A model generated the notes under the pieces. It did no database searches. It saw only the letters and a program-made list of their open reading frames with translations, and had not been told where the DNA came from. Of a stretch of DNA of 51,657 bases, positions 1 to 51,657 are shown in pieces (the first letter of the stretch is position 1; the number at the start of each line of letters is the position of its first letter). Position numbers and translations under genes: made by a program. The DNA lies in IMG/VR virus record IMGVR_UViG_3300030331_000022, positions 1 through 51,657 of that record; one strand, given 5' to 3'. This DNA comes from a virus (taxonomy: Duplodnaviria > Caudoviricetes).

Positions 1-2749
1 CTATTTCATTACTTGTGTCGCCTGTTGATTTAACTAAAATACCCTCATCACCTGCATCAGTACGTATTTCTAAATTTTTTGCTGGACTTGAGGTCCCAAT
101 TCCAACGTTGCCACGATCAAGAACAAGGTTGTCAGTAAATGACGTGCCATTATTTCTCAAAGTAAATGAATATTGGACTAGGCCAGATGAAACAACCTGA
201 TTGAGTTTTAAATCAAACTCACTACTAGACGTTAAAGAATACATCCAGTTTTGGACTACGTTTGTACCAACACCTTGTGCTGCGGGTTGTATAGTTAAAG
301 GAGCATCTTGATTTGTAGCTCCAACCCCAACGAAGCCATCAGTGTTAATTCGCATACGTTCAACAGCAGCACTCTCACTTGTACCTGAACTCCCACCAGG
401 AGCAGTAAAAAACTTTATGTTAGAGCCGCCTGTTCCACCACCAGCCCCACCTTTTAGTTGCAAGTCGGTACCTGGTTGGTTTGTACTACCTGCACCACTA
501 GAGCCTTGAATGATGCCAGTTGAGTTACCACCAGTAGCACCAACCACGAGAGAACCAAAGACATTGGTATTTTGACTGGAGTCGACCCGAATACCCTCTG
601 CGCCGCCAGTAACTAACGTCACCGTATCGCCTGTCGGTCTGGTCATGCCTGTGTTTGTGTCATTAGAAAAGGCAAAAGTTGGTGCTGAAACTGCGCCTGA
701 CGCACCTTGAATTTGATTATTGAATATGGCTGTTCCTGCATCTGACATGTCTAGGGTAAGGGCAGTTATTGTAGAACCACCATCGTTACCCCTAAATCTC
801 ATGTCATCATCTTGAACAGTGGAAATAATATCAACGTTGGCACCGTCAGTAATTTTAAATTGCATTTCTTGAGTACCATCAGCCGCAATCCTAACATCTC
901 CACCTGATACATCAAGGGTGATATCACCAGCAACATCAAAGGTTAGATCACCTGCACTCTCAAAGTCACCATTAGAACCATCGTGAGTAATTTTTAAGTC
1001 ACTGTCTGCACCAATGCTAAGTACAGCACCATCGTGATCTAAAAGAACATCACCTTTTATTGTAGTAAGAGATCCAACAGCATTACCAATAGTTACATCT
1101 ACTTCATCTTCAGCATTACCATCTCTTATTTCTAATCCTGATTGAGTTTCACCATCATGTGATGCCACTCTAAACTTCATGTAACCACCTGCACTTGCAG
1201 CAGCAGCAGCATTAATATGTGTTTCTATTGAGCCATAAGTAACATCAGCATTGTTCTCTGAGTTTCTACCTACAAAAAGTATTCTGCCTATTTCATCATC
1301 ACCAGCAGCACTTGCAGATTCTCTTTCAAATACCATTACAGGTCCAACAGAAGCATCTGCATCTGTAGATTTAAGAGTAAGTTGAGTAGAGTTATCAGAA
1401 GTTACAACTTCAACAGAGGTGTTAAAAACTGCAGAGCCACTAACATCTAGAGTACCATTAATATCAATATCTGTAGCAGTAAGATCAATTTCATCAGTAG
1501 CACCTAGTGACAATACGGTTCCACTAGAACCTTGAATAAACTGACTTGCGTCATTAAACATGATCTTATTAGTAGAGTTTAGTGTAAGTCCAGAACCATC
1601 AGTGTGTGTAAGAGTAGTATCACCATCATCACCAAATGATAACACTGCATTATCTGAGTCAAGAAACAAATCATCTGCTATAGTTAAATCACCTGTAGAG
1701 CTTAGTGTCATTTTAGCAGTGGCACTAGCAGCAGCAGTTTCAGATGCACCAGTAGTAAAAACTAATTTAGTAGAGTTAACACTAGAGGTAAACTCTGCCT
1801 CTGCTATAGCATGTATACCTGCAGCCACAGTAGCAGCATCTGTACCACTATCATCCCCTGCAGCAAACTCAATAGAACCAATAACTTCATTTGCAGTTAT
1901 TTCATTTTCTTCAGATTTAAGTTGTATTACTATTGGTTTATTATCACCTGTATTAGTGTTAGTAATTGTCAAACCTGTATCTGCTACATGAGTAACAGTT
2001 ATTTCACTATCTGCACCAAATGATAATACAGAGGCATCAGATAAAAGTTTAAGATCATTACCAAGCACTGCATCTTTAGCTACAGACAATCCACCATCTG
2101 TTTGTAGAGAGCCATCTGTTGTAGATGTTGCATCTGTAGCATCATCTGTTTTAAGGATACCTGCAGCAGTTACATTAGCTCCACTAAATGTAAGTGCAGT
2201 TGTAGATCCTGATTTAATTATTAAGTTACCTGATGTATTAGTTAATGCAGCATATTGTGTACCAGCATCTTTTAAAAATACATCACCACCATCTGCATCA
2301 AGCACAATGTCATCTGCAGTGTCAAGTATCAAATCACCAGTGTCATTTACAATGTAAGAGTTTGTTCCACCATGATACAAATTAAGATCTTCACTTGCCC
2401 CTAATGTTATACGTCCAACAGCACTATCACCTGTAAGATCATCTGCATCTGCATCTACAATAACTTTAATCGTATTAATAAACAAATCTTTAAAAGATAA
2501 AGAAGATGTACCCAAGTCTATTGCATTATTTGATTTAGGTGAAACAATCGTAGCACTAACGGTAATATCTTGTGCAGGACCAACAACAGATACTGGTCCA
2601 CCTTCAGCAGATGTACCATCATGTGTGTGACCACTTGTAGAAAATGCAGTTACAATGGCATCAAACTCTCCATCAAAGTCTGCAGCATTAATAACATTAC
2701 CGTCAGCAATATTATTGTCTGTATCGTTTCTTGTATAACCTGTTCCCAT
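1..2749 (-). CDS. Tail fibre / receptor-binding protein (partial, runs off the window start)
   Basis: Not in the ORF track because it has no stop in the window. ATG at 2749 (MGTGYTRNDTDNNIADGNVINAADFDGEFDAI...GHTHDG), open for more than 900 codons. Gly/Thr/Asp-rich beta-repeats and a GNVGIGTSSP motif typical of phage fibres; follows the tail genes. Confidence 0.85.
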   Translation of the reverse strand, partial: MGTGYTRNDTDNNIADGNVINAADFDGEFDAIVTAFSTSGHTHDGTSAEGGPVSVVGPAQDITVSATIVSPKSNNAIDLGTSSLSFKDLFINTIKVIVDADADDLTGDSAVGRITLGASEDLNLYHGGTNSYIVNDTGDLILDTADDIVLDADGGDVFLKDAGTQYAALTNTSGNLIIKSGSTTALTFSGANVTAAGILKTDDATDATSTTDGSLQTDGGLSVAKDAVLGNDLKLLSDASVLSFGADSEITVTHVADTGLTITNTNTGDNKPIVIQLKSEENEITANEVIGSIEFAAGDDSGTDAATVAAGIHAIAEAEFTSSVNSTKLVFTTGASETAAASATAKMTLSSTGDLTIADDLFLDSDNAVLSFGDDGDTTLTHTDGSGLTLNSTNKIMFNDASQFIQGSSGTVLSLGATDEIDLTATDIDINGTLDVSGSAVFNTSVEVVTSDNSTQLTLKSTDADASVGPVMVFERESASAAGDDEIGRILFVGRNSENNADVTYGSIETHINAAAAASAGGYMKFRVASHDGETQSGLEIRDGNAEDEVDVTIGNAVGSLTTIKGDVLLDHDGAVLSIGADSDLKITHDGSNGDFESAGDLTFDVAGDITLDVSGGDVRIAADGTQEMQFKITDGANVDIISTVQDDDMRFRGNDGGSTITALTLDMSDAGTAIFNNQIQGASGAVSAPTFAFSNDTNTGMTRPTGDTVTLVTGGAEGIRVDSSQNTNVFGSLVVGATGGNSTGIIQGSSGAGSTNQPGTDLQLKGGAGGGTGGSNIKFFTAPGGSSGTSESAAVERMRINTDGFVGVGATNQDAPLTIQPAAQGVGTNVVQNWMYSLTSSSEFDLKLNQVVSSGLVQYSFTLRNNGTSFTDNLVLDRGNVGIGTSSPAKNLEIRTDAGDEGILVKSTGDTSNEI

Positions 2750-2753
2750 TGTT

Positions 2754-5117
2754 TTACCTTCTTGTGTTTGTGCCGTACTCTAATGTCACTGTGTCAAGTG
2801 AAAAAGGTGGATCTGTACTATTACTTCTAAATTGTATTGCTGTTGTAAATCCTGTGCCTACTGTTTGTGTATTAAATAAGTTTTGAACTTTACCACCAAA
2901 CACAGCACCAGCATCTGTAATTCTAACATTACTTATAGTTTGTGTCAAAGCATTGCTTATAGTTATTGTAGTGCCATCTACATTTGTAATAGTAGTACCA
3001 CTAGGTATTCCTGTTCCTGCTATTGTATCACCAAATACCATATCAGAATTATCAGCCACAGTTATCGTAGTTCCTCCACTAGAGCCAGAACCAGTTGTTG
3101 CAAACTTAGCAAAAGTATTTACACCAAAGAATGCAATCTGTGCAGTTTCATTAGAGAAAGTTATTGCTGCAGGTTGCACAGAGTTTAATTCATCAAAATC
3201 AAACTTTAAATTAAAATCAAAATTAACTGCACCCTGTGGATCTGTAAATAAATTTGCTTTGTATACTGTTTTACGAATCCTTGGATCATTAAACGGCATA
3301 AAAGGTGATAGATATTCTGCAGATATATTAGATCCATCAAAACTATTACCGTCTTCCATTTTATAAAGAAGCCCATTGTCACCAGAAAAAACAATAATTT
3401 CGTTTGAGCCTACCATTTTACTTGATGCAGAAAATACTTCCATACCTCTTATTTCTGCAAATTGAAAGTCTGTGCCACCTTGAGGAGAAAACTGTGTAGC
3501 TATTATACCTTTAGCTGCAGCCCCAACTTGATCAGGATTAAATGCAAACAATCTATACTGTGACTTAGCTCTAATAGTTAAACTGGTAAATAAACTAGAT
3601 GATCTTATAAAATCACCCAAGGTAGACTGTATGGCTTTTGATATAATCCCTAAACCAAAGTCATTATTACGATCTGTAGCACTAAGTAATCTTAAACCAT
3701 CTGCAGTAAGAAACATAACGTCACCGCCTATTTCTTGAACAGTGTCACCATCAATACAACCTATATCTTCACTAATCGGTGCCAATGCAAAATTAGCTAA
3801 TGCTGTGCCTGTTATTTGTTGTATTGTTTTATCTGTAAATATTATAAGAGATTCTCTAAAAGGTATTAATGCTGTAACAGAACCGCCAACTCTAAAACTA
3901 CCACCACCATTACCCGATGTAAAATCACTATCCAATAATGGTCCTGTAAAAGAAACTACATCTCCCTTGCCATAAAATATATGTGTTTTAAAAGCAGTTA
4001 CATGTGTCGCAGATAATACATCAGATGGAGCACCTGTAAGCTCTACAAAGCTAGTACCATCATACAATGCAGGTGGGTTAGCTCCATCAACTATTGCAAC
4101 CTTACGTGTTCCTGTAAAGTTATATTCAGCAAATCTAGTTCTACCTGCACCTTCTCTGTTTAAACTTATAAACGTTACAGCAGCATTATCAGCAGGGGTA
4201 GATGCTAGGTTAGGACTTATTGCTAGTGTCTGTCCACCTGTACCACCAGCATCAGAAGTAACGGTATATACCTTATCAACATCAGCTATAGTAAACATAT
4301 CTCCTATTTGAGGAGCAACAGTTAATCCATCTACTGCTAATGTACCACCTGAGTTAGACCCACCATTAACCAACACAGTGCCATACGCAGGTACATTTAC
4401 TTTTGTAAAGCCACTACCAGATGTTTTATACAAGTCTGAGTTTAGTGCTACAATAACATCATCACCAAAAACTTCTACACCCTGTGTTCTGTAAGCAGTG
4501 TCATATGTTTTAAATGTTAATGCTGCACCATTTAATGGACTAAACTCTAATGCTACATCATTGCTTAAAGATTGTGAAGAAGATAAAACAATATTATTTT
4601 GATCTGTTACACTAGCCACAGTTACAGTTCCTGAAATACCTGTCCCTGTAACTTCCATTCCTGCTTCTATAGTGCCAGAATTTCCATCTAATACTAATGC
4701 TGTAGCACTACTTATTGCACCATTTACATTTGCTGTAGCACCAAGACTAGCAGATAGTGTTAACGTAGTTCTATTGTTACCAGCATCAAAAGATACACCT
4801 GTTATTGTATGTGTTCCTGTTATACCTGCTACAGTAAATGTATCTCCTGCTACAGGTGTAGTGTGTGTCCTAGCTACAGTTAGTGTAGTTCCTGTTTGAC
4901 CTTTTCCATCTACAACTGCTAGTCCGTATGGTGGTATCTTATTAGCATCAAACTTACTAAACCCAAGTATTCTCCTATACCCACCAACAATAGATGGCTC
5001 AAAGTTTTTTAGAGTTATTGCAGATCCAGGCATATTAATACCTTGTTGCAACGGACTTATATTTGTTACAAGCCCACCTCTAAACTCTACAGGAAACGTT
5101 TGTCGTTTAGTTGGCAT
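2754..5117 (-). CDS. Tail nozzle / tail tubular protein B-like structural protein with inserted small beta-rich modules
   Basis: 787 aa, N-terminal FRGGL..N, beta-propeller-like hydrophobic repeats, located between the adaptor and the fibre as in podoviruses. Confidence 0.65.
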   Translation of the reverse strand: MPTKRQTFPVEFRGGLVTNISPLQQGINMPGSAITLKNFEPSIVGGYRRILGFSKFDANKIPPYGLAVVDGKGQTGTTLTVARTHTTPVAGDTFTVAGITGTHTITGVSFDAGNNRTTLTLSASLGATANVNGAISSATALVLDGNSGTIEAGMEVTGTGISGTVTVASVTDQNNIVLSSSQSLSNDVALEFSPLNGAALTFKTYDTAYRTQGVEVFGDDVIVALNSDLYKTSGSGFTKVNVPAYGTVLVNGGSNSGGTLAVDGLTVAPQIGDMFTIADVDKVYTVTSDAGGTGGQTLAISPNLASTPADNAAVTFISLNREGAGRTRFAEYNFTGTRKVAIVDGANPPALYDGTSFVELTGAPSDVLSATHVTAFKTHIFYGKGDVVSFTGPLLDSDFTSGNGGGSFRVGGSVTALIPFRESLIIFTDKTIQQITGTALANFALAPISEDIGCIDGDTVQEIGGDVMFLTADGLRLLSATDRNNDFGLGIISKAIQSTLGDFIRSSSLFTSLTIRAKSQYRLFAFNPDQVGAAAKGIIATQFSPQGGTDFQFAEIRGMEVFSASSKMVGSNEIIVFSGDNGLLYKMEDGNSFDGSNISAEYLSPFMPFNDPRIRKTVYKANLFTDPQGAVNFDFNLKFDFDELNSVQPAAITFSNETAQIAFFGVNTFAKFATTGSGSSGGTTITVADNSDMVFGDTIAGTGIPSGTTITNVDGTTITISNALTQTISNVRITDAGAVFGGKVQNLFNTQTVGTGFTTAIQFRSNSTDPPFSLDTVTLEYGTNTRR

Positions 5118-5120
5118 GGA

Positions 5121-6065
5121 TTACAATACTCTGCTTGGTAGTATCTTAGTGTTCATTGCTCCTGTGGCAATAGCTGTTGAACGAACATAGTCATATCTAT
5201 TAATGTAAAGAGTACGCATATTTTTAATACCATCATCAAATGCACTTTTTAAAACCATAGCCTCTTGTGTTTCACCTCTAAACATATAAGCTGTATACAT
5301 AGCCCCATCTACAATTACATATCTAAATTGTACAGGTAAACTAGGAACATCTGTAGCTGCTGATAAATTAGTAGGCAGTTTGTAATAATCAAACTCTAAC
5401 ACATAAGGTTTGTCAGGGTATGGATAAAGTAAATAGTTATTGTCAGGGGTTCTTACAATAGCTCTAGGTACTTCTCCTTCGTTAAACTGTGTAACCACAG
5501 TGCTATTTGCTATAGTAGCTGCAGTTGTATTATTTGCTCCTCTAGTACATCCAGTAAAATCATTACCTGATATACCTGTGTAAGTTATTTCTTCAGCCCC
5601 TATATGCAAAGTACCCGTAGCCGAAAAGTTTGTTGTTGATGCGACAGTTATTGTTGTTACAGATGCAGATAGTCCAGAAGAAGCATTAACTGTAGTAGAT
5701 ACTATGGGGTCTTCTTGATTTGCATAATCTTTTGCTATGTATTCTTTATAGTCTAAAATACTTAAACTATTACCTATTGAACTTAAATTTACATCTTTTT
5801 TAATTCTTGCTGTAGAATAGTCTACAGACTTTGCATCTGTAGGTATAGAGTATCTAACTACACCTGCAGTTAAAGTTTTTGTTTCTGTATCATGGTTAAA
5901 TGGAAAGCCATACTCATGCTGATTAATATATCTTATAGAAGAGTTAATAGCATCCTTTACCATAGCATACTCACCTATTGCAGAGGCAAAATTACTAGCA
6001 GTAAGTTCAACCTCGTTTAGCCTTCTATTAACATCATTAACTAAACCTAAATAATCGTATGCCAT
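5121..6065 (-). CDS. Head-tail adaptor / tail tubular protein A-like
   Basis: N-terminal YLGLVNDVNRRLNE and C-terminal LYPYPD...P.LP.QF..VIVDGA pattern typical of podovirus adaptors; follows the capsid genes. Confidence 0.7.
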   Translation of the reverse strand: MAYDYLGLVNDVNRRLNEVELTASNFASAIGEYAMVKDAINSSIRYINQHEYGFPFNHDTETKTLTAGVVRYSIPTDAKSVDYSTARIKKDVNLSSIGNSLSILDYKEYIAKDYANQEDPIVSTTVNASSGLSASVTTITVASTTNFSATGTLHIGAEEITYTGISGNDFTGCTRGANNTTAATIANSTVVTQFNEGEVPRAIVRTPDNNYLLYPYPDKPYVLEFDYYKLPTNLSAATDVPSLPVQFRYVIVDGAMYTAYMFRGETQEAMVLKSAFDDGIKNMRTLYINRYDYVRSTAIATGAMNTKILPSRVL

Positions 6066-6085
6066 CTTATTCCCTTAGATCAAGC

Positions 6086-6112
6086 TAAAGGGGCCAACCT
6101 AAGTCAGCCCCT
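6086..6112 (-). terminator. Intrinsic terminator-like hairpin after the capsid and decoration genes
   Basis: Minus strand AGGGGCTGAC-TTAG-GTTGGCCCCT followed by TTAGCTT. The short U tract suggests partial read-through into the tail genes. Confidence 0.6.
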
Positions 6113-6119
6113 AAAGTTT

Positions 6120-6656
6120 TTATGCGAGTAGATCACGATCCACTTCATTAGCAGAGCTAGACTGTGTTACATCATCCAAGAGTACACATACTGCGTACAC
6201 ACGAATAATACCGCCAGTAATAGTTCCACCAGAAGTTTCAATTTCTACATCAATAGTATCTGCTGATGCAGTATATACTGGTAGTTGAGTACATACGCCA
6301 CCAGATGTAATTGGAGGAGTGTGTGCTCCTACTGATGCACCATCTAGATCAAACGATGCAACAAATACATCCACGTCTGTACCAGTAATACCTACATGAA
6401 TAGCAGAGTCTGTAGTAGTACCTTCCATTGCAGTGACAACTTTAAATCCTGCAAATAGGATCAAAGTGTTTGCAGGGACAGCAATAGCTTCAATAATATC
6501 ATTTGCTGCTAGTGCAGTACCACCGTTTTGTAGGATAGCATCTGCAAGATCAATATCGTTCTGCAGAGTTACTAAACTTCCACGAAGCTGTTTATTGCCA
6601 GTACCGCCATTATTGGAAGTAGAGGCTGAGTTCGTGCTCATCGAAATAGTAGCCAT
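6120..6656 (-). CDS. Putative capsid decoration / minor capsid protein
   Basis: 178 aa beta-rich ORF directly after the major capsid gene with a strong RBS (AAGGGAG) and before the terminator. Confidence 0.6.
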   Translation of the reverse strand: MATISMSTNSASTSNNGGTGNKQLRGSLVTLQNDIDLADAILQNGGTALAANDIIEAIAVPANTLILFAGFKVVTAMEGTTTDSAIHVGITGTDVDVFVASFDLDGASVGAHTPPITSGGVCTQLPVYTASADTIDVEIETSGGTITGGIIRVYAVCVLLDDVTQSSSANEVDRDLLA

Positions 6657-6672
6657 AATTCAATCTCCCTTC

Positions 6673-7746
6673 TTATGCTGCGTTATACTTGGCAGTGGTG
6701 ATAGCTTCTGGACGAAGAATCTTCCTACCATATAGATGCATACCACGAACAATGTCAGCAAAGCTGTCAGGGTCACGATATGTTTCTGTCTTATTAATCT
6801 GCTCTGCAGTTGCAACAGCAGAATCATGTCCAGCAACAATCACACCAAAATTTGAGTTTTGGTTAGCTGTTCCTGATGTTCCTGGACCTGTGCCTACGGC
6901 AGGAAGGTTTGAGGATACATACAAACGGAACCCGTGAAAGTTGTTGATTACAAGACCGTTACGTAGTCCACCTGACTCACCATAGTCTCCGTTCATAAAA
7001 CGGCTATCTTCGTCAGAAAGGATTTCCATAAACACTGGATCAATTACGAGCCAACGACCTTGTGTATCAACTTGTTGCTGATCAAGCAAACGTTTCATAC
7101 GTGCAATAATCATTGCAGGTGAAACAGTTGCAGTTGGAAGTGATGTGGCTCCAGGCATACGAGCAGTTACTGGAATCGAATGATCGCCAGCAGATGTCGT
7201 GGAGATGTTGCCAAAATCACCCTTCTTTAGTTTCATGCTTGAAAGCAGTTCATCATCACCTGCAGTCAAAACAGCTTTTTCACCACTTGCGGTGTCATTT
7301 GCTGTATCTGCCTTTGCATGTAATGCTGACTGTTTAAAGCCTGACATATAACCAAGAACTTCTTGGTCATACTGGTCAGCCAAACGATATGCTGCACGAT
7401 CTGTTGCCAGATCCATGAAGTTTACGTGACTGTGTGCCTCTTCGATGTCATCCATCTTAAAAGCAAAGTAGTTTGACTTGTCAACTACCAATGTGAAATC
7501 TTCATCGTCTAGGTCTTGTGCAGTGACAGTTGTGCCACGTGTATAAGCCTGAACGGAGATCTCAGGTTCTTTGATAATACGAACAGTATCACCTTGAGCA
7601 GAAATCTCCCCAAAGTAATCAGAGTTCGTAATATCCCCAACAGTAGCAGCCTTGCGAAAAGCAAGCTGAACCTGTTTGGAGTAGATTATAGGACTAAAAT
7701 TACCGTTAGGTAGGTTCCCATAACCCGATGCTGATGAAAAAGCCAT
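6673..7746 (-). CDS. Major capsid protein (HK97 fold)
   Basis: NFSPIIYSKQV, GEISAQGDTVRII and DSFADIVRGMHLYGRKILRPEA motifs; strong RBS AGGAGG; follows the scaffold gene. Confidence 0.92.
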   Translation of the reverse strand: MAFSSASGYGNLPNGNFSPIIYSKQVQLAFRKAATVGDITNSDYFGEISAQGDTVRIIKEPEISVQAYTRGTTVTAQDLDDEDFTLVVDKSNYFAFKMDDIEEAHSHVNFMDLATDRAAYRLADQYDQEVLGYMSGFKQSALHAKADTANDTASGEKAVLTAGDDELLSSMKLKKGDFGNISTTSAGDHSIPVTARMPGATSLPTATVSPAMIIARMKRLLDQQQVDTQGRWLVIDPVFMEILSDEDSRFMNGDYGESGGLRNGLVINNFHGFRLYVSSNLPAVGTGPGTSGTANQNSNFGVIVAGHDSAVATAEQINKTETYRDPDSFADIVRGMHLYGRKILRPEAITTAKYNAA

Positions 7747-7782
7747 GATATAATCCTCCTATAAGTTTGGCTTCACTATGAG

Positions 7783-7942
7783 CTAAACATATTTACATAG
7801 AGGCTGAATGATCTAATAGGGTGCATACTCTACTGATTGGCCTATCAGTTTTGTACGGGCCTATACACAAACAGGTAAGTCTTTTTGTTTAGGCTAATAT
7901 TAAGTATTCTTACTAGAAGGTAGTCCTATTAAGGGGCTTCTA
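7783..7942 (-). ncRNA. Structured 5' leader RNA of the major capsid gene (candidate cis-regulatory element)
   Basis: Nested stems readable by eye: CUAAACA/UGUUUAG, AGA/UCU, CUG/CAG, AUAGG/CCUAU, CGUAC/GUAUG, ACUGAU/AUCAGU, plus a separate UAGAAG/CUUCUA hairpin. Three CC / C..AC internal loops. Confidence 0.55.
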
Positions 7943-7952
7943 ACAATTATAC

Positions 7953-7985
7953 ATATAGTTATACTGTATATTTTTTATTTGTCAA
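7953..7985 (-). promoter_or_regulatory. Sigma70-like promoter upstream of the capsid gene
   Basis: Minus strand TTGACA-N16-TATAACTATA in the intergenic region. Confidence 0.65.
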
Positions 7986-7992
7986 CAGTATT

Positions 7993-8850
7993 TTATCGTG
8001 CAGAGCCAGATAAGTCATAAACAAACTTACCTGATCTGATTGATTCCATAATTGCGTCTGCAGCCTTTTCATATTGGTCTGCATTCATTTTAGCAACTTG
8101 AGATTCTTTAAACACGCCACTCGTATCTGTTGTTGCAGGTTCACTACGACTGGCACGACTATTAACTGATTTAGCTGCATCTTTTGAGCTATCTACTTTT
8201 TTAGTTTTAATGTTACGATCTGACTTATATAAATCAATAGCTCTTGCAGCAGAACGTGAGTCAGTATCATTTTCATATAATGCATCCTGTACCCACTTAG
8301 GTTGTTCATCTGCCCACTCATGAAAATCATCACTGTCTCTTATTTGACCAAAGTCAGGGTGAATTTGCATCAATTCTGCCTCTGCTTTTTCACGAGATGC
8401 AGTGGCTCTCATTTCATTTATTTCTTTTACTTTATCTTCTAATCCTGCAGATTGTTCTCTAGCTTTTTTAATTGCAATAGTTTCTACTATAGCTGCAACA
8501 TCAGGATGTTGTTTTGCCCAAGCATCAATATCTTCATCTGATTTAGGTAGACGTATTTCTTTTTGTGTAACTTCTTTTAGTTGCTTTTCAAGATTTTTAA
8601 ACTTGTCTTCCCAATCTTTTTCTTTTTGTTGCATGTGTCTGCGAAGATCACCATAACGTTTCTTAAAACTTTTTTCTTCTGCATTTACAGGTTCTTCTTC
8701 TTTAACTTCCTCTATAGATTCTTCATTTTTATTGTCAAGAAGTTCTTTTAGTTCCTGTTCATCTTTTTTTATTCTATTTTCATTTGCATTTTTTCTTTTC
8801 ATAAATGCGACTTTTTTTGGTTCTTCTTTAACCATTACTGTTTCATTCAT
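7993..8850 (-). CDS. Capsid scaffolding protein
   Basis: Charged coiled-coil protein directly upstream of the capsid gene; FKKRYGDLRRH and HPDF...F.EW..EQP motifs. Confidence 0.8.
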   Translation of the reverse strand: MNETVMVKEEPKKVAFMKRKNANENRIKKDEQELKELLDNKNEESIEEVKEEEPVNAEEKSFKKRYGDLRRHMQQKEKDWEDKFKNLEKQLKEVTQKEIRLPKSDEDIDAWAKQHPDVAAIVETIAIKKAREQSAGLEDKVKEINEMRATASREKAEAELMQIHPDFGQIRDSDDFHEWADEQPKWVQDALYENDTDSRSAARAIDLYKSDRNIKTKKVDSSKDAAKSVNSRASRSEPATTDTSGVFKESQVAKMNADQYEKAADAIMESIRSGKFVYDLSGSAR

Positions 8851-8863
8851 TATATTTCTTTCA

Positions 8864-8906
8864 CTAGGGCCATCGTAGCCATGTTGGATGGGGGATGAGT
8901 AGCCAG
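8864..8906 (-). ncRNA. Structured hairpin in the scaffold gene leader
   Basis: Minus strand CUGG-CUAC-UCAUC-CC-CCA(UCCAACA)UGG-CUAC-GAUGG-CC-CUAG: a hairpin with two CC/CUAC internal loops, ending 13 nt upstream of the ATG. Confidence 0.55.
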
Positions 8907-8919
8907 CATATCTAGCAAT

Positions 8920-9216
8920 TTAACGTGTTGCTAGTCCACGTGGTTTTTCCATAGCACTAGGCATAGGAATATCTTGTTCTATTCTTTCAGGTTGTCTAGG
9001 CATGTCTGTTGGAATAGCATCCATTGTTTTATCAGGACGTTCAACAAAATTAAAAGCACTACCTAATTCTGGTCCAAGAACTTTACGAAGTACATCTGCT
9101 TGAGGTGTACCCTCCATATTTCTAAGGACTTCTTTTTCACTTTCTTCTAAATTATTATAATTACTAATAGCAAAGTCAATAAATTGAATTAGTGGATTAT
9201 TTTCTTCAGATTCCAT
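8920..9216 (-). CDS. Hypothetical acidic protein (C-terminal GLATR)
   Basis: 98 aa, TAATG-coupled to the upstream gene. Confidence 0.7.
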   Translation of the reverse strand: MESEENNPLIQFIDFAISNYNNLEESEKEVLRNMEGTPQADVLRKVLGPELGSAFNFVERPDKTMDAIPTDMPRQPERIEQDIPMPSAMEKPRGLATR

Positions 9217-11243
9217 TATATTTCCTTTTTAATAAAAAGTCCAACAATAAAGGTTTGTATTGCACGATAATAATATCTACTTGCTACACGCAGTGTAAAC
9301 ACACGTTTACCATTTGCCCACTCAATACATTCCTTAAACTCTTTGTATACTGTGTCTGCAGTTCCATTAGCAATATGTTTACGTCCTAAATATCTGTAGC
9401 CACGCCGCATTGTTTCACCCCACCATTTATTATGAAGTGTACGTTTACACCAATCTACGGCATTTTCTCTATCTGTATTTTGAAACATACCACTTTGCAA
9501 TGCATGAGTTGCAATAACACACGAGTCTTTTGTTTTATCTCCAGCTTTATCCTCTGCTGTATCATTTTCTGAAGTTTTTCTAGCTTCTTTAAAAGGATTT
9601 TTTTGATATGCATATTCTCCTTTATTTACAGCCCTATGTAAACTACCACCATATTTCTTAGCTTGAGCAATATCATTAGTAGATAAACCCATAGCTTCAC
9701 CCTCTGAATCAGATAATCCTCTATCTATAAAATCATCTTGTTTAGCACGAAGTCTTGCAATAGCTGCGTGATGGTTTGCAACTGCTGCATTGCCATCTCT
9801 AACTGCATTATCAAATGATTGTTGCTCACGAACATTTAAGTCACCTGATTTAACTCCTGTAACAGGATCTTTACTATAACTTTCTCCACTACCTGCAATA
9901 TCACCCATATCTTGAACATTATATTTTGATGTATATTTATTGTAAAAATTTTGTCTTCCCTCTGATGTAAAAGTTTCTTTTAACCCTTCTCCAATATCTT
10001 GTACTATTCCTCTAGCACCTTTAAATACATCTCCTATTAAACCTGTTTCTTCATATTCTTTTATACGAGGATCTTCTTTCCAAGCATCTCCAAAATTATT
10101 ATTTAAAGACTCTACAATACGATTTTCTTGATTTTTTGCTCCAAATCTACCAGCAAGCCCAACTATACCTGCACCTGGAATTATACTTAGTCCAGTCGTT
10201 GCAGATAATAATTTTTTATTATCAAGATATAAATTAATTAAATTTTCTTTATGCTCTGTTGAAGTATCTTTTTTTGCTAATGTATCTCTAAATTCTTTAC
10301 TACTTTGTCTTTGCTGAGATTCACGCATTCTAGAAAGAAGTTGTTTATCATCATCATCATCTTGTCTAGTTACTTGTGTTGTTTGAACTTGTGTATCTTG
10401 AATAGGTTGCGTTTCTTGTTGATTTAAATATTCATCATAAGGAATAAAACCTTCAGGTAACGGTGTAGTAGGCACATTGTTATATGTACGTACATCTCTA
10501 ATTTCTCCAGTTTCTGGATTAATATATTTTACAGTTTTAGATACATCTCCTGCTTGAGGCACATCTAAGTCAGGTGTAGTTATTGTAGTCTGCACACTTT
10601 GTGGGTCAACAAATTTTGGTAAAAAACCACTTACCGTATCTGTTTGTTGAGGTTCAGTTGTAGTTCCTACTGTTTGTGTTATATCAGCAGGAGTAAAAGC
10701 ACTAGCAGGAGTAATCTGTGGACCTGCAGTAATTTGCCCTAATGATTGTTGATACACAGAAGGTTGATATCCTGCTATGCCTGTAACCATATTTGGATTA
10801 GTATTTTGTATTGTGTTAGCTTGTAAATTAGGAGATACAAATGTTCCCATCTGTGCTTCTACAACTCCACCACGATTCATTTCTTTAGGTTTATCTTCTG
10901 CTGGTCCACTTACAATAATAAGATCAGCCATATCAAATGGAAGATCATCAGGTATAGTGGCTTCTTCACTATTACCCATTTGTCCCATAGCTTCCATCTT
11001 TTTTAAACCCATTTTGGCTTCTTGACGCAGTTGCATTAATTTTTCAAGACCAATATAACGAGTTACATCTTCAGGAAAAACAAACTCACCCTCACTTATC
11101 TTAACATCTATATCATCACGTACACCTTTTTTAGTTCCTCCTATAGGAACTTTGTTACCAGATACTTCATCTATTTCACCGCCTTCATCTTCAAGGCCAC
11201 CACGTGCAAATAATTCCATTTGTTTTTCCATAAGTTTACTCAC
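9216..11243 (-). CDS. Putative virion/internal protein with a C-terminal CFI-box-like (CVIATH) domain
   Basis: 675 aa; N-terminal DDIDVKISEGEFVFPEDV.RYIG motif common in marine podovirus head-module proteins; Q/T-rich low-complexity middle region. Confidence 0.65.
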   Translation of the reverse strand: MSKLMEKQMELFARGGLEDEGGEIDEVSGNKVPIGGTKKGVRDDIDVKISEGEFVFPEDVTRYIGLEKLMQLRQEAKMGLKKMEAMGQMGNSEEATIPDDLPFDMADLIIVSGPAEDKPKEMNRGGVVEAQMGTFVSPNLQANTIQNTNPNMVTGIAGYQPSVYQQSLGQITAGPQITPASAFTPADITQTVGTTTEPQQTDTVSGFLPKFVDPQSVQTTITTPDLDVPQAGDVSKTVKYINPETGEIRDVRTYNNVPTTPLPEGFIPYDEYLNQQETQPIQDTQVQTTQVTRQDDDDDKQLLSRMRESQQRQSSKEFRDTLAKKDTSTEHKENLINLYLDNKKLLSATTGLSIIPGAGIVGLAGRFGAKNQENRIVESLNNNFGDAWKEDPRIKEYEETGLIGDVFKGARGIVQDIGEGLKETFTSEGRQNFYNKYTSKYNVQDMGDIAGSGESYSKDPVTGVKSGDLNVREQQSFDNAVRDGNAAVANHHAAIARLRAKQDDFIDRGLSDSEGEAMGLSTNDIAQAKKYGGSLHRAVNKGEYAYQKNPFKEARKTSENDTAEDKAGDKTKDSCVIATHALQSGMFQNTDRENAVDWCKRTLHNKWWGETMRRGYRYLGRKHIANGTADTVYKEFKECIEWANGKRVFTLRVASRYYYRAIQTFIVGLFIKKEI

Positions 11244-11460
11244 TTTTTAAAACTTCATCACGTAATAACTTTAATCTACGTAATTGATATATAGCACCTT
11301 GTGCTCTATATACTATTTGTGAATTGTCTGTTTGTTCCATATTACGATGTTGCTGCTCTATAAGCATATCTAAATATTTACTGAACTGGTCCCACTGCTG
11401 CTGGTTGCTGACCAGCTTCTTGAGCTTGTTGAGGTGCTCCTTGTTGTTGTGCATTTCCAC
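11236..11460 (-). CDS. Small phage protein downstream of portal (Bbp19-like position)
   Basis: Helical 74 aa with a YRAQG motif; overlaps the portal 3' end and is coupled to the next gene. Confidence 0.65.
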   Translation of the reverse strand: MEMHNNKEHLNKLKKLVSNQQQWDQFSKYLDMLIEQQHRNMEQTDNSQIVYRAQGAIYQLRRLKLLRDEVLKSE

Positions 11461-13519
11461 TAAATCCTTGTTCTTGTGGTGTTGGTGCTTGTCCTGTGCC
11501 TATTGTGCCACCTCCTGCTCCTGTCGGATCTGCTGGATTAGCACCTGCTGGTGTTTGTTGTTGTGGTTGTTCTTGTTGAAATTGTTTCATTAACTCAGCT
11601 TGTAATGCAGCCTCACTCATATTATTAGTGACTTTTTCAGGATCAAGTTCAAGAGACTTGGCAATCTCTCTAATAATATATTGAAACTTAGCAAATGGTG
11701 CAAGGGCAGGGCTAGATGCTATCTGCATAAACTGCATAAGTCTTTGACTTCGTACTTCATTAGCCATCAGACTTTCTGTACCACGTGCTTTTACTTCTAA
11801 GTCTCCTTTAATATCTGGATCAAAGTCAAACTGCATATTAAATCTAAATAAACCCTCACCAAGAGGACGTAACAAATAGTCATCTATATTTTTAATTACA
11901 TTTTTTATACTGCCTTGAGCAGCACCCATAAGCATACTGATACCAGAAGCAGTACGGCCCACACCCGATACGCCTGTTTGACCATGTGCAAAAGATGGGA
12001 ATCCAGTTGATTCATCTGCTAATACCCTCGCCTTATCAAATAGCTGCAAGTTTTCTGCAGCAACATTAGGAAACTTTGTACCAAAGATAGCTTGTCCTGG
12101 TGCTCCACCCTGTCTCCTAAATACTTTCCCTGGATATACTGTTAAGTCTTGGCCTGGGACTAAGTTAGTTTCATCTACCTCTATAAGAAGATTACCAGAT
12201 AATACAGCATTGTCAACAGCCATTCTCATAAAACCATTCATAAGAGTTTGGGTATCATCCATATTTTCTGCAATGCCCACCCCAAAAAATGAATATGGAT
12301 TTAATTCATACGGCACAGCCATATAAGGAATACGAGCAGGTTTAAATGGATTAAGAACCATACGGAGTAGTTTACCATTACAGATCCATACGTTTGCTTG
12401 TAGTTCATCTATATCTTGCATTTCAGGTGGTATATCTACCCCTTGTTCAATTAACGCCTCAACTTCAACAGAACCCCAGTATTCTAAAACTTCGAAACGA
12501 TAAACTCCATGTTCTGTTGCATAGTCAGATAAATCATCTTCCCAATATTCTTTATTATAATTTTCACCTAATTCAATTGCTTCATCAATTACGGAGTCCC
12601 TAAAATAAGGACGTTTTTTTAATGCTCTCATTTGAGAACGAGATAGTTTATGCCTTTCTATTACATATTGTGCCTCATCCATATTATTTGCATCTGGATC
12701 GGGATAAAGATTCCACACAGAAACATGAGATACTTGTGGTATTGTTTTCATAATAGGAGAATATTCACCATCATCTCCCCAATTAGGATACTCTTTGTCT
12801 ACAGCAAACGGTCCTTTCATTACACCTGTGCCAAATAAGGCCATTTCAAATGCAGTGCTTCTTAAATGTTTACTAGCACTAGATTCTTCTAGCTGATCAT
12901 GTATTTTCTTTTGCATTTTTTTAGCAGCAATCATAGCTGGACTAAATGTAACTGCTGTTGGAGTTTGGCCTATACCTTCTTTTAAATTATCTATATCCTC
13001 TAGTTTATCCTCTAATGGTCCTAAACTTTCTAGTAATGTTTTAACTGTTGCTCCTGCAGGAAAATCTTTACCATCTCCTGCAAATCCATATGGATTTACT
13101 GGATCATTAATAGTTGATTCTTTTAGCTGTTCAGGTTCTTGTGGATCAAATGTTACATCTGCAACTACGCCTTCAGGAAGTTCTGTAGGATCTACTGTTA
13201 AAGGAAACTTTTGCCCTGCAAATAATACATCAACTATTTGCCCATAAGCAGCCAGTGTTTTTGTTTTAGTTATTTTAATAAATACACGAGACTTCTCTGC
13301 CTCTGTAAACTGAACATCTGGACTATATACACCACGATAGTTACGATAAGCACGAAGCCAACGTTCTTCATCTTGTTGCCTATAATCTTCTGCTCTATTA
13401 AATTTTTCCATAATAAAAGGAATTATATTAGCAGTTTTATAATCCTCAACATTAGATTCTTCACTATCATCTAATACAACAGCATTATCTTCAATAAAAC
13501 CTTCAGTATCTTCTGCCAT
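11378..13519 (-). CDS. Portal protein
   Basis: About 713 aa directly after the terminase; FFGVGIAENMDDTQ, RTASGISMLMGAA and Q/P-rich tail. Start revised to the ATG at 13519 (RBS GGAAGGA, TAATG overlap with the upstream small ORF). Confidence 0.9.
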   Translation of the reverse strand: MAEDTEGFIEDNAVVLDDSEESNVEDYKTANIIPFIMEKFNRAEDYRQQDEERWLRAYRNYRGVYSPDVQFTEAEKSRVFIKITKTKTLAAYGQIVDVLFAGQKFPLTVDPTELPEGVVADVTFDPQEPEQLKESTINDPVNPYGFAGDGKDFPAGATVKTLLESLGPLEDKLEDIDNLKEGIGQTPTAVTFSPAMIAAKKMQKKIHDQLEESSASKHLRSTAFEMALFGTGVMKGPFAVDKEYPNWGDDGEYSPIMKTIPQVSHVSVWNLYPDPDANNMDEAQYVIERHKLSRSQMRALKKRPYFRDSVIDEAIELGENYNKEYWEDDLSDYATEHGVYRFEVLEYWGSVEVEALIEQGVDIPPEMQDIDELQANVWICNGKLLRMVLNPFKPARIPYMAVPYELNPYSFFGVGIAENMDDTQTLMNGFMRMAVDNAVLSGNLLIEVDETNLVPGQDLTVYPGKVFRRQGGAPGQAIFGTKFPNVAAENLQLFDKARVLADESTGFPSFAHGQTGVSGVGRTASGISMLMGAAQGSIKNVIKNIDDYLLRPLGEGLFRFNMQFDFDPDIKGDLEVKARGTESLMANEVRSQRLMQFMQIASSPALAPFAKFQYIIREIAKSLELDPEKVTNNMSEAALQAELMKQFQQEQPQQQTPAGANPADPTGAGGGTIGTGQAPTPQEQGFSGNAQQQGAPQQAQEAGQQPAAVGPVQ

Positions 13520-13647
13520 TAATTTTCCTTCCAAGGACCGTTTTCAAAGTCATTTATTTGTTCACATCTAGGACAAGATTGATATTTATTAGTATCATAT
13601 ATTGTTTCACATTTTGAACAAATTATTTTAGTATCCAAACACTGCAT
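13519..13647 (-). CDS. Small zinc-ribbon protein (42 aa; not in ORF track)
   Basis: MQCLDTKIICSKCETIYDTNKYQSCPRCEQINDFENGPWKEN: CxxC-x11-CPxC. It fills the terL-portal gap and its TAA overlaps the portal ATG. Confidence 0.55.
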   Translation of the reverse strand: MQCLDTKIICSKCETIYDTNKYQSCPRCEQINDFENGPWKEN

Positions 13648-15205
13648 CTGCTACCTGCATACCTTTTGATGGAACACCCATTGGATCATAATCAAATATA
13701 CTAAATCGGGGTCTTGACATTATACCATAACGTAATGCATCATACAAGTGATCTTCTGATGTAGTATCAATATCTTCAGGATTCTTTTTGTCAATAGGCA
13801 ATGAAGGTAGTTGTGATATAATATTTGTACAATTATTAAAAAATACTATTCTTGGTTCTTCTGTAAACTCATCTACCTGTAAACGTCTATGTATTTCATT
13901 TTTACCTGCTACCCTTGAACCCTTTGATCTATCAGAAGGACGCCACCTGCATCCTTTCATAATCATCTGCTCAGCCAAACTAGGGCCAGTATCACCACGG
14001 CGATGCCACAAAGAAGAGTCCAAAACTCCATATTTAATATTCCCATCTCCTGCCTCTAGATCTAACACCATATCTGCTAAATCCGTAGCAAGAACTTTAC
14101 TTACATATAATTCTCTGTAAACAACTAACTGTTCACTTGGCGACACTGCAAACCAAACCACGCCTGATTTACTACCGTAGCCATAATCACAAGCTCTAAA
14201 TTTTACCCAATTATTAGGTATATCATATGGCTCTACTACATGTATCTTTCTATCAAACTCTGTAAATGCCGCACCTTCTTTTATATCCCAGTCACCATCT
14301 AGTAACTGCCTACGTTGTTGCTCTGGCAACGATAGCAGCATTGCTTCATAGTCGCCTTGTTGAGCTAAGTAAGGATTGTCGGTAAGACGGGCAGGTATAA
14401 ACCTACGTTTGAATAAAGGTTTGCCAGCTTTTTCGTGTCCAGCAGGATAACGTAAGACCTCACCTGTTTCAATATCCGTAGCATTAAAAGACTCTCCATG
14501 TGGTGCAGGATCAATAAACATTTTTTTAACCCAATGATGGCCCCTACCTCCTGGGTTAGTAGTTGCCCTCATGTATACGGGCAGGTCAGGTGCAGTGGAC
14601 CGTAGACGTGATCTCATGTAGTTCCACGAAAAAGGTGAAGGCCACTGAGTTAACTCGTCAAAGCCTATCCAGCTAAAAGCTAGACCTTGGTAACGCAGGA
14701 CATCATCTTCCCTATCTAGGTAGGACATCCACAACCTCGCACCAGAGGGCGCAGTCCACTGCATTTTTCTTTCAGACCACTTAATACCCTTCCATATTTT
14801 AGGGTACATTTCTTGAGACTTAAATATAAGTTCTCTAAGTTCTTCTGTTGTGTGTCGTAATAACAATCCTGAAAATGCAGGATGCCCCATATAACGCAGG
14901 GGGTCGGCTAACATTGCATATGATTTGCCACCCCCTGCACTGCCGCCATATAACACTTCACGTTCACCTGCTGCTAAAAAATCTGTCTGGGGGCCAGCAT
15001 TAGGTTTAAATACTACGTTGTGCTGTTCCTCTATAGGTATTTCTGTAACTATAGGTTTAGGCTGCGTTACTGTTTTGCTTTGTTTCTTTTTTGCTGTTGA
15101 GTCTTTTCTGCTCAAGGGCTTGCGCCTTGGCGATTGCCTTTTTCGCATAGTCTGCCCATCTGCGTAGGCTTCTAGCTTGGTTGTTCCTTGTTCTTTCATT
15201 GTCAA
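13628..15205 (-). CDS. terL: Terminase large subunit
   Basis: Walker A YGGSAGGGKS, Walker B IGFDE, coupling motif ATTNPGG, RNase H-like DYGY and DHLYDALRY. The true start may lie downstream of 15205. Confidence 0.95.
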   Translation of the reverse strand: MTMKEQGTTKLEAYADGQTMRKRQSPRRKPLSRKDSTAKKKQSKTVTQPKPIVTEIPIEEQHNVVFKPNAGPQTDFLAAGEREVLYGGSAGGGKSYAMLADPLRYMGHPAFSGLLLRHTTEELRELIFKSQEMYPKIWKGIKWSERKMQWTAPSGARLWMSYLDREDDVLRYQGLAFSWIGFDELTQWPSPFSWNYMRSRLRSTAPDLPVYMRATTNPGGRGHHWVKKMFIDPAPHGESFNATDIETGEVLRYPAGHEKAGKPLFKRRFIPARLTDNPYLAQQGDYEAMLLSLPEQQRRQLLDGDWDIKEGAAFTEFDRKIHVVEPYDIPNNWVKFRACDYGYGSKSGVVWFAVSPSEQLVVYRELYVSKVLATDLADMVLDLEAGDGNIKYGVLDSSLWHRRGDTGPSLAEQMIMKGCRWRPSDRSKGSRVAGKNEIHRRLQVDEFTEEPRIVFFNNCTNIISQLPSLPIDKKNPEDIDTTSEDHLYDALRYGIMSRPRFSIFDYDPMGVPSKGMQVADAVFGY

Positions 15206-15476
15206 GCCGTTTCCTTAATCCTACATGAGAAATATATCTACCTGTGTTTTTAGATAGCCAGTTAGCAACTTCACGATATGAATATTGCTTTAGATATTTC
15301 TTAGCCTGTTGTAGTTTATCTAGCTCATCAGGTATTGGTGCTAAAACGTCACTATCTTCAGGATGTAGTTCATAACCAAACGGGATAGTTCTTGATATAC
15401 GGGGAATCTCTATCCACTCGTTATCCTCTTGTATATCTGTTGGTTGAGGAAGTTTCCAAATACCAGTTTTATTCAA
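15057..15476 (-). CDS. Putative DNA-binding (HTH) protein of the packaging module
   Basis: IPFGY...SYREVANWL...ISHVGLRKRL, resembling a recombinase-type DNA-binding helix-turn-helix. Confidence 0.55.
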   Translation of the reverse strand: MNKTGIWKLPQPTDIQEDNEWIEIPRISRTIPFGYELHPEDSDVLAPIPDELDKLQQAKKYLKQYSYREVANWLSKNTGRYISHVGLRKRLDNERTRNNQARSLRRWADYAKKAIAKAQALEQKRLNSKKETKQNSNAA

Positions 15477-15841
15477 TCTTCTTCCACTTGTTTAGGGGGC
15501 ATAAGCATAACCCCACCTTTTGTTTCTACTTGCATTTTTTCAGTTTTTACAAGACCTGTACGATCCAGTAACTCTTTTGCTGCTTGCATCTTATCACGTA
15601 TACCTAACTCTGTTGGGTCTATTAGTGCACCTACCATTGCAACTGCTGCACGTGGTGCATTACGTGACATATATGTTTGTGTAGCATCAAGTATCTCTTC
15701 TTTTAAACTATTAACAATATGTGTAGTAGATGTATTATCAGAATAACCAGCTAGTTTTTTAGCTTGAGCTACACTACCTGCTGCCTGATCAAACAGCACA
15801 TCTAAAAACTTTTGTTGTTGTTCTGTTAATTGTCTAGCCAT
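15473..15841 (-). CDS. Putative terminase small subunit
   Basis: LTEQQQKFL...AKKLAGYS helix-turn-helix and AAKELLDR.G typical of TerS; upstream of terL. Confidence 0.65.
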   Translation of the reverse strand: MARQLTEQQQKFLDVLFDQAAGSVAQAKKLAGYSDNTSTTHIVNSLKEEILDATQTYMSRNAPRAAVAMVGALIDPTELGIRDKMQAAKELLDRTGLVKTEKMQVETKGGVMLMPPKQVEED

Positions 15842-16293
15842 TACATCATCTCAAAATGTGGTGCATCAATAAATGGTCTGCGTCCTTGTGACCTACGTAA
15901 ATCTATGTAGCTATTCATTGCATCTTCTGCAGTCCCTTGATACATTCTAATATCACCCTCTGACCAAGCTGCACCCCACTTGACAGGGATTGATATACGT
16001 CTAGCTGCCTCTGCAAATGCATCACAAATATCATCATAAACATTTAGTTCCCAAGAAATATCAGAACCAAAATATGCTACAACATCTACGGCTCTACCAT
16101 CAAGATGTTTAGATTTCATAGTTTGTGATCTGCCAGAGTCAAATAGTTTTTGTTGCTCTTCTAAGGTACGTAGTCCATACGTAACTCCAAAGTCCACCGT
16201 AGTCAGTTTAATAGCTTCCATAACAACAGCTACAAGGTCTTTCTCTACACCTTCTAATTTACGAATACTTCTTGCACTTAATTTAAATGTCAT
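15841..16293 (-). CDS. Endolysin, peptidase M15 family (L-Ala-D-Glu peptidase-like)
   Basis: GLRTLEEQ, SKHLDGRAVD and DAPHFE zinc-binding motifs. Confidence 0.9.
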   Translation of the reverse strand: MTFKLSARSIRKLEGVEKDLVAVVMEAIKLTTVDFGVTYGLRTLEEQQKLFDSGRSQTMKSKHLDGRAVDVVAYFGSDISWELNVYDDICDAFAEAARRISIPVKWGAAWSEGDIRMYQGTAEDAMNSYIDLRRSQGRRPFIDAPHFEMM

Positions 16294-16679
16294 TTATTTT
16301 TCCCAAAAAACTTAGTAGCTGATCTAACACCAAAACTGGCAGCTACAATTACTCCAAGTGTATATTGATACCACTCAGGCATTGTCTCTAATGCAACAAA
16401 ACCATTTGCCACTATCTCTCTACCCCAATCTCCTGTAAACACAAGCACTAAAGGTATTGAAAATAAAATTGTCAGCCACTCGTCTTTCCACGAGGACTGA
16501 CTTCCTTGTGCCATAATTTTTTCCCAATCAGCCTCAGATGTTGCGGCTGACTTCATTATAGTTGCTTTTGCTTCTGCCTCTACAAGTTTAAGATTACTTG
16601 CTGCAGCCTGTGCATCTGCCTTGCCTTTTAACCAACCACCAGCTAGTTCTGCTATCGGTCCTATCAATGCTTGAATCAT
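16290..16679 (-). CDS. Holin (3-TM, GTA-holin-like)
   Basis: Probable start MIQALIG at 16679; SWKDEW, PEWYQY and ASFGVR motifs with hydrophobic segments; adjacent to the endolysin. Confidence 0.7.
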   Translation of the reverse strand: MIQALIGPIAELAGGWLKGKADAQAAASNLKLVEAEAKATIMKSAATSEADWEKIMAQGSQSSWKDEWLTILFSIPLVLVFTGDWGREIVANGFVALETMPEWYQYTLGVIVAASFGVRSATKFFGKNK

Positions 16680-16879
16680 AGTGATACCTTTGGTGTAGCT
16701 ATCTCTAAGTTTACACACTTAGAAAATGTTTGTGCAGTTTTATTTGGTTTAGTTTTTTCTAAATTTTCTACTAATAATATCCTACTTACTTCACACATTT
16801 CCATATTAGGATATAATATTTGATCAGATACAACCCTATGCTGCCCCATGTTTAACATTATCATTACTATTATATACAT
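16676..16879 (-). CDS. Hypothetical protein (hydrophobic N-terminus, two Cys)
   Basis: 67 aa, coupled to both neighbours in the lysis module. Confidence 0.55.
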   Translation of the reverse strand: MYIIVMIMLNMGQHRVVSDQILYPNMEMCEVSRILLVENLEKTKPNKTAQTFSKCVNLEIATPKVSL

Positions 16880-17094
16880 TACTTATTACCACGATCTGTC
16901 TTAGCTTCCTTGTTCATCCAGATGCCAAAACATCCTGTTAAAGCTCCCATACAAACAGATACAAGCCCTGCCTGTCCATTAGTAGGATCGGGTAGAGACA
17001 TATACCAATGGACAGATTGATATGTTAATATAGTTACAACTAACATCATTAGTCGTGGAAATATTTTATAGTCATCTATTATTGTGCTTGCCAT
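16879..17094 (-). CDS. Small two-TM membrane protein (lysis module)
   Basis: IFPRLMML...WYMSLPDPT..QAGLVSV, two hydrophobic helices; RBS GGAG. Confidence 0.65.
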   Translation of the reverse strand: MASTIIDDYKIFPRLMMLVVTILTYQSVHWYMSLPDPTNGQAGLVSVCMGALTGCFGIWMNKEAKTDRGNK

Positions 17095-17103
17095 ACTTCT
17101 CTC

Positions 17104-17325
17104 CTATGCCACTACAAAGTCTATATTATGTCCTTGATTAGGATTTACTTTGTTTCCATTGTGTGGGTGGTACGTATACACAGTTTCGTATCTATACTTA
17201 TCTGATTTTTTATCTATTGCTTTTGCAGTCTCTTCTACTCGTTGTTGTTTGTTTTTTACAGGCCAATCCGTAATAACTTTATCCTGTGGTATCGGTATAG
17301 GAACTGCTATAGGATCTACATTCAT
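17104..17325 (-). CDS. Hypothetical protein
   Basis: 73 aa ORF filling the gap between co-oriented genes. Confidence 0.55.
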   Translation of the reverse strand: MNVDPIAVPIPIPQDKVITDWPVKNKQQRVEETAKAIDKKSDKYRYETVYTYHPHNGNKVNPNQGHNIDFVVA

Positions 17326-17328
17326 GGG

Positions 17329-17574
17329 CTAAGTCCGTCTAAATCTGGCGGTTTTCTTTGCAATCTTTTTAGGTTGAGCCACAAACTGCTTACCTGCCTT
17401 CGTGCCTTTTCGTTTGGCTCTTGAAGTAGCTGCATACTCAGAAGCACTGAGAGACTTAATAGCAGCAGTAGGGAGATAACGTTCTCCAGTTTTAGCACTA
17501 GGCTTACCACTTTTAGTTCTCCACTTTTGCTTAGTCCAATCTTTCAGACTCTTCTGAGATTTTTTTAGTGCCAT
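17329..17574 (-). CDS. Small highly basic phage protein
   Basis: Lys-rich; SLKDWTKQKWRTKSGKPS..TGERYLP motif widespread in marine phages. Confidence 0.75.
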   Translation of the reverse strand: MALKKSQKSLKDWTKQKWRTKSGKPSAKTGERYLPTAAIKSLSASEYAATSRAKRKGTKAGKQFVAQPKKIAKKTARFRRT

Positions 17575-17649
17575 TTAACAACAGTCACACTCTGGGTGAC
17601 ACTTACGATTAAGTAAAGCACACCAAAGTCTTTTTAAATAACGCATCAT
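17575..17649 (-). CDS. 24-aa Cys-rich peptide (not in ORF track)
   Basis: MMRYLKRLWCALLNRKCHPECDCC; TAATG overlap with the upstream stop, and its stop abuts the next ATG. Confidence 0.55.
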   Translation of the reverse strand: MMRYLKRLWCALLNRKCHPECDCC

Positions 17650-17834
17650 TATTTATATCCCCCACCTGCTTTTTTATAGGCAGAGGCCAACATTTGTGCT
17701 TTTCTAGCTGACCACTGTCCTGGTTTACCACCTTTGCCACCAGCTTTTATTCTATTAAACTGACGTTTACGCATTTCTGGTTTAGTATAGTTTCCAGCTT
17801 TGTTCACCGTAGATTTTCTGGTAGATTTCGCCAC
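17649..17834 (-). CDS. Small highly basic phage protein
   Basis: NYTKP.MRKR...GGKPGQWSARKAQMLA..YKKAGGGY motif. Confidence 0.75.
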   Translation of the reverse strand: MAKSTRKSTVNKAGNYTKPEMRKRQFNRIKAGGKGGKPGQWSARKAQMLASAYKKAGGGYK

Positions 17835-17943
17835 GACTAACCCCTATATCTTTTAATGCTTTATCAGACATACTTTTTAGCTGCCAATAAGCAACTCTAT
17901 TTTCTTGTGATTTTTTTAAAAAATTATATATTCTTTTTAGCAT
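17782..17943 (-). CDS. DUF1127 (YjiS-like) small protein, 53 aa (not in ORF track)
   Basis: MLKRIYNFLKKSQENRVAYWQLKSMSDKALKDIGVSRGEIYQKIYGEQSWKLY matches the DUF1127 core L..(L/M)SD..LKDIG(L/V)SR..I; strong RBS AAGGAG. Confidence 0.75.
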   Translation of the reverse strand: MLKRIYNFLKKSQENRVAYWQLKSMSDKALKDIGVSRGEIYQKIYGEQSWKLY

Positions 17944-17982
17944 TTCTATCTCCTTAATCTGTAAGTCTCAACTTACTAGAGA

Positions 17983-18051
17983 TAGTTATAACATATTTAG
18001 TTATAACATAAAATGCATAATGTTGCAACCCCGTTATGACAGGATTGCAAC
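17983..18051 (-). promoter_or_regulatory. Promoter/operator region of the DUF1127 gene
   Basis: Minus strand TTGCAA-N17-TATAAC; 13-bp direct repeat TAGTTATAACATA at 17983 and 17998; 13-bp stem hairpin at 18022-18051. Confidence 0.45.
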
Positions 18052-18055
18052 TTTT

Positions 18056-18367
18056 TTAAGATAACACTACCCTTACCGTTACATCATCAGAACTTGCTGC
18101 TAATATATTCATAATAACAGTATCTCCAATAGCATCTGGTACTGCAAGAGCATAACTACCTGCCTCTAACTGTAAATCGTTAGCTCCACAGTTTGCTTCT
18201 GCAGTACCAAAGTTAATTAAAAATTCCTGATTGGCATGTATGTGTACAACTTTAAAACCAGTACAGGTAAAATGCTTAGTATTACCAGCAGTATTATCTA
18301 CAGTTTGTTTTGTTTGCACACTCCATCGTAGTGTATTAGGTTGAAATATACCTACAGAATTAGCCAT
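18056..18367 (-). CDS. Hypothetical beta-rich protein, possibly structural
   Basis: 103 aa with RBS; late block. Confidence 0.6.
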   Translation of the reverse strand: MANSVGIFQPNTLRWSVQTKQTVDNTAGNTKHFTCTGFKVVHIHANQEFLINFGTAEANCGANDLQLEAGSYALAVPDAIGDTVIMNILAASSDDVTVRVVLS

Positions 18368-18382
18368 CAGCTATTTCCTAAC

Positions 18383-18898
18383 TTAGTCAAAGTTATGGGT
18401 TACAGTACCATCACCAAATAGATGTCCTGTTACCATCCAGATAGCATCTGTAATAGCTACGCAACTTACATAACCACCAAGAAAACGTCCATCTGCATCT
18501 GAGTTTAGAATTAATTGATGGTCTGCAGCAGCAGGTACATTAAAACCATTTGTATCTACATTTTCATTAAGAGCAACTGCAGTACCTACATCATCTTTAT
18601 CCATATGCAAAATTACACCCTGCATGGTATCTGCATCACTAGCAGCAGAAATAGTGTAGCTATTTGATGTGCCTGTTGTTCCAATATGAAAATCATAGTA
18701 CAATCCTGCCTCTGCAGCAGGAAGTGTTACCACAATACCTGCAGCACGATTCAGACTAAAAATAGTTCCTGACTCTGCTGCCGTTACTGTTTTAGTAGCA
18801 TCAGTAAGACTAGTTACTGTACGTTTCATTGTTGTAAAAGAAATGTTTGGGTTTTGATAAACCTCAATACCTTCTTCTCGTGTTACTGATAGTGACAT
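18383..18898 (-). CDS. Putative virion accessory (head fibre/decoration-like) protein
   Basis: TVTAAESGTIF.LNRAAGIVVTLPAAEAGL.Y.F is a beta-sandwich motif common in phage structural appendages. Confidence 0.55.
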   Translation of the reverse strand: MSLSVTREEGIEVYQNPNISFTTMKRTVTSLTDATKTVTAAESGTIFSLNRAAGIVVTLPAAEAGLYYDFHIGTTGTSNSYTISAASDADTMQGVILHMDKDDVGTAVALNENVDTNGFNVPAAADHQLILNSDADGRFLGGYVSCVAITDAIWMVTGHLFGDGTVTHNFD

Positions 18899-18912
18899 GT
18901 TTTAAATCCTCC

Positions 18913-19182
18913 TTACACTTTTACCAGCTTGTAGCCTTTATCTTTGGCTGCTTTACGGATTTGTGCAAGGGTCATAGAAGTCTTTGCACCACCTCTCGCC
19001 ATTCCTTTAGAACGCATTCCTCCACGTGCCATGCCCTTTTTCTTCATGCCACCACGAGCCATACCTTTCTTTTTCATACCCCCACGGGCCATTCCCTTCT
19101 TTTTCATGCCACCACGAGCCATACCTTTTTTCTTCATGCCTCCACGTGCCATGCCTTTTTTCTTTGTTTTACGCATTGCCAT
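18913..19182 (-). CDS. Basic repeat protein (KKKGMARGGM)n
   Basis: 89 aa with six GMARGG units; RBS AAGGAG. Confidence 0.8.
   Translation of the reverse strand: MAMRKTKKKGMARGGMKKKGMARGGMKKKGMARGGMKKKGMARGGMKKKGMARGGMRSKGMARGGAKTSMTLAQIRKAAKDKGYKLVKV
18988..19164. repeat. 30-bp coding tandem repeat (about 6 units)
   Basis: Units differ mostly at synonymous positions (e.g. ACGTGCC/ACGAGCC/ACGGGCC on the + strand). Confidence 0.85.
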
Positions 19183-19184
19183 AG

Positions 19185-19868
19185 CTAATAATCTCCTTCA
19201 CTATATAAATTGTTAAACACTCGTTGCGTATCCCAGACGTAACTTACATCTTCTTTTGAGTGAAATATATTTTGATTGGGTGTAAAATCGGGTGCGCCCT
19301 CTCCCATTTCAAACCAAGCAGGGTGAGTTACTCTCACTCTATTATTGGGTAAAGCAACCATATTACCAGTGTATTCTCCTGCATCTAATAACTCAAGGAC
19401 GTGAGATTGTTTATGTTGAGCAGGATCATCAGCTACTTCACTATCTGTGTAGTCTACAGTAAAATAATATTTGGCTGGATAAAATTCATTATCTATTTTG
19501 GCAATCCAAGGTGCAGGAGTTGCACGATCTATTTTATAAACAGAGTGCCAGTGAGACATACAATCCCAAGGTTGCGCCAAATATGTAGGCAATGGCGTAG
19601 GCCATTCCTCTAGTGGAGTATCTGCCACCAATGCAGTTAGTGGCATTCTAGCCCACATTGCACCGCCATGCACGTTGGGGCTATCTTCTTCATCGTCAGA
19701 TTCACAACCTGTAAATATGACCTGAAAACTTAATGTTCTGTTTGGCATAGTGGTAACTGCTACCACCATGCAGTGTAAAAAATCGCCATGATATTCCGAC
19801 ATGTTCTTAGTATATTCACGGCGTACCCATGCTTTGAAGTAGGGTATGTTACTTTGTAGATACGGCAT
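19185..19868 (-). CDS. Conserved hypothetical phage protein
   Basis: Likely start MPYLQSNIP at 19868; GGAMWARMP, QPWDC and PNNRVR motifs. Confidence 0.75.
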   Translation of the reverse strand: MPYLQSNIPYFKAWVRREYTKNMSEYHGDFLHCMVVAVTTMPNRTLSFQVIFTGCESDDEEDSPNVHGGAMWARMPLTALVADTPLEEWPTPLPTYLAQPWDCMSHWHSVYKIDRATPAPWIAKIDNEFYPAKYYFTVDYTDSEVADDPAQHKQSHVLELLDAGEYTGNMVALPNNRVRVTHPAWFEMGEGAPDFTPNQNIFHSKEDVSYVWDTQRVFNNLYSEGDY

Positions 19869-20154
19869 TCTTTTTATGTTTCCTTCGCAATTCTGCTTTA
19901 GCTTGTTTAAAGACATTCGCAATAGCTGTCTTACCCATAACTTTAGCACGTTGTTCAGCAACAGTCAATATCTGAATCTTTCTTGCGTAAGGTTTATTTA
20001 TTCTTTTTACTTTTGCAACTGTAGCTTTAGCATCTGCCATAGTTGCAAACTTAATAGATACCGTATCTTTAGGATTCTCATCTGTGTATAGTCTACGTCC
20101 AGACCCTTTAGGTTTCTTACCTGTTCCTACTTTTGGGTCTTTTCTTTTTGCCAT
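19849..20154 (-). CDS. Basic hypothetical phage protein
   Basis: [27 protein letters not shown] motif; Lys-rich. Confidence 0.75.
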
Positions 20155-20278
20155 TTTTATTTTTACCTGCAGTGGTCAAAGCTATAGCAATAGCTTGTTT
20201 TTGGGGCTTGCCCTCTTTACGCAACATGCGTATATTAGAGCTTATAGCCTTATTACTTTTTCCTTTTTTTAGGGGCAT
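20117..20278 (-). CDS. Small basic phage protein, 53 aa (not in ORF track)
   Basis: [53 protein letters not shown], a member of the widespread MPLKKG.S...IS.NI...G.PQKQA.AIAL phage family. Confidence 0.75.
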
Positions 20279-20393
20279 TTCTACCGACTATACCTTTTAA
20301 TGTTCTAGCCTGACCTTGGTGTGTTTTTACAGCTTTATTTAAACCTTTTATCACACCTCGTACTTTCTTTTTATTTCCTCTTGTTAGTGGCAT
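20253..20393 (-). CDS. Small basic protein, 46 aa (not in ORF track)
   Basis: [46 protein letters not shown]; overlaps both neighbours. Confidence 0.6.
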
Positions 20394-20517
20394 TGCGTTT
20401 TTTCCTTTTTGTTTTACTAGGTAGTAAACCTTTATTTACTGCACGAGCACGTTCTGAAAATCCCATCTTTTCTCCCGTACGTATTTTACGTTTTATTGTA
20501 GATATTTTGGCTACCAT
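20371..20517 (-). CDS. Small basic protein, 48 aa (not in ORF track)
   Basis: [48 protein letters not shown]; starts 2 nt after the upstream stop. Confidence 0.6.
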   Translation of the reverse strand: MVAKISTIKRKIRTGEKMGFSERARAVNKGLLPSKTKRKKRNATNKRK

Positions 20518-20519
20518 TA

Positions 20520-21383
20520 TTAATAAAACATGCCACCTTTACGCATGTCATTATTTCCAGACTTCATCACACCGCCACGTTTCATGTAGCCCATTTTATT
20601 ACGTACTGATGTGGGTAATTTTTTCAAACCTTTTTGATCTGGTGTAGGCTTCTTTAAACCCATACCACCTTTTTGTTTTCTATCTGGTCCTGTATTATAC
20701 ATGTTACGTTCCATTTTTCTAATAGCTAAATCTTGTTTATCTTTTTTAGACATTCTTTTTAGTTTAGCAAGATTACGTTTAGCATCTTCACTTAATTTTT
20801 TTCGTGCATCTAAGTTACGTATAACGGCTTGCATTTGATTCTCTGTAGGCTTACCTATTATTTCACCATCTTTTGTAATACCATTCGTAGTATTACCTAT
20901 CATCATATCACTATCTTTTAGTTTAGGTTTAGGTTTTGCTTTAATCCTACCATCTTCACCTGCAAGACTTACACCTTTTTCTTTTGATTTTTCTGCTTGC
21001 TTAGTTTTAGTTGCGGCTTTTGTTCGTTTAATATCTGCTTTTTCTGATAACTTATCAAGTCTTTTTAGCAAACTTTTTTGACTTGCATTAGCCTCACCTT
21101 TTTCTACTAAAGTTTCTAGTCTACTTACTAACCGTGCACGTTCACGTGACCCTAAAGATAAAGCATCTTGCATAGTGGGCATAGACTTTCTACCTTTAGT
21201 AATTTTACCTGCCTTACCCCCCTCTACATCTAAGGTTCCACGAGATGGAGCTTGCCCCTCTTCAAGTTTAGATGTAAATTTATCCTTTTTAAAAATCTTT
21301 TGAGTAGGTTTTTTATCTGGCACTTTTGGTTTATCTCCAAATGCATCTACAAAAAACTCTATTAGTTTTGCTGCTTTACCCAT
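20520..21383 (-). CDS. Lys-rich hypothetical protein with C-terminal xxGG motifs
   Basis: 287 aa, very basic; the C-terminal region reads KQKGG...YMKRGG...MRKGGMFY. Confidence 0.75.
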   Translation of the reverse strand: MGKAAKLIEFFVDAFGDKPKVPDKKPTQKIFKKDKFTSKLEEGQAPSRGTLDVEGGKAGKITKGRKSMPTMQDALSLGSRERARLVSRLETLVEKGEANASQKSLLKRLDKLSEKADIKRTKAATKTKQAEKSKEKGVSLAGEDGRIKAKPKPKLKDSDMMIGNTTNGITKDGEIIGKPTENQMQAVIRNLDARKKLSEDAKRNLAKLKRMSKKDKQDLAIRKMERNMYNTGPDRKQKGGMGLKKPTPDQKGLKKLPTSVRNKMGYMKRGGVMKSGNNDMRKGGMFY

Positions 21384-21387
21384 TACA

Positions 21388-21681
21388 CTACCATTTTACT
21401 TTATGTGACCAATACTTCGCACTCAACTTAGTTGTTGGCTTGCCTTGAGCATCGTGTCTTGCATAGTAGCTCTTTTTACGAGCTTTATCTTTTTTTGTTT
21501 TAGGATTTTTGCCAGCACCTTTAACTCCTTGCTGACCAAACCTTATAAATTTATATTTGCCACCCTCTGATGCCATAACACAGTGGGATTTAGTAGGGTG
21601 CTTGGGAGTACGTTTAGGTTTATTAACACCACGTAGTCCCTCCTCTTTCATTTTATTTTTGACACGTTCAGGTATTGACAT
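21388..21681 (-). CDS. Basic hypothetical phage protein
   Basis: NKPKRTP.HPTKSH.V...IRFGQQG...ARKKSYYARH...SAKYWS..VKW motif widespread in marine phages. Confidence 0.75.
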   Translation of the reverse strand: MSIPERVKNKMKEEGLRGVNKPKRTPKHPTKSHCVMASEGGKYKFIRFGQQGVKGAGKNPKTKKDKARKKSYYARHDAQGKPTTKLSAKYWSHKVKW

Positions 21682-21880
21682 CTGTCCAGCCTTCTGCCCT
21701 CATAGCCCACTCTACATGTTCCAAAGTAAATGGTCTACCATAGTGATTCTGTACAGCTTCACGTACATAGAATACATCACTATGAGGAATATGCAAATTT
21801 TCAATGTTATTATTTAGTACGTGTTTATAAAACTCGTCAAGAACATTGTCTGTGTATAGTTTTACTGATTTTTTAGGCAT
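21668..21880 (-). CDS. Hypothetical protein, first gene of the late block
   Basis: ATG at 21880; LHIPHSDVFYVR.A motif. Confidence 0.6.
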   Translation of the reverse strand: MPKKSVKLYTDNVLDEFYKHVLNNNIENLHIPHSDVFYVREAVQNHYGRPFTLEHVEWAMRAEGWTDVNT

Positions 21881-21886
21881 TGTCAA
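21854..21886 (-). promoter_or_regulatory. Candidate late promoter
   Basis: TTGACA-N16-TAAAACTATAC; same architecture as the sites at 7985 and 22084. Confidence 0.5.
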
Positions 21887-21926
21887 TACTTAATTATACA
21901 AAAAATACAAATTTATATCACTTAAC

Positions 21927-22031
21927 ATACAGTTTAAGTGTTATCATTGTACGTGATTTAGTTAATGTATTTATAAAGTAAGTTAATGTAGCATTATAAA
22001 TGTATCATTGTACGTGATACAGTTAAAGTGT
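21927..22031. repeat. Direct repeats in the AT-rich non-coding region
   Basis: TATCATTGTACGTGAT at 21942 and 22003; ATACAGTTWAAGTGT at 21927 and 22017; AGTTAATGTA at 21960 and 21981. Confidence 0.75.
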
Positions 22032-22051
22032 AGGCCACCAAAAACTCTCTA

Positions 22052-22084
22052 GTATAGTTTTACACATTATAAGAACCTTGTCAA
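22052..22084 (-). promoter_or_regulatory. Candidate late promoter
   Basis: TTGACA-N16-TAAAACTATAC pointing into the late block. Confidence 0.6.
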
Positions 22085-22502
22085 TCCCTAAAATACATTT
22101 TACTACAATATTGTAACAATTGTAACAATTTGTGATACACATTCTGTATGGAAACCACTATATATGTAATGTGGTTAACAGTCAATTTTACTGATCTGTG
22201 TAGATGTACATACACATATAACGCCTACCCCCCGTATGGCCCCTGCCTACCTGCTGACGTGTGCTTACCTAGTCGCATATCAGGCATCATGCTTGCAGGT
22301 GAACAGGCATAATGCAGACACATCCACCACGCATGAGAAAACCTCAACAATTTCAATAGCATATCAACTACCGACAACTGTTATGCAATCAGTTGCCATG
22401 CAATAGCATGAAAAAAAGGCTAGGATTTTCAGCAAGATAGTGTGTTGCAATAGCCGATTACAAAATACCCTACCCCCTATGGGGGTGGTGGCTGATTGAA
22501 CC

Positions 22503-22516
22503 GTCCAACATTGGAC
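22503..22516. repeat. Palindromic 14-mer, copy 1 (inverted orientation)
   Basis: GTCCAACATTGGAC is the reverse complement of GTCCAATGTTGGAC. Confidence 0.8.
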
Positions 22517-22623
22517 AGCTTGAAAGCCTCACGAGTTTCGTGCACGAACTGCGGTATCGAAGATACCTGTAGTCACACGGGAAACGGCACGGGCAGAGGA
22601 TCACGTGAAGCTGAAATCACCTA

Positions 22624-22713
22624 CTCTATCTCTCCATGTTACAGATAGTTTTCTATCTCTCCCTTTAGGGTGAGAGAGATATAAAACTCTCTTATGTAAC
22701 ATTAGAGATAGAG
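22624..22713 (+). promoter_or_regulatory. Long imperfect hairpin upstream of the first early gene
   Basis: CTCTATCTCT..ATGTTACA..AGTTTT.TATCTCTC pairs with GAGAGATA.AAAACT..TGTAACAT.AGAGATAGAG. Confidence 0.65.
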
Positions 22714-22727
22714 AAAGGGGCCACCAA

Positions 22728-23300
22728 ATGGCAAAATCAACAGCAAAACCACAAGTTGAAGGAACTTCAATCAATGCCGACATCAAAGAGGGCAAAGCCC
22801 TTGGGTCAATCTGGAGACAGACCAACAGTCTGAAACAGACCATCAAGGCCAATGGCTTCGACACACGGCTTGGAAAGCTGATGCAGAAGTTGAAAGCTGC
22901 ATCTTCGATGGATAATGGTCAAATATCCCGTCAAGTATTGACGACTCATGGCATCCATTGCATTGATCGTAGAAGACGATCTGAGGCTTTGTGGTTCGTT
23001 GAAAACGAAGTTGAGGTTCGTGAGTTTATTGCTAAAGCAAAATACAAAGGTTCCTCTCTTACAGCTTTACAAGCTGCAATGCGTAAAGCTGCCAAAGGCA
23101 GTGAAGATCAACCTGCTAAAGCAGAACCGTCCAATGTTGGACAGTCTGAACCTACCGAGCAGCCAAAGGCTGAACGTCCTAAGATCACCCACACTGTAAT
23201 GGTGAATACCATTCTGGCTCAGACCAAGCTCAACAACCTTGATCTTGAAAAGATCATTGAGGATCTTATGGCTGCTATTCCTGCAAAGGCAGCAGCATGA
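22728..23300 (+). CDS. First early protein, hypothetical (Ala/Lys-rich)
   Basis: 190 aa, RBS AAAGGGG; contains palindrome copy 2. Confidence 0.8.
   Translation: MAKSTAKPQVEGTSINADIKEGKALGSIWRQTNSLKQTIKANGFDTRLGKLMQKLKAASSMDNGQISRQVLTTHGIHCIDRRRRSEALWFVENEVEVREFIAKAKYKGSSLTALQAAMRKAAKGSEDQPAKAEPSNVGQSEPTEQPKAERPKITHTVMVNTILAQTKLNNLDLEKIIEDLMAAIPAKAAA
23129..23142. repeat. Palindromic 14-mer, copy 2
   Basis: GTCCAATGTTGGAC, preceded by AACC. Confidence 0.8.
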
Positions 23301-23530
23301 TCCACCGTCACACACATCAAACCAGTGTTAGGTATCTTATACCTAGCACTAAACGTGACCTTGCACAGTGGCAGCTTGATGCTGCTACTGACCAATTCTA
23401 TGAATTGGCTACACAGGAAGCAAACCGTCCAATGTTGGACACTTTAAACGAAATCACCAGATCGCCTGAGGAAATGCGTAGACGATCACCTACATTAATC
23501 CATGACAGTGGATGGAAGGATGTAACATGA
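23297..23530 (+). CDS. Hypothetical early protein
   Basis: 77 aa, ATGA overlaps at both ends. Confidence 0.65.
   Translation: MIHRHTHQTSVRYLIPSTKRDLAQWQLDAATDQFYELATQEANRPMLDTLNEITRSPEEMRRRSPTLIHDSGWKDVT
23427..23440. repeat. Palindromic 14-mer, copy 3
   Basis: GTCCAATGTTGGAC, preceded by AACC. Confidence 0.8.
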
Positions 23531-23658
23531 CTAGACGTGAGATCAAACGTATGAACCGTAACCGAGCTATAGGCTGGTTCTTTTTAGGTGTAGGTTGGAC
23601 TGCCTTTGCCATCTTATTAGCCTCAATGCCGATGATTTACGAATTAATTGTCTTATAG
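23527..23658 (+). CDS. Small single-TM membrane protein, 43 aa (not in ORF track)
   Basis: MTRREIKRMNRNRAIGWFFLGVGWTAFAILLASMPMIYELIVL; ATGA overlap, RBS GAAGGA. Confidence 0.6.
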   Translation: MTRREIKRMNRNRAIGWFFLGVGWTAFAILLASMPMIYELIVL

Positions 23659-23697
23659 TTATATAACACTTGACTATTTATGAAAGTGTTATATAAC
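23658..23697 (+). promoter_or_regulatory. Perfect 14-bp inverted repeat overlapping a sigma70-like promoter
   Basis: GTTATATAACACTT-N12-AAGTGTTATATAAC, containing TTGACT-N16-TATAAC. Confidence 0.6.
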
Positions 23698-23727
23698 ATA
23701 TATAGACATTAACAAAGGAACTTGTAT

Positions 23728-24414
23728 ATGACTTACCAAGTACATACCACAATCAAATCTAATAATCGTAAGGTTGGCAAGATACCTGTGACCACCACAA
23801 GTGCAGCTACCTGCCCTGATGCTTGCCCCTTCAACAATGCAAACGAAGGTGGCTGCTATGCAAATGGTGGGCCACTTGCTATGCATTGGGCCAAGGTAAC
23901 ACGTGGTGAACGTGGTGATGGTTGGCATACTTTTATTGCCAAGGTTACTACCTTCAAGGACGGCCAGTTGTGGCGTCACAATCAAGCAGGTGATCTGGCA
24001 GGTGATGGCAAACGTCTAGATGCCAAAGCAAACGAGCAGCTTGCTGATGCCAACACTGGCAAACGTGGCTTCACCTATACTCACTATCCTGTATTGACGG
24101 ACAAGCATAATGCAAAGGTAGTCAAACGGATGAATGAAAAAGGTTTTGTGGTCAATCTGTCAGCCAACAATGTTAAACATGCAGATGCATTATATGACTT
24201 AGGCATTGGGCCTGTAGCAACTGTGTTACCAGAAACACAAACCACCAATACCACTACACCTAAAGGTCGTAAGGTAATTGTTTGCCCTGCCACAGTCAAA
24301 GACGATGTGTCATGTGCAACATGTCAACTATGTGCTAGGAAACGTGATGCAATCATTGGCTTCCCTGCACATGGATCAAGTAAACGCAAAGCTGATAAGG
24401 TAGCAGCAGCATGA
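23728..24414 (+). CDS. Cys-rich early protein (Gp88-like / radical-SAM-like fold)
   Basis: CPDAC...GGCYA, LWRHNQAGD, FTYTH and CPA...SCATCQLC motifs; ATG at 23728 with RBS AAGGA. Confidence 0.6.
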   Translation: MTYQVHTTIKSNNRKVGKIPVTTTSAATCPDACPFNNANEGGCYANGGPLAMHWAKVTRGERGDGWHTFIAKVTTFKDGQLWRHNQAGDLAGDGKRLDAKANEQLADANTGKRGFTYTHYPVLTDKHNAKVVKRMNEKGFVVNLSANNVKHADALYDLGIGPVATVLPETQTTNTTTPKGRKVIVCPATVKDDVSCATCQLCARKRDAIIGFPAHGSSKRKADKVAAA

Positions 24415-24566
24415 AACAAACTGTAACATATCGTAATCCTGTGGCTAAAGCCATGCTACAGGAACGCAAGTCGCCACAGGTCGTGCCACCCAAAAAGGGA
24501 GGTAAGGCTAAACGTAACCGCAAACAGGAGAAATACAATGCGATACGAGATGAAGAATTTCGTTAA
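24411..24566 (+). CDS. Small basic protein with an ArfA-like motif, 51 aa (not in ORF track)
   Basis: MKQTVTYRNPVAKAMLQERKSPQVVPPKKGGKAKRNRKQEKYNAIRDEEFR; ATGA overlap. Confidence 0.55.
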   Translation: MKQTVTYRNPVAKAMLQERKSPQVVPPKKGGKAKRNRKQEKYNAIRDEEFR

Positions 24567-24681
24567 GTTTACTAAACGAAAAGTGTCCAATGTTGGACAA
24601 AAACCTAAACGTGATGATTGGAAACGTGAACGTAAGATCGCACGTCAAACTAAAATCAACCTTCGTAAATCAGTAGCATAA
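24550..24681 (+). CDS. Small basic protein, 43 aa (not in ORF track)
   Basis: MKNFVKFTKRKVSNVGQKPKRDDWKRERKIARQTKINLRKSVA; fills the gap and contains palindrome copy 4. Confidence 0.5.
   Translation: MKNFVKFTKRKVSNVGQKPKRDDWKRERKIARQTKINLRKSVA
24585..24598. repeat. Palindromic 14-mer, copy 4
   Basis: TGTCCAATGTTGGACA. Confidence 0.8.
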
Positions 24682-24695
24682 AAGGAGCTAATACA

Positions 24696-25034
24696 ATGAC
24701 AAACTCAAACGAATACGCACCCAGAGTAAAAGCAGCACATCCAGAATTGTATGCAGAGCATACGTTTCACATGAAGAAAGCTGTATCTTACACATACAAT
24801 TATAGTATAATTGATGAAGTGCTTCTTGAGTGTTGGGACGATATGACAATAGCAGAGATAGCACTAGCTACGAACGAATATCCTAATCGTATCAAGTATC
24901 GTGTGCAAGTTTTACAAACTCTTGGCATGATTAAGAACAAACTTAATATGGAACGTGCTGACCTAAAACGGCAACGTAAAGAGGCCGTTACATGGCTCAA
25001 AGATATTGACACTAAGCTGGCTAAGTGTTCGTAA
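24696..25034 (+). CDS. Hypothetical protein, possible HTH
   Basis: MTIAEIALATNEYPNRIKYRV is helix-turn-helix-like; RBS AAGGAG. Confidence 0.65.
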   Translation: MTNSNEYAPRVKAAHPELYAEHTFHMKKAVSYTYNYSIIDEVLLECWDDMTIAEIALATNEYPNRIKYRVQVLQTLGMIKNKLNMERADLKRQRKEAVTWLKDIDTKLAKCS

Positions 25035-25198
25035 TTGTATCTGCACTTGTTGCGTACCTGTTGGTGCTCCTTACTGTTGGTAGTGGGTCATCAGCAGGTT
25101 TTAATATAAAACAAATAGACGCAATGGAACTATGGATAATTTACTTTCAAGTAATTACCATATTACAAATACTGCGTTATCTGAAAGGTAAAATGTAA
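25025..25198 (+). CDS. Small membrane protein, 57 aa (not in ORF track)
   Basis: GTG start; MFVIVSALVAYLLVLLTVG...LWIIYFQVITILQILRYLKGKM, two hydrophobic segments; TAATG-coupled to the next ORF. Confidence 0.5.
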   Translation: MFVIVSALVAYLLVLLTVGSGSSAGFNIKQIDAMELWIIYFQVITILQILRYLKGKM

Positions 25199-25362
25199 TG
25201 CATGGAATGAATATGAATAATGAGGTTTGTTGTATCGATTGCGGAGAAACAGGTTTAGTTTTTGAGGGTCAGAATGAATATGAACCTGATCCAGTTACAG
25301 GTGATCCGAGGTGTTTTGCCTGTGACATAAAAGCTAACCCAGAAAAATATAGGAATTTGTAA
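25198..25362 (+). CDS. Small zinc-finger protein, 54 aa (not in ORF track)
   Basis: CIDC...CFAC pair; fills the gap up to the next gene. Confidence 0.55.
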   Translation: MHGMNMNNEVCCIDCGETGLVFEGQNEYEPDPVTGDPRCFACDIKANPEKYRNL

Positions 25363-25363
25363 A

Positions 25364-25735
25364 ATGAAAGTAGAGGTATACTTTAACCTACACAAACACT
25401 TGTTCTCTGTTCGTTCATGTAAAACAGGTAGGGTAATTGAACATACTACACATGTTCATTTGGACAGTCCTGTGTTTATAGTACGTCAATCAGGCCGTAA
25501 ACGTGTGTTACGTGAAGGTAAAAAGAATGTTCATGCTTTTGTAAGGGGCTATAGAAATCCTTATTTGGATTGGGCTTTACCTGACGGTTATCCTGTAGGA
25601 TATAACCCATACAAGTTTGATAGTTTTGTAAACAAACATACGCATGATCCTGTGCATTTTGCAAGTAAAGCAGCAATGCTTGTGTTGCCAAACAATAAAC
25701 CTGTAATAAGAGTAAAACAAGGAGTCGATATATGA
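25364..25735 (+). CDS. Conserved hypothetical phage protein
   Basis: VEVYFNLHK..FSV...GRKRVLREGKKNVHAFVRG...YNPYK motif. Confidence 0.8.
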   Translation: MKVEVYFNLHKHLFSVRSCKTGRVIEHTTHVHLDSPVFIVRQSGRKRVLREGKKNVHAFVRGYRNPYLDWALPDGYPVGYNPYKFDSFVNKHTHDPVHFASKAAMLVLPNNKPVIRVKQGVDI

Positions 25736-25968
25736 CGATTAAATCGTACGAAATTGTCCTACAGATTGATGGTGTGGATAGTAGGATCATGTTAGATGAT
25801 ACCTTTCCATCCATTGTCGATTGGATAAGTGCTTGCAATATGGCAGTCCTGATGGCAAAGCACGTACACCCAAGCAAAGAGGTAGAGTTTATCTCTTGCT
25901 CGGAATACATTGATGAACAATATGCAGACTATGATTACATAGCCCCTGCCTCATTCACAATACATTAA
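25732..25968 (+). CDS. Hypothetical protein
   Basis: 78 aa, RBS AGGAG, ATGA overlap. Confidence 0.65.
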   Translation: MTIKSYEIVLQIDGVDSRIMLDDTFPSIVDWISACNMAVLMAKHVHPSKEVEFISCSEYIDEQYADYDYIAPASFTIH

Positions 25969-25979
25969 GGAGAATAACT

Positions 25980-26342
25980 ATGGAAGCTAAGATAAAACTG
26001 ACTAAAACCATGCTTGATAAAAGCATTATTGATGCCAACAAAACTGTGCAAAAGTTTTTGCTAGGAGATTTTGGAATGGATTATAATGATCAGTTCTTTG
26101 TTGATCGCAATAAATTTATTGTAACTGGTGAATACACTGATGGCACAGAAGCCAAGGTTACATTCTATCGTACTGGCACACGTGGAGACAAACGTATTAG
26201 CATACAAAAGTTAAAACAGTATGCTGATGCAGGTGATGAGATACGTCTGTCATCTGACAGTGAAGACGTTCTAGGTGGTGATGGGCTGCGGATTTTTATT
26301 CAAGTACACAGACCACTAGAGGATGCTGAAGATGCTGCTTAA
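25980..26342 (+). CDS. Hypothetical protein
   Basis: 120 aa, RBS AAGGAG. Confidence 0.7.
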   Translation: MEAKIKLTKTMLDKSIIDANKTVQKFLLGDFGMDYNDQFFVDRNKFIVTGEYTDGTEAKVTFYRTGTRGDKRISIQKLKQYADAGDEIRLSSDSEDVLGGDGLRIFIQVHRPLEDAEDAA

Positions 26343-26727
26343 TACAGTGCTAATGTGTCTTGCACTTAATGTGTATCACGAAACACGAGGTCAGCCTATG
26401 GCTGAAGGGTATGCAGTGTCTCATGTGGTGTTGAATCGTGTCAAACATGATCGTTGGCCTAATGATGTATGCTCTGTTGTAAAACAAGGCTATAAAAAGG
26501 GCAGTAAAAAGTGCCAGTTTAGTTGGTATTGTGACGGTAAACCTGACACACCTTACGAAAAAAGGGCTTGGGTATTGTCTCAGTTGATAGCACATGATGT
26601 GCTTGAAGGGACTGTGGTTGATAACACAAACGGTGCTACCCACTACCATGCACACTATGTCAATCCTTGGTGGGCAAAAAAGTTAACTAAAACTGTGTCA
26701 CTAAAGACACACATATACTATAAATAG
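26323..26727 (+). CDS. Cell-wall hydrolase (SleB / Hydrolase_2 family)
   Basis: CLALNVYHETRG, VVLNRV, CQFSW and GATHYHA..V.P.W motifs. Confidence 0.88.
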   Translation: MLKMLLNTVLMCLALNVYHETRGQPMAEGYAVSHVVLNRVKHDRWPNDVCSVVKQGYKKGSKKCQFSWYCDGKPDTPYEKRAWVLSQLIAHDVLEGTVVDNTNGATHYHAHYVNPWWAKKLTKTVSLKTHIYYK

Positions 26728-26810
26728 CTTATCGTTACTAGTATAGGGATCATAGGTGTGATACAACAGGTTATCAGTTGCCTAACTAAAATGAAAAAAA
26801 GGAGAATAAT

Positions 26811-27656
26811 ATGCCATTTGATTTTACAAACTTTGAAGTACCAGAAAACTTAAACTTTCCTGTGGAGTTTGAACCCACTAAAGTAAGTGACAAAAAGTAT
26901 GTCATCAATGCCGACACTGGTAAATACCTTGGTATTGTCGGCAAAGGTTTTACGTGTGCATCACACGGTGATTTTTATCGTCGTGTCTACGACACAATCA
27001 CAGAGAACCTTTTGTCAACAGAGATTGAGAATGCACAGTTTACGTGGCGGTCTGCCCGTAACAATGCATGGTCTATGCTAGACATTACACTGCCCGACAT
27101 GCAGGTTGAGATTAGCACCGACAAGCATACAACTACGTTGGGTAATAGGATCATATCTTTGCATGGTATTGACGGTTCATGCAGCAATCAAGCATTCTTT
27201 GGTGCCATAGATTTCTTTTGCACCAATGGGCAGATATCTGGTGACTATGACAAGATCCGTAAGAAAAACACTTCCAACTTTACATTAGATGGTTTCATTC
27301 AGGAATTGCAACGTGCACGAACTGATTTCTACACAGAAACAGCCAAGATGCAAGTGTGGGCGCAAACTTCCACAAAGTATGTAAACATACAGTCTTTGCT
27401 TGAGGAGATGATATCCTCTAAACGTAAAGCAGAAAAAATGTTCAGCCTATACTGTGCAGAGGCAAGCACACGTGGTCACAATAAGTGGGCATTGTATTCT
27501 GCCTTTACCAACTACGCCAGCTATGCTGATGAACGTAACGGATTCAACTTGCGTAACACTGGCAACGACACACGTGCTATCAGCATGTTTAGCCGTGAGC
27601 AAGAGGTCAGCAAGTGGGTCAGTGACAGACGGTTCATAGAACTGGAAGCTGCTTAA
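26811..27656 (+). CDS. DUF932/DUF945-like phage protein
   Basis: YLGIVG..F, HGIDGS, FFCTNG and WALYSAFTNY motifs. Confidence 0.7.
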   Translation: MPFDFTNFEVPENLNFPVEFEPTKVSDKKYVINADTGKYLGIVGKGFTCASHGDFYRRVYDTITENLLSTEIENAQFTWRSARNNAWSMLDITLPDMQVEISTDKHTTTLGNRIISLHGIDGSCSNQAFFGAIDFFCTNGQISGDYDKIRKKNTSNFTLDGFIQELQRARTDFYTETAKMQVWAQTSTKYVNIQSLLEEMISSKRKAEKMFSLYCAEASTRGHNKWALYSAFTNYASYADERNGFNLRNTGNDTRAISMFSREQEVSKWVSDRRFIELEAA

Positions 27657-28780
27657 TGCCAAAGCTGCCACGTTATGTACAGGAACGAGTGTCACCTTCT
27701 GGTGGCATCTCGTATCGTTTTAATCCACCACAGATACTAGTGGATGAAGGTGTAGTAAAAAGAGAGTCTTACGGGTCTGACTTAAAGCAGGTTCGTAAGA
27801 TCGTCAAGCAACACAATGAAAACATTGACAAATGGCGTGATGAACAATCTGTTACACTTAACATGAATAAGGTCACAGATCTAATCAACTATTACTATCA
27901 GTCTAATGATTTCAATATGTTACGTGACACAACTAAAGTAGATTACCGATACTTCCTGACCATCTTGCACCAGACTATGGGCTGGCGTAAGTATGACAAG
28001 ATTACACCTAAGATTGCCAAGCAAGCCTATGAAGATTGGGTTAGACGTGGCATTAGCTTTGCTAATCATGCAGCTACTTGTGCTAGTAGAGTGTACAACT
28101 ATGCAATAATGATGGAGTATGCTACGCAGAATCCTTGGGCTAATATCAAACGCAAGTCCAGCAAACAACGTAAGGTTACGTGGTCACACGGTGAGATCAT
28201 CAAGTTCCTTGACATGGCCTACACAGACTTTGAATACAGGAACATAGGACTAATAGTACAGATGGCCTACGAGTGGTGTCAGAGACTAGGAGACATGCGT
28301 AATTTACGGTGGGATAACATAGACTTTACCTATGGTAAATTAGAACTAGAGCAAAGTAAACGCAGGGCAGAGGTAAGTCTACCAATATCTGACAACCTGC
28401 TGCACATGTTGAAAGAGCAACATAAAGACTTTGGGTTCCAAGAATATGTGGCTCCGCATCCTAGACCCATGAATGGAGTGTATAGTCCGTATGCTATGGA
28501 ACGACTATCTAAGGTAGGTAGAAGGGTCATGCGACTAGCTGGTTTACCAGAAGAACTAAGACTAATGGACATACGTAGAACAGGAGTAACACAAATGGAT
28601 AAGGAAGGTGTGCCGATTAACCAGATCATGTCTGTTACAGGGCATAGCCACATGGCCTCTGTAAAGCCATACCTAAAACATTCTTACGATAGTGCAAATA
28701 GTGCCTTGACAATGCGTAATGTATCTGTATCCTTGAGTGAAACGAACAACATAGAAAGTGATACATATGAATATAAGTAA
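27656..28780 (+). CDS. Tyrosine recombinase / integrase
   Basis: QRLGD (catalytic Arg), MDIRRTG (HxxR box), VTGH and catalytic Tyr (KPY); N-terminal arm-binding-like region. Confidence 0.85.
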   Translation: MPKLPRYVQERVSPSGGISYRFNPPQILVDEGVVKRESYGSDLKQVRKIVKQHNENIDKWRDEQSVTLNMNKVTDLINYYYQSNDFNMLRDTTKVDYRYFLTILHQTMGWRKYDKITPKIAKQAYEDWVRRGISFANHAATCASRVYNYAIMMEYATQNPWANIKRKSSKQRKVTWSHGEIIKFLDMAYTDFEYRNIGLIVQMAYEWCQRLGDMRNLRWDNIDFTYGKLELEQSKRRAEVSLPISDNLLHMLKEQHKDFGFQEYVAPHPRPMNGVYSPYAMERLSKVGRRVMRLAGLPEELRLMDIRRTGVTQMDKEGVPINQIMSVTGHSHMASVKPYLKHSYDSANSALTMRNVSVSLSETNNIESDTYEYK

Positions 28781-29555
28781 TATAATTAATGATATATCAC
28801 TTAGTAATGGTGAGACTAAACGCATGAACTGCCCTGAGTGTGATGGCTACAAGACGTTCACTATCACTAACAATATGGGATCATTGCTATGGAACTGTTA
28901 CAAGGCAGGGTGCTCTGTGTCTGGTGGTAAACGTGTGCACTTATCTGCCGATGATATACGTAACTCACTTGGCAGTGTTGCCAAAGAGACACACTCTGTT
29001 GGTTTTGAAAAACCTGAGTGGCTAGTCAAAGACTACAATGCTATTCGTCCATTCTGTAATGAGTGGAGTCTTGACCCACAACACTTAGGACTTCTTTATG
29101 ACGTGAAGGAACATCGTGTAGTGTTCCCTATTATGCAAGGGAATGTGATAGTTGATGCCACAGGTCGCAGTTTGTCTGGACGTTTACCTAAATGGAAACG
29201 ATACGGAAAAAGTCTATTGCCATACACTTGTGGATGTGGTACAACTGCCGTAGTTGTTGAGGACTGTGTAAGTGCAGCTATTGTTGGTGCGACAGGCGAA
29301 CTTGGATGCTCTAGTGGTGATGTATATGTCGGGGTAGCAGTGTTGGGTACATCATTATCGGAGGGACACAAGCAATACTTATCACAGTTCTCAACAGCAG
29401 TGATTGCCTTAGACCCCGATGCACTACCAAAGACATTGGCGATTGCGAAAGAATTACGAGGACACGTAAAGCACATACGTGTATTGTATTTATTAGACGA
29501 TTTAAAATATAGAAACGAAACCGACATGATGAAACTAACAGAGCTAGGAGATTAA
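28767..29555 (+). CDS. DNA primase (Zn finger + TOPRIM)
   Basis: CPEC...WNCYKAGC, VVVED..SA and ALDPDA motifs; upstream of the helicase. Likely ATG at 28767. Confidence 0.85.
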   Translation: MNISNIINDISLSNGETKRMNCPECDGYKTFTITNNMGSLLWNCYKAGCSVSGGKRVHLSADDIRNSLGSVAKETHSVGFEKPEWLVKDYNAIRPFCNEWSLDPQHLGLLYDVKEHRVVFPIMQGNVIVDATGRSLSGRLPKWKRYGKSLLPYTCGCGTTAVVVEDCVSAAIVGATGELGCSSGDVYVGVAVLGTSLSEGHKQYLSQFSTAVIALDPDALPKTLAIAKELRGHVKHIRVLYLLDDLKYRNETDMMKLTELGD

Positions 29556-29556
29556 T

Positions 29557-30780
29557 ATGGAATTATCACTTGTACGCAGTCTGATGGACAAGTCATTCTA
29601 CGATGAGCATCGTGGGGCAAAGTGTCCAGACAGATTGTTTAGCAAAGATGTACGTAAGATCAAGCAGTCTATTGATGCTGCTATGAGCAGGTACGAACGT
29701 ACAGTAACGCCAGATGAGATAGAGGCATTGTTTATGGCAAACAATCCTACCCTTACAACGGCACAGAAACAGGCATATAGCCATCTATTTACGAAAATAA
29801 AACGTGAGTCACCTATGGGTGGAGATGTAGCACAAGAGGTGCTATCCAAACTATTTCAACAAGTTGTGGGAGAAGATATTGCAAATCTTGGATTTGATTA
29901 TGTGAACGGTGACAAGTCTAGTCTTGAGCCACTACGTAACCTCTTGGAACAGTATGGAGATGATTTTACACCCAATCTAAAAGTAGAGTGGGAAGACATA
30001 AGTATTGATACTATACTTGCAATGACAGATCTTGAGTCGCAGTGGACATTTAACATACCATCTCTTACACGCAAACTAGAGGGTATAAATGCTGGTCATT
30101 TGATTGAGGTAGGTGCAAGGCCAAACACTGGCAAGACATCCTTTCATGCCTCTCTTGTGGCCTCTCCTGATGGGTTTGCATGGCAAGGGGCAAAGTGTGT
30201 AGTGCTATGCAACGAAGAGGGTTACTATAGGGTTGCACATAGGTACATCACTGCTGCTACTGGTATGGACAAATACCAGATTAGTAGAAACAAAGAGGTG
30301 GCTATGCGTGTGTTTGATCAAATACGTAAGAATATCATGTTCAAAGATGCGACTGGACGGGACATGAACTGGGTAGAATCTGTGTGTAAATCCTACAAGC
30401 CTGATATTGTAATCTTAGATATGGGTGATAAGTTTGCTAGGACTAGTGGATTTGCTAGACCTGATGAAGCACTCAAAGCTAATGCTGTACATGCTAGACA
30501 AATTGCTAAACAACATAACTGTGCTCTGTTTTATATGTCTCAACTATCCGCAGATGCAGAGGGTAAAGTTGTGCTTAATCAAGCTATGATGGAGGGCAGT
30601 CGTACAGGTAAGGCAGCAGAGGCTGACCTTATGATTATGATATCTAAGAATCCTACTGTGCAAGATCAAGCAGAGGAAGACATAGAACGACATATAAATA
30701 TTGTTAAAAACAAACTGTCTGGATGGCATGGCCTGATACATGTAAATCTAGACTACCATACTGCGAGGTATTTAGTATGA
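29557..30780 (+). CDS. Replicative SF4 (DnaB-like) helicase
   Basis: Walker A GARPNTGKT, CNEE, IVILD, SQL, EADL and IVKNK motifs. Confidence 0.9.
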   Translation: MELSLVRSLMDKSFYDEHRGAKCPDRLFSKDVRKIKQSIDAAMSRYERTVTPDEIEALFMANNPTLTTAQKQAYSHLFTKIKRESPMGGDVAQEVLSKLFQQVVGEDIANLGFDYVNGDKSSLEPLRNLLEQYGDDFTPNLKVEWEDISIDTILAMTDLESQWTFNIPSLTRKLEGINAGHLIEVGARPNTGKTSFHASLVASPDGFAWQGAKCVVLCNEEGYYRVAHRYITAATGMDKYQISRNKEVAMRVFDQIRKNIMFKDATGRDMNWVESVCKSYKPDIVILDMGDKFARTSGFARPDEALKANAVHARQIAKQHNCALFYMSQLSADAEGKVVLNQAMMEGSRTGKAAEADLMIMISKNPTVQDQAEEDIERHINIVKNKLSGWHGLIHVNLDYHTARYLV

Positions 30781-31520
30781 TTGATGTGAAATATATAAAT
30801 CATATGGGTACTGACATTACAGTTGTAAATGCTGCACGTGTTAGCTTTGGAAAAAAATCAGATTTTGTGTGCACTGACATGATAATAGGCAAGTACGAGA
30901 TGAAAGAGGCTGATACAAAGCTGATCAAATATCTTGCCAAACACAAACATATGTCACCCTTTGGACATTGTTTTGCTACCTTTCATGTCAAGGCTCCTAT
31001 ATTTGTGGCACGTCAGCTAGTCAAGCATAAATTCCTACGTTGGAACGAGATCAGCCGTAGGTATGTAGACAGTGAGCCTGAGTTTTATATCCCTGAGTTT
31101 CGTAAAGCAGTTAAAAATAAAAAACAGGGATCAGGGGGAGTCATAAACTCTGAAAACTTACGTATTAGATTTGAAAGAAATATGGTAAGTGCAAAGCATA
31201 AGTACGAATATCTATTACATCAAAACGTATGTCCAGAACAAGCACGTATGGTGTTGCCACAAAATACTATGACTGAGTGGTACTGGTCAGGCAGTCTTGA
31301 TGCCTTTGCTGATATGTGTAATCTGCGTTGTGCTTCTGATACACAATACGAAACACGGTTAGTCGCAACAAAGGTTAGTGACAGTATGAAAGTATTATTT
31401 CCTGTGTCTTGGGATGCTTTAGTAAAAGTTAATGGACATCAAGCAGAAAAAATGACTGATGTTGCAGTATTTTCAGAAGACATATGGCAGGATGGTGATG
31501 GCGGGGAGTTATTTACATGA
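30777..31520 (+). CDS. thyX: Flavin-dependent thymidylate synthase
   Basis: VNAARVSF, HMSPFGH, APIFVARQLVKH, NEISRRY and EQARMVLP motifs; start revised to the ATG at 30777 (ATGA overlap). Confidence 0.92.
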   Translation: MIDVKYINHMGTDITVVNAARVSFGKKSDFVCTDMIIGKYEMKEADTKLIKYLAKHKHMSPFGHCFATFHVKAPIFVARQLVKHKFLRWNEISRRYVDSEPEFYIPEFRKAVKNKKQGSGGVINSENLRIRFERNMVSAKHKYEYLLHQNVCPEQARMVLPQNTMTEWYWSGSLDAFADMCNLRCASDTQYETRLVATKVSDSMKVLFPVSWDALVKVNGHQAEKMTDVAVFSEDIWQDGDGGELFT

Positions 31521-31948
31521 TACATAAATTTATGAATAATATACCAGAGTTTTGCCTTAGTCACTGGCTACTCAGGATACCTTTAGCAATTGTGTTTATA
31601 CAACAGGGATTTTCTAAGTTCCCTATAACACTTGAGGATGCAAGTTCATTTGGACTACCTTTAGTTGTATGGTCATTTGCTGCGTACGGAGAACTCGGTG
31701 CAGGTATAGGTTTAATAGTGAGTGGTATTATAGGACTAAGTATTTGGGACTTTTGGATTAGAGATATGTTTGCATTTTGGGCAGACTTACTGACACGTTT
31801 CTGTGGTATTACCATTTGTTGTGTTATGACTGGTGTTATATGGGTGGGTGAACCAGATAGTTTAACTGACGTATTACTATATGATAACTTACATGTTTTA
31901 TTGTGGGTTGGTGGTTTGTTCTTTGCCCTAAGAGGAATGAGAGCATGA
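31517..31948 (+). CDS. DoxX-family membrane protein
   Basis: LLRIPLAIVFIQQG.SK...AYGELGAGIGL, four TM segments. Confidence 0.75.
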   Translation: MIHKFMNNIPEFCLSHWLLRIPLAIVFIQQGFSKFPITLEDASSFGLPLVVWSFAAYGELGAGIGLIVSGIIGLSIWDFWIRDMFAFWADLLTRFCGITICCVMTGVIWVGEPDSLTDVLLYDNLHVLLWVGGLFFALRGMRA

Positions 31949-32103
31949 GAAGAACTAGTATAGTAGAGTGTCCGTGGTGCAAAGAGGCATTTGACTGGAG
32001 AGAAGACAGAGAATGCCCACATTGTAAAGACAAATATCAATGTGTAAGTTGTGGTGCACCCACCAAAAATACATGGTGTGGTTTTTGTTTAGAGGAAGAG
32101 TAA
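31945..32103 (+). CDS. Small multi-CxxC zinc-finger protein
   Basis: CPWC..CPHC..CVSC..CGFC; ATG at 31945 overlaps the DoxX stop. Confidence 0.65.
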
Positions 32104-32104
32104 A

Positions 32105-33127
32105 TTGAGACTAGAGAATGAAATAAAGTTAGACTTTAAAGATGTCTTAATAAGACCAAAGAGAAGCACTCTTGGTAGCCGTAAACAAGTTGAATTAACA
32201 AGAGATTTTAAGTTTAAAAATTCTCTTGGGATGTATCGTGGCATACCTGTAATGGCTGCTAACATGGATGGTGTTGGTACTTTTGAAATGGCAAAGGCTC
32301 TAAAAGATCTAGGTCTGTTTACTTGTTTAGTTAAGACCTACACATCTGAGGAGATCATTAACTTTTTTAAAAGTGATCAACGTTTATATCAAAGTGTGGC
32401 AGTAAGTATTGGTATTACTGATGATGATCTTATAAAGTGGCATGAGGTTTACTCTCATGAGCACAGTGTAAAATATGTTTGCATTGATGTTGCTAACGGC
32501 TACAGTGAAAACTTTGTAGATTTTGTAAAAGAGTTTAGAGGTAGATATCCTGAGATAGTTATTATAGCAGGTAACGTAGCCACTGGTGAAATGACAGAGG
32601 AACTAATACTAAGTGGTGCTGACATAGTTAAAGTTGGTATTGGTCCTGGGTCTGTTTGTACAACGAGAATAAAAACTGGTGTTGGTTATCCACAACTGTC
32701 AGCCATAATAGAATGTGCTGATGCTGCTCATGGTCTTGGTGGCTTAGTTATTGCTGATGGTGGTTGTACCTGTGCTGGTGATGTTGCAAAGGCTTTTGGT
32801 GCAGGTGCAGACTTTGTAATGCTAGGTGGTATGTTTGCTGGTCACGATGAGGGAGGTGTCGAAATAGTAGATGGCAAGGTTCAGTTCTACGGCATGAGTT
32901 CTAAAGCTGCCAATGACAAACACTTTGGTGGCTTAAAAGAATATAGAACATCTGAGGGTAGGGATGTACAGATACCACATAAAGGAGAGATAACTAATAC
33001 TGTCCAAGAAATACTTGGTGGCCTAAGATCATCCTGTACCTATGTTGGAGCTAGGAACTTAAAAAATTTAAGTAAATGCACAACTTTCGTTAGGTGCACA
33101 CAAACATATAATTCTGTTTTTTGTTAA
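32105..33127 (+). CDS. guaC: GMP reductase (type 1)
   Basis: [59 protein letters not shown] and EYR.SEG motifs; no CBS domains. Confidence 0.92.
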
Positions 33128-33140
33128 GGGAGTTTGCTGA

Positions 33141-33383
33141 ATGATAGACAGACCTGAAGGTTATAAAGAGATAGTAATACGAACAAGTAACCCAAGAGTA
33201 TCTTGTAGTGGGGAGAACAATGACCACCCACTAGTTTACTATGATGTACCAAGAGATGGAACATATGTCGTTTGTGGCTACTGTGATATTAAATTTGTTT
33301 ATGAACCAGATAATGCAGACCACTGGACAGATAAGACTGAAAAGATTGCAAGGATTTGTTATAGTAGAGGATTTTTTGTATGA
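33141..33383 (+). CDS. zf-CHCC zinc-finger protein (NDUFS6-like)
   Basis: RVSCSGENNDHPLVY...VVCGYC..KF gives a C-H-C-C ligand pattern. Confidence 0.75.
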   Translation: MIDRPEGYKEIVIRTSNPRVSCSGENNDHPLVYYDVPRDGTYVVCGYCDIKFVYEPDNADHWTDKTEKIARICYSRGFFV

Positions 33384-33568
33384 CACCTAGAGAAGAAGCA
33401 CAGATAGAAGCAGAGAAAACTTACGTAGCTTTTTTAGAAAAAAGCAAACGTGTGTTGATAGTTAGTGTGTTGGTGCTTTTGCTTTTAGCTTTTTGCAGTG
33501 ACTTTGACACACCAACAAATTATAACGGTGAGGTTTATGCCCCCAAAAACATAGGAGAAGATAGATGA
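33380..33568 (+). CDS. Small membrane-anchored protein
   Basis: Single TM segment VLIVSVLVLLLLAFC. Confidence 0.65.
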   Translation: MTPREEAQIEAEKTYVAFLEKSKRVLIVSVLVLLLLAFCSDFDTPTNYNGEVYAPKNIGEDR

Positions 33569-33669
33569 ATCATAATTTTTATATTAGAGAACTGTCTGAA
33601 AGAGTTTTTGAACTTGAAAAAAAAGTAGCTATACTAGAAGAAAAACTCAAGGAGACTAAGAATGTTTAG
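33565..33669 (+). CDS. 34-aa coiled-coil peptide (not in ORF track)
   Basis: MNHNFYIRELSERVFELEKKVAILEEKLKETKNV; RBS GGAG, overlaps both neighbours. Confidence 0.5.
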   Translation: MNHNFYIRELSERVFELEKKVAILEEKLKETKNV

Positions 33670-33997
33670 AGCAATACTAGCTGCCTGTATGATAGCAGGT
33701 GGAGCACAAGCAGGTGAGTGGCAAACAAAACCTGTAATATGTGGAGGTGAGGAAGAAACATTTAGCACATTAGCCTTGATGGAGCAACGCCTTGTATATA
33801 AGGCAATGCAGTATACAACAGTCAAAGATCCAGATGATTTAATAGATGGACTATCTGATAATCCTGTGTTATTACATATGGCTATCTACATGAACTTAGA
33901 TACAGGCACGTACACAGTATTGGAATATCATGACTTGTACAAACAGTTTTGCCTGATTAGTTATGGCAATCAAGGGATGTTTGTAAATGGTGATTAA
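33662..33997 (+). CDS. Hypothetical exported protein (signal peptide)
   Basis: MFRAILAACMIAGGAQA signal; KPVICG...GTYTVLEY...CLISYG. Confidence 0.7.
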   Translation: MFRAILAACMIAGGAQAGEWQTKPVICGGEEETFSTLALMEQRLVYKAMQYTTVKDPDDLIDGLSDNPVLLHMAIYMNLDTGTYTVLEYHDLYKQFCLISYGNQGMFVNGD

Positions 33998-34208
33998 ACC
34001 AATGACTCAAGAAGAACGTCAACGTGCAAAGGAGAAACAATATATGAATAGTAATATGAGCACAGAGATTGCGTTGTATAATGCAATGAAAAAACATGAT
34101 TTAACTTTAGCAGAGGCAGTACAAGCAATGGAGATATTTGCAAATGACAAAGAGTTTCAAAATGATCTTGACAGATTCTATGGAAATGAGGTATTCATAG
34201 AAGAATGA
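33987..34208 (+). CDS. Hypothetical protein
   Basis: 73 aa, coupled to the polymerase start. Confidence 0.65.
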   Translation: MVIKPMTQEERQRAKEKQYMNSNMSTEIALYNAMKKHDLTLAEAVQAMEIFANDKEFQNDLDRFYGNEVFIEE

Positions 34209-36256
34209 AACACTTAACACTTGACATAGAAAACACTGTGACAAAAAGAAACGGCAAGATACATCTTGATCCGTTTGAACCAGAGAATACATTGGTTATG
34301 GTGGGTATGCTAGATGATCTTGGTAACGAAGCACTAGTGACATTTGATCACTCAGAGCATCCTCCCACCCAAGAGGGAGCACAGATAGTACAACGATTAC
34401 TTGATCGTGCTCCCTTACTAATTATGCATAATGCTGCACACGATCTTGTGTGGCTATGGGAATCAGGATTTAAATATGATGGCAAAATATTTGACACCAT
34501 GCTAGGTGAGTACGTTTTACAACGTGGTGTTAAAGAGCCTTTGTCTCTTGAGGCTTGTGCCATTAGGTATGACCTTGATACTAAGAAGCAAGATACTATG
34601 AAAGAGTATTTTAAGAAAGATGTGTCGGTAAAAGACATACCTTATGCAGAGTTGCAAGAGTATTTGTCTTTTGATTTGAAAGCTACACAACAATTGTACC
34701 TTTGTTTAGTGACATTGTACGAGGAGTGTAGCACACTGGAAGGGACACTGCGTCTTACTAATCAACTTGCAGTTTACCTAGCACGTATATACCAACGTGG
34801 CTTTGCTGTTGATATGTCTGTGCTTGATCAAGTTAGGCAAGAGTTTACAGAGGAACGAGATAACCTTGTCTCTAGTCTTGAAGCACAGGTGATTGATCTA
34901 ATGGGTTTTAGGCCAATCAATCTTAACAGTCCAGAGCAATTGTCTTGGGTTATCTATAGTAGCAAACCCAAAGACAAAAAAACATGGCCTGATATGTTTG
35001 ATCAACGTATGGATAGACAAGATGTCCAGTATCAGATACGTAACAATAGCATTAAGTTGTACAAACAAAAGGCAATGCAATGTAATGTATGCAAAGGTAA
35101 TGGAAAGATACGAAAGGTAAAGAAAGATGGAACACCATATGCAAAACCTAATAACTGTGCTACATGTAATGCCAGTGGTTTTCTATTTCTGGATACTAAT
35201 GAGATAGCTGGACTAAGATTCAGTAGGGATGTAGATAATCCTAAATGGATTAGTGCCAATGGCTTTAGCACCAGTAAAGATAATCTAGTGTATCTAGAGG
35301 GTATTGCACGTAGCAGAGGTAATACTAAGGCAGAAAAGTTTTTGTCCAGTGTACGTAGGTTGTCAGCAGTGGAAACCTACCTGTCCAGTTTTGTAGAGGG
35401 CATTGCAACTCACGTCAAGCCTGACGGTAAACTTCATGTAAGGTTGTTGCAACACCGCACTGGTACTGGCAGGTTGTCAGGGGCTGATCCTAACATGCAA
35501 AACATGCCACGTGGCGGTACGTTTCCTGTCAAACGTGTATTCAAGTCACGATGGGATGGCGGTAGTGTGATGGAGGCTGACTTTGCACAGTTAGAATTTC
35601 GTGTGGCTGCGTTTCTATCACAGGACACCACTGCTATTAACGAGGTAGCTACTGGCTTTGATGTGCACAGTTATACCGCCAAGGTTATTACAGATGCTGG
35701 TCAGTCTATCAGCAGACAGGAAGCAAAGGCACACACATTTGCCCCTTTGTATGGGGCAAGTGGCTTTGGTAGAACCAAGGCAGAGGCTGCTTATTATCAG
35801 CAGTTTACAACCAAGTACAGTGGCATTGCCAAGTGGCATGAGTCTTTGGCAAAGGAAGCATTAAATACAGGCAAGATTACTACTCCATCTGGACGTGAGT
35901 TTGCTTTTCCTGACGTAGAACGTAGACGTTATGGAGGTGTGACATTTTTCACACAGATTAAAAATTATCCCGTACAATCGTTTGCAACTGCTGACATTGT
36001 ACCTATATCTCTGATATATATCGACAAGATGCTAGAGATAAATAAATTAAATAGTTGCATCGTCAACACAGTACACGATAGTATTATTATTGATGTGCAC
36101 CCTAACGAGAAGGAGAAAGTATTAAGGATTATAAACCGTACTAATGAAGTGCTTACGTCACTGGTAAACAAACGGTGGAATTTGGATTTAAATGTACCTT
36201 TATTATTAGAGGCAAAAATTGGTCCGAATTGGCTTGACACAAAGGACGTAGCCTGA
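34205..36256 (+). CDS. polA: Family A DNA polymerase with 3'-5' exonuclease and a DnaJ-like zinc-finger insertion
   Basis: Exo I LDIE, Exo II HNAAHD, TGRLS..PNMQN, motif A DFAQLEFR, motif B RQEAKAHTFAPLYG, motif C VHDS; insert CNVCKGNG...CATCNASG. Confidence 0.95.
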   Translation: MKHLTLDIENTVTKRNGKIHLDPFEPENTLVMVGMLDDLGNEALVTFDHSEHPPTQEGAQIVQRLLDRAPLLIMHNAAHDLVWLWESGFKYDGKIFDTMLGEYVLQRGVKEPLSLEACAIRYDLDTKKQDTMKEYFKKDVSVKDIPYAELQEYLSFDLKATQQLYLCLVTLYEECSTLEGTLRLTNQLAVYLARIYQRGFAVDMSVLDQVRQEFTEERDNLVSSLEAQVIDLMGFRPINLNSPEQLSWVIYSSKPKDKKTWPDMFDQRMDRQDVQYQIRNNSIKLYKQKAMQCNVCKGNGKIRKVKKDGTPYAKPNNCATCNASGFLFLDTNEIAGLRFSRDVDNPKWISANGFSTSKDNLVYLEGIARSRGNTKAEKFLSSVRRLSAVETYLSSFVEGIATHVKPDGKLHVRLLQHRTGTGRLSGADPNMQNMPRGGTFPVKRVFKSRWDGGSVMEADFAQLEFRVAAFLSQDTTAINEVATGFDVHSYTAKVITDAGQSISRQEAKAHTFAPLYGASGFGRTKAEAAYYQQFTTKYSGIAKWHESLAKEALNTGKITTPSGREFAFPDVERRRYGGVTFFTQIKNYPVQSFATADIVPISLIYIDKMLEINKLNSCIVNTVHDSIIIDVHPNEKEKVLRIINRTNEVLTSLVNKRWNLDLNVPLLLEAKIGPNWLDTKDVA

Positions 36257-36266
36257 TATAACTATA
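36234..36266 (+). promoter_or_regulatory. Sigma70 promoter for the SSB/nuclease/RNR genes
   Basis: TTGACA-N17-TATAAC(TATA), upstream of RBS AAGGAG. Confidence 0.65.
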
Positions 36267-36297
36267 CATCTGTAACAAAAGAAAAGGAGATACATAT

Positions 36298-37194
36298 ATG
36301 ACAATGGTAGAAACATTTAACACATCAGATTACAACTCAATGGCTGCTACACTTGGGATGGCAGCAGACAATAAACCGTCCCGTGATAGTTCCACACTTG
36401 CACGATTGCGTATCAATCACTCACCTATCATGGGTGAGCAAGAGGTAAATGGTAAAAAGGTAAAGCTAGAGGTTGTAGCTGGTGGCACGTATAAGTTGGA
36501 GATTCCTGATGGGCCAACTTACTACGCAGAATCTGCCACTATACGTCCATACATGCAAAGGTTTATGTATAAACGATTTATCATGGGTAGTGATTCAGCA
36601 CCTAATCGTTATGTTAAAACGATTATGGCTGATAACCTAAACATTGATCTAAAAGACAATGATGGTGGTTTTAACTGTGGTAAACCTGCAGGATGGATAG
36701 AGGACTTCAAGGCTTTGCCTCAAAAAACACAAGACTTGATCCGACAGATTAAACGTGTTCGTGTAATGTTTGGCACAGTAACACTTGTTAATCCTGTAGA
36801 CTTGAATGGCAACCCTGTCAACCAAGAGTTAGACAATACCCCATTCATATGGGAGATTGAAAACCGTGATGCTTTTAAGATGGCTGGAGGTATCTTTGCC
36901 AAGCTAGGCAAGATGCGTAGGCTACCACCGATGCACACAATCAAGTCAGCCACACAAGAACGTAGCTTACCTAATGGTAACAGTTTCTTCTTACCTGATT
37001 TGGAGTTGGATATCACTAACTCGTTAGACTTAGATGCAGGTGCACAAGAAACACTAACAAACTTCTTGGCTTGGATTGCAAACTATAACGAGTACATATC
37101 TAACGCATGGGATGAAAACTCAGGTAAACACGAGGACATTCCATTCGATGATGTGGACGATATCATTGATGCAGATATGGAAGAATTTGCGTGA
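36298..37194 (+). CDS. Putative single-stranded DNA-binding / annealing protein
   Basis: Between polymerase and exonuclease; acidic C-terminal tail ending DADMEEFA; strong RBS. Confidence 0.6.
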   Translation: MTMVETFNTSDYNSMAATLGMAADNKPSRDSSTLARLRINHSPIMGEQEVNGKKVKLEVVAGGTYKLEIPDGPTYYAESATIRPYMQRFMYKRFIMGSDSAPNRYVKTIMADNLNIDLKDNDGGFNCGKPAGWIEDFKALPQKTQDLIRQIKRVRVMFGTVTLVNPVDLNGNPVNQELDNTPFIWEIENRDAFKMAGGIFAKLGKMRRLPPMHTIKSATQERSLPNGNSFFLPDLELDITNSLDLDAGAQETLTNFLAWIANYNEYISNAWDENSGKHEDIPFDDVDDIIDADMEEFA

Positions 37195-38045
37195 TAAACC
37201 ATCCAGCCGAACTAAAGATACATCAGTATCTGGAGAACGCAGCCAATGGCAAGTCAGAGATATCTGATGAAACTATTGACCGTGTTTCTTCAGATATTGC
37301 TGATGCATTGAAACGACAGTTTGGCTCTGGTAATAAACGTGACAAGTTTAGGTTAAGGATGTCCAACATTGGTCGTCCTACTTGTCAGCTTTGGTTTGAT
37401 AAAAATAAACCTGATGAGGCATTGCCAAAGCCAACCACATTTGTAATGAACATGATGATAGGAGACATAGTTGAGGCAGTGTTTAAAGGTATTCTTAAAG
37501 AGGCTAAAGTAGACTTTAAAGATACTGATAAAGTTAGCCTTGCAGTGGGAGACACTGATGATACTTATGTTTCTGGGTCGTATGACCTTATAATGGACGA
37601 TGCAGTTGATGACATCAAGTCTGCATCTGATTATAGTTACAAACACAAGTTTGACTCATACGAGTCACTGGAAAAGAGTGATCCGTTTGGTTACATAAGT
37701 CAACTTGCAGGATATGCTCGTGCAGCAGGTAGAAAACTAGGTGGCTGGTGGGTAATAAACAAAGCAAGTGGACAGTTTAAATATGTCAAGGCAAAGACAG
37801 ATGTGCCTAGACAAATAAATAAAATAAGGAGGGTAGTAGAAACTATAAACCTGAATGACTTCAGGAGATGCTTTTCCCCTGTACCCGAAACGTTTAGGGG
37901 GAAAGCAACTGGTAACTATATACTTGACGATAGTTGTAGATTTTGCGATTATCGGTTTGCATGTTGGCCTAGCCTAAAAGAAATACCATCTCGTGTATCT
38001 CAAGCTAAAGTGCCACCAATTGTACAATACGTAGAAGAGGAATAA
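37191..38045 (+). CDS. PD-(D/E)XK exonuclease (Cas4/RecB-like)
   Basis: RMSNIGRP.CQLW, GSYDL...DDIKS, Y..QL.GY and C-terminal C.FCDY...CW motifs. Confidence 0.82.
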   Translation: MINHPAELKIHQYLENAANGKSEISDETIDRVSSDIADALKRQFGSGNKRDKFRLRMSNIGRPTCQLWFDKNKPDEALPKPTTFVMNMMIGDIVEAVFKGILKEAKVDFKDTDKVSLAVGDTDDTYVSGSYDLIMDDAVDDIKSASDYSYKHKFDSYESLEKSDPFGYISQLAGYARAAGRKLGGWWVINKASGQFKYVKAKTDVPRQINKIRRVVETINLNDFRRCFSPVPETFRGKATGNYILDDSCRFCDYRFACWPSLKEIPSRVSQAKVPPIVQYVEEE

Positions 38046-38047
38046 TA

Positions 38048-38500
38048 GTGAACCATAAACAGTTTAAAGCTGCAATGAAGCATGGGTATAGGAGTGGTCT
38101 TGAAATAAAGGTCAAAGACTTTTTAAGAGAACATAAGATACCTATCAAGTACGAATGCTTAAAGATTGAGTGGGAAGACTTGATGTATCGTACCTATACC
38201 CCTGACTTTATTTTACCTAACGGTATTATTGTTGAGGTCAAGGGTAGATTCACTGCGACTGATAGGCGCAAACACGTTTGTATCAAGAAACAACATCCTA
38301 AGTTGGATATTCGTTTTGTATTTGAGAGTAGTAGACGCAAGCTAAGTAAAGGTGCTAAAACTACGTATGCCTCATGGTGTGAACGTAACAAGTTTGCATA
38401 CTGTGATCGTGTAATACCTATAGAGTGGCTAAAAGAAAAAGGTAAGAATATGCATCCAGAGTTTATTCAGTTTCCTTTAAAAAAAGTAAAGAGAGGTTAG
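38048..38500 (+). CDS. Endonuclease I / Holliday junction resolvase (T7 gp3-like)
   Basis: YRSGLE, YTPDFILPNGIIVEVKGRF..DRRKH and LDIRFVF motifs. Confidence 0.92.
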   Translation: MNHKQFKAAMKHGYRSGLEIKVKDFLREHKIPIKYECLKIEWEDLMYRTYTPDFILPNGIIVEVKGRFTATDRRKHVCIKKQHPKLDIRFVFESSRRKLSKGAKTTYASWCERNKFAYCDRVIPIEWLKEKGKNMHPEFIQFPLKKVKRG

Positions 38501-38501
38501 C

Positions 38502-38822
38502 ATGGGTACAGTATTTCAACAGTTCGATGACAACGATATATTAATACGTCTGTCTCCCTTCCTAGATGAACAAGATGGGTGGACAGGTGAAGTGTTGGTA
38601 GGCATAGCAACATCAGAAGATAACTATCTTAGTGAAAATGATTATTTTCATATCATGCAATTAGGATCTATGTTATGTGCAGCAGTTCCTTTAATGGAAG
38701 AAAGTGAAACATTTAGAAAAATGCTTTACGAGTACACACAAAATGTGTTAGAAGAGGAGAGAAAAGAAAAAAAGAAAAAAGTAGTAGAGAAACACGACAA
38801 TATAATTAAGGTAAACTTTTGA
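38502..38822 (+). CDS. Hypothetical protein
   Basis: 106 aa ending NIIKVNF; RBS GAGG. Confidence 0.7.
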   Translation: MGTVFQQFDDNDILIRLSPFLDEQDGWTGEVLVGIATSEDNYLSENDYFHIMQLGSMLCAAVPLMEESETFRKMLYEYTQNVLEEERKEKKKKVVEKHDNIIKVNF

Positions 38823-39076
38823 AAGGATCACGAATGTTTGACAATGTAAACAATCCAAAACATTATAACCAAGCAGGTATTGAATGCATTGATGCCATTC
38901 GTGCCGCCACTGGTGACGGTTTTGAATACTATCTACAGGGCAATATACTAAAGTATTTGTGGAGATATCGGTACAAGAATGGGGTAGAGGATCTCAAAAA
39001 AGCACAATGGTATCTCAAGCTATTGATTGAGGAAAAAAATGCGAGTAAAAATATTTCTGACAATAGAACTGGATGA
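38819..39076 (+). CDS. DUF3310 (T7 gp1.7-like nucleotide kinase family)
   Basis: DNVNNPKHY..GIECIDAI...GNILKYLWRY.YKNG.EDLKKAQWYL. Confidence 0.85.
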   Translation: MKGSRMFDNVNNPKHYNQAGIECIDAIRAATGDGFEYYLQGNILKYLWRYRYKNGVEDLKKAQWYLKLLIEEKNASKNISDNRTG

Positions 39077-39197
39077 AGAGGATTACCCAATACCTGTAGA
39101 TGGTATGGTGGAGGAAGATGTGGATGAGACTATACGTAACCTCATTCACGATGTAGACGGTGTTACCGTCAAGTCTGTAAAAGTAATAGTGGAGTAA
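39039..39197 (+). CDS. Small acidic protein, 52 aa (not in ORF track)
   Basis: MRVKIFLTIELDEEDYPIPVDGMVEEDVDETIRNLIHDVDGVTVKSVKVIVE; RBS GAGG. Confidence 0.6.
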   Translation: MRVKIFLTIELDEEDYPIPVDGMVEEDVDETIRNLIHDVDGVTVKSVKVIVE

Positions 39198-39200
39198 ATA

Positions 39201-40958
39201 ATGATATTAGAAAAACCGACAGAAACCTATGGCCCAACACTTAATATCTCTGAAGAGATACATTCCATGAAGTATCGTGGAAAAAACGAGTCATTTAAAG
39301 AAGCTATGAAACGTGTAGCTGAAGCATTAAAAGATGATGATCATCACTTTTTAAACTTTAAAAATATTCTGTACAATCAAAGGTTCTTACCTGCTGGACG
39401 TGTGCAGTCAGCAATGGGTGCACCAAGACGTGTAACACCTTACAATTGTTTTGTGTCTACCACCATACAGGATAGTATGCAAGGCATCATGGAAGCCGCC
39501 ACAAGAGCCGCAGAGACTATGAGGCTTGGTGGTGGTATTGGATACGACTTTTCTACGTTACGTCCACGAGGGGCCATGATACGCAGCCTAGAGAGCAAGT
39601 CCTCTGGCCCTATATCTTTTATGAATGTGTTTGATGCAGTGTGCGGCACAATCTCAAGTGCAGGGCATAGACGTGGAGCACAGATGGGTGTGCTACGTGT
39701 TGATCACCCTGATATAGAGGAGTTTGTACGTGCAAAGAACAATAGTACTGACCTAACTAACTTCAATGTGTCGGTAGGTATCACAGATAAGTTTATGGAA
39801 GCAGTAAAATCGGACAGTGACTTTGACCTAGTGTTTGAAGGAACTATCTATAAGACTATCAGTGCTAGTGCACTATGGGATGACATTTTACGCAGCACAT
39901 GGGACTGGGCAGAACCTGGGATACTATTCATTGACAGGATAAATAAAAAGAACAATCTACGTTATTGTGAAACTATTGCAGCTACAAACCCGTGTGGTGA
40001 GCAGCCATTGCCACCTAACGGAGCATGCTTGCTTGGCTCTTTTAATTTAACTAAATACGTTGTAAAAGTAAATGACAAGTACGTGTTTAATATTAATCAG
40101 CTACGTAATGACATACCCAATGTTGTTCGTGCTATGGATAACGTGGTGGATCGTGCGGTATATCCACTAAGCCAACAAGAACAAGAGGCTAAATCAAAAC
40201 GCCGCATGGGATTAGGTGTGACAGGTGTTGCTAATGCAATAGAGGCACTTGGCTTTGATTACGGATCATCCGCATTCATCACACAACTAGAAATGATAAT
40301 GGAGGTAATACGTGATACAGCATATAAAAGTTCTATTTCTTTGGCCTTGGAAAAAGGTCCGTTCCCTTTGTTCGATCAGAGGTACTTGGATTCCGATTTT
40401 GCAAAGACTTTACCAGACGACATTAGGCAGGATATTTCTAATTATGGCATTCGCAATAGCCATTTACTATCTGTGGCCCCAACAGGAACAATCAGTCTCT
40501 CAGCAGATAATGTCTCCAGTGGGATCGAACCTGTCTTCTCCTACTATTACGACAGAACCATTATCACCTTCGATGGACCCCAGACAGAACGAGTAGAGGA
40601 CTACGGATATAGGGTGTTTGGTGTTAAGGGCAGGACTGCTGACGACTTGTCTGTATTTGATCATGTAAAAGTGCTCAATGCAGCCAGCAAATACGTTGAC
40701 AGTGCCTGTTCTAAGACATGTAATGTTGGTGATGATGTATCGTGGGATGATTTTAAAGATGTGTACATGCAAGCATATGAAGGTGGTGCATCTGGATGTA
40801 CAACTTTTCGTGCATCAGGAAAACGGTATGGCATTCTTAATGCATCCTCTGCTGAAGATGTAGTAGAGGAAGAAATTGTAGAAAATACAAAAGATTTTGT
40901 TGACGAAGGAACAGCTTGCTATTATGATATGGAAACTGGTCTTCGTAAGTGTGAATAA
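39201..40958 (+). CDS. nrdJ: Class II (adenosylcobalamin-dependent) ribonucleotide reductase
   Basis: FLPAGR, NCFV, GGGIGYDFS.LRP, RRGAQM, ATNPCGEQ, RRMGLG and APTGTIS motifs; no small-subunit gene present. Confidence 0.88.
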   Translation: MILEKPTETYGPTLNISEEIHSMKYRGKNESFKEAMKRVAEALKDDDHHFLNFKNILYNQRFLPAGRVQSAMGAPRRVTPYNCFVSTTIQDSMQGIMEAATRAAETMRLGGGIGYDFSTLRPRGAMIRSLESKSSGPISFMNVFDAVCGTISSAGHRRGAQMGVLRVDHPDIEEFVRAKNNSTDLTNFNVSVGITDKFMEAVKSDSDFDLVFEGTIYKTISASALWDDILRSTWDWAEPGILFIDRINKKNNLRYCETIAATNPCGEQPLPPNGACLLGSFNLTKYVVKVNDKYVFNINQLRNDIPNVVRAMDNVVDRAVYPLSQQEQEAKSKRRMGLGVTGVANAIEALGFDYGSSAFITQLEMIMEVIRDTAYKSSISLALEKGPFPLFDQRYLDSDFAKTLPDDIRQDISNYGIRNSHLLSVAPTGTISLSADNVSSGIEPVFSYYYDRTIITFDGPQTERVEDYGYRVFGVKGRTADDLSVFDHVKVLNAASKYVDSACSKTCNVGDDVSWDDFKDVYMQAYEGGASGCTTFRASGKRYGILNASSAEDVVEEEIVENTKDFVDEGTACYYDMETGLRKCE

Positions 40959-40971
40959 AAGGAGTGACTAA

Positions 40972-41190
40972 ATGACAAAAGTAAATATAAATGATGTGGA
41001 TTATGATACAGAGGATTTCAATGAGGATCAAACGGCCTTGTACAAAGAGTTCATATATGCTGCAAATGTAGTCAATAATCTTAACTATCAAATGCAGTGT
41101 GTAAAAACAATGCAAGCTAGTGTAGCAAATAAACTAACTAAATCTTTACAAGATAAAGGAGATGATAATGCCAGTACGGAAGAAGTTTAG
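40972..41190 (+). CDS. Hypothetical protein
   Basis: 72 aa, RBS AAGGAG. Confidence 0.7.
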   Translation: MTKVNINDVDYDTEDFNEDQTALYKEFIYAANVVNNLNYQMQCVKTMQASVANKLTKSLQDKGDDNASTEEV

Positions 41191-41623
41191 AAGAGATTGG
41201 TACAACAGGTATGACTCACCTGCCAAACAAACCCTCGTGCAATACCTAGAAAGTATCGGACACGAGATAACCGAAACTAAAGAAAATTACACTGTGGATA
41301 TTGTTTCAACAAAAGAAAACCACACGTATTTTAACGAGGCAGAGGTTAAGGTTTCTTGGACAGGTGATTGGCCTACCGAGTGGAAGGAGATACGTATACC
41401 AGAACGTAAAACTAGACTGCTTGACAGGTACAAAGATGCCAATGGTGTGCTAAACTTCTACGTTTTTCGTAGAGACTTAAAGCAGGTATGGCGTATCAAA
41501 GATACCAGCCTGACAAAAGAACGGTTACGTGAAGCAAAAGGTAGAAACATCACAAAGGGAGAACACTTTTATCACATCCCTTACACAGAAGCAAAACTAA
41601 TTAATATAGGAGAAGCAGCATGA
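41168..41623 (+). CDS. Putative PD-(D/E)XK nuclease-like protein
   Basis: YTVDI...EAEVK..W motif; likely ATG at 41168. Confidence 0.55.
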   Translation: MPVRKKFRRDWYNRYDSPAKQTLVQYLESIGHEITETKENYTVDIVSTKENHTYFNEAEVKVSWTGDWPTEWKEIRIPERKTRLLDRYKDANGVLNFYVFRRDLKQVWRIKDTSLTKERLREAKGRNITKGEHFYHIPYTEAKLINIGEAA

Positions 41624-41877
41624 ACCCTAAGAAACTATCCCGTAAACAACGCAATCTTGGCAAACATGATGCGCCACTAAAATGGCAGTTTGACCAAGGC
41701 TTCAATGCCTTTAAACGTGGGAAGATTGTCAACCCATTCTCAGATGACACCATGCAGTCTAGAGAGTGGGAGAGAGGCTTCAATAAAGCCTACTTTGAAC
41801 AACTAAAACGGGTTAAAAAATATGAGCTTGGAAGAAGAGGCAAAGCAGTTTCTCAAGAAACGGAACACAGAGTCTGA
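41620..41877 (+). CDS. Small basic protein with an RMF-like motif
   Basis: FDQGFNAF..G...NPF....REWERGF resembles the ribosome modulation factor pattern GY.AG..G...CPY....WL.GW. Confidence 0.55.
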   Translation: MNPKKLSRKQRNLGKHDAPLKWQFDQGFNAFKRGKIVNPFSDDTMQSREWERGFNKAYFEQLKRVKKYELGRRGKAVSQETEHRV

Positions 41878-41953
41878 TCCAGACAGGCTACGTGACGAGT
41901 TAATAAAAATGCTGGAATGGTTCATAGAACAACTCAAGAAAAAAGGGGCTTAG
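41822..41953 (+). CDS. 43-aa hypothetical protein, last gene of the + block (not in ORF track)
   Basis: MSLEEEAKQFLKKRNTESDPDRLRDELIKMLEWFIEQLKKKGA. Confidence 0.5.
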   Translation: MSLEEEAKQFLKKRNTESDPDRLRDELIKMLEWFIEQLKKKGA

Positions 41954-41970
41954 TTGCCCCTTAATTTTTT
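41936..41970. terminator. Bidirectional intrinsic terminator at the convergence point
   Basis: A-run, AAGGGGC-TTAGTT-GCCCCTT, then AATTTTTT, between convergent stop codons. Confidence 0.75.
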
Positions 41971-44900
41971 GGTACAAAATCTATGTCCTGTAACAGGCCA
42001 CTAAATGTTATTAAAGAAGTTAGATCTTCTAAACTTGTTATATCAGGCAGTCTTTTATTTACATCTTTAAATAAAACTATACCGTAGGCTCTTTCATCTT
42101 TTGATAATCTTCTTAATTGATCCGCAAGTATGGCACGTTGATCAGCAAGACCAGCTTCAGGATCATTATAAGCTGCACGTAAATCTTCTGCAGCATTTTT
42201 AATAAAAACACGTGCAGCCCTGTGTTGATCTATTTTACGAGTATGTTTAGACTCTGCAAAATCTTTAGCTAATGTTACCATCATTGGAAAAACATTTTCT
42301 AAAAATTCATTTTCTGCCAACTTTAGTTCTGGTATTCTAGATTTACTACCATACTCATATGTTGCATCGTCATAGCCTATTTCAGTTAAATAATCTCTAA
42401 CATCTGAGTCACGATCTTTTATAGTTATACCTGCAAATAGCCTTGTTGCTGCATCAGGACGATCAACCTGCCCTTCATCTATTGTAACACGATTTGGTAA
42501 CTCTTCTTCAAATGATGGTGCAGCTAAACCTCTCCTAGCTATTTGCTCATAAAATGTATTTTCAAAGGTGCTTTCTGATACCTCTACACTGCCAGTAAAA
42601 TCTTTTGCCTCTTTAGTTCTAATGTCTAATGCTCTTTGTGCCTCTGGTATTTGAAATATGGGAGTAAGAAATGTGTTGACGTATTGTCCAACTAAACGGC
42701 CTATTCTTTTAGAACGTACTTCTGCGTCTATTTCATCATCTGTTCCTTTTATAATCTCAGTTATTTCATCAACAAATACATTTCCAGTTCCTGTTCTAAC
42801 TACAGTTCCAAGAAATGTTTCAGTTATTTCATCCATCCCCATGCCAAACCAAGTACCTAACGTTCCTTCTTGTTGCCTTCTTGCAAAATCAGCTATCCAA
42901 GATGCTTGTCTTAAAGGATACTGAGCAGTAATATCTGCTTGCTTATCTTCGTATGCCATTGTAGTATAGTTTTCTGTGGCATGTTCACTTGTTCTATAAT
43001 CATACATACCTTTTAGAGCAGCTAATCCTACAAGATTACGTGTAATGTCTTGCCTATCTCTAGCCGTTAAACCAGCTTCACGAGATTCTTTAAACAGTGC
43101 TTTTCTAATTGCTACTTGTGGTATACCACCTACGTTTTGTGCTATGTATTCCATTGATCTAAACATAAATCTAGGAAAGGGTACTATAACAGTTAAACCT
43201 GATTTAGTTATAAAATTAGATAGAACTTTAAATGGGGCAAAATCAGGTGGCAAAGCATACGTAACGTCCAGTGCTTTATTTGTGGATGCTTCAACTAAAC
43301 TTAAAAAAGAATCTCCATCTTCAGGACGCAATGAGGGAGCATCATTTAACAAGTCTTGTATCTTACCCTCTTTTAAAGATTGTTGTAAATCTACATCCCA
43401 CTTAACTTTTAATTGTCGTTCTAGTTCTGCCAAGAATGTTGCTCGTCTAACAACATGTTCTTGCCAACGGTTAGGGCCATTTACTGCCCATGCTAAGTCC
43501 TCACCACGTGACATTACTTGGTCTAATGCATAACCTGCTTTCGATGTAGACTGACCTCTACCTGTTGCCTTTTGTATTTCACCAATGCTATTAAACATTT
43601 TATCAAATTGTTCGGAAAGCTCTGGTCTATCTAAAATATAATCCGTAAATTCCTCTGCACGATTTTGCTCTAAAAACATGTAACGTAAATTATTAAATGA
43701 TCCTGACCACGTTCCATCCCTAACTAAAGGATTAACTGAATTATGAAAATCTATTAAAGCTGCACCTCTAGACTTACCTGTGTGTCTAGCATTTCCATAT
43801 GTAAGTATGGCAGTATCCATTATATCTGACAAAGACTCCATAGGAGAACGTATTAGTGCAGATTGAAAGTTACGTACAGCAGTAGCTAACGAGGATACCA
43901 TTAACCCTCTACGTATATTTTCTCCACGTAGAACAGTGCCTGTCCACATTTTACCAAGTGCATTTTGTGTAGCTATCTTAGCTTCTATTTCCTGTAGTTC
44001 TTTGACAGACTTTGGCTTGATGCGATTAATTTGTGATAAACGATTTAATAACTTACCTGCTTTTGATCCTGATCCTACAATACCAAGCACGTATTCTTCA
44101 AAACTTAACCCATTCTTTGTTAAAACTTCTAGTAATTCTGGAGATGTAAGTAATTCTTTATCAAGTGTGAGATCAAATAATTTATCTATTAATCTTTCAC
44201 CTTTCATATCTTTAAAAGGTTTGCCTTTTTTAACTTTTAATTTATCTGCAAACTTAGGATCACTTTTTAAGTCTACTATTGTGGAAACAAATATATCCAT
44301 CTTATCTGGATCAAGTATGGGTAGTGCAAGTGCATCATCATTTATTGCATAGTCTGTTAAATTTACAGTCTTACCATCATTACCTACGTAGCCCATGTCA
44401 CTGTAGTAATCACTAATTTTTTTAGTACCTGCCTCTCTAATTAAATCTGGATCAGGAACGAGATTGCCATCTTTTAACTCTTTAGATATTTTTACATCTA
44501 ATTCTTCTTCCATTTCCTTTATTAATTGTGTACGTAATTCTTTATTATCAGAGGCAACACTCTTTGCTGCTGCTACCTTTTCGTCATACAATTTAGTTTC
44601 GTTAGCAATAGCTTTAGCTACATCATCATAAGCAGTCCTGCCACCTGATAATACTTTCCATGTAGCATTTATTGGCTTTATAATTAGTTTTGCTATCGGA
44701 ATAGTAGCTGCAGTTTCTAATATACCAATACCAGTATTAAGTGCAGCCTGACCATATTCATCATCACGAACATTTTCTTGAACATCTGCAAAAATATGTG
44801 GTATTTCTACTGCAGCAGTAACAGGATTTAAAAACTCATCAGCCAAAACTATTTTATTTAGTTGTGGTATTGTTAAAAACCCTGCCTCTACTGCATTTAA

Positions 44901-45797
44901 CAACCTTTCAGTCAAACCACTGGTAATAAAATTTCTATGATTTAAACGTTCTTTAGTTGCTTCATAATTACGTTCTGCGATATCCATTTGTTGTTTTAAT
45001 AATGCATCTAAAGTAGTTTCTGCTGTTCCAATATCCATATCTGTTTGAGCTATTGCAGCCCTTTGAAGTGGAGTCATTTCTCCTAGAGGACCAGATGTTT
45101 GTACACGTAACCGCATCATTTCTGTTTGAGTATTAATAGCATCCTCTTTTAATCTTTTATGCATAAGTTTTGTAGATTCAAATATATCACCAGACTTAAT
45201 ACTAGTTTTATATTCTTCATATGCATCATCTAGTATTTGTTGGGGTGTTCTTTGTGGCTCCGTGTCTTCTAGAGCATCTTTTGTTTCCCCTGTTACAGCT
45301 TTTGTTTCTTCATCTATTTCTTTTATTTGCTCTTCCGTTAAACGACTTTTTTCCAATACTTCATCTGAAGGCATTAAATAGTTAAGCTCAAGACCAGATA
45401 AACGTCCAGTCCTATCAGGATCTGGCCTAAGAAAAGTTTCAACCGTTAACCTATCTGCTAGTGCTTTCTCCTCTTCACTCATAAGATGATGTCTGCCATA
45501 AACGTTATTTTCAATATTATGATATTCTCTTGAAATTTCGTCAAAGCTACGAATTTCTGACCTGCCTACAAAATTTGGACCCTTATCTATTTCCTCAGAT
45601 GACACAACTTCTTTAGGGCTTTCATCTTTATAATCAGGATCAATTGATTTCATAGATAACATAGGCAAGCCACTGTCTGTTTTTTGCTCACCTGAAGTGT
45701 AAAGAGGATTTATTTTAGATCCTTTATCTTGATTATAAAGACTGCTTATGCCTGATTTACTTTGTGGTGCACCATATAAAGGGTTTATTTCTGTCAT
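41961..45797 (-). CDS. Large internal virion (ejection) protein
   Basis: 1278 aa, helical, last gene of the late block, as with podovirus ejection proteins. Confidence 0.65.
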   Translation of the reverse strand: MTEINPLYGAPQSKSGISSLYNQDKGSKINPLYTSGEQKTDSGLPMLSMKSIDPDYKDESPKEVVSSEEIDKGPNFVGRSEIRSFDEISREYHNIENNVYGRHHLMSEEEKALADRLTVETFLRPDPDRTGRLSGLELNYLMPSDEVLEKSRLTEEQIKEIDEETKAVTGETKDALEDTEPQRTPQQILDDAYEEYKTSIKSGDIFESTKLMHKRLKEDAINTQTEMMRLRVQTSGPLGEMTPLQRAAIAQTDMDIGTAETTLDALLKQQMDIAERNYEATKERLNHRNFITSGLTERLLNAVEAGFLTIPQLNKIVLADEFLNPVTAAVEIPHIFADVQENVRDDEYGQAALNTGIGILETAATIPIAKLIIKPINATWKVLSGGRTAYDDVAKAIANETKLYDEKVAAAKSVASDNKELRTQLIKEMEEELDVKISKELKDGNLVPDPDLIREAGTKKISDYYSDMGYVGNDGKTVNLTDYAINDDALALPILDPDKMDIFVSTIVDLKSDPKFADKLKVKKGKPFKDMKGERLIDKLFDLTLDKELLTSPELLEVLTKNGLSFEEYVLGIVGSGSKAGKLLNRLSQINRIKPKSVKELQEIEAKIATQNALGKMWTGTVLRGENIRRGLMVSSLATAVRNFQSALIRSPMESLSDIMDTAILTYGNARHTGKSRGAALIDFHNSVNPLVRDGTWSGSFNNLRYMFLEQNRAEEFTDYILDRPELSEQFDKMFNSIGEIQKATGRGQSTSKAGYALDQVMSRGEDLAWAVNGPNRWQEHVVRRATFLAELERQLKVKWDVDLQQSLKEGKIQDLLNDAPSLRPEDGDSFLSLVEASTNKALDVTYALPPDFAPFKVLSNFITKSGLTVIVPFPRFMFRSMEYIAQNVGGIPQVAIRKALFKESREAGLTARDRQDITRNLVGLAALKGMYDYRTSEHATENYTTMAYEDKQADITAQYPLRQASWIADFARRQQEGTLGTWFGMGMDEITETFLGTVVRTGTGNVFVDEITEIIKGTDDEIDAEVRSKRIGRLVGQYVNTFLTPIFQIPEAQRALDIRTKEAKDFTGSVEVSESTFENTFYEQIARRGLAAPSFEEELPNRVTIDEGQVDRPDAATRLFAGITIKDRDSDVRDYLTEIGYDDATYEYGSKSRIPELKLAENEFLENVFPMMVTLAKDFAESKHTRKIDQHRAARVFIKNAAEDLRAAYNDPEAGLADQRAILADQLRRLSKDERAYGIVLFKDVNKRLPDITSLEDLTSLITFSGLLQDIDFVPKN

Positions 45798-45802
45798 AAT
45801 AA

Positions 45803-47005
45803 CTACTTCACCTTGGGTGGTGTATAAACACCTGCATCAAAAAATGTGTCAAATATTCCAAGGGGAGTTTCTGCACGAGGTATACCTGTATATACTTTTA
45901 TTCTAAATTCATTCTTTTCAGTTTGTTCGTTAAATTGTCTTACAATAATAACATCCCCCTCTTTAAAACCTCCTATATCTTGAGTTTTTAAAGCTGCTGC
46001 AAAACTGTTAATAACATAATCTCCTGCATCATTAACTTCTGTTTTATTATAACCAAAATCCATAGTTTCTTTATCTGCTTTTTTATTAGCAACTGCTTTA
46101 GCATGATTTTCTAATGTTCTTTCTGCTTTATTTTTTATACCAATAGCACGAGCCATCAATATGTCATCAGAAAAATTATCAGTTGGCTTTGCAGCTATTG
46201 CTATCTCACCTGCAGCCTCTAATGAAGCTATAGCTTGAGGACCAGCCTGACCTCTAATTGCTTGCATAATACCTGTTTTTACATCATATTTAAATCCTGC
46301 ATCCATTGCAGCATTTGTCCTTGCATTTTTAATTACTGTTTCACGAGAGTCTGGACTAAAAAGTTTGTCTGCTTCTTTACTAGGATCATTCTCCATTTGT
46401 GTTTTCCAATAAGCCACATTTTCATCTTCTATTTTATACTCTTCACTGTCCTCACCAAATTTACGTTTAGCACTTAATCTTTTATTTAACGATGTTGCAT
46501 ATCCTACTTTAATACTTCCTATTTCAAAATCTTCTTCTTCTTCTTTTTTCTTCGCAAGTGTACTTAAATTTAACCTAAAGGGATTTGTTGGATCTATTTC
46601 AGTACGACTTTGAAATGTTTCACTAACTATACCATTTATATTACTTTCATTTCTAGGATCATTATGATCATCATTTATTAAATTACTATCTAATATTGAA
46701 CTAGCAGAAAATCCATTTTGATTAGCAGTGTTTGCAAAATTTGCATACTGTGTTACTGCAGCAGATCCACCTTTCATAATCCACTGTGCTTGTGCATCAG
46801 TATAACCAAGTGTTTTTAGAAAAGCTGCATTTTCTTTATCTTCTTTTCTTGTCTTACGTCTTTCTGCTGCGTCAGCCAAACGCATTCTAGTTGCCTCTTC
46901 TTCTGCAAGCATATCAAATTTAAATTGACGTTCCTCTGCCTCATCAATATCTCTGACAATTTGTTTTCCCATTCCACTTAGAAATGCTCCAAAATTAAAC
47001 GCCAT
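45803..47005 (-). CDS. Putative internal virion protein
   Basis: 400 aa; N-terminal MAFNFGAFLSGMG amphipathic segment followed by coiled coil. Confidence 0.6.
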   Translation of the reverse strand: MAFNFGAFLSGMGKQIVRDIDEAEERQFKFDMLAEEEATRMRLADAAERRKTRKEDKENAAFLKTLGYTDAQAQWIMKGGSAAVTQYANFANTANQNGFSASSILDSNLINDDHNDPRNESNINGIVSETFQSRTEIDPTNPFRLNLSTLAKKKEEEEDFEIGSIKVGYATSLNKRLSAKRKFGEDSEEYKIEDENVAYWKTQMENDPSKEADKLFSPDSRETVIKNARTNAAMDAGFKYDVKTGIMQAIRGQAGPQAIASLEAAGEIAIAAKPTDNFSDDILMARAIGIKNKAERTLENHAKAVANKKADKETMDFGYNKTEVNDAGDYVINSFAAALKTQDIGGFKEGDVIIVRQFNEQTEKNEFRIKVYTGIPRAETPLGIFDTFFDAGVYTPPKVK

Positions 47006-47516
47006 CTGTAGTTCTCCTAGACATTAAACCAGCTTTTGGTTTTTCTGGCTCTGGTTCCTTAACCTCTGGTTCTGGTTCTGGTTCTTTGCTCTTTTTACTT
47101 TCCTCTTTACGCACCCTTTCCATTGCAAGTGCAACCCTTTGCTGCGTAGGTTTATCTTTATCTGTTGCTACATTAGAACCCATAGTGTACTCTACATCTG
47201 CTTCCTCTGCTAGATATGCCATAGTTTCCATTAATACAGGTATAATTAATATGCCTACATCTAAAGAATGTTTACCCCCCATAACACCTGCAGTTTGCAT
47301 AGAATTTGCAATAGTTGTTAAAGGTATGCCTGTTTCCATTACATCAAATAAATTACCTATAAAATCTTCACTAAGTAATCTGGGTATATAAAACTCTAAT
47401 GCCTCTTCTACAGTATCGTATTGTGGTGGATTTTGCCAAGGCACATTGCCTAACTCAGCAGTTAAACCTTGACCTGCAATAGGGGCATCTAACATAGGTT
47501 GTGGTTTAGTTACCAT
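46995..47516 (-). CDS. Conserved hypothetical virion-module protein
   Basis: DAPIAGQGLT.ELG..PWQNPPQY motif; PE-rich tail ending GLMSRR. Confidence 0.7.
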   Translation of the reverse strand: MVTKPQPMLDAPIAGQGLTAELGNVPWQNPPQYDTVEEALEFYIPRLLSEDFIGNLFDVMETGIPLTTIANSMQTAGVMGGKHSLDVGILIIPVLMETMAYLAEEADVEYTMGSNVATDKDKPTQQRVALAMERVRKEESKKSKEPEPEPEVKEPEPEKPKAGLMSRRTTDGV

Positions 47517-47712
47517 TTCTTAATTCCATTCTAGCTTTCCGTAATTCTGCAACGTATTTTGCAACCCGTTGTCTTGGGTTAAGCTCTTTTTTAGTTTCTG
47601 GTTTTTGCATATTACGAGATAATAATCCCATACTTTTACCAGTATCCTCAGTTTTTTCCTCTACTTTAGAAAAATCTAAATTACTATATGTCTGATATCC
47701 TACATTAAACAT
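47506..47712 (-). CDS. Hypothetical protein
   Basis: 68 aa, contains GLLSR. Confidence 0.65.
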   Translation of the reverse strand: MFNVGYQTYSNLDFSKVEEKTEDTGKSMGLLSRNMQKPETKKELNPRQRVAKYVAELRKARMELRNGN

Positions 47713-47721
47713 TATTTCTTC

Positions 47722-50700
47722 CTATATAAAACTACCCAAAATACTACTACCAATACTTGTTTTTAAATCAGAAGTAAGCAATGCTCCAATAAGAGCACCG
47801 AATCCTTCACTTACAGCAAAGTCTTCTTTTAGTTTTGCTAAATCAACTGTTGTGTCAGCATTTAATTGTGCTAGTGCTAATTCTTGATATCTTCCTCTAT
47901 CATTTTCTGCAGATGTCCATGCCCAATTCATATTATCCGAATAAAATTGCCACAAGTTATTATATGCCGTAGTAGAATATCCAAGCAAAGATGCAGCATT
48001 TATTTCATTTGCTCTATTTATTGCTTGATTATCTGCAGTTGCAATTTGCCTACGCCACTGAGCATTTGCCTGATCAATCACAAGTCTATTCTGTGCATTA
48101 AATTGTTGACGTTGATTATTTATTTCTGTATTGAATCTTTCAATAACATTAGTTTGCCCTGCATTAAACTGCGCCTGTGCATTTGCTTGTGATGTATTAA
48201 ACTGTGCAGTATTGTTTGCTAAACTTGCAAAAAACTGATCTGTTTGATTTTGTGATGTAGCATTAAACTGTGCAGCAGCATTAATTGCAGCTTGATCAGT
48301 AAACAATGCTTGCGTTCTCTGTTGTGCTCTAAACAATTCGGTTTGTTGTTGATTTGATAAATTAGCCATATCAATTTGTAAAAAGTTTTGTGCATTTTGT
48401 ACTGCAGCTTGTTGTCTATTAGACAGATTAGCCATGTCTAAATTTGCAAGTGCAGCAGCTTCTGCCATAACCATAGCTTGATTGTTATTTAAATTGGCTA
48501 AGTTCATACTGTTAGCAATACGAGAGTTTTCTAATGCTATCTGTTGCTCTGCAGTAAAGTTCATGTTAGCTACATCACTAACTTTAGCTGCATTAGCTAC
48601 ACGTGCCTGAAATGCTTGGTCAAACTCTTGACCTATAAATTGTGCTCTTTGTTGTGCTGCAAGCATAGCACGTTGTTGACGATTTGACAAGTTTTGTTGT
48701 TCAAAAGTTGCTTGTGTAGATGCATCAGCTTGAGCAATAGGTAACGCAGATTCCATAGCTGCCTGTACAAGTGCCTGTCCTGCTATACTACTAGCACCTA
48801 ATCCTCTTGCAGCCATTTGTGCACTTACTGCTCTCATTGCACCAGCAGCCCATGCAGGGGTAGCACCACCTTCAAATTGATCCATAAGACCTTCTAGCTG
48901 CCCTTGTACAGTAGCTTTTTTACTTGGGGTAGCTTCTGCAGCCTGTACTTGTTCTGTAAACTTAGCAGCCTTCTCTGCGTCTGCAGCCCCTGTTACAAGC
49001 TCACCACTTTGTATCTCACGGGTAACAGGATTATCAATTAATGTAGCTGTACCTTGTGCAGCTTGTAATCCTGTTATACTTGACTCTGCTTGTTGTTCTG
49101 CAGTAATAGTTTCAGGGGCATCAGCCTGTGCTGCTCGTGTACCTGCTGCAACTTTATCTACATCTGTTGCTGCAGTTTGTGCAGTCATAACTGTAGTAGG
49201 TGTAGCCACAGGCATACCTGCTTGTGTCGTAGTTGCAAGTGCAGTTGGCAATGCAGCAGAACCTGATACTTGTCCAGAGGCAGGATCAATAAACTGCCCT
49301 GCTTCTACACCAACTCCAATAGGAGTAACAATAGCACCAGACGGTAATCCTGGTGTTATAGCTTGAGTTTTCAATACATCAGTAAGAGTAGAACCCTCTG
49401 TAAATGTTTGTGATGGTATATATTGTTGGTCTAAAACACGAGGAGTTCCCCCTACTTGAAACTTTTGAGCCATACCACCTTGAGCCATTTGCATAGCCTT
49501 TTGAGTGTACATATCCATCTTTTGTTTTTTATCAGGATTATTGTTAAGATAATCATTAAATCCAGACATGTCACCTTGATATCCTAAACTACCTGCAATA
49601 CGTTGCATTGCTTGCGGTTTAAAACCTCCAAAAGATTGTGTCATAGGCATAGTTTGTTGTTGTTGTTGTTGCATGTTTGGAACCATACCCCCTTGCTGCA
49701 TAAAATAACTACCACCATAATTAGGATTATTAAGTGATATAGTTTGTGGACCTACAGAAGACTGTCCAAGCACACCAGTTGAAAGAGGTGTATACGTAGG
49801 CTGTTGTCCTAAAACAAATGTGCCTGTAGCAGGATTTACATTACCCATAAACTGTGGTTGAAATCCTTGCACTTGAGTTGTTGTTGCTTGTTGTGTAGGT
49901 ATTGGATTAATATTTACAGGAGTAACTTGTGGAGCTGTAGAAGTAGTAGGTTGTGCAACAGACATCTGTGGATTAATAATAGGTTGTTGTGTTTGTAAAG
50001 GTGTAGTAGATGGACCTGTATTTAGCACAACTGGTTCTATATTAGACTCTGTACCTGTATCTACATCAACATTTGCACCTACGTTAGCAGAATCTGATAC
50101 AACTGGATCTGGATCTGGATCTGGGTCTGGGTCTGGGTCTGGGTCTGGGTCTGGGTCTATCACTGGATCTGGATCTGGATCTGGTCCAGATATAGTAGTA
50201 GTATCTAATCCCATATTTTTTGTATGAAAATCGTCTAAAGCATTAGCCACCTTTTCATTAGTTTCAAGTCCTTGATCGTGTCTCAGTGCAGCAGTTGTAT
50301 CTTGTATTGTTATTGAACCATCATTATTAAAATCATATTGATCTATTTCATCTGCAGGTATTTTATCTAAACCAACGATATCTTCTTGTATTCTTTCCAC
50401 CATTGCCTTAGAAGAAAGCTCTGGACTATTTTCTATAAAATTACTAAAGGCACTTGTTATCTTATTATTTATTTCCTCTGTCTGCCCAAGATTTTTAAAA
50501 CCTCTTAATGCATTTACAACATCTCCAGTTCCAATGCTACCATCACCATTTATATCATAAATAGATAATTGATCTGTAGGTATTTCTTTTAATCCAACTA
50601 TATGTTCTTGTAATTTTTTAACAAAAGCAGATTTAACTTCAGGATCTGCTGAAGGAGGTACTTTTGTTATTGTATCATTTTCTACAATGTATCCCTTTTG

Positions 50701-50991
50701 TGTTAAAGAATCTGCTACCTCTCTCATATTTTGAGTTATTTTAGTGCCTTCAGGAATATCTAATCCTGCAGTAATGTATGCCTCTGCATCAGCACGTTGT
50801 GCAGATGGTGTACCAAGATCAGCTTCTGTTAAATTAGTAAAGTTACCTTGTGCTTTAAATTTTCTAAACTGATCTTCTGCTTTTAAACTGGCAAGGAAAT
50901 CATTAGGAGCAGTTACACTAATAGTATTTCCAGTAGGCAGTGTATATGTATAACTATTTAATATAGTTCCTATGCCGTATTCGTTTTCCAT
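47722..50991 (-). CDS. Large Gln/Ala/Asn-rich internal virion protein with N-terminal dockerin/EF-hand-like repeats
   Basis: 1089 aa; two Dx(N)xDG Ca-binding-type loops, (DP)n linker, long QFNA/NLSNRQQ coiled-coil repeats and a C-terminal hydrophobic segment. Confidence 0.7.
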   Translation of the reverse strand: MENEYGIGTILNSYTYTLPTGNTISVTAPNDFLASLKAEDQFRKFKAQGNFTNLTEADLGTPSAQRADAEAYITAGLDIPEGTKITQNMREVADSLTQKGYIVENDTITKVPPSADPEVKSAFVKKLQEHIVGLKEIPTDQLSIYDINGDGSIGTGDVVNALRGFKNLGQTEEINNKITSAFSNFIENSPELSSKAMVERIQEDIVGLDKIPADEIDQYDFNNDGSITIQDTTAALRHDQGLETNEKVANALDDFHTKNMGLDTTTISGPDPDPDPVIDPDPDPDPDPDPDPDPDPVVSDSANVGANVDVDTGTESNIEPVVLNTGPSTTPLQTQQPIINPQMSVAQPTTSTAPQVTPVNINPIPTQQATTTQVQGFQPQFMGNVNPATGTFVLGQQPTYTPLSTGVLGQSSVGPQTISLNNPNYGGSYFMQQGGMVPNMQQQQQQTMPMTQSFGGFKPQAMQRIAGSLGYQGDMSGFNDYLNNNPDKKQKMDMYTQKAMQMAQGGMAQKFQVGGTPRVLDQQYIPSQTFTEGSTLTDVLKTQAITPGLPSGAIVTPIGVGVEAGQFIDPASGQVSGSAALPTALATTTQAGMPVATPTTVMTAQTAATDVDKVAAGTRAAQADAPETITAEQQAESSITGLQAAQGTATLIDNPVTREIQSGELVTGAADAEKAAKFTEQVQAAEATPSKKATVQGQLEGLMDQFEGGATPAWAAGAMRAVSAQMAARGLGASSIAGQALVQAAMESALPIAQADASTQATFEQQNLSNRQQRAMLAAQQRAQFIGQEFDQAFQARVANAAKVSDVANMNFTAEQQIALENSRIANSMNLANLNNNQAMVMAEAAALANLDMANLSNRQQAAVQNAQNFLQIDMANLSNQQQTELFRAQQRTQALFTDQAAINAAAQFNATSQNQTDQFFASLANNTAQFNTSQANAQAQFNAGQTNVIERFNTEINNQRQQFNAQNRLVIDQANAQWRRQIATADNQAINRANEINAASLLGYSTTAYNNLWQFYSDNMNWAWTSAENDRGRYQELALAQLNADTTVDLAKLKEDFAVSEGFGALIGALLTSDLKTSIGSSILGSFI
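50104..50184. repeat. Hexanucleotide tandem repeat (TGGRTC)n encoding (DP)n
   Basis: Nine units at 50104-50157 plus three more at 50164-50181. Confidence 0.9.
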
Positions 50992-51452
50992 TACCTAGTT
51001 CCTATCCATACAAAACCAAACAAAAAGCCAACACAACACAAAAATAAAAAGATACCCGATGTCCACTCAATAATTGCTTGTTTAATTTCTTCTTGCCTAT
51101 GTTCATGTTCTCTTTTTTGCTTTCTAAGTTTTGCTTCTATCTCTAATATTTCTTGCCATTTAGAAGGTCCATACATAACTGATATATAATCTTTTAATTC
51201 TTTTCTCATGGCTGCGGCCTTTTGTTTAGCTGCAAAAATTTCCATAGCTTGTGCTTCTATACCACCACCTAATGCTTTATACCAAGGTGGCTTTTGATTT
51301 TGTTTATCTACAAAGTCTAAATCAGCTATAGCACCAGCCCATTTAGCCATAGTACCACCCATGTCTTGCAGGTCTTTGCCAACCTGTATGCCTTTTTTTA
51401 GTGTGTTAAAGGCAGCAGTAGCACCTGCAATAGCCGTTATGGGATCTATCAT
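50991..51452 (-). CDS. Hypothetical membrane-anchored protein
   Basis: MIDPITAIA N-terminus, coiled coil, C-terminal TM segment. Confidence 0.75.
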   Translation of the reverse strand: MIDPITAIAGATAAFNTLKKGIQVGKDLQDMGGTMAKWAGAIADLDFVDKQNQKPPWYKALGGGIEAQAMEIFAAKQKAAAMRKELKDYISVMYGPSKWQEILEIEAKLRKQKREHEHRQEEIKQAIIEWTSGIFLFLCCVGFLFGFVWIGTR

Positions 51453-51657
51453 CTTCTCTCTATAATTCTATCTAGCTTTGCGTCTAGAGCCTCCAGTCTG
51501 TCTATTATTCTATTTATATCACTGTTAGCTTCTGCTTTAGTCATATAGTCACGAGCCATTTCTTCTCGTGTTTTATTTAATAGGACTTGCATACGTTGTG
51601 TTTCTGTGTGTTGGCTACGGATAACCCAGCCTACTATACCAAGTAGACCAGTTAGTC
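51449..51657 (-). CDS. Small TM + coiled-coil phage protein (partial, start outside the window)
   Basis: ...LTGLLGIVGWVIRSQ...LLNKTREEMARDYMTK...RLEALDAKLDRIIERR; its TGA overlaps the next ATG. Confidence 0.65.
   Translation of the reverse strand, partial: LTGLLGIVGWVIRSQHTETQRMQVLLNKTREEMARDYMTKAEANSDINRIIDRLEALDAKLDRIIERR

Follow-up and report, generated by a model that had tools for sequence, protein, structure and literature searches.

A conserved, predicted RNA leader with three copies of a small asymmetric loop precedes the major capsid gene of HMO-2011-type phages

The 160-nt region 5′ of the major capsid gene in a marine HMO-2011-type phage is, on the comparative sequence evidence laid out here, a genuine and strongly conserved folded RNA that carries three copies of one small asymmetric loop. 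The window, that is, the whole stretch of phage DNA analyzed, is 51.6 kb long, and the leader is read on its minus strand, where an earlier sequence-only reading had placed three CC / C(U)nAC loops and a closing stem within 7783-7942; each lies exactly where it was placed. The comparisons are best explained by a structured 5′ leader of the major-capsid mRNA, ∼190 nt long, which probably controls the amount of capsid protein made, a function that we infer. The features of the locus, in the direction of the minus strand, are as follows.

7993-8850, minus strand: upstream gene of 285 aa in the scaffold position, phrog_13678 (function unknown), assigned by gene order and PHROG match
7980-7985, minus strand: −35 box TTGACA of the capsid promoter, read in the sequence, the transcription start being only predicted
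7958-7963, minus strand: −10 box TATAAC, conserved as TATAACTA, read in the sequence and in relatives
7910-7946, minus strand: P1 hairpin near the predicted 5′ end, with a 10-bp outer stem, module 1 and an inner 3-bp hairpin
7919-7937, minus strand: module 1, with closing pair G7937-C7919, short strand CC (7935-7936) and long strand ACUAC (7920-7924)
7783-7892, minus strand: core, a single long irregular hairpin from P2 to P7 with modules 2 and 3, predicted by covariance models R1 and R2
7886-7892, minus strand: 5′ strand of P2, CUAAACA, pairing with UGUUUAG at 7783-7789
7872-7883, minus strand: 5′ strand of P3 (7880-7883), long strand of module 2 (CUUAC, 7875-7879) and 5′ strand of P4 (CUG, 7872-7874), from alignment A3
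7853-7864, minus strand: 5′ strand of P5 (7860-7864), short strand of module 3 (CC, 7858-7859) and 5′ strand of P6 (CGUAC, 7853-7857), from the MAFFT alignment
7833-7848, minus strand: P7, apical hairpin CUGAU-AGGCCA-AUCAG, dispensable, as it is missing or replaced in several lineages
7816-7828, minus strand: 3′ strand of P6 (GUAUG, 7824-7828), long strand of module 3 (CAC, 7821-7823) and 3′ strand of P5 (CCUAU, 7816-7820), from the alignment
7798-7806, minus strand: 3′ strand of P4 (CAG, 7804-7806), short strand of module 2 (CC, 7802-7803) and 3′ strand of P3 (UCU(A), 7798-7801), resembling an anti-Shine-Dalgarno (anti-SD) sequence in the window's lineage
7755-7760, minus strand: Shine-Dalgarno (SD) sequence AGGAGG, read in the sequence
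6673-7746, minus strand: gene of the major capsid (head) protein, 357 aa, with ATG at 7746-7744 (phrog_267, E 3.4e-63)

The homologue of this capsid protein in HMO-2011 is annotated as a P22-type coat protein (PF11651), and the order of scaffold-position gene and capsid gene recurs in 13 cultured relatives. The promoter-like pair TTGACA (7985-7980)-N16-TATAAC (7963-7958) is among five of its kind in the window. A match to TTGAYW-N15-18-TAWAAC occurs in 103 of the 136 related loci for which at least 150 nt of upstream sequence is present, with a spacer of 16 in 95 of these; a generic σ70 scan omits the capsid −10 box because it demands T at the final position. Many relatives also carry palindromes over the capsid promoter. 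These do not stand in one register across relatives, and a palindromic promoter operator is not claimed.

The layout of the leader is a σ70-like promoter with P1 close behind it, an A/C-rich linker, and then the long hairpin P2-P7. From the 3′ end of the model to the start codon there is a median of 25 nt (range 10-95 in 93 loci), and 78 of the 93 loci fall in the 20-29 nt bin; the spacing is 74-95 nt in three loci. The core thus adjoins the ribosome-binding site of the capsid gene, the position of an operator. In Manatee Spring phage, one of the 13 cultured relatives, an HNH gene inserted between the scaffold and capsid genes parts the promoter from the core, and the core still adjoins the capsid start.

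Taken alone, the leader of the window folds no better than its shuffles (minimum free energy −49.5 versus −45.2 ± 4.4 kcal/mol, z −0.96; 35 of 200 shuffles fold as well), so its thermodynamics cannot by themselves support the finding, and the support is comparative. Structure-blind MAFFT alignments reveal invariant loop letters between variable helices. We scored covariation against shuffles and slid controls. With 80 distinct close relatives, the core scores 0.309 as compared with 0.128 ± 0.007 for shuffles, a value reached by 0 of 500; with 93 distinct and diverse sequences, it scores 0.453 as compared with 0.151 for shuffles and at most 0.106 for slid controls, and compensatory changes are present in all 28 modeled core pairs. 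The nine top mutual-information column pairs of the alignment are all modeled base pairs, and the same scan yields no further long-range pairs. On the coding strand G-U/U-G cells number 150 and A-C/C-A cells 83, as expected for an RNA on that strand. RNAalifold with default settings and a gappy MAFFT alignment recovered almost nothing; once columns were trimmed and RIBOSUM scoring was used, P1, P4-P7, and an SD pairing emerged. The earlier proposal that the helices differ in sequence while the loop is retained is borne out by these data, as is its expectation that homologous leaders would show covariation and loop conservation.

Conservation is concentrated in the loops. Among the 93 sequences, 19 columns are at least 90% conserved, and 16 of the 19 belong to modules 2 and 3, counted with the pairs on either side of them. 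Hardly any variation is seen in the loop residues G-CC / (N)YAC-C. The three modules share one form, in which a G-C pair closes the loop, one strand is an invariant CC, and the opposite strand reads (N)0-2-Y-A-C; loop sizes range from 2x3 to 2x5. The closing pair covaries from G-C to A-U or U-A while CC and AC remain fixed, and each of the three modules lies between two helices that themselves covary.

The first copy reads UAGAAG (7942-7937)-CC (7936-7935)-CCU (7934-7932)-UAAU-AGG (7927-7925)-ACUAC (7924-7920)-CUUCUA (7919-7914) and lies in P1. For P1, we used 81 distinct sequences chosen by a regular expression that demands at least three outer and at least two inner pairs; in this set, pairing holds in 90.9% of cells, and the score for covariation reaches 0.897, as compared with 0.233 for shuffles. 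The short strand is CC in 81/81, the long strand is CUAC in 63, CCAC in 10, and UUAC in 8, and the loop is closed by G-C in 70 and by A-U in 11. HMO-2011, the CRP-603 group, and the phiM6 group lack the P1 module or have a plain hairpin in its stead; by regular expression it is missing from 21 of 142 loci, and a plain hairpin occupies its position in CRP-603, CRP-2, CRP-207, and HMO-2011.

The second and third copies had been proposed to be nested in one long stem, and they are, in a stem whose closing helix, CUAAACA (7892-7886) / UGUUUAG (7789-7783), covaries. This helix, P2, is the weakest of the core, with 70-73% of cells paired, and it is wholly replaced in other clades, by GCAAAC/GUUUGC in HMO-2011 and by CAGAAGA/UCUUCUG in CRP-235. 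Copy 2 is AGA (7882-7880)-CUUAC (7879-7875)-CUG (7874-7872) paired with CAG (7806-7804)-CC (7803-7802)-UCU (7801-7799). Its short strand is CC in 91 of 93 sequences and CCG in 2, with G194, C195, and C196 of alignment A3 conserved at 97-100%, the same level as A47, C48, and C49 on the side of the long strand. That long strand always ends in AC, usually with a pyrimidine 1-2 nt before it, and often has an extra A at its 5′ end (ACUAC in 35/93). The adjoining P4 is paired in 100% of cells, with the pair types CG/UA, UA/AU/CG/GU, and GC/AU/CG/GU. Copy 3 is AUAGG (7864-7860)-CC (7859-7858)-CGUAC (7857-7853) paired with GUAUG (7828-7824)-CAC (7823-7821)-CCUAU (7820-7816). Here GGCCC is invariant across 76 MAFFT-aligned sequences, the short strand is CC in 91/93, and the long strand is CAC in 66/93, most of the remainder being NYAC. 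The second pair of P6 is A-U in 32, G-C in 32, and G-U in 11, and its mutual information of 1.04 is among the highest. In the position of P7, four loci (L041, L052, L056, and L063) have merely a short hairpin.

Covariance models R1 and R2 of the core score the window at 90.7 and 89.7 bits, respectively, over 7771-7907. That the leader precedes the capsid gene in HMO-2011-type genomes, as the sequence-only reading supposed, is confirmed by matches that include HMO-2011 itself, which R1 scores at 54 bits though it is absent from the seed. In 93 of 95 sources of the first set there is a single copy, which lies on the coding strand shortly before the capsid start. Two sets of more distant capsid loci behave likewise, with one match each, on the coding strand and beside the capsid start, in 60 of 84 and 71 of 80; every core match is on the capsid coding strand. 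In HMO-2011-, CRP-, and phiM6-type phages, which infect Alphaproteobacteria of three orders (SAR116 for HMO-2011, Rhodobacteraceae for the CRP phages, and Sinorhizobium for phiM6), the core occurs once per genome and always immediately 5′ of the capsid start. The loop letters are near-invariant though the capsids are only ∼55% identical. We note that near-invariance across such capsids and host orders is as compatible with a ligand, the ribosome, or a purely structural need as with a phage protein.

Searches elsewhere returned nothing comparable. No core match was found in ∼70 actinomycete prophage capsid loci, and no second core was found in the window (nothing else better than E 0.59 with R1, and none at E up to 1 with R2), where a regular-expression scan for the P1 module gave only weak 4-5-bp chance look-alikes. 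Two whole metagenome-assembled genomes (MAGs) that carry related phage contigs have no other R1 match. The module-2 strand resembles what we take to be a conserved 16S segment. Mimicry of 16S rRNA by this strand was considered and rejected, as two Rhodobacteraceae-family 16S loci gave no R1 match with filters off and E up to 10; the same two loci gave no R2 match and no regular-expression match to the motif.

No Rfam 15 family matches the leader: region 7500-8300 searched at E up to 10 gave only three matches of 10-15 bits against cutoffs of 50-60, the whole window gave 0 matches at the gathering threshold, and the loci of seven relatives gave 0 at E up to 0.1. Literature on HMO-2011 phages (RNA motif, UTR, and transcriptome plus capsid) holds no report of a capsid leader by title or abstract, literature on capsid RNA motifs gave no description of it, and the words "promoter" and "noncoding" are absent from PMC6918029. 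The leader may, however, already be listed in the 2023 IMG/VR catalogue of anonymous structured-RNA candidates by Fremin et al. (PMC10690425), which reports covarying intergenic structures from IMG/VR upstream of phage genes, some of them capsid genes. In source and in kind those candidates are like the leader; the ones named in the running text of PMC10690425 differ in lying upstream of another capsid family, PHA00201, and in measuring 29-151 nt, and as that text presents them, they were not individually analyzed and stand outside Rfam. The leader had been called an undescribed cis-regulatory RNA. It is without a match in Rfam 15 and in the literature searched, and the regulatory part of that description is one that we infer.

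The loops had further been likened to C-loop motifs. By the definition given in the relevant sections of PMC2952876 and PMC9516175, the C-loop signature is two cytosines around an exposed adenine, a protein-binding site whose longer strand usually starts with C and tolerates one inserted base; the motif is also present in a bacterial mRNA under translational control, thrS (PMC9516175). As with the C-loops those sections cover (rRNA helices, the thrS operator, and PSTVd loop 26), the leader has an asymmetric internal loop within a hairpin stem, and its long strand places two C residues around an A, as CAC in module 3 and as C-U-A-C in modules 1 and 2, where the one inserted base has a reported counterpart in one rRNA C-loop. 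Judged by that published definition, the long-strand signature is present as CAC in 66/93 sequences for module 3 and as CUAC (63) or CCAC (10) in 81 for P1. The short strand is different: it is CC in the leader (91/93, 91/93, and 81/81), versus a single free base, C172, in PSTVd, the one worked example compared. A further difference is that the long strand of module 2 usually begins with an extra A. The near-invariant G-C closing pair, with its rare A-U or U-A, is compatible with the two base triples that C-loops form between bases of the long strand and the Watson-Crick pairs beside the loop, and is not diagnostic. The comparison thus leaves the likeness standing at the level of the published signature and at odds with the worked example in the short strand, and we refer to the loops as C-loop-like by sequence signature, a C-loop geometry being putative.

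The SD has a complement in the leader of the window's lineage, namely the module-2 3′ strand GCCUCU. When 42 leaders were folded without constraint, the SD was unpaired with a median probability of 0.26, and 53% of its pairing mass went to this strand. With the covariation-supported core enforced, the unpaired probability of the SD rose to 0.64 for a median penalty of +7.4 kcal/mol, so the selected fold seems to need a stabilization unseen by the energy model. The module-2 strand is among the five best SD partners in 31 of 93 leaders, and the share depends on its type (25/44 for GCCUCU, 0/16 for GCCACU, and 0/4 for GCCGCU). A family-wide anti-SD switch is ruled out by the clades that have no anti-SD pairing, and we keep it as a lineage-specific possibility. 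For the window's lineage, a stabilized covariation-supported fold would free the ribosome-binding site and so act as an ON switch, and an unfolded core would leave the SD sequestered by GCCUCU.

In RNA libraries, contigs of two metatranscriptome runs span the leader-capsid junction, X19 covering 7556-7782 without mismatches and X20 covering 7518-7907. These are Logan contigs with small shares (0.11 and 0.08) that are silent on ends, strand, and level, and the bridging contigs document presence only, since DNA carry-over is possible. As side observations that we do not use as evidence, the contigs from these runs give no cover over 7914-7986 and thin or absent cover of the scaffold gene, and X19 stops at 7782, one base from the foot of P2. 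Among proteins, a Pfam search of 30 small and medium ORFs of the window found no RNA-binding domain. A zf-CHCC ORF (33141-33383) was considered as a conserved partner and rejected; it has no homologue in 50,697 phage records, and an ORF without a homologue in cultured phages cannot be a conserved partner.

The explanation that we put first, though we hold it at somewhat less than an even chance, is that the leader may serve as a multisite docking platform for a trans-acting factor that sets the translation or stability of the capsid mRNA. The three loops would form C-loop-like three-dimensional modules, each a docking site for the same factor, of which the likeliest kind is a protein, with a phage head protein or a conserved host protein as candidates; occupancy of the sites would then govern translation initiation, the lifetime of the capsid message, or both. 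The scaffold protein of P22 autoregulates post-transcriptionally. A bolder version, which we consider doubtful, is that the leader could represent a new class of RNA operator, in which three C-loop-like modules, one on a hairpin close to the 5′ end and two stacked about one helical turn apart in a long hairpin, would be read by a single conserved factor (a head-assembly protein or a host translation component) to time or dose capsid synthesis, with the anti-SD strand held in module 2 as the switch, across one of the ocean's most abundant phage groups and its soil relatives.

Known systems offer partial parallels. Operators of the thrS type and those of T4 gene 32 and regA are structured leaders by the ribosome-binding site, in which a protein-recognized module sets translation. 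The phage leader is like them in adjoining the ribosome-binding site of the downstream gene and differs in being far larger, ∼190 nt with three sites. It differs from thrS-type operators also in that no mimicry of a regulator's cellular target was found, the cellular RNAs tried being 16S rRNA and two MAG genomes. We know of no precedent for three C-loop copies in one leader. The capsid mRNA of another podovirus, that of T7 gene 10, has its own promoter, a stem-loop at the extreme 5′ end, and a leader that favors high expression; unlike the leader described here, it is short, is without a repeated internal-loop module, and has no sequence or covariance similarity to it.

The T7 gene 10 stem-loop is, for all that, a precedent for what we regard as the strongest competing reading, an unlikely one in our estimate, by which the leader is a passive stabilizer or insulator. 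P1 and the rod-like core would shield an abundant late mRNA from 5′-end-dependent decay and fix the context of the ribosome-binding site, the loops being architectural elements of helical twist and stacking, with no trans-acting factor and no switch. P1 does begin 8-25 nt past the conserved −10 box in most relatives that have both the P1 module and a recognized promoter, close to the predicted 5′ end. The plain hairpins kept by lineages that lack the P1 module, the failure to recognize a partner protein in the window, and the absence of a terminator or attenuator between core and SD also agree with this reading. C-loops, moreover, are reported to raise local helical twist in the passage of PMC9516175 that cites Afonin and Leontis. 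What speaks against it is that protection calls for stable helices, not for three loops with invariant letters, and here the helices drift while 16 of the 19 top columns lie in the loops and their flanks. A selected fold ∼7 kcal/mol worse than the predicted optimum would also be odd for a pure stability element.

That energetic cost and the competition with SD pairing would instead be natural in a riboswitch-like sensor, in which the repeated loops bind a small ligand or a metal ion, stabilizing the core and freeing the SD. Loop letters invariant across phages of hosts in three orders are in keeping with such a sensor, and known riboswitch classes include tandem similar domains. The leader, however, has no multihelix junction or pseudoknot, the mutual-information scan having added no long-range pairs, and it has no Rfam match; there are lineages that dispense with the P1 copy or the apical domain. 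As for an expression platform, there is no terminator, and the SD-sequestering alternative predicted in the window's lineage is missing from whole clades. We consider a sensor of this kind distinctly improbable.

Slighter still is the probability that we give to a processing signal, by which RNase III or RNase E would cut the long hairpin to leave a capsid mRNA with a defined and stable 5′ end, or a separate small RNA. The T7 RNase III sites are a precedent for hairpin cleavage, the core has the shape of a long coaxial hairpin interrupted by asymmetric internal loops, and in Manatee Spring phage, where it follows the HNH gene, a cut would free the capsid message from a longer transcript. RNase III sites, however, are not known to need invariant CC/YAC loops, and contig X20 runs through the whole core; nothing here shows cleavage.

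An antiterminator RNA of the HK022 put type, carrying RNA polymerase through the late operon, would fit a leader that immediately follows a promoter and opens a run of same-strand structural genes. We reject it as very improbable because there are no convincing intrinsic terminators to read through (9 terminator-like sites in 1-12000 against 5.7 ± 1.9 expected, the three on the minus strand being weak), and because the leader stops, in the median, 25 nt short of the start codon, with the core staying by the capsid start rather than the promoter where the HNH gene is inserted. That the region acts at the level of DNA, for instance through repeated protein-binding sites or as a signal for packaging or replication, rather than as RNA, is hardly credible: the promoter region does carry palindromes, but the compensatory changes preserve pairing rather than sequence, G-U outnumbers A-C by 150 to 83 on the coding strand, all matches are on that strand, and the motif letters sit in unpaired loops of the RNA fold.

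HMO-2011-type and CRP-type podophages infect SAR116 and Roseobacter bacteria and have been described as among the most abundant marine phages. A PHROGs scan of 10 large proteins found no RNA polymerase, and this, taken with the host-type capsid promoter, makes post-transcriptional dosing or timing of the capsid plausible. The leader offers a well-defined target, with ∼20 near-invariant nucleotides in three repeated loops and over 200 natural variants that show compensatory changes; for CRP-1, HMO-2011, and phiM6, there are phage-host pairs in culture in which it could be mutated. The covariance model is also of use in annotation, as it marks the start of the capsid gene and its promoter in fragmentary viral contigs. 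If the C-loop-like triple repeat with its invariant CC holds, it would be a new natural use of the C-loop motif.

The folded leader lies on the minus strand between the 285-aa gene in scaffold position and the major head protein gene, 3' of one of five similar promoter-type sites in the window (pattern TTGAC(A/T)-N16/17-TA(T/A)AAC). Gene assignments are from PHROGs.

7993-8850, minus strand, 285-aa gene in scaffold position, phrog_13678 (function unknown)
7747-7992, minus strand, scaffold-capsid gap of 246 nt
6673-7746, minus strand, major head protein gene, phrog_267 (E 3.4e-63)
23670-23697 and 36234-36262, plus strand, promoter-type sites
22084-22057, 21886-21859 and 7985-7958, minus strand, promoter-type sites

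Two of the five sites head the leftward structural arm and the capsid promoter is another; TATA follows at four and ATAT at one, and a folded leader stands 3' of the capsid promoter only. The large terminase, the portal and a 675-aa gene lie upstream on the same strand, and a PHROGs scan of ten large window proteins recognised no RNA polymerase. An inverted repeat, AUACUGU...ACAGUAU (7961-7991, minus strand), covers the -35 box, extends to the -10 box and accounts for a spurious Rfam match to mir-84; it may serve as an operator, or else be the upstream message's 3' hairpin. Palindromes at the -35 box also occur in relatives, in a register that is not shared. Elsewhere in the window, a tyrosine-integrase-like gene (27656-28780, plus strand, phrog_1, E 7e-36) points to a possible capacity for integration, and two very large ORFs (41961-45797, 1278 aa, and 47722-50991, 1089 aa, both minus strand) went unmatched in PHROGs at E 1e-5.

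The three motifs and closing stem proposed in the sequence-only reading are present letter for letter at 7783-7942 when the minus strand is read out. Folded alone, the window leader is no more stable than its shuffles (z -0.96; 35 of 200 fold equally well or better), and the proposed long stem is absent from the predicted optimum. A search of Rfam 15 returned only noise for 7500-8300 (three matches at 10-15 bits, E >4), nothing for the entire window at gathering score and nothing at E <=0.1 for the loci of seven relatives, so that no family in that release explains the leader in these sequences.

The window is a virus record of 51.6 kb from IMG/VR. Its nearest cultured relatives, the Roseobacter phages CRP-1, CRP-345, CRP-9 and CRP-13 together with Puniceispirillum phage HMO-2011, share about 68-71% of their nucleotides with it across the scaffold, leader and capsid. 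For comparison we took the best 80 of at least 600 IMG/VR stretches matching the capsid protein (81-95% amino-acid identity); the 81 upstream sequences reduce to 65 distinct 270-nt leaders. Their structure-blind MAFFT alignment conserves a promoter-like TTGACA-N16-TATAAC, followed by short identical blocks (GCC, CUACC, ACC, GGCCC, ACCC, GCC) with intervening helices that vary in sequence. The long scaffold-capsid spacer is present in all 13 HMO-2011-/CRP-type GenBank relatives (HMO-2011, eleven CRP phages and the Manatee Spring metagenomic genome) and in Sinorhizobium phage phiM6, and by eye the same blocks recur there with different helices: P2 is GCAAAC/GUUUGC in HMO-2011 and CAGAAGA/UCUUCUG in CRP-235, P4 is CUC/GAG in CRP-603 and CAG/CUG in CRP-3, and P5 is AUGG/CCAU in CRP-1. 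The proposal that the helices differ and the loop is retained holds in relatives, where the loop letters are nearly invariant and the helices vary.

The core, a long hairpin of helices P2-P7 (7783-7892), was examined for covariation. In alignment A1, where 76 core sequences were aligned by MAFFT and the window's pairs projected on, the invariant columns are ACC, GGCCC, CC and GCC. The covariance model built from it (R1; 141 positions, 28 pairs) recovers three phages outside its seed: HMO-2011 at 54.1 bits, the Manatee Spring phage at 36.2 bits and phiM6 at 26.9 bits (E 0.0098). Across 95 sources (441,500 bases, both strands), R1 gives 93 matches at E <=0.01, a single one per source and all immediately 5' of the capsid start; CRP-738 and phiM6 are not detected at that database size and threshold. 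When 80 distinct close rows are aligned (A2), 85.8% of cells are paired, two-sided changes occur in 25 of 28 pairs, and the covariation score is 0.309 against 0.128 +/- 0.007 in shuffles (0 of 500 reach 0.309) and at most 0.093 in slid controls. With 93 distinct diverse rows (A3), 83.7% of cells are paired against 62.5% in shuffles and the score is 0.453 against 0.151 +/- 0.007 (slid controls at most 0.106), with two-sided changes in 28 of 28 pairs; covariation in homologous leaders, a check proposed in the sequence-only reading, is present. Since alignments fitted to a model are biased towards it, three model-independent checks matter: in a MAFFT alignment made without the model, P4 pairs completely, using three pair types, and pairs one and two of P6 covary; in a blind mutual-information scan of all A3 column pairs, the top nine are modelled pairs; and G-U/U-G cells number 150 in A3 versus 83 A-C/C-A cells, as RNA pairing on the capsid strand would lead one to expect. 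The weakest-supported helix is P2 (70-73% paired).

The search was extended with R2, a model rebuilt from A3.

Matches of the two core models in further sets of loci
80 loci fetched by the phiM6 capsid: R1, 41 matches at E <=1, 29 below 0.01
The phiM6-capsid set with CRP-738 and three genome loci (84): R2, 60 of 84 at E <=0.1
80 loci fetched by the CRP-3 capsid: R1, 51 at E <=1; R2, 71 of 80 at E <=0.1
80 bacterial/MAG contigs with a capsid relative: R1, 5 matches, all at capsid identity >=56%; R2, 6 matches

All matches lie on the capsid strand, immediately 5' of the capsid start, and many non-seed R2 matches score 54-64 bits. Neither model matches about 70 actinomycete prophage capsid loci (28-39% identity), and R2 matches neither of two 16S loci; the whole window holds one R2 copy, and two whole MAGs hold no further copy. 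Seven genome_contigs of about 20-63 kb (L256-L261 and L263), with MAG labels of Neomarinimicrobiota, Methanobacteriota, Bacteroidetes, Blastopirellula, Rhodovulum and Rhodospirillales, all carry the window phage's capsid and six of them the leader; several of them probably come from phages and were binned with genomes to which they do not belong.

Upstream of the core, the P1 hairpin (7910-7946 in the window) was sought with the regular expression 'stem-G/A-CC-hairpin-NYAC-C/U-stem', demanding at least three outer and two inner pairs. Of the 142 loci that have a core match, 121 yielded a candidate, and three candidates were dropped as dubious. The 81 distinct sequences aligned readily, with a covariation score of 0.897 against 0.233 and 90.9% of cells paired, a percentage partly built in because the filter required three outer and two inner pairs; the filter does not explain how varied the eight outer pairs are. 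In most relatives with a P1 module and a recognised promoter, P1 starts 8-25 nt past the -10 box, which puts it close to the predicted 5' end or right at it. In HMO-2011, the CRP-603/-2/-207 group and the phiM6 group, the module gives way to a hairpin that is plain or altered.

Composition of the three internal-loop modules (P1 module, 81 distinct sequences; modules 2 and 3, 93 each)
P1 module: short strand CC 81; long strand CUAC 63, CCAC 10, UUAC 8; closing pair G-C 70, A-U 11
Module 2: short strand CC 91, CCG 2; long strand always ending in AC (ACUAC 35, AUUAC 11, CCAC 9, CUUAC 6, CCUAC 6, others fewer); closing pair C-G 90, U-A 3
Module 3: short strand CC 91; long strand CAC 66, the remainder mostly NYAC; closing pair G-C 90, A-U 2

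Of 19 core columns conserved at 90% or more, 16 fall within modules 2 and 3 or the pairs that flank them. The three loops are therefore a single motif, defined by a G-C pair, a CC strand and an opposite strand of the form (N)0-2-Y-A-C. Published accounts of the C-loop describe an asymmetric internal loop in a hairpin, whose longer strand usually begins with C, with two multi-paired cytosines and an exposed adenine; it tolerates one insertion, is a known protein-binding site and occurs in a translationally regulated bacterial mRNA (PMC9516175, PMC2952876). The C-loop comparison made in the sequence-only reading stands as far as this signature, which the modules match, except that the two invariant free cytosines of their short strand depart from it; a shared three-dimensional form, base triples included, is one we infer. 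Leaders lacking P1 have a longer, 4-5-nt NYAC strand in module 3 in 10 of 22 cases, versus 6 of 71 with P1 (A3 columns 170-176; phylogenetically non-independent sequences), a hint, and only that because few lineages are involved, that two 'long' modules may be wanted. Between P4 and P5, most window-clade relatives have a conserved purine-rich internal loop, AAGUA(U/C) // AGAAAA (A1 columns about 53-60 and 139-146), where the window has another loop; it is similar to the AGUA/GAA signature of the bulged-G motif (loop E / sarcin-ricin).

The distance from the model's 3' end to the start codon has a median of 25 nt, and the 20-29 nt bin holds 78 of 93 loci. Inserts of about 50-70 nt separate core and Shine-Dalgarno (SD) sequence in CRP-13 (L086, 1519-1614) and in two further loci (L069, L081), with start-codon spacings of 74-95 nt. 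In the Manatee Spring phage (L087, Podoviridae sp. ctYwJ313), an HNH endonuclease gene (1231-1800) lies between the capsid promoter and the core, and the core (1755-1888) is intact, overlaps the end of that gene and still adjoins the capsid start, which argues for action at the capsid ribosome-binding site or mRNA and not at the promoter. Contigs from two metatranscriptome runs span leader and capsid gene (7556-7782, identical; 7518-7907, 15 differences) and attest presence only. The identical one (X19, 227 nt) stops at 7782, one base off the P2 foot; such contigs are uninformative on RNA ends.

The conserved, repeated and position-fixed loops have the appearance of recognition sites and the variable helices that of a scaffold presenting them, and for that reason we favor, at somewhat under an even chance, a docking platform for a trans factor that would control translation and/or stability of the capsid mRNA. 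As to a partner, Pfam on 30 small and medium window ORFs, and a zinc-finger ORF compared with phage records, yielded none that we recognised. That ORF (80 aa, 33141-33383, plus strand) encodes a zf-CHCC finger (PF10276, E 1.5e-9) and has no tblastn match among 50,697 phage records. Competition for the SD was assessed by folding the 42 leaders in which both a promoter and an SD could be recognised. Folded freely, the SD is unpaired with a median probability of 0.26, and 53% of its pairing goes to the 10-nt 3' strand of module 2; with the covariation-supported pairs enforced, the unpaired probability is 0.64 at a median cost of +7.4 kcal/mol. The selected fold therefore differs from the one the energy model prefers, and would be favored by whatever stabilises the loops. 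The SD-module-2 link is lineage-specific: the strand ranks in the top five SD partners for 31 of 93 leaders overall, the figures by type being 25 of 44 with GCCUCU, 0 of 16 with GCCACU and 0 of 4 with GCCGCU. Release of the SD would be how the switch works in the window's own lineage.

The main rival to a docking platform, a stabiliser or insulator working free of any factor, keeps a modest probability. A ligand sensor is unlikely, and a processing site quite unlikely. No terminator was found in the leader and none convincing in the operon, and an antiterminator is highly improbable. A DNA element is barely credible. The analysis demonstrates the fold, how it is conserved, where it lies and that Rfam lacks it, and from these we infer regulation, a partner and what the loops are in three dimensions.

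Titles and abstracts on HMO-2011-type phages gave no link to an RNA motif, UTR or leader, and the words promoter and noncoding are absent from the CRP phage paper (PMC6918029). Fremin et al. 2023 (PMC10690425) derived 8,495 anonymous candidates by working through the intergenic regions of IMG/VR, and the leader or a fragment may be among them; the RNA can be called undescribed with respect to Rfam 15 and the searched literature, but perhaps not to that set. We file it as a conserved structured phage mRNA leader, here made of a triple C-loop-like module.

Follow-up and report, generated by a model that had tools for sequence, protein, structure and literature searches.

This locus raises the question of what maintains one and the same 14-bp palindrome both inside genes and in non-coding DNA at the head of a phage early region. 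The searched sequence, hereafter the window, is the whole 51,657-nt record of an HMO-2011-type marine podophage contig (94% complete according to CheckV). The word GTCCAA-NN-TTGGAC is present in it as exact copies at 22503, 23129, 23427 and 24585, referred to as sites A–D, and nowhere else in the 51.7 kb. The exact 14-mer lies on the plus strand in the last three, and on the minus strand at 22503, where the plus strand reads GTCCAACATTGGAC. Sites A–C are preceded by AACC and site D by AAGT, and all four are followed by A. The sole further match at up to two mismatches is a one-mismatch copy at 37361 (-). In total, 9 strand-matches at ≤ 2 mismatches were observed, compared to a mean of 0.37 and a maximum of 3 in 100 dinucleotide shuffles (0/100 reaching 9), and a reversed-pattern control on the whole record gave 0 matches. 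Positions, flanks and reading frames of the copies were all reproduced as given in the preliminary description of this DNA, and the number of copies, which it had judged to be far beyond chance, is borne out by the shuffles. Coordinates of all relevant features are collected in Table 1.

Table 1. Palindromic sites and associated features of the early region, in window coordinates.
Feature	Coordinates	Strand	Description
Site A, CA centre	22503..22516		divergent non-coding control region, 212 nt upstream of gp01 start
gp01	22728..23300 (codons to 23297)	+	first gene of rightward early operon, 190 aa; candidate DNA-binding protein
Candidate specificity helix S-L-T-A-L-Q-A-A-M-R-K-A-A	23055..23093	+	gp01 codons 110-122
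Site B	23129..23142		within gp01; encodes S135-N-V-G138 of disordered linker
Small ORF, 77 aa	23297..23530	+	hosts site C; homologues in 12 sources
Site C	23427..23440		within small ORF 23297-23530; read as R-P-M-L-D
Small basic ORF, 47 aa	24538..24681	+	hosts site D; homologues in 28 sources
Site D	24585..24598		within small basic ORF 24538-24681; read as V-S-N-V-G-Q
o112, winged-helix with long C-terminal helix	24696..25034	+	directly after site D; candidate rival binder

The core could be refined to GTCCAA-YR-TTGGAC. Centre dinucleotides in 117 distinct related sites are TG (66), CG (28), CA (17) and GG (6). Since the centre is variable, the consensus is perfectly palindromic, with CG at its centre, and the copy at 22503, initially regarded as inverted, merely has CA in place of TG. 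The same word is read in three reading frames (E-P-S-N-V-G-Q in ORF 22728-23300, K-V-S-N-V-G-Q in ORF 24538-24681 and R-P-M-L-D-T in ORF 23297-23530) as well as being present in non-coding DNA, and it is the sole conserved element of the otherwise variable gp01 linker, in which S135, V137 and G138 are invariant in 21 homologues. The constraint is therefore on nucleic acid and not on protein, as proposed at the outset.

Sites at orthologous positions were found in Roseobacter phages CRP-345 and CRP-1, at ~ 70–75% nucleotide identity, and the positions are also kept in more than 100 related IMG/VR loci. The non-coding site A has orthologues in CRP-345 (record position 54485), CRP-1 (53808) and HMO-2011 (53879), and site D in CRP-345 (2132), CRP-1 (2228) and most loci, while site C is located in the same ORF in L174, L186, L188, L200, L201 and L210. 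Genomes carry 4–8 copies, all in the first 2–5 kb of the rightward early operon together with the divergent control region; in the whole records G003 to G008 and HMO-2011, the latter with 5 sites, the 4–8 copies span 2.4–5 kb at the head of this operon. The only outlier copies are in the integrase gene of G003 and G004 (with a GG/CC centre) and, among isolates, in the integrase of CRP-345 and CRP-1 and in a Cas4-like gene of CRP-345; they are degenerate in relatives. The clustered palindrome is present in relatives, and the window copies are not remnants of local duplication, two of the points on which the preliminary description had made its interpretation depend.

Arms of the palindrome are invariant within the early cluster. 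Counted as distinct contexts, there are 105 exact-arm copies, 5 copies with one mismatch (0 in the early cluster) and 30 with two mismatches, 21 of which represent the symmetric form GTCCGA..TCGGAC. A mismatch in a single arm was not found at any early-region site examined. In some genomes, the symmetric variant GTCCGA-NN-TCGGAC (G-type) takes the place of every GTCCAA copy (A-type). Among 124 sources, a count that includes overlapping pieces of some contigs, those with at least 3 copies number 98 for the A-type and 13 for the G-type; a further 6 A-type sources have fewer copies, and 7 lack the motif. Neither a mixed A/G genome (0/124) nor a third arm variant was observed in this set. The 39 IMG/VR loci with a DUF7227 gene comprise 28 GTCCAA-type clusters, 4 of the GTCCGA type and 7 without either. 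The tree implies a minimum of 3 and a maximum of 7 changes of motif type. In the pair L181 and L182, 92–93% identical over 7.2–15.8 kb, all 5 sites differ, and the site differences are confined to arm positions 5 and 10, with 1/90 and 3/90 differences in the flanks of two of the five sites. A search for one-sided intermediates in IMG/VR gave single scattered matches only and no intermediate cluster.

Symmetry extends beyond the core. The flanks are pseudo-symmetric, with A at position -3 in 83% of sites on one side and 73% on the other, and a pyrimidine at -1 in 80% and 85%, respectively; the upstream flank is rich in A and the downstream one in T. In HMO-2011, a CTGT-centre copy occupies the same promoter-to-RBS context as ACAG-centre copies, indicating that core orientation is irrelevant. 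In all these respects the sites behave like targets of a two-fold symmetric, sequence-specific factor, in agreement with the dimeric protein envisaged earlier.

We have also addressed the placement of sites with regard to promoters and genes. The initial view that they are not positioned like promoter operators holds in the window, where no sigma-70-like promoter was detected beside any of the four sites, no promoter-like hexamers overlap them, and the divergent region has a single copy (22503). It does not hold in relatives. There, 142 of 362 distinct sites sit 8–9 nt before a ribosome-binding site with a start codon (spacing of 8 or 9 nt in 98/142), many of them directly downstream of a promoter-like block, while 220 have no start codon nearby. 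Most sites in relatives have a promoter-like block or a small hairpin before them and the next ribosome-binding site after them; sigma-70-like promoters are found closely upstream of many copies, and in some cases a terminator-like hairpin comes before the copy and the ribosome-binding site directly after it.

Near-identical modules precede different genes, and gene content between sites differs among genomes, in which the p77 ORF, a 48-aa ORF and o112 alternatives come and go. These features would fit recombination joints, where hairpin or promoter block, palindrome, 8–9 nt and ribosome-binding site form a cassette boundary that shuffles small early genes. Known cassettes of this kind are the PeSL (promoter-early stem-loop) cassettes of T4-type phages, composed of a terminator-like stem-loop and a promoter, which are not known to have a dedicated sequence-specific binder. 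The phage modules resemble them as repeated regulatory units between small, variable early genes, but differ in that the conserved core is a strict palindrome that is also intragenic. Joints leave unexplained the coding-embedded sites B, C and D, the strict invariance of 12 nt, the all-or-none point-substitution switch in otherwise identical flanks, and the co-variation with gp01 presented below. We consider this explanation very unlikely, and early-gene shuffling is more likely a by-product of the repeated modules. The tight spacing to the ribosome-binding site at ~ 40% of sites, superfluous for a pure DNA operator, may reflect shared descent of modules.

The same spacing before a Shine-Dalgarno sequence and start codon is also what an RNA hairpin in early transcripts might display, be it as a protein-bound operator of translation, in transcript processing or stability, or in antitermination of the nut/boxB kind. 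The palindrome could form a 5-bp stem with a 4-nt loop, folding at -6.4 to -7.3 kcal/mol at three of four plus-strand window sites; values are -10.7 for site B with flanks included and -11.7 kcal/mol for site A on the minus strand. The change from A5/T10 to G5/C10 preserves the base pair, small basic ORFs are found nearby, and in HMO-2011 motif positions 6 and 9 need not pair, all of which can be accommodated by this model. Nevertheless, plus-strand folding z-scores are modest (-1.5 to -3.0), and no copy of the G.U type expected as an intermediate was found among about 126 sites, nor does an intermediate cluster exist in IMG/VR. Selection on pure structure would let copies vary, yet they are identical within each genome. 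The core works in either orientation in the same context and has pseudo-symmetric flanks, the majority of sites lack a nearby start codon, three of four window sites are intragenic, and the co-varying protein has a helical, KorB-like predicted fold of DNA-binding type. An RNA element is accordingly regarded as quite unlikely.

Weak bidirectional intrinsic terminators or pause sites, without any sequence-specific reader, are the explanation to which we give least credence. Minus-strand readings of sites C and D are the only ones to pass a consensus terminator scan, and the A-rich and T-rich flanks point in the same direction. However, the stem has only 5 bp and is weak (-6.4 to -7.3 kcal/mol), copies B and D, which are coding, have no T-run on the plus strand and thus no U-tract in the transcript, and terminators need no shared sequence, whereas arms here are invariant and switch together. 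Hardly more probable are N4-like hairpin promoters, extruded from supercoiled DNA and used by a phage, possibly virion-borne, RNA polymerase. Promoters of phage RNA polymerases are phage-specific and change in concert, as do the sites, which in addition are clustered where the early region begins and in some cases stand between a terminator-like hairpin and the ribosome-binding site; large uncharacterised proteins encoded at 41964-45797, 47725-50991 and 2-2749 might provide the enzyme. On the other hand, no RNA polymerase was detected by PHROGs, Pfam, or a PDB sequence search of the 1278-aa protein, many copies in relatives have a sigma-70-like promoter closely upstream, the core functions in both orientations in one context and with different centres, and a terminator-like hairpin is located leftward of site A.

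A candidate for the symmetric factor is gp01. Its AlphaFold2 model (pLDDT 72.6) consists of a six-helix N-domain, a disordered linker (pLDDT < 50) and a two-helix C-domain. The protein has no sequence match in Pfam, PHROG or PDB and no detected similarity in sequence to a named family, a profile search against PDB gave 0 hits, and Foldseek with the model found nothing at E ≤ 0.001. The family is large and without annotation: clustering at 90% identity gives at least 2,436 clusters with E ≤ 0.001, and clustering at 50% gives 144 representatives. The best structural match in a VIA-wide search was the DNA-binding domain of KorB on operator DNA (1r71_A; Z 5.3, rmsd 3.5 over 88 residues), followed by Spo0J (1vz0_A, Z 4.0) and KorB (8qa8_A, Z 3.5); these are weak matches, as helical models often score Z 7–14 in VIA by chance. 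The Pfam KorB domain matched 1 of 21 family members (E 0.099), and no ParB-type Pfam domain was found in the 21 at E up to 10, although a diverged domain could escape such a scan. The modelled N-domain is all-helical.

Distribution of gp01 follows that of the sites. The gp01 profile matches 38 of 54 sources. The 16 without a match comprise 7 loci that lack the motif, 5 that have it but begin downstream of the gene, and 4 isolates covered over 7 kb each only. In whole records, HMO-2011 has gp01 (E 9e-18) along with its sites, while CRP-603, HTVC033P and CRP-3 have neither.

Co-variation was assessed on 76 distinct gp01 proteins, 67 A-type and 9 G-type. A first strict column test disclosed no discriminating residue besides the motif-encoded one. 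Position 112 is T in 66/67 A-type and 0/9 G-type proteins (S in 8), position 119 is R in 62/67 versus 0/9, and position 116 is K in 12/67 versus 9/9; T112, A116 and R119 are on one face of the helix 111-122. In nearest-sister contrasts, positions 116 and 119 changed in 8/8 and 112 in 7/8. When these columns were left out of tree construction, 148 and 141 came 2nd and 3rd among 183 columns, just behind the motif-encoded one. The score of type-discriminating columns is 0.93–0.99 in gp01, compared to 0.76 at best in six neighbouring proteins. The pattern extends to the best 120 database homologues, where SD[VI]G proteins carry S/K/N in 12/12 and SN[VI]G proteins T112 in 106/107. Among representatives at 50% identity, T112 is found in 14/20 N-type and 0/10 D-type proteins (Fisher 0.0003, uncorrected for kinship), with S112 also in 3/20 N-type ones, while R119 (8/20 versus 1/10, p 0.2) is not discriminating at this deeper divergence. 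A conservative independent-pairs test has only 4 pairs on well-supported branches, so that its p values of 0.125–0.5 cannot reach 0.05; the direction across the 4 pairs is the same for R119 (3.3/4), K116 (3.5/4) and S112 (2.8/4). Judged from these sequence comparisons, gp01 and its sites most likely changed specificity together several times. The product of ORF 22728, named first in the preliminary description among proteins worth testing for binding, is hence the one whose residues co-vary with the site.

The co-varying codons are ~ 36–75 nt upstream of site B, and gp01 differences between L181 and L182 pile up in nt 331–450 (5, 13, 18 and 7 per 30-nt bin), compared to 0–1 per bin in nt 121–330. 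The helix and site B could therefore have been transferred in a single recombination tract, and the sites might be dsDNA targets of another dimeric protein, with gp01 hitch-hiking in the divergence hot-spot it shares with site B. Such a binder could be o112, a phage protein encoded beyond the region compared, or a regulator conserved in the hosts. The o112 model (AlphaFold2 pLDDT 74.8) matches DNA-binding domains of Lrp/AsnC, Fur, MarR and DeoR (Foldseek and VIA, Z 5–6.7), and its gene follows site D in most genomes. It is, however, missing from the motif-bearing sources L176, L180, L181, L193-L195, L209, G006 and G008, replaced by an unrelated 76-aa ORF in L176, L180 and L181, and its best discriminating column scores merely 0.67, with 3 G-type members. 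In ORF 24538-24681, an Asn/Asp residue tracks motif type. No other protein in the 15.8 kb common to G001 and G002 has a discriminating column across G-type genomes, which counts against this alternative. The CG-centred core flanked by AA/TT presumably resembles operators of LacI/GalR-type host regulators, but a host factor would need to change in step between 92%-identical phages and to serve phages of both Roseobacter and SAR116 hosts. We consider a binder other than gp01 unlikely.

The interpretation we favour, with a rough probability of 0.6, is that the palindromes are operator or roadblock sites in dsDNA for a gp01 homodimer that would shut down early transcription. Of the functions suggested for the sites earlier and here, among them genome entry, decoys, parS-type loading and recombinase accessory sites, the best fit is to a roadblock of transcription or an operator. 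The case for repression comes mostly from relatives, because no sigma-70-like promoter was found beside the window sites. In the proposed scheme, gp01 would be made first from the rightward operon, and would bind site A in the control region, site B in its own gene, and then sites along the first 2–5 kb. Bound gp01 would lower or block passage of host RNA polymerase on early genes, resulting in Cro-like shut-off and possibly, in these integrase-bearing phages, in immunity through a repressor with roadblocks of the stoperator kind. One face of helix 111-122 (T112, A116, R119) would read base pair 5/10 of the site, and repeated switching between A:T and G:C could produce lineages immune to their own type only. 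More tentatively, gp01 and its palindromes might constitute the immunity module of integrase-bearing HMO-2011-type phages, in which a repressor carrying an operator in its own linker would autoregulate by roadblock. Escape from superinfection immunity might have toggled its specificity three to seven times between two or more mutually blind alleles (A:T with T112/R119 and G:C with S112/K116), HMO-2011 itself representing a third form; this extension is doubtful.

Proposed repressor and sites can be compared with several known systems. In phage lambda, operators of Cro and CI (OR and OL) come as tandem triplets at two promoters, whose -35 and -10 elements they overlap. Like Cro, gp01 is encoded by the first rightward early gene next to a divergent control region and is proposed to be a small dimeric repressor; unlike in lambda, the control region has one site, and the others are 0.3–1.2 kb apart downstream and often intragenic. 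Specificity of KorB is set by residues outside its helix-turn-helix, a situation that the candidate specificity helix of gp01, located terminally in its domain, would match. The RK2 KorB protein, of the ParB-CTPase family, acts as a dimer on dispersed palindromic OB operators in global, partly long-range repression, as described in excerpts of PMC11790492. Multiple palindromic sites on one replicon, some of them intragenic, are common to both systems, and the best structural match of the gp01 N-domain, weak as it is (Z 5.3), is to KorB. Unlike KorB, gp01 is an all-helical protein of 190 aa in which no ParB/Srx CTP-binding N-domain was found, a ParA/IncC-type ATPase partner was not found among the 54 window ORFs searched with PHROGs and the 31 searched with Pfam, and no KorA-like partner was found in the window by either. 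The likeness implies no sliding-clamp behaviour for gp01.

Stoperators of Cluster A mycobacteriophages (L5 gp71, Bxb1) are, according to PMC6550527, asymmetric 13-bp sites oriented with transcription and present genome-wide in up to about 30 copies, mostly outside promoters, in short pre-gene gaps and elsewhere. Their consensus is lineage-specific and tracks the repressor; they are proposed to block elongation and set immunity specificity (PMC6550527). The phage sites described here share with stoperators the many copies of one short word, mostly away from promoters, in pre-gene gaps and elsewhere, and the joint divergence of site type and candidate regulator, for which the pair test is under-powered. 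They differ from them in being a 14-bp palindrome with pseudo-symmetric flanks, having both centre orientations in HMO-2011, and in being restricted to 4–8 copies within 2.4–5 kb, several intragenic and one in the gene of the candidate binder.

None of the four 14-mers was found in the literature searched, and the terms “promoter”, “RNA polymerase” and “palindrom” are absent from the term-searched text of a comparative paper on HMO-2011-type phages (PMC9038755). The pair proposed here is the first candidate regulator and operator for HMO-2011-type phages, with named residues and bases. Members of this group, with hosts in SAR116, Roseobacter and SAR11, rank among the most common phages of the sea. 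Switches like that between L181 and L182 offer a natural experiment on the joint change of a DNA-binding protein and its dispersed sites. Should the pair set immunity, natural populations of HMO-2011-type phages would be divided by it into immunity groups. Because site B is located inside gp01, each gp01 sequence reports its own operator type and, if the proposed recognition is true, a protein-DNA recognition code would be readable directly from metagenomes.

The window, a complete IMG/VR virus record of 51,657 nt (94% complete by CheckV), was grouped with the HMO-2011-type marine podophages by PHROG and Pfam scans and by blastn/tblastn comparison with isolates. Of the isolates, the Roseobacter phages CRP-345 and CRP-1 come closest, with a nucleotide identity of 70-75% for the early region and an identity of 76-78% for the DNA polymerase. 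PHROG, Pfam and PDB sequence searches with three very large proteins of the structural block returned no match, apart from weak EF-hand-like matches in the 1089-aa one. A search of genome contigs for prophages or hosts, with the DUF7227 protein as query, yielded one weak unrelated match only.

Features of the window and of the early protein gp01 (AF2, structure model)
Feature	Position	Description
Divergent non-coding region	~22380-22727	genes point away on both sides
Leftward block		small unknown genes, lysis, terminase, portal, capsid, tail; wraps past the contig ends
Rightward block	22728-41620	small early genes, integrase, primase, helicase, thymidylate synthase, DNA polymerase, ribonucleotide reductase
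Very large structural-block proteins	41964-45797 (-), 47725-50991 (-), 2-2749 (-)	three in number
GC-rich hairpin with T-run	22472-22486 (-)	reads as leftward terminator, ~15 nt from site A
Leader with second repeat system	22624-22715	between site A and the gp01 start
TCTATCTCTCC direct repeat, two copies	22625, 22652	in the leader
Inverted partners of TCTATCTCTCC	22674-22692, 22704-22715	in the leader
gp01	22728-23297	first rightward early gene, 190 aa
gp01 N-domain	residues 13-122	six helices (AF2)
gp01 linker	residues 124-149	disordered (AF2)
gp01 C-domain	residues 155-189	two helices (AF2)
Perfect 14-nt inverted repeat	23658-23671 / 23684-23697	upstream of the DUF7227 gene
DUF7227 protein	23722-24414	Cys-rich; Pfam E 3.3e-87
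o112	24696-25034	ORF just after site D
Integrase	27656-28780	within the rightward block

The palindrome GTCCAATGTTGGAC has three exact plus-strand copies, at 23129 (site B), 23427 (site C) and 24585 (site D), and one exact minus-strand copy, at 22503 (site A). These are the four copies reported in the preliminary description, whose account of flanks and reading frames also came out the same on re-check of the window. Allowing up to two mismatches added a single location, 37361-37374 (-), with one mismatch. Nine strand-matches were thus observed at this threshold, against a shuffle mean of 0.37, and none of 100 shuffles reached nine. The copy at 37361 belongs with others in CRP-345 (7079 and 14469) and CRP-1 (6868), all of which are near or exact motifs inside Cas4-like exonuclease and integrase genes. 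Since their orthologues vary (GGTC, GGGC, GGAC; TAGGAC), they resemble chance matches in coding sequence more than functional sites.

GTCCAA-NN-TTGGAC is found at orthologous places in CRP-345 and CRP-1, namely upstream of the first early gene, within that gene, about 20 nt ahead of the DUF7227 gene, and within a small basic ORF. An exact 14-mer scan of IMG/VR revealed clusters of up to nine copies per 6.5 kb. The DUF7227 protein was used to fetch 39 loci: GTCCAA-type clusters (A-type) occur in 28, GTCCGA..TCGGAC clusters (G-type) in four, and the seven without either are the more distant ones. Records that are whole or nearly so keep their copies within 2.4-5 kb at the start of the early operon. 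The exceptions outside this cluster are one copy in the integrase gene and, for CRP-345, a further one in the Cas4-like exonuclease gene, both with degenerate orthologues among relatives. The central dinucleotide varies over 117 distinct sites (TG 66, CG 28, CA 17, GG 6), and the consensus therefore reads as a perfect palindrome of 14 bp. In HMO-2011 the motif takes a third form, GTCCG-ACAG/CTGT-CGGAC, with five copies in a 3.3-kb stretch around the first early genes and none in the rest of the 55 kb. For CRP-603, HTVC033P and CRP-3, the initial 7 kb showed no recurrent palindromes or 9-12-mers. None of the four 14-mers appeared in the literature text searched, and the words "promoter", "RNA polymerase" and "palindrom" are absent from the searched passages of the comparative paper on HMO-2011-type phages (PMC9038755). 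The motif is a real, strongly selected cis-element.

The arms of the motif are almost invariant. Counted by distinct context, there are 105 exact-arm copies, five with one mismatch, none of them inside the early cluster, and 30 with two mismatches, 21 of these last carrying the symmetric pair of changes A5>G and T10>C. In a census of 124 sources, some of which are overlapping pieces of a single contig, 98 have at least three A-type copies, 13 at least three G-type copies, six fewer A-type copies, and seven none; neither a source of mixed type nor a third arm variant was encountered among them. The one-sided intermediate GTCCGATGTTGGAC gave scattered single matches in IMG/VR, each on a different contig, among the 80 of 118 stretches listed. 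The switch is illustrated by two related loci, L181 and L182, which are 92-93% identical across 7.2-15.8 kb. All five of their sites differ, with arm changes at positions 5 and 10 only, and at two of these sites the flanks differ by just 1/90 and 3/90 nucleotides. On a tree of 76 gp01 proteins motif type requires seven changes, at least three of which are forced by well-supported branches. Judged from the sequences, this pattern requires a sequence-specific reader that changes in step with its sites. Sites B and D share a reading frame (S-N-V-G-Q), and the A5>G switch turns Asn into Asp both in the gp01 linker (23133-23135) and in the small basic ORF (24589-24591).

We have also addressed the question of whether the motif is read as DNA or RNA. 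Its flanks are pseudo-symmetric: on the two sides, position -3 is A in 83% and 73% of sites, and position -1 is a pyrimidine in 80% and 85%. At site A, centre and flank signals of orientation conflict. In HMO-2011, copies with CTGT and ACAG centres share one context, consisting of a promoter-like block, the motif and a ribosome-binding site, which settles the core as orientation-free. The motif may have a role at the RNA level, as a Shine-Dalgarno sequence and start codon follow 142 of 362 distinct sites, at a spacing of 8 or 9 nt in 98 of the 142. We ascribe this tight spacing, however, to common inheritance of a module found ahead of various small genes. Furthermore, the RNA hairpin is modest (5-bp/4-nt, -6.4 to -7.3 kcal/mol at three of the four plus-strand sites), and no G.U-type intermediate copies were seen. 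Flank symmetry, free orientation, the modest hairpin and the lack of such intermediates together point to a protein of two-fold symmetry, bound to duplex DNA, as the probable reader.

The best candidate for this reader is gp01, which is present wherever the motif is present and the region is covered. Its profile matched in 38 of 54 sources, and the 16 misses comprise five truncated loci, the seven motif-less loci and four isolates of which just 7 kb were compared. In whole records, HMO-2011 has both gp01 (E 9e-18) and sites, and CRP-603, HTVC033P and CRP-3 have neither. The rival reader, o112, encoded next to site D, combines a winged-helix fold with a long C-terminal helix and gives VIA Z scores of 5-6.7 to Lrp/AsnC, Fur and MarR domains. 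It is missing from several motif-bearing genomes, and this lack of universality made it a rival rather than the preferred reader. A conserved, unrelated 76-aa ORF stands in its place in L176, L180 and L181. The most divergent ORF between the otherwise 92%-identical L181 and L182, p77 (L181 5648-5878 / L182 5609-5875), was ruled out as reader by its absence from the window and most genomes. It ends in a conserved REFL.SGITP.EWDATFG motif and is found in some genomes only.

Fetching 80 more loci with the gp01 profile gave the 76 distinct proteins mentioned, 67 from A-type and nine from G-type loci. Three residues on one face of helix 111-122 follow motif type. Position 112 is T in 66/67 A-type and 0/9 G-type proteins (S in eight), position 116 (A in the window) is K in 12/67 and 9/9, and position 119 is R in 62/67 and 0/9, respectively. 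In contrasts between nearest sisters, 116 and 119 changed in all eight cases and 112 in seven. On a tree built without these columns, column 148 (R119) ranks second and column 141 (T112) third of 183, after the motif-encoded Asn/Asp. Six neighbouring proteins offered no equally separating column (best 0.76, against 0.93-0.99 in gp01). This signal emerged only with more sequences and sister contrasts; a first strict test, demanding zero residue overlap between types, left only the motif-encoded Asn/Asp as discriminating in gp01. An independent-pairs test had only four pairs on supported branches, which puts significance out of reach, and gave 3.3/4 and 3.0/4 in the same direction and none in the opposite one (p 0.125-0.5).

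As site B lies inside gp01, the protein sequence reveals its own operator type. Among the best 120 database homologues, S112/K116/N119 accompany SD[VI]G in 12 of 12 proteins, and T112 accompanies SN[VI]G in 106 of 107. With representatives at 50% identity, T112 occurs in 14/20 N-type and 0/10 D-type proteins (Fisher 0.0003, uncorrected for kinship) and K116 in 3/20 and 6/10 (0.03); the difference for R119, 8/20 and 1/10, is not significant. Site B follows the co-varying codons at a distance of 36-75 nt, and gp01 differences between L181 and L182 concentrate in nt 331-450, which include the helix end, linker and site B, so a single recombination tract could carry helix and site together. The other four sites changed by point substitution and could not have been moved by one such tract.

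The AF2 model of gp01 (pLDDT 72.6) has three parts, and the sole conserved residues of the linker are the motif-encoded S-x-V-G. Searches of PHROGs, Pfam and PDB (phmmer and profile) found no significant sequence match, and Foldseek against PDB gave none at E <= 0.001. In an exhaustive VIA search the top structure was the operator-bound DNA-binding domain of KorB (1r71_A, Z 5.3, 88 residues aligned at rmsd 3.5); Spo0J, at Z 4.0, and KorB-CTP, at Z 3.5, came further down. These scores are weak by the tool's own calibration, so the KorB likeness serves as a lead only. No ParB-type N-domain was recognized in gp01, and no ParA partner was found in the window.

Other elements accompany the sites. 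The TCTATCTCTCC repeats may form a further set of operators, or give the leader a structure. The perfect inverted repeat ahead of the DUF7227 gene brackets a sigma-70-like -35 element (TTGACT-18-TAACAT), and the GAAAGTGTTATATAAC block, as at 23658-23699, recurs right upstream of motif copies in relatives. The stem of the terminator-like hairpin near site A covaries among relatives. In L174, L179, L187, L201, L202 and L176, many intergenic motif copies are preceded, at a distance of about 10 nt, by a small hairpin and TTAATT. The hairpins show compensatory stem changes, and between early genes they may act as weak terminators or stabilise RNA 3' ends. The DUF7227 protein is also present in 166 Pseudomonas phage records (PAK_P1-like) and in cyanophages, and the annotated first gene of the HMO-2011 record is DUF7227-like, not a gp01 homologue.

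Taken from the sequence comparisons, the motif set is most likely the operator array of gp01, an uncharacterised early protein. As the first product made, gp01 would bind, presumably as a dimer, the control-region site, the site in its own gene and those downstream, so that transcription of the early genes by host RNA polymerase would be lowered or blocked. Most downstream sites in relatives have a promoter-like block or a small covarying hairpin on one side and, on the other, the next ribosome-binding site. The proposed system resembles Cro in the position of the gene, KorB in its palindromic, dispersed operators (available text of PMC11790492), and the L5 stoperators in the proposed elongation block and the co-divergence with a repressor (available text of PMC6550527). 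According to the available text of PMC9038755, CRP-3, from a related subgroup, integrates. Given this and the integrase of HMO-2011-type phages, the repeated two-form switch would fit escape from superinfection immunity, and we speculate that such escape may be what it reflects.
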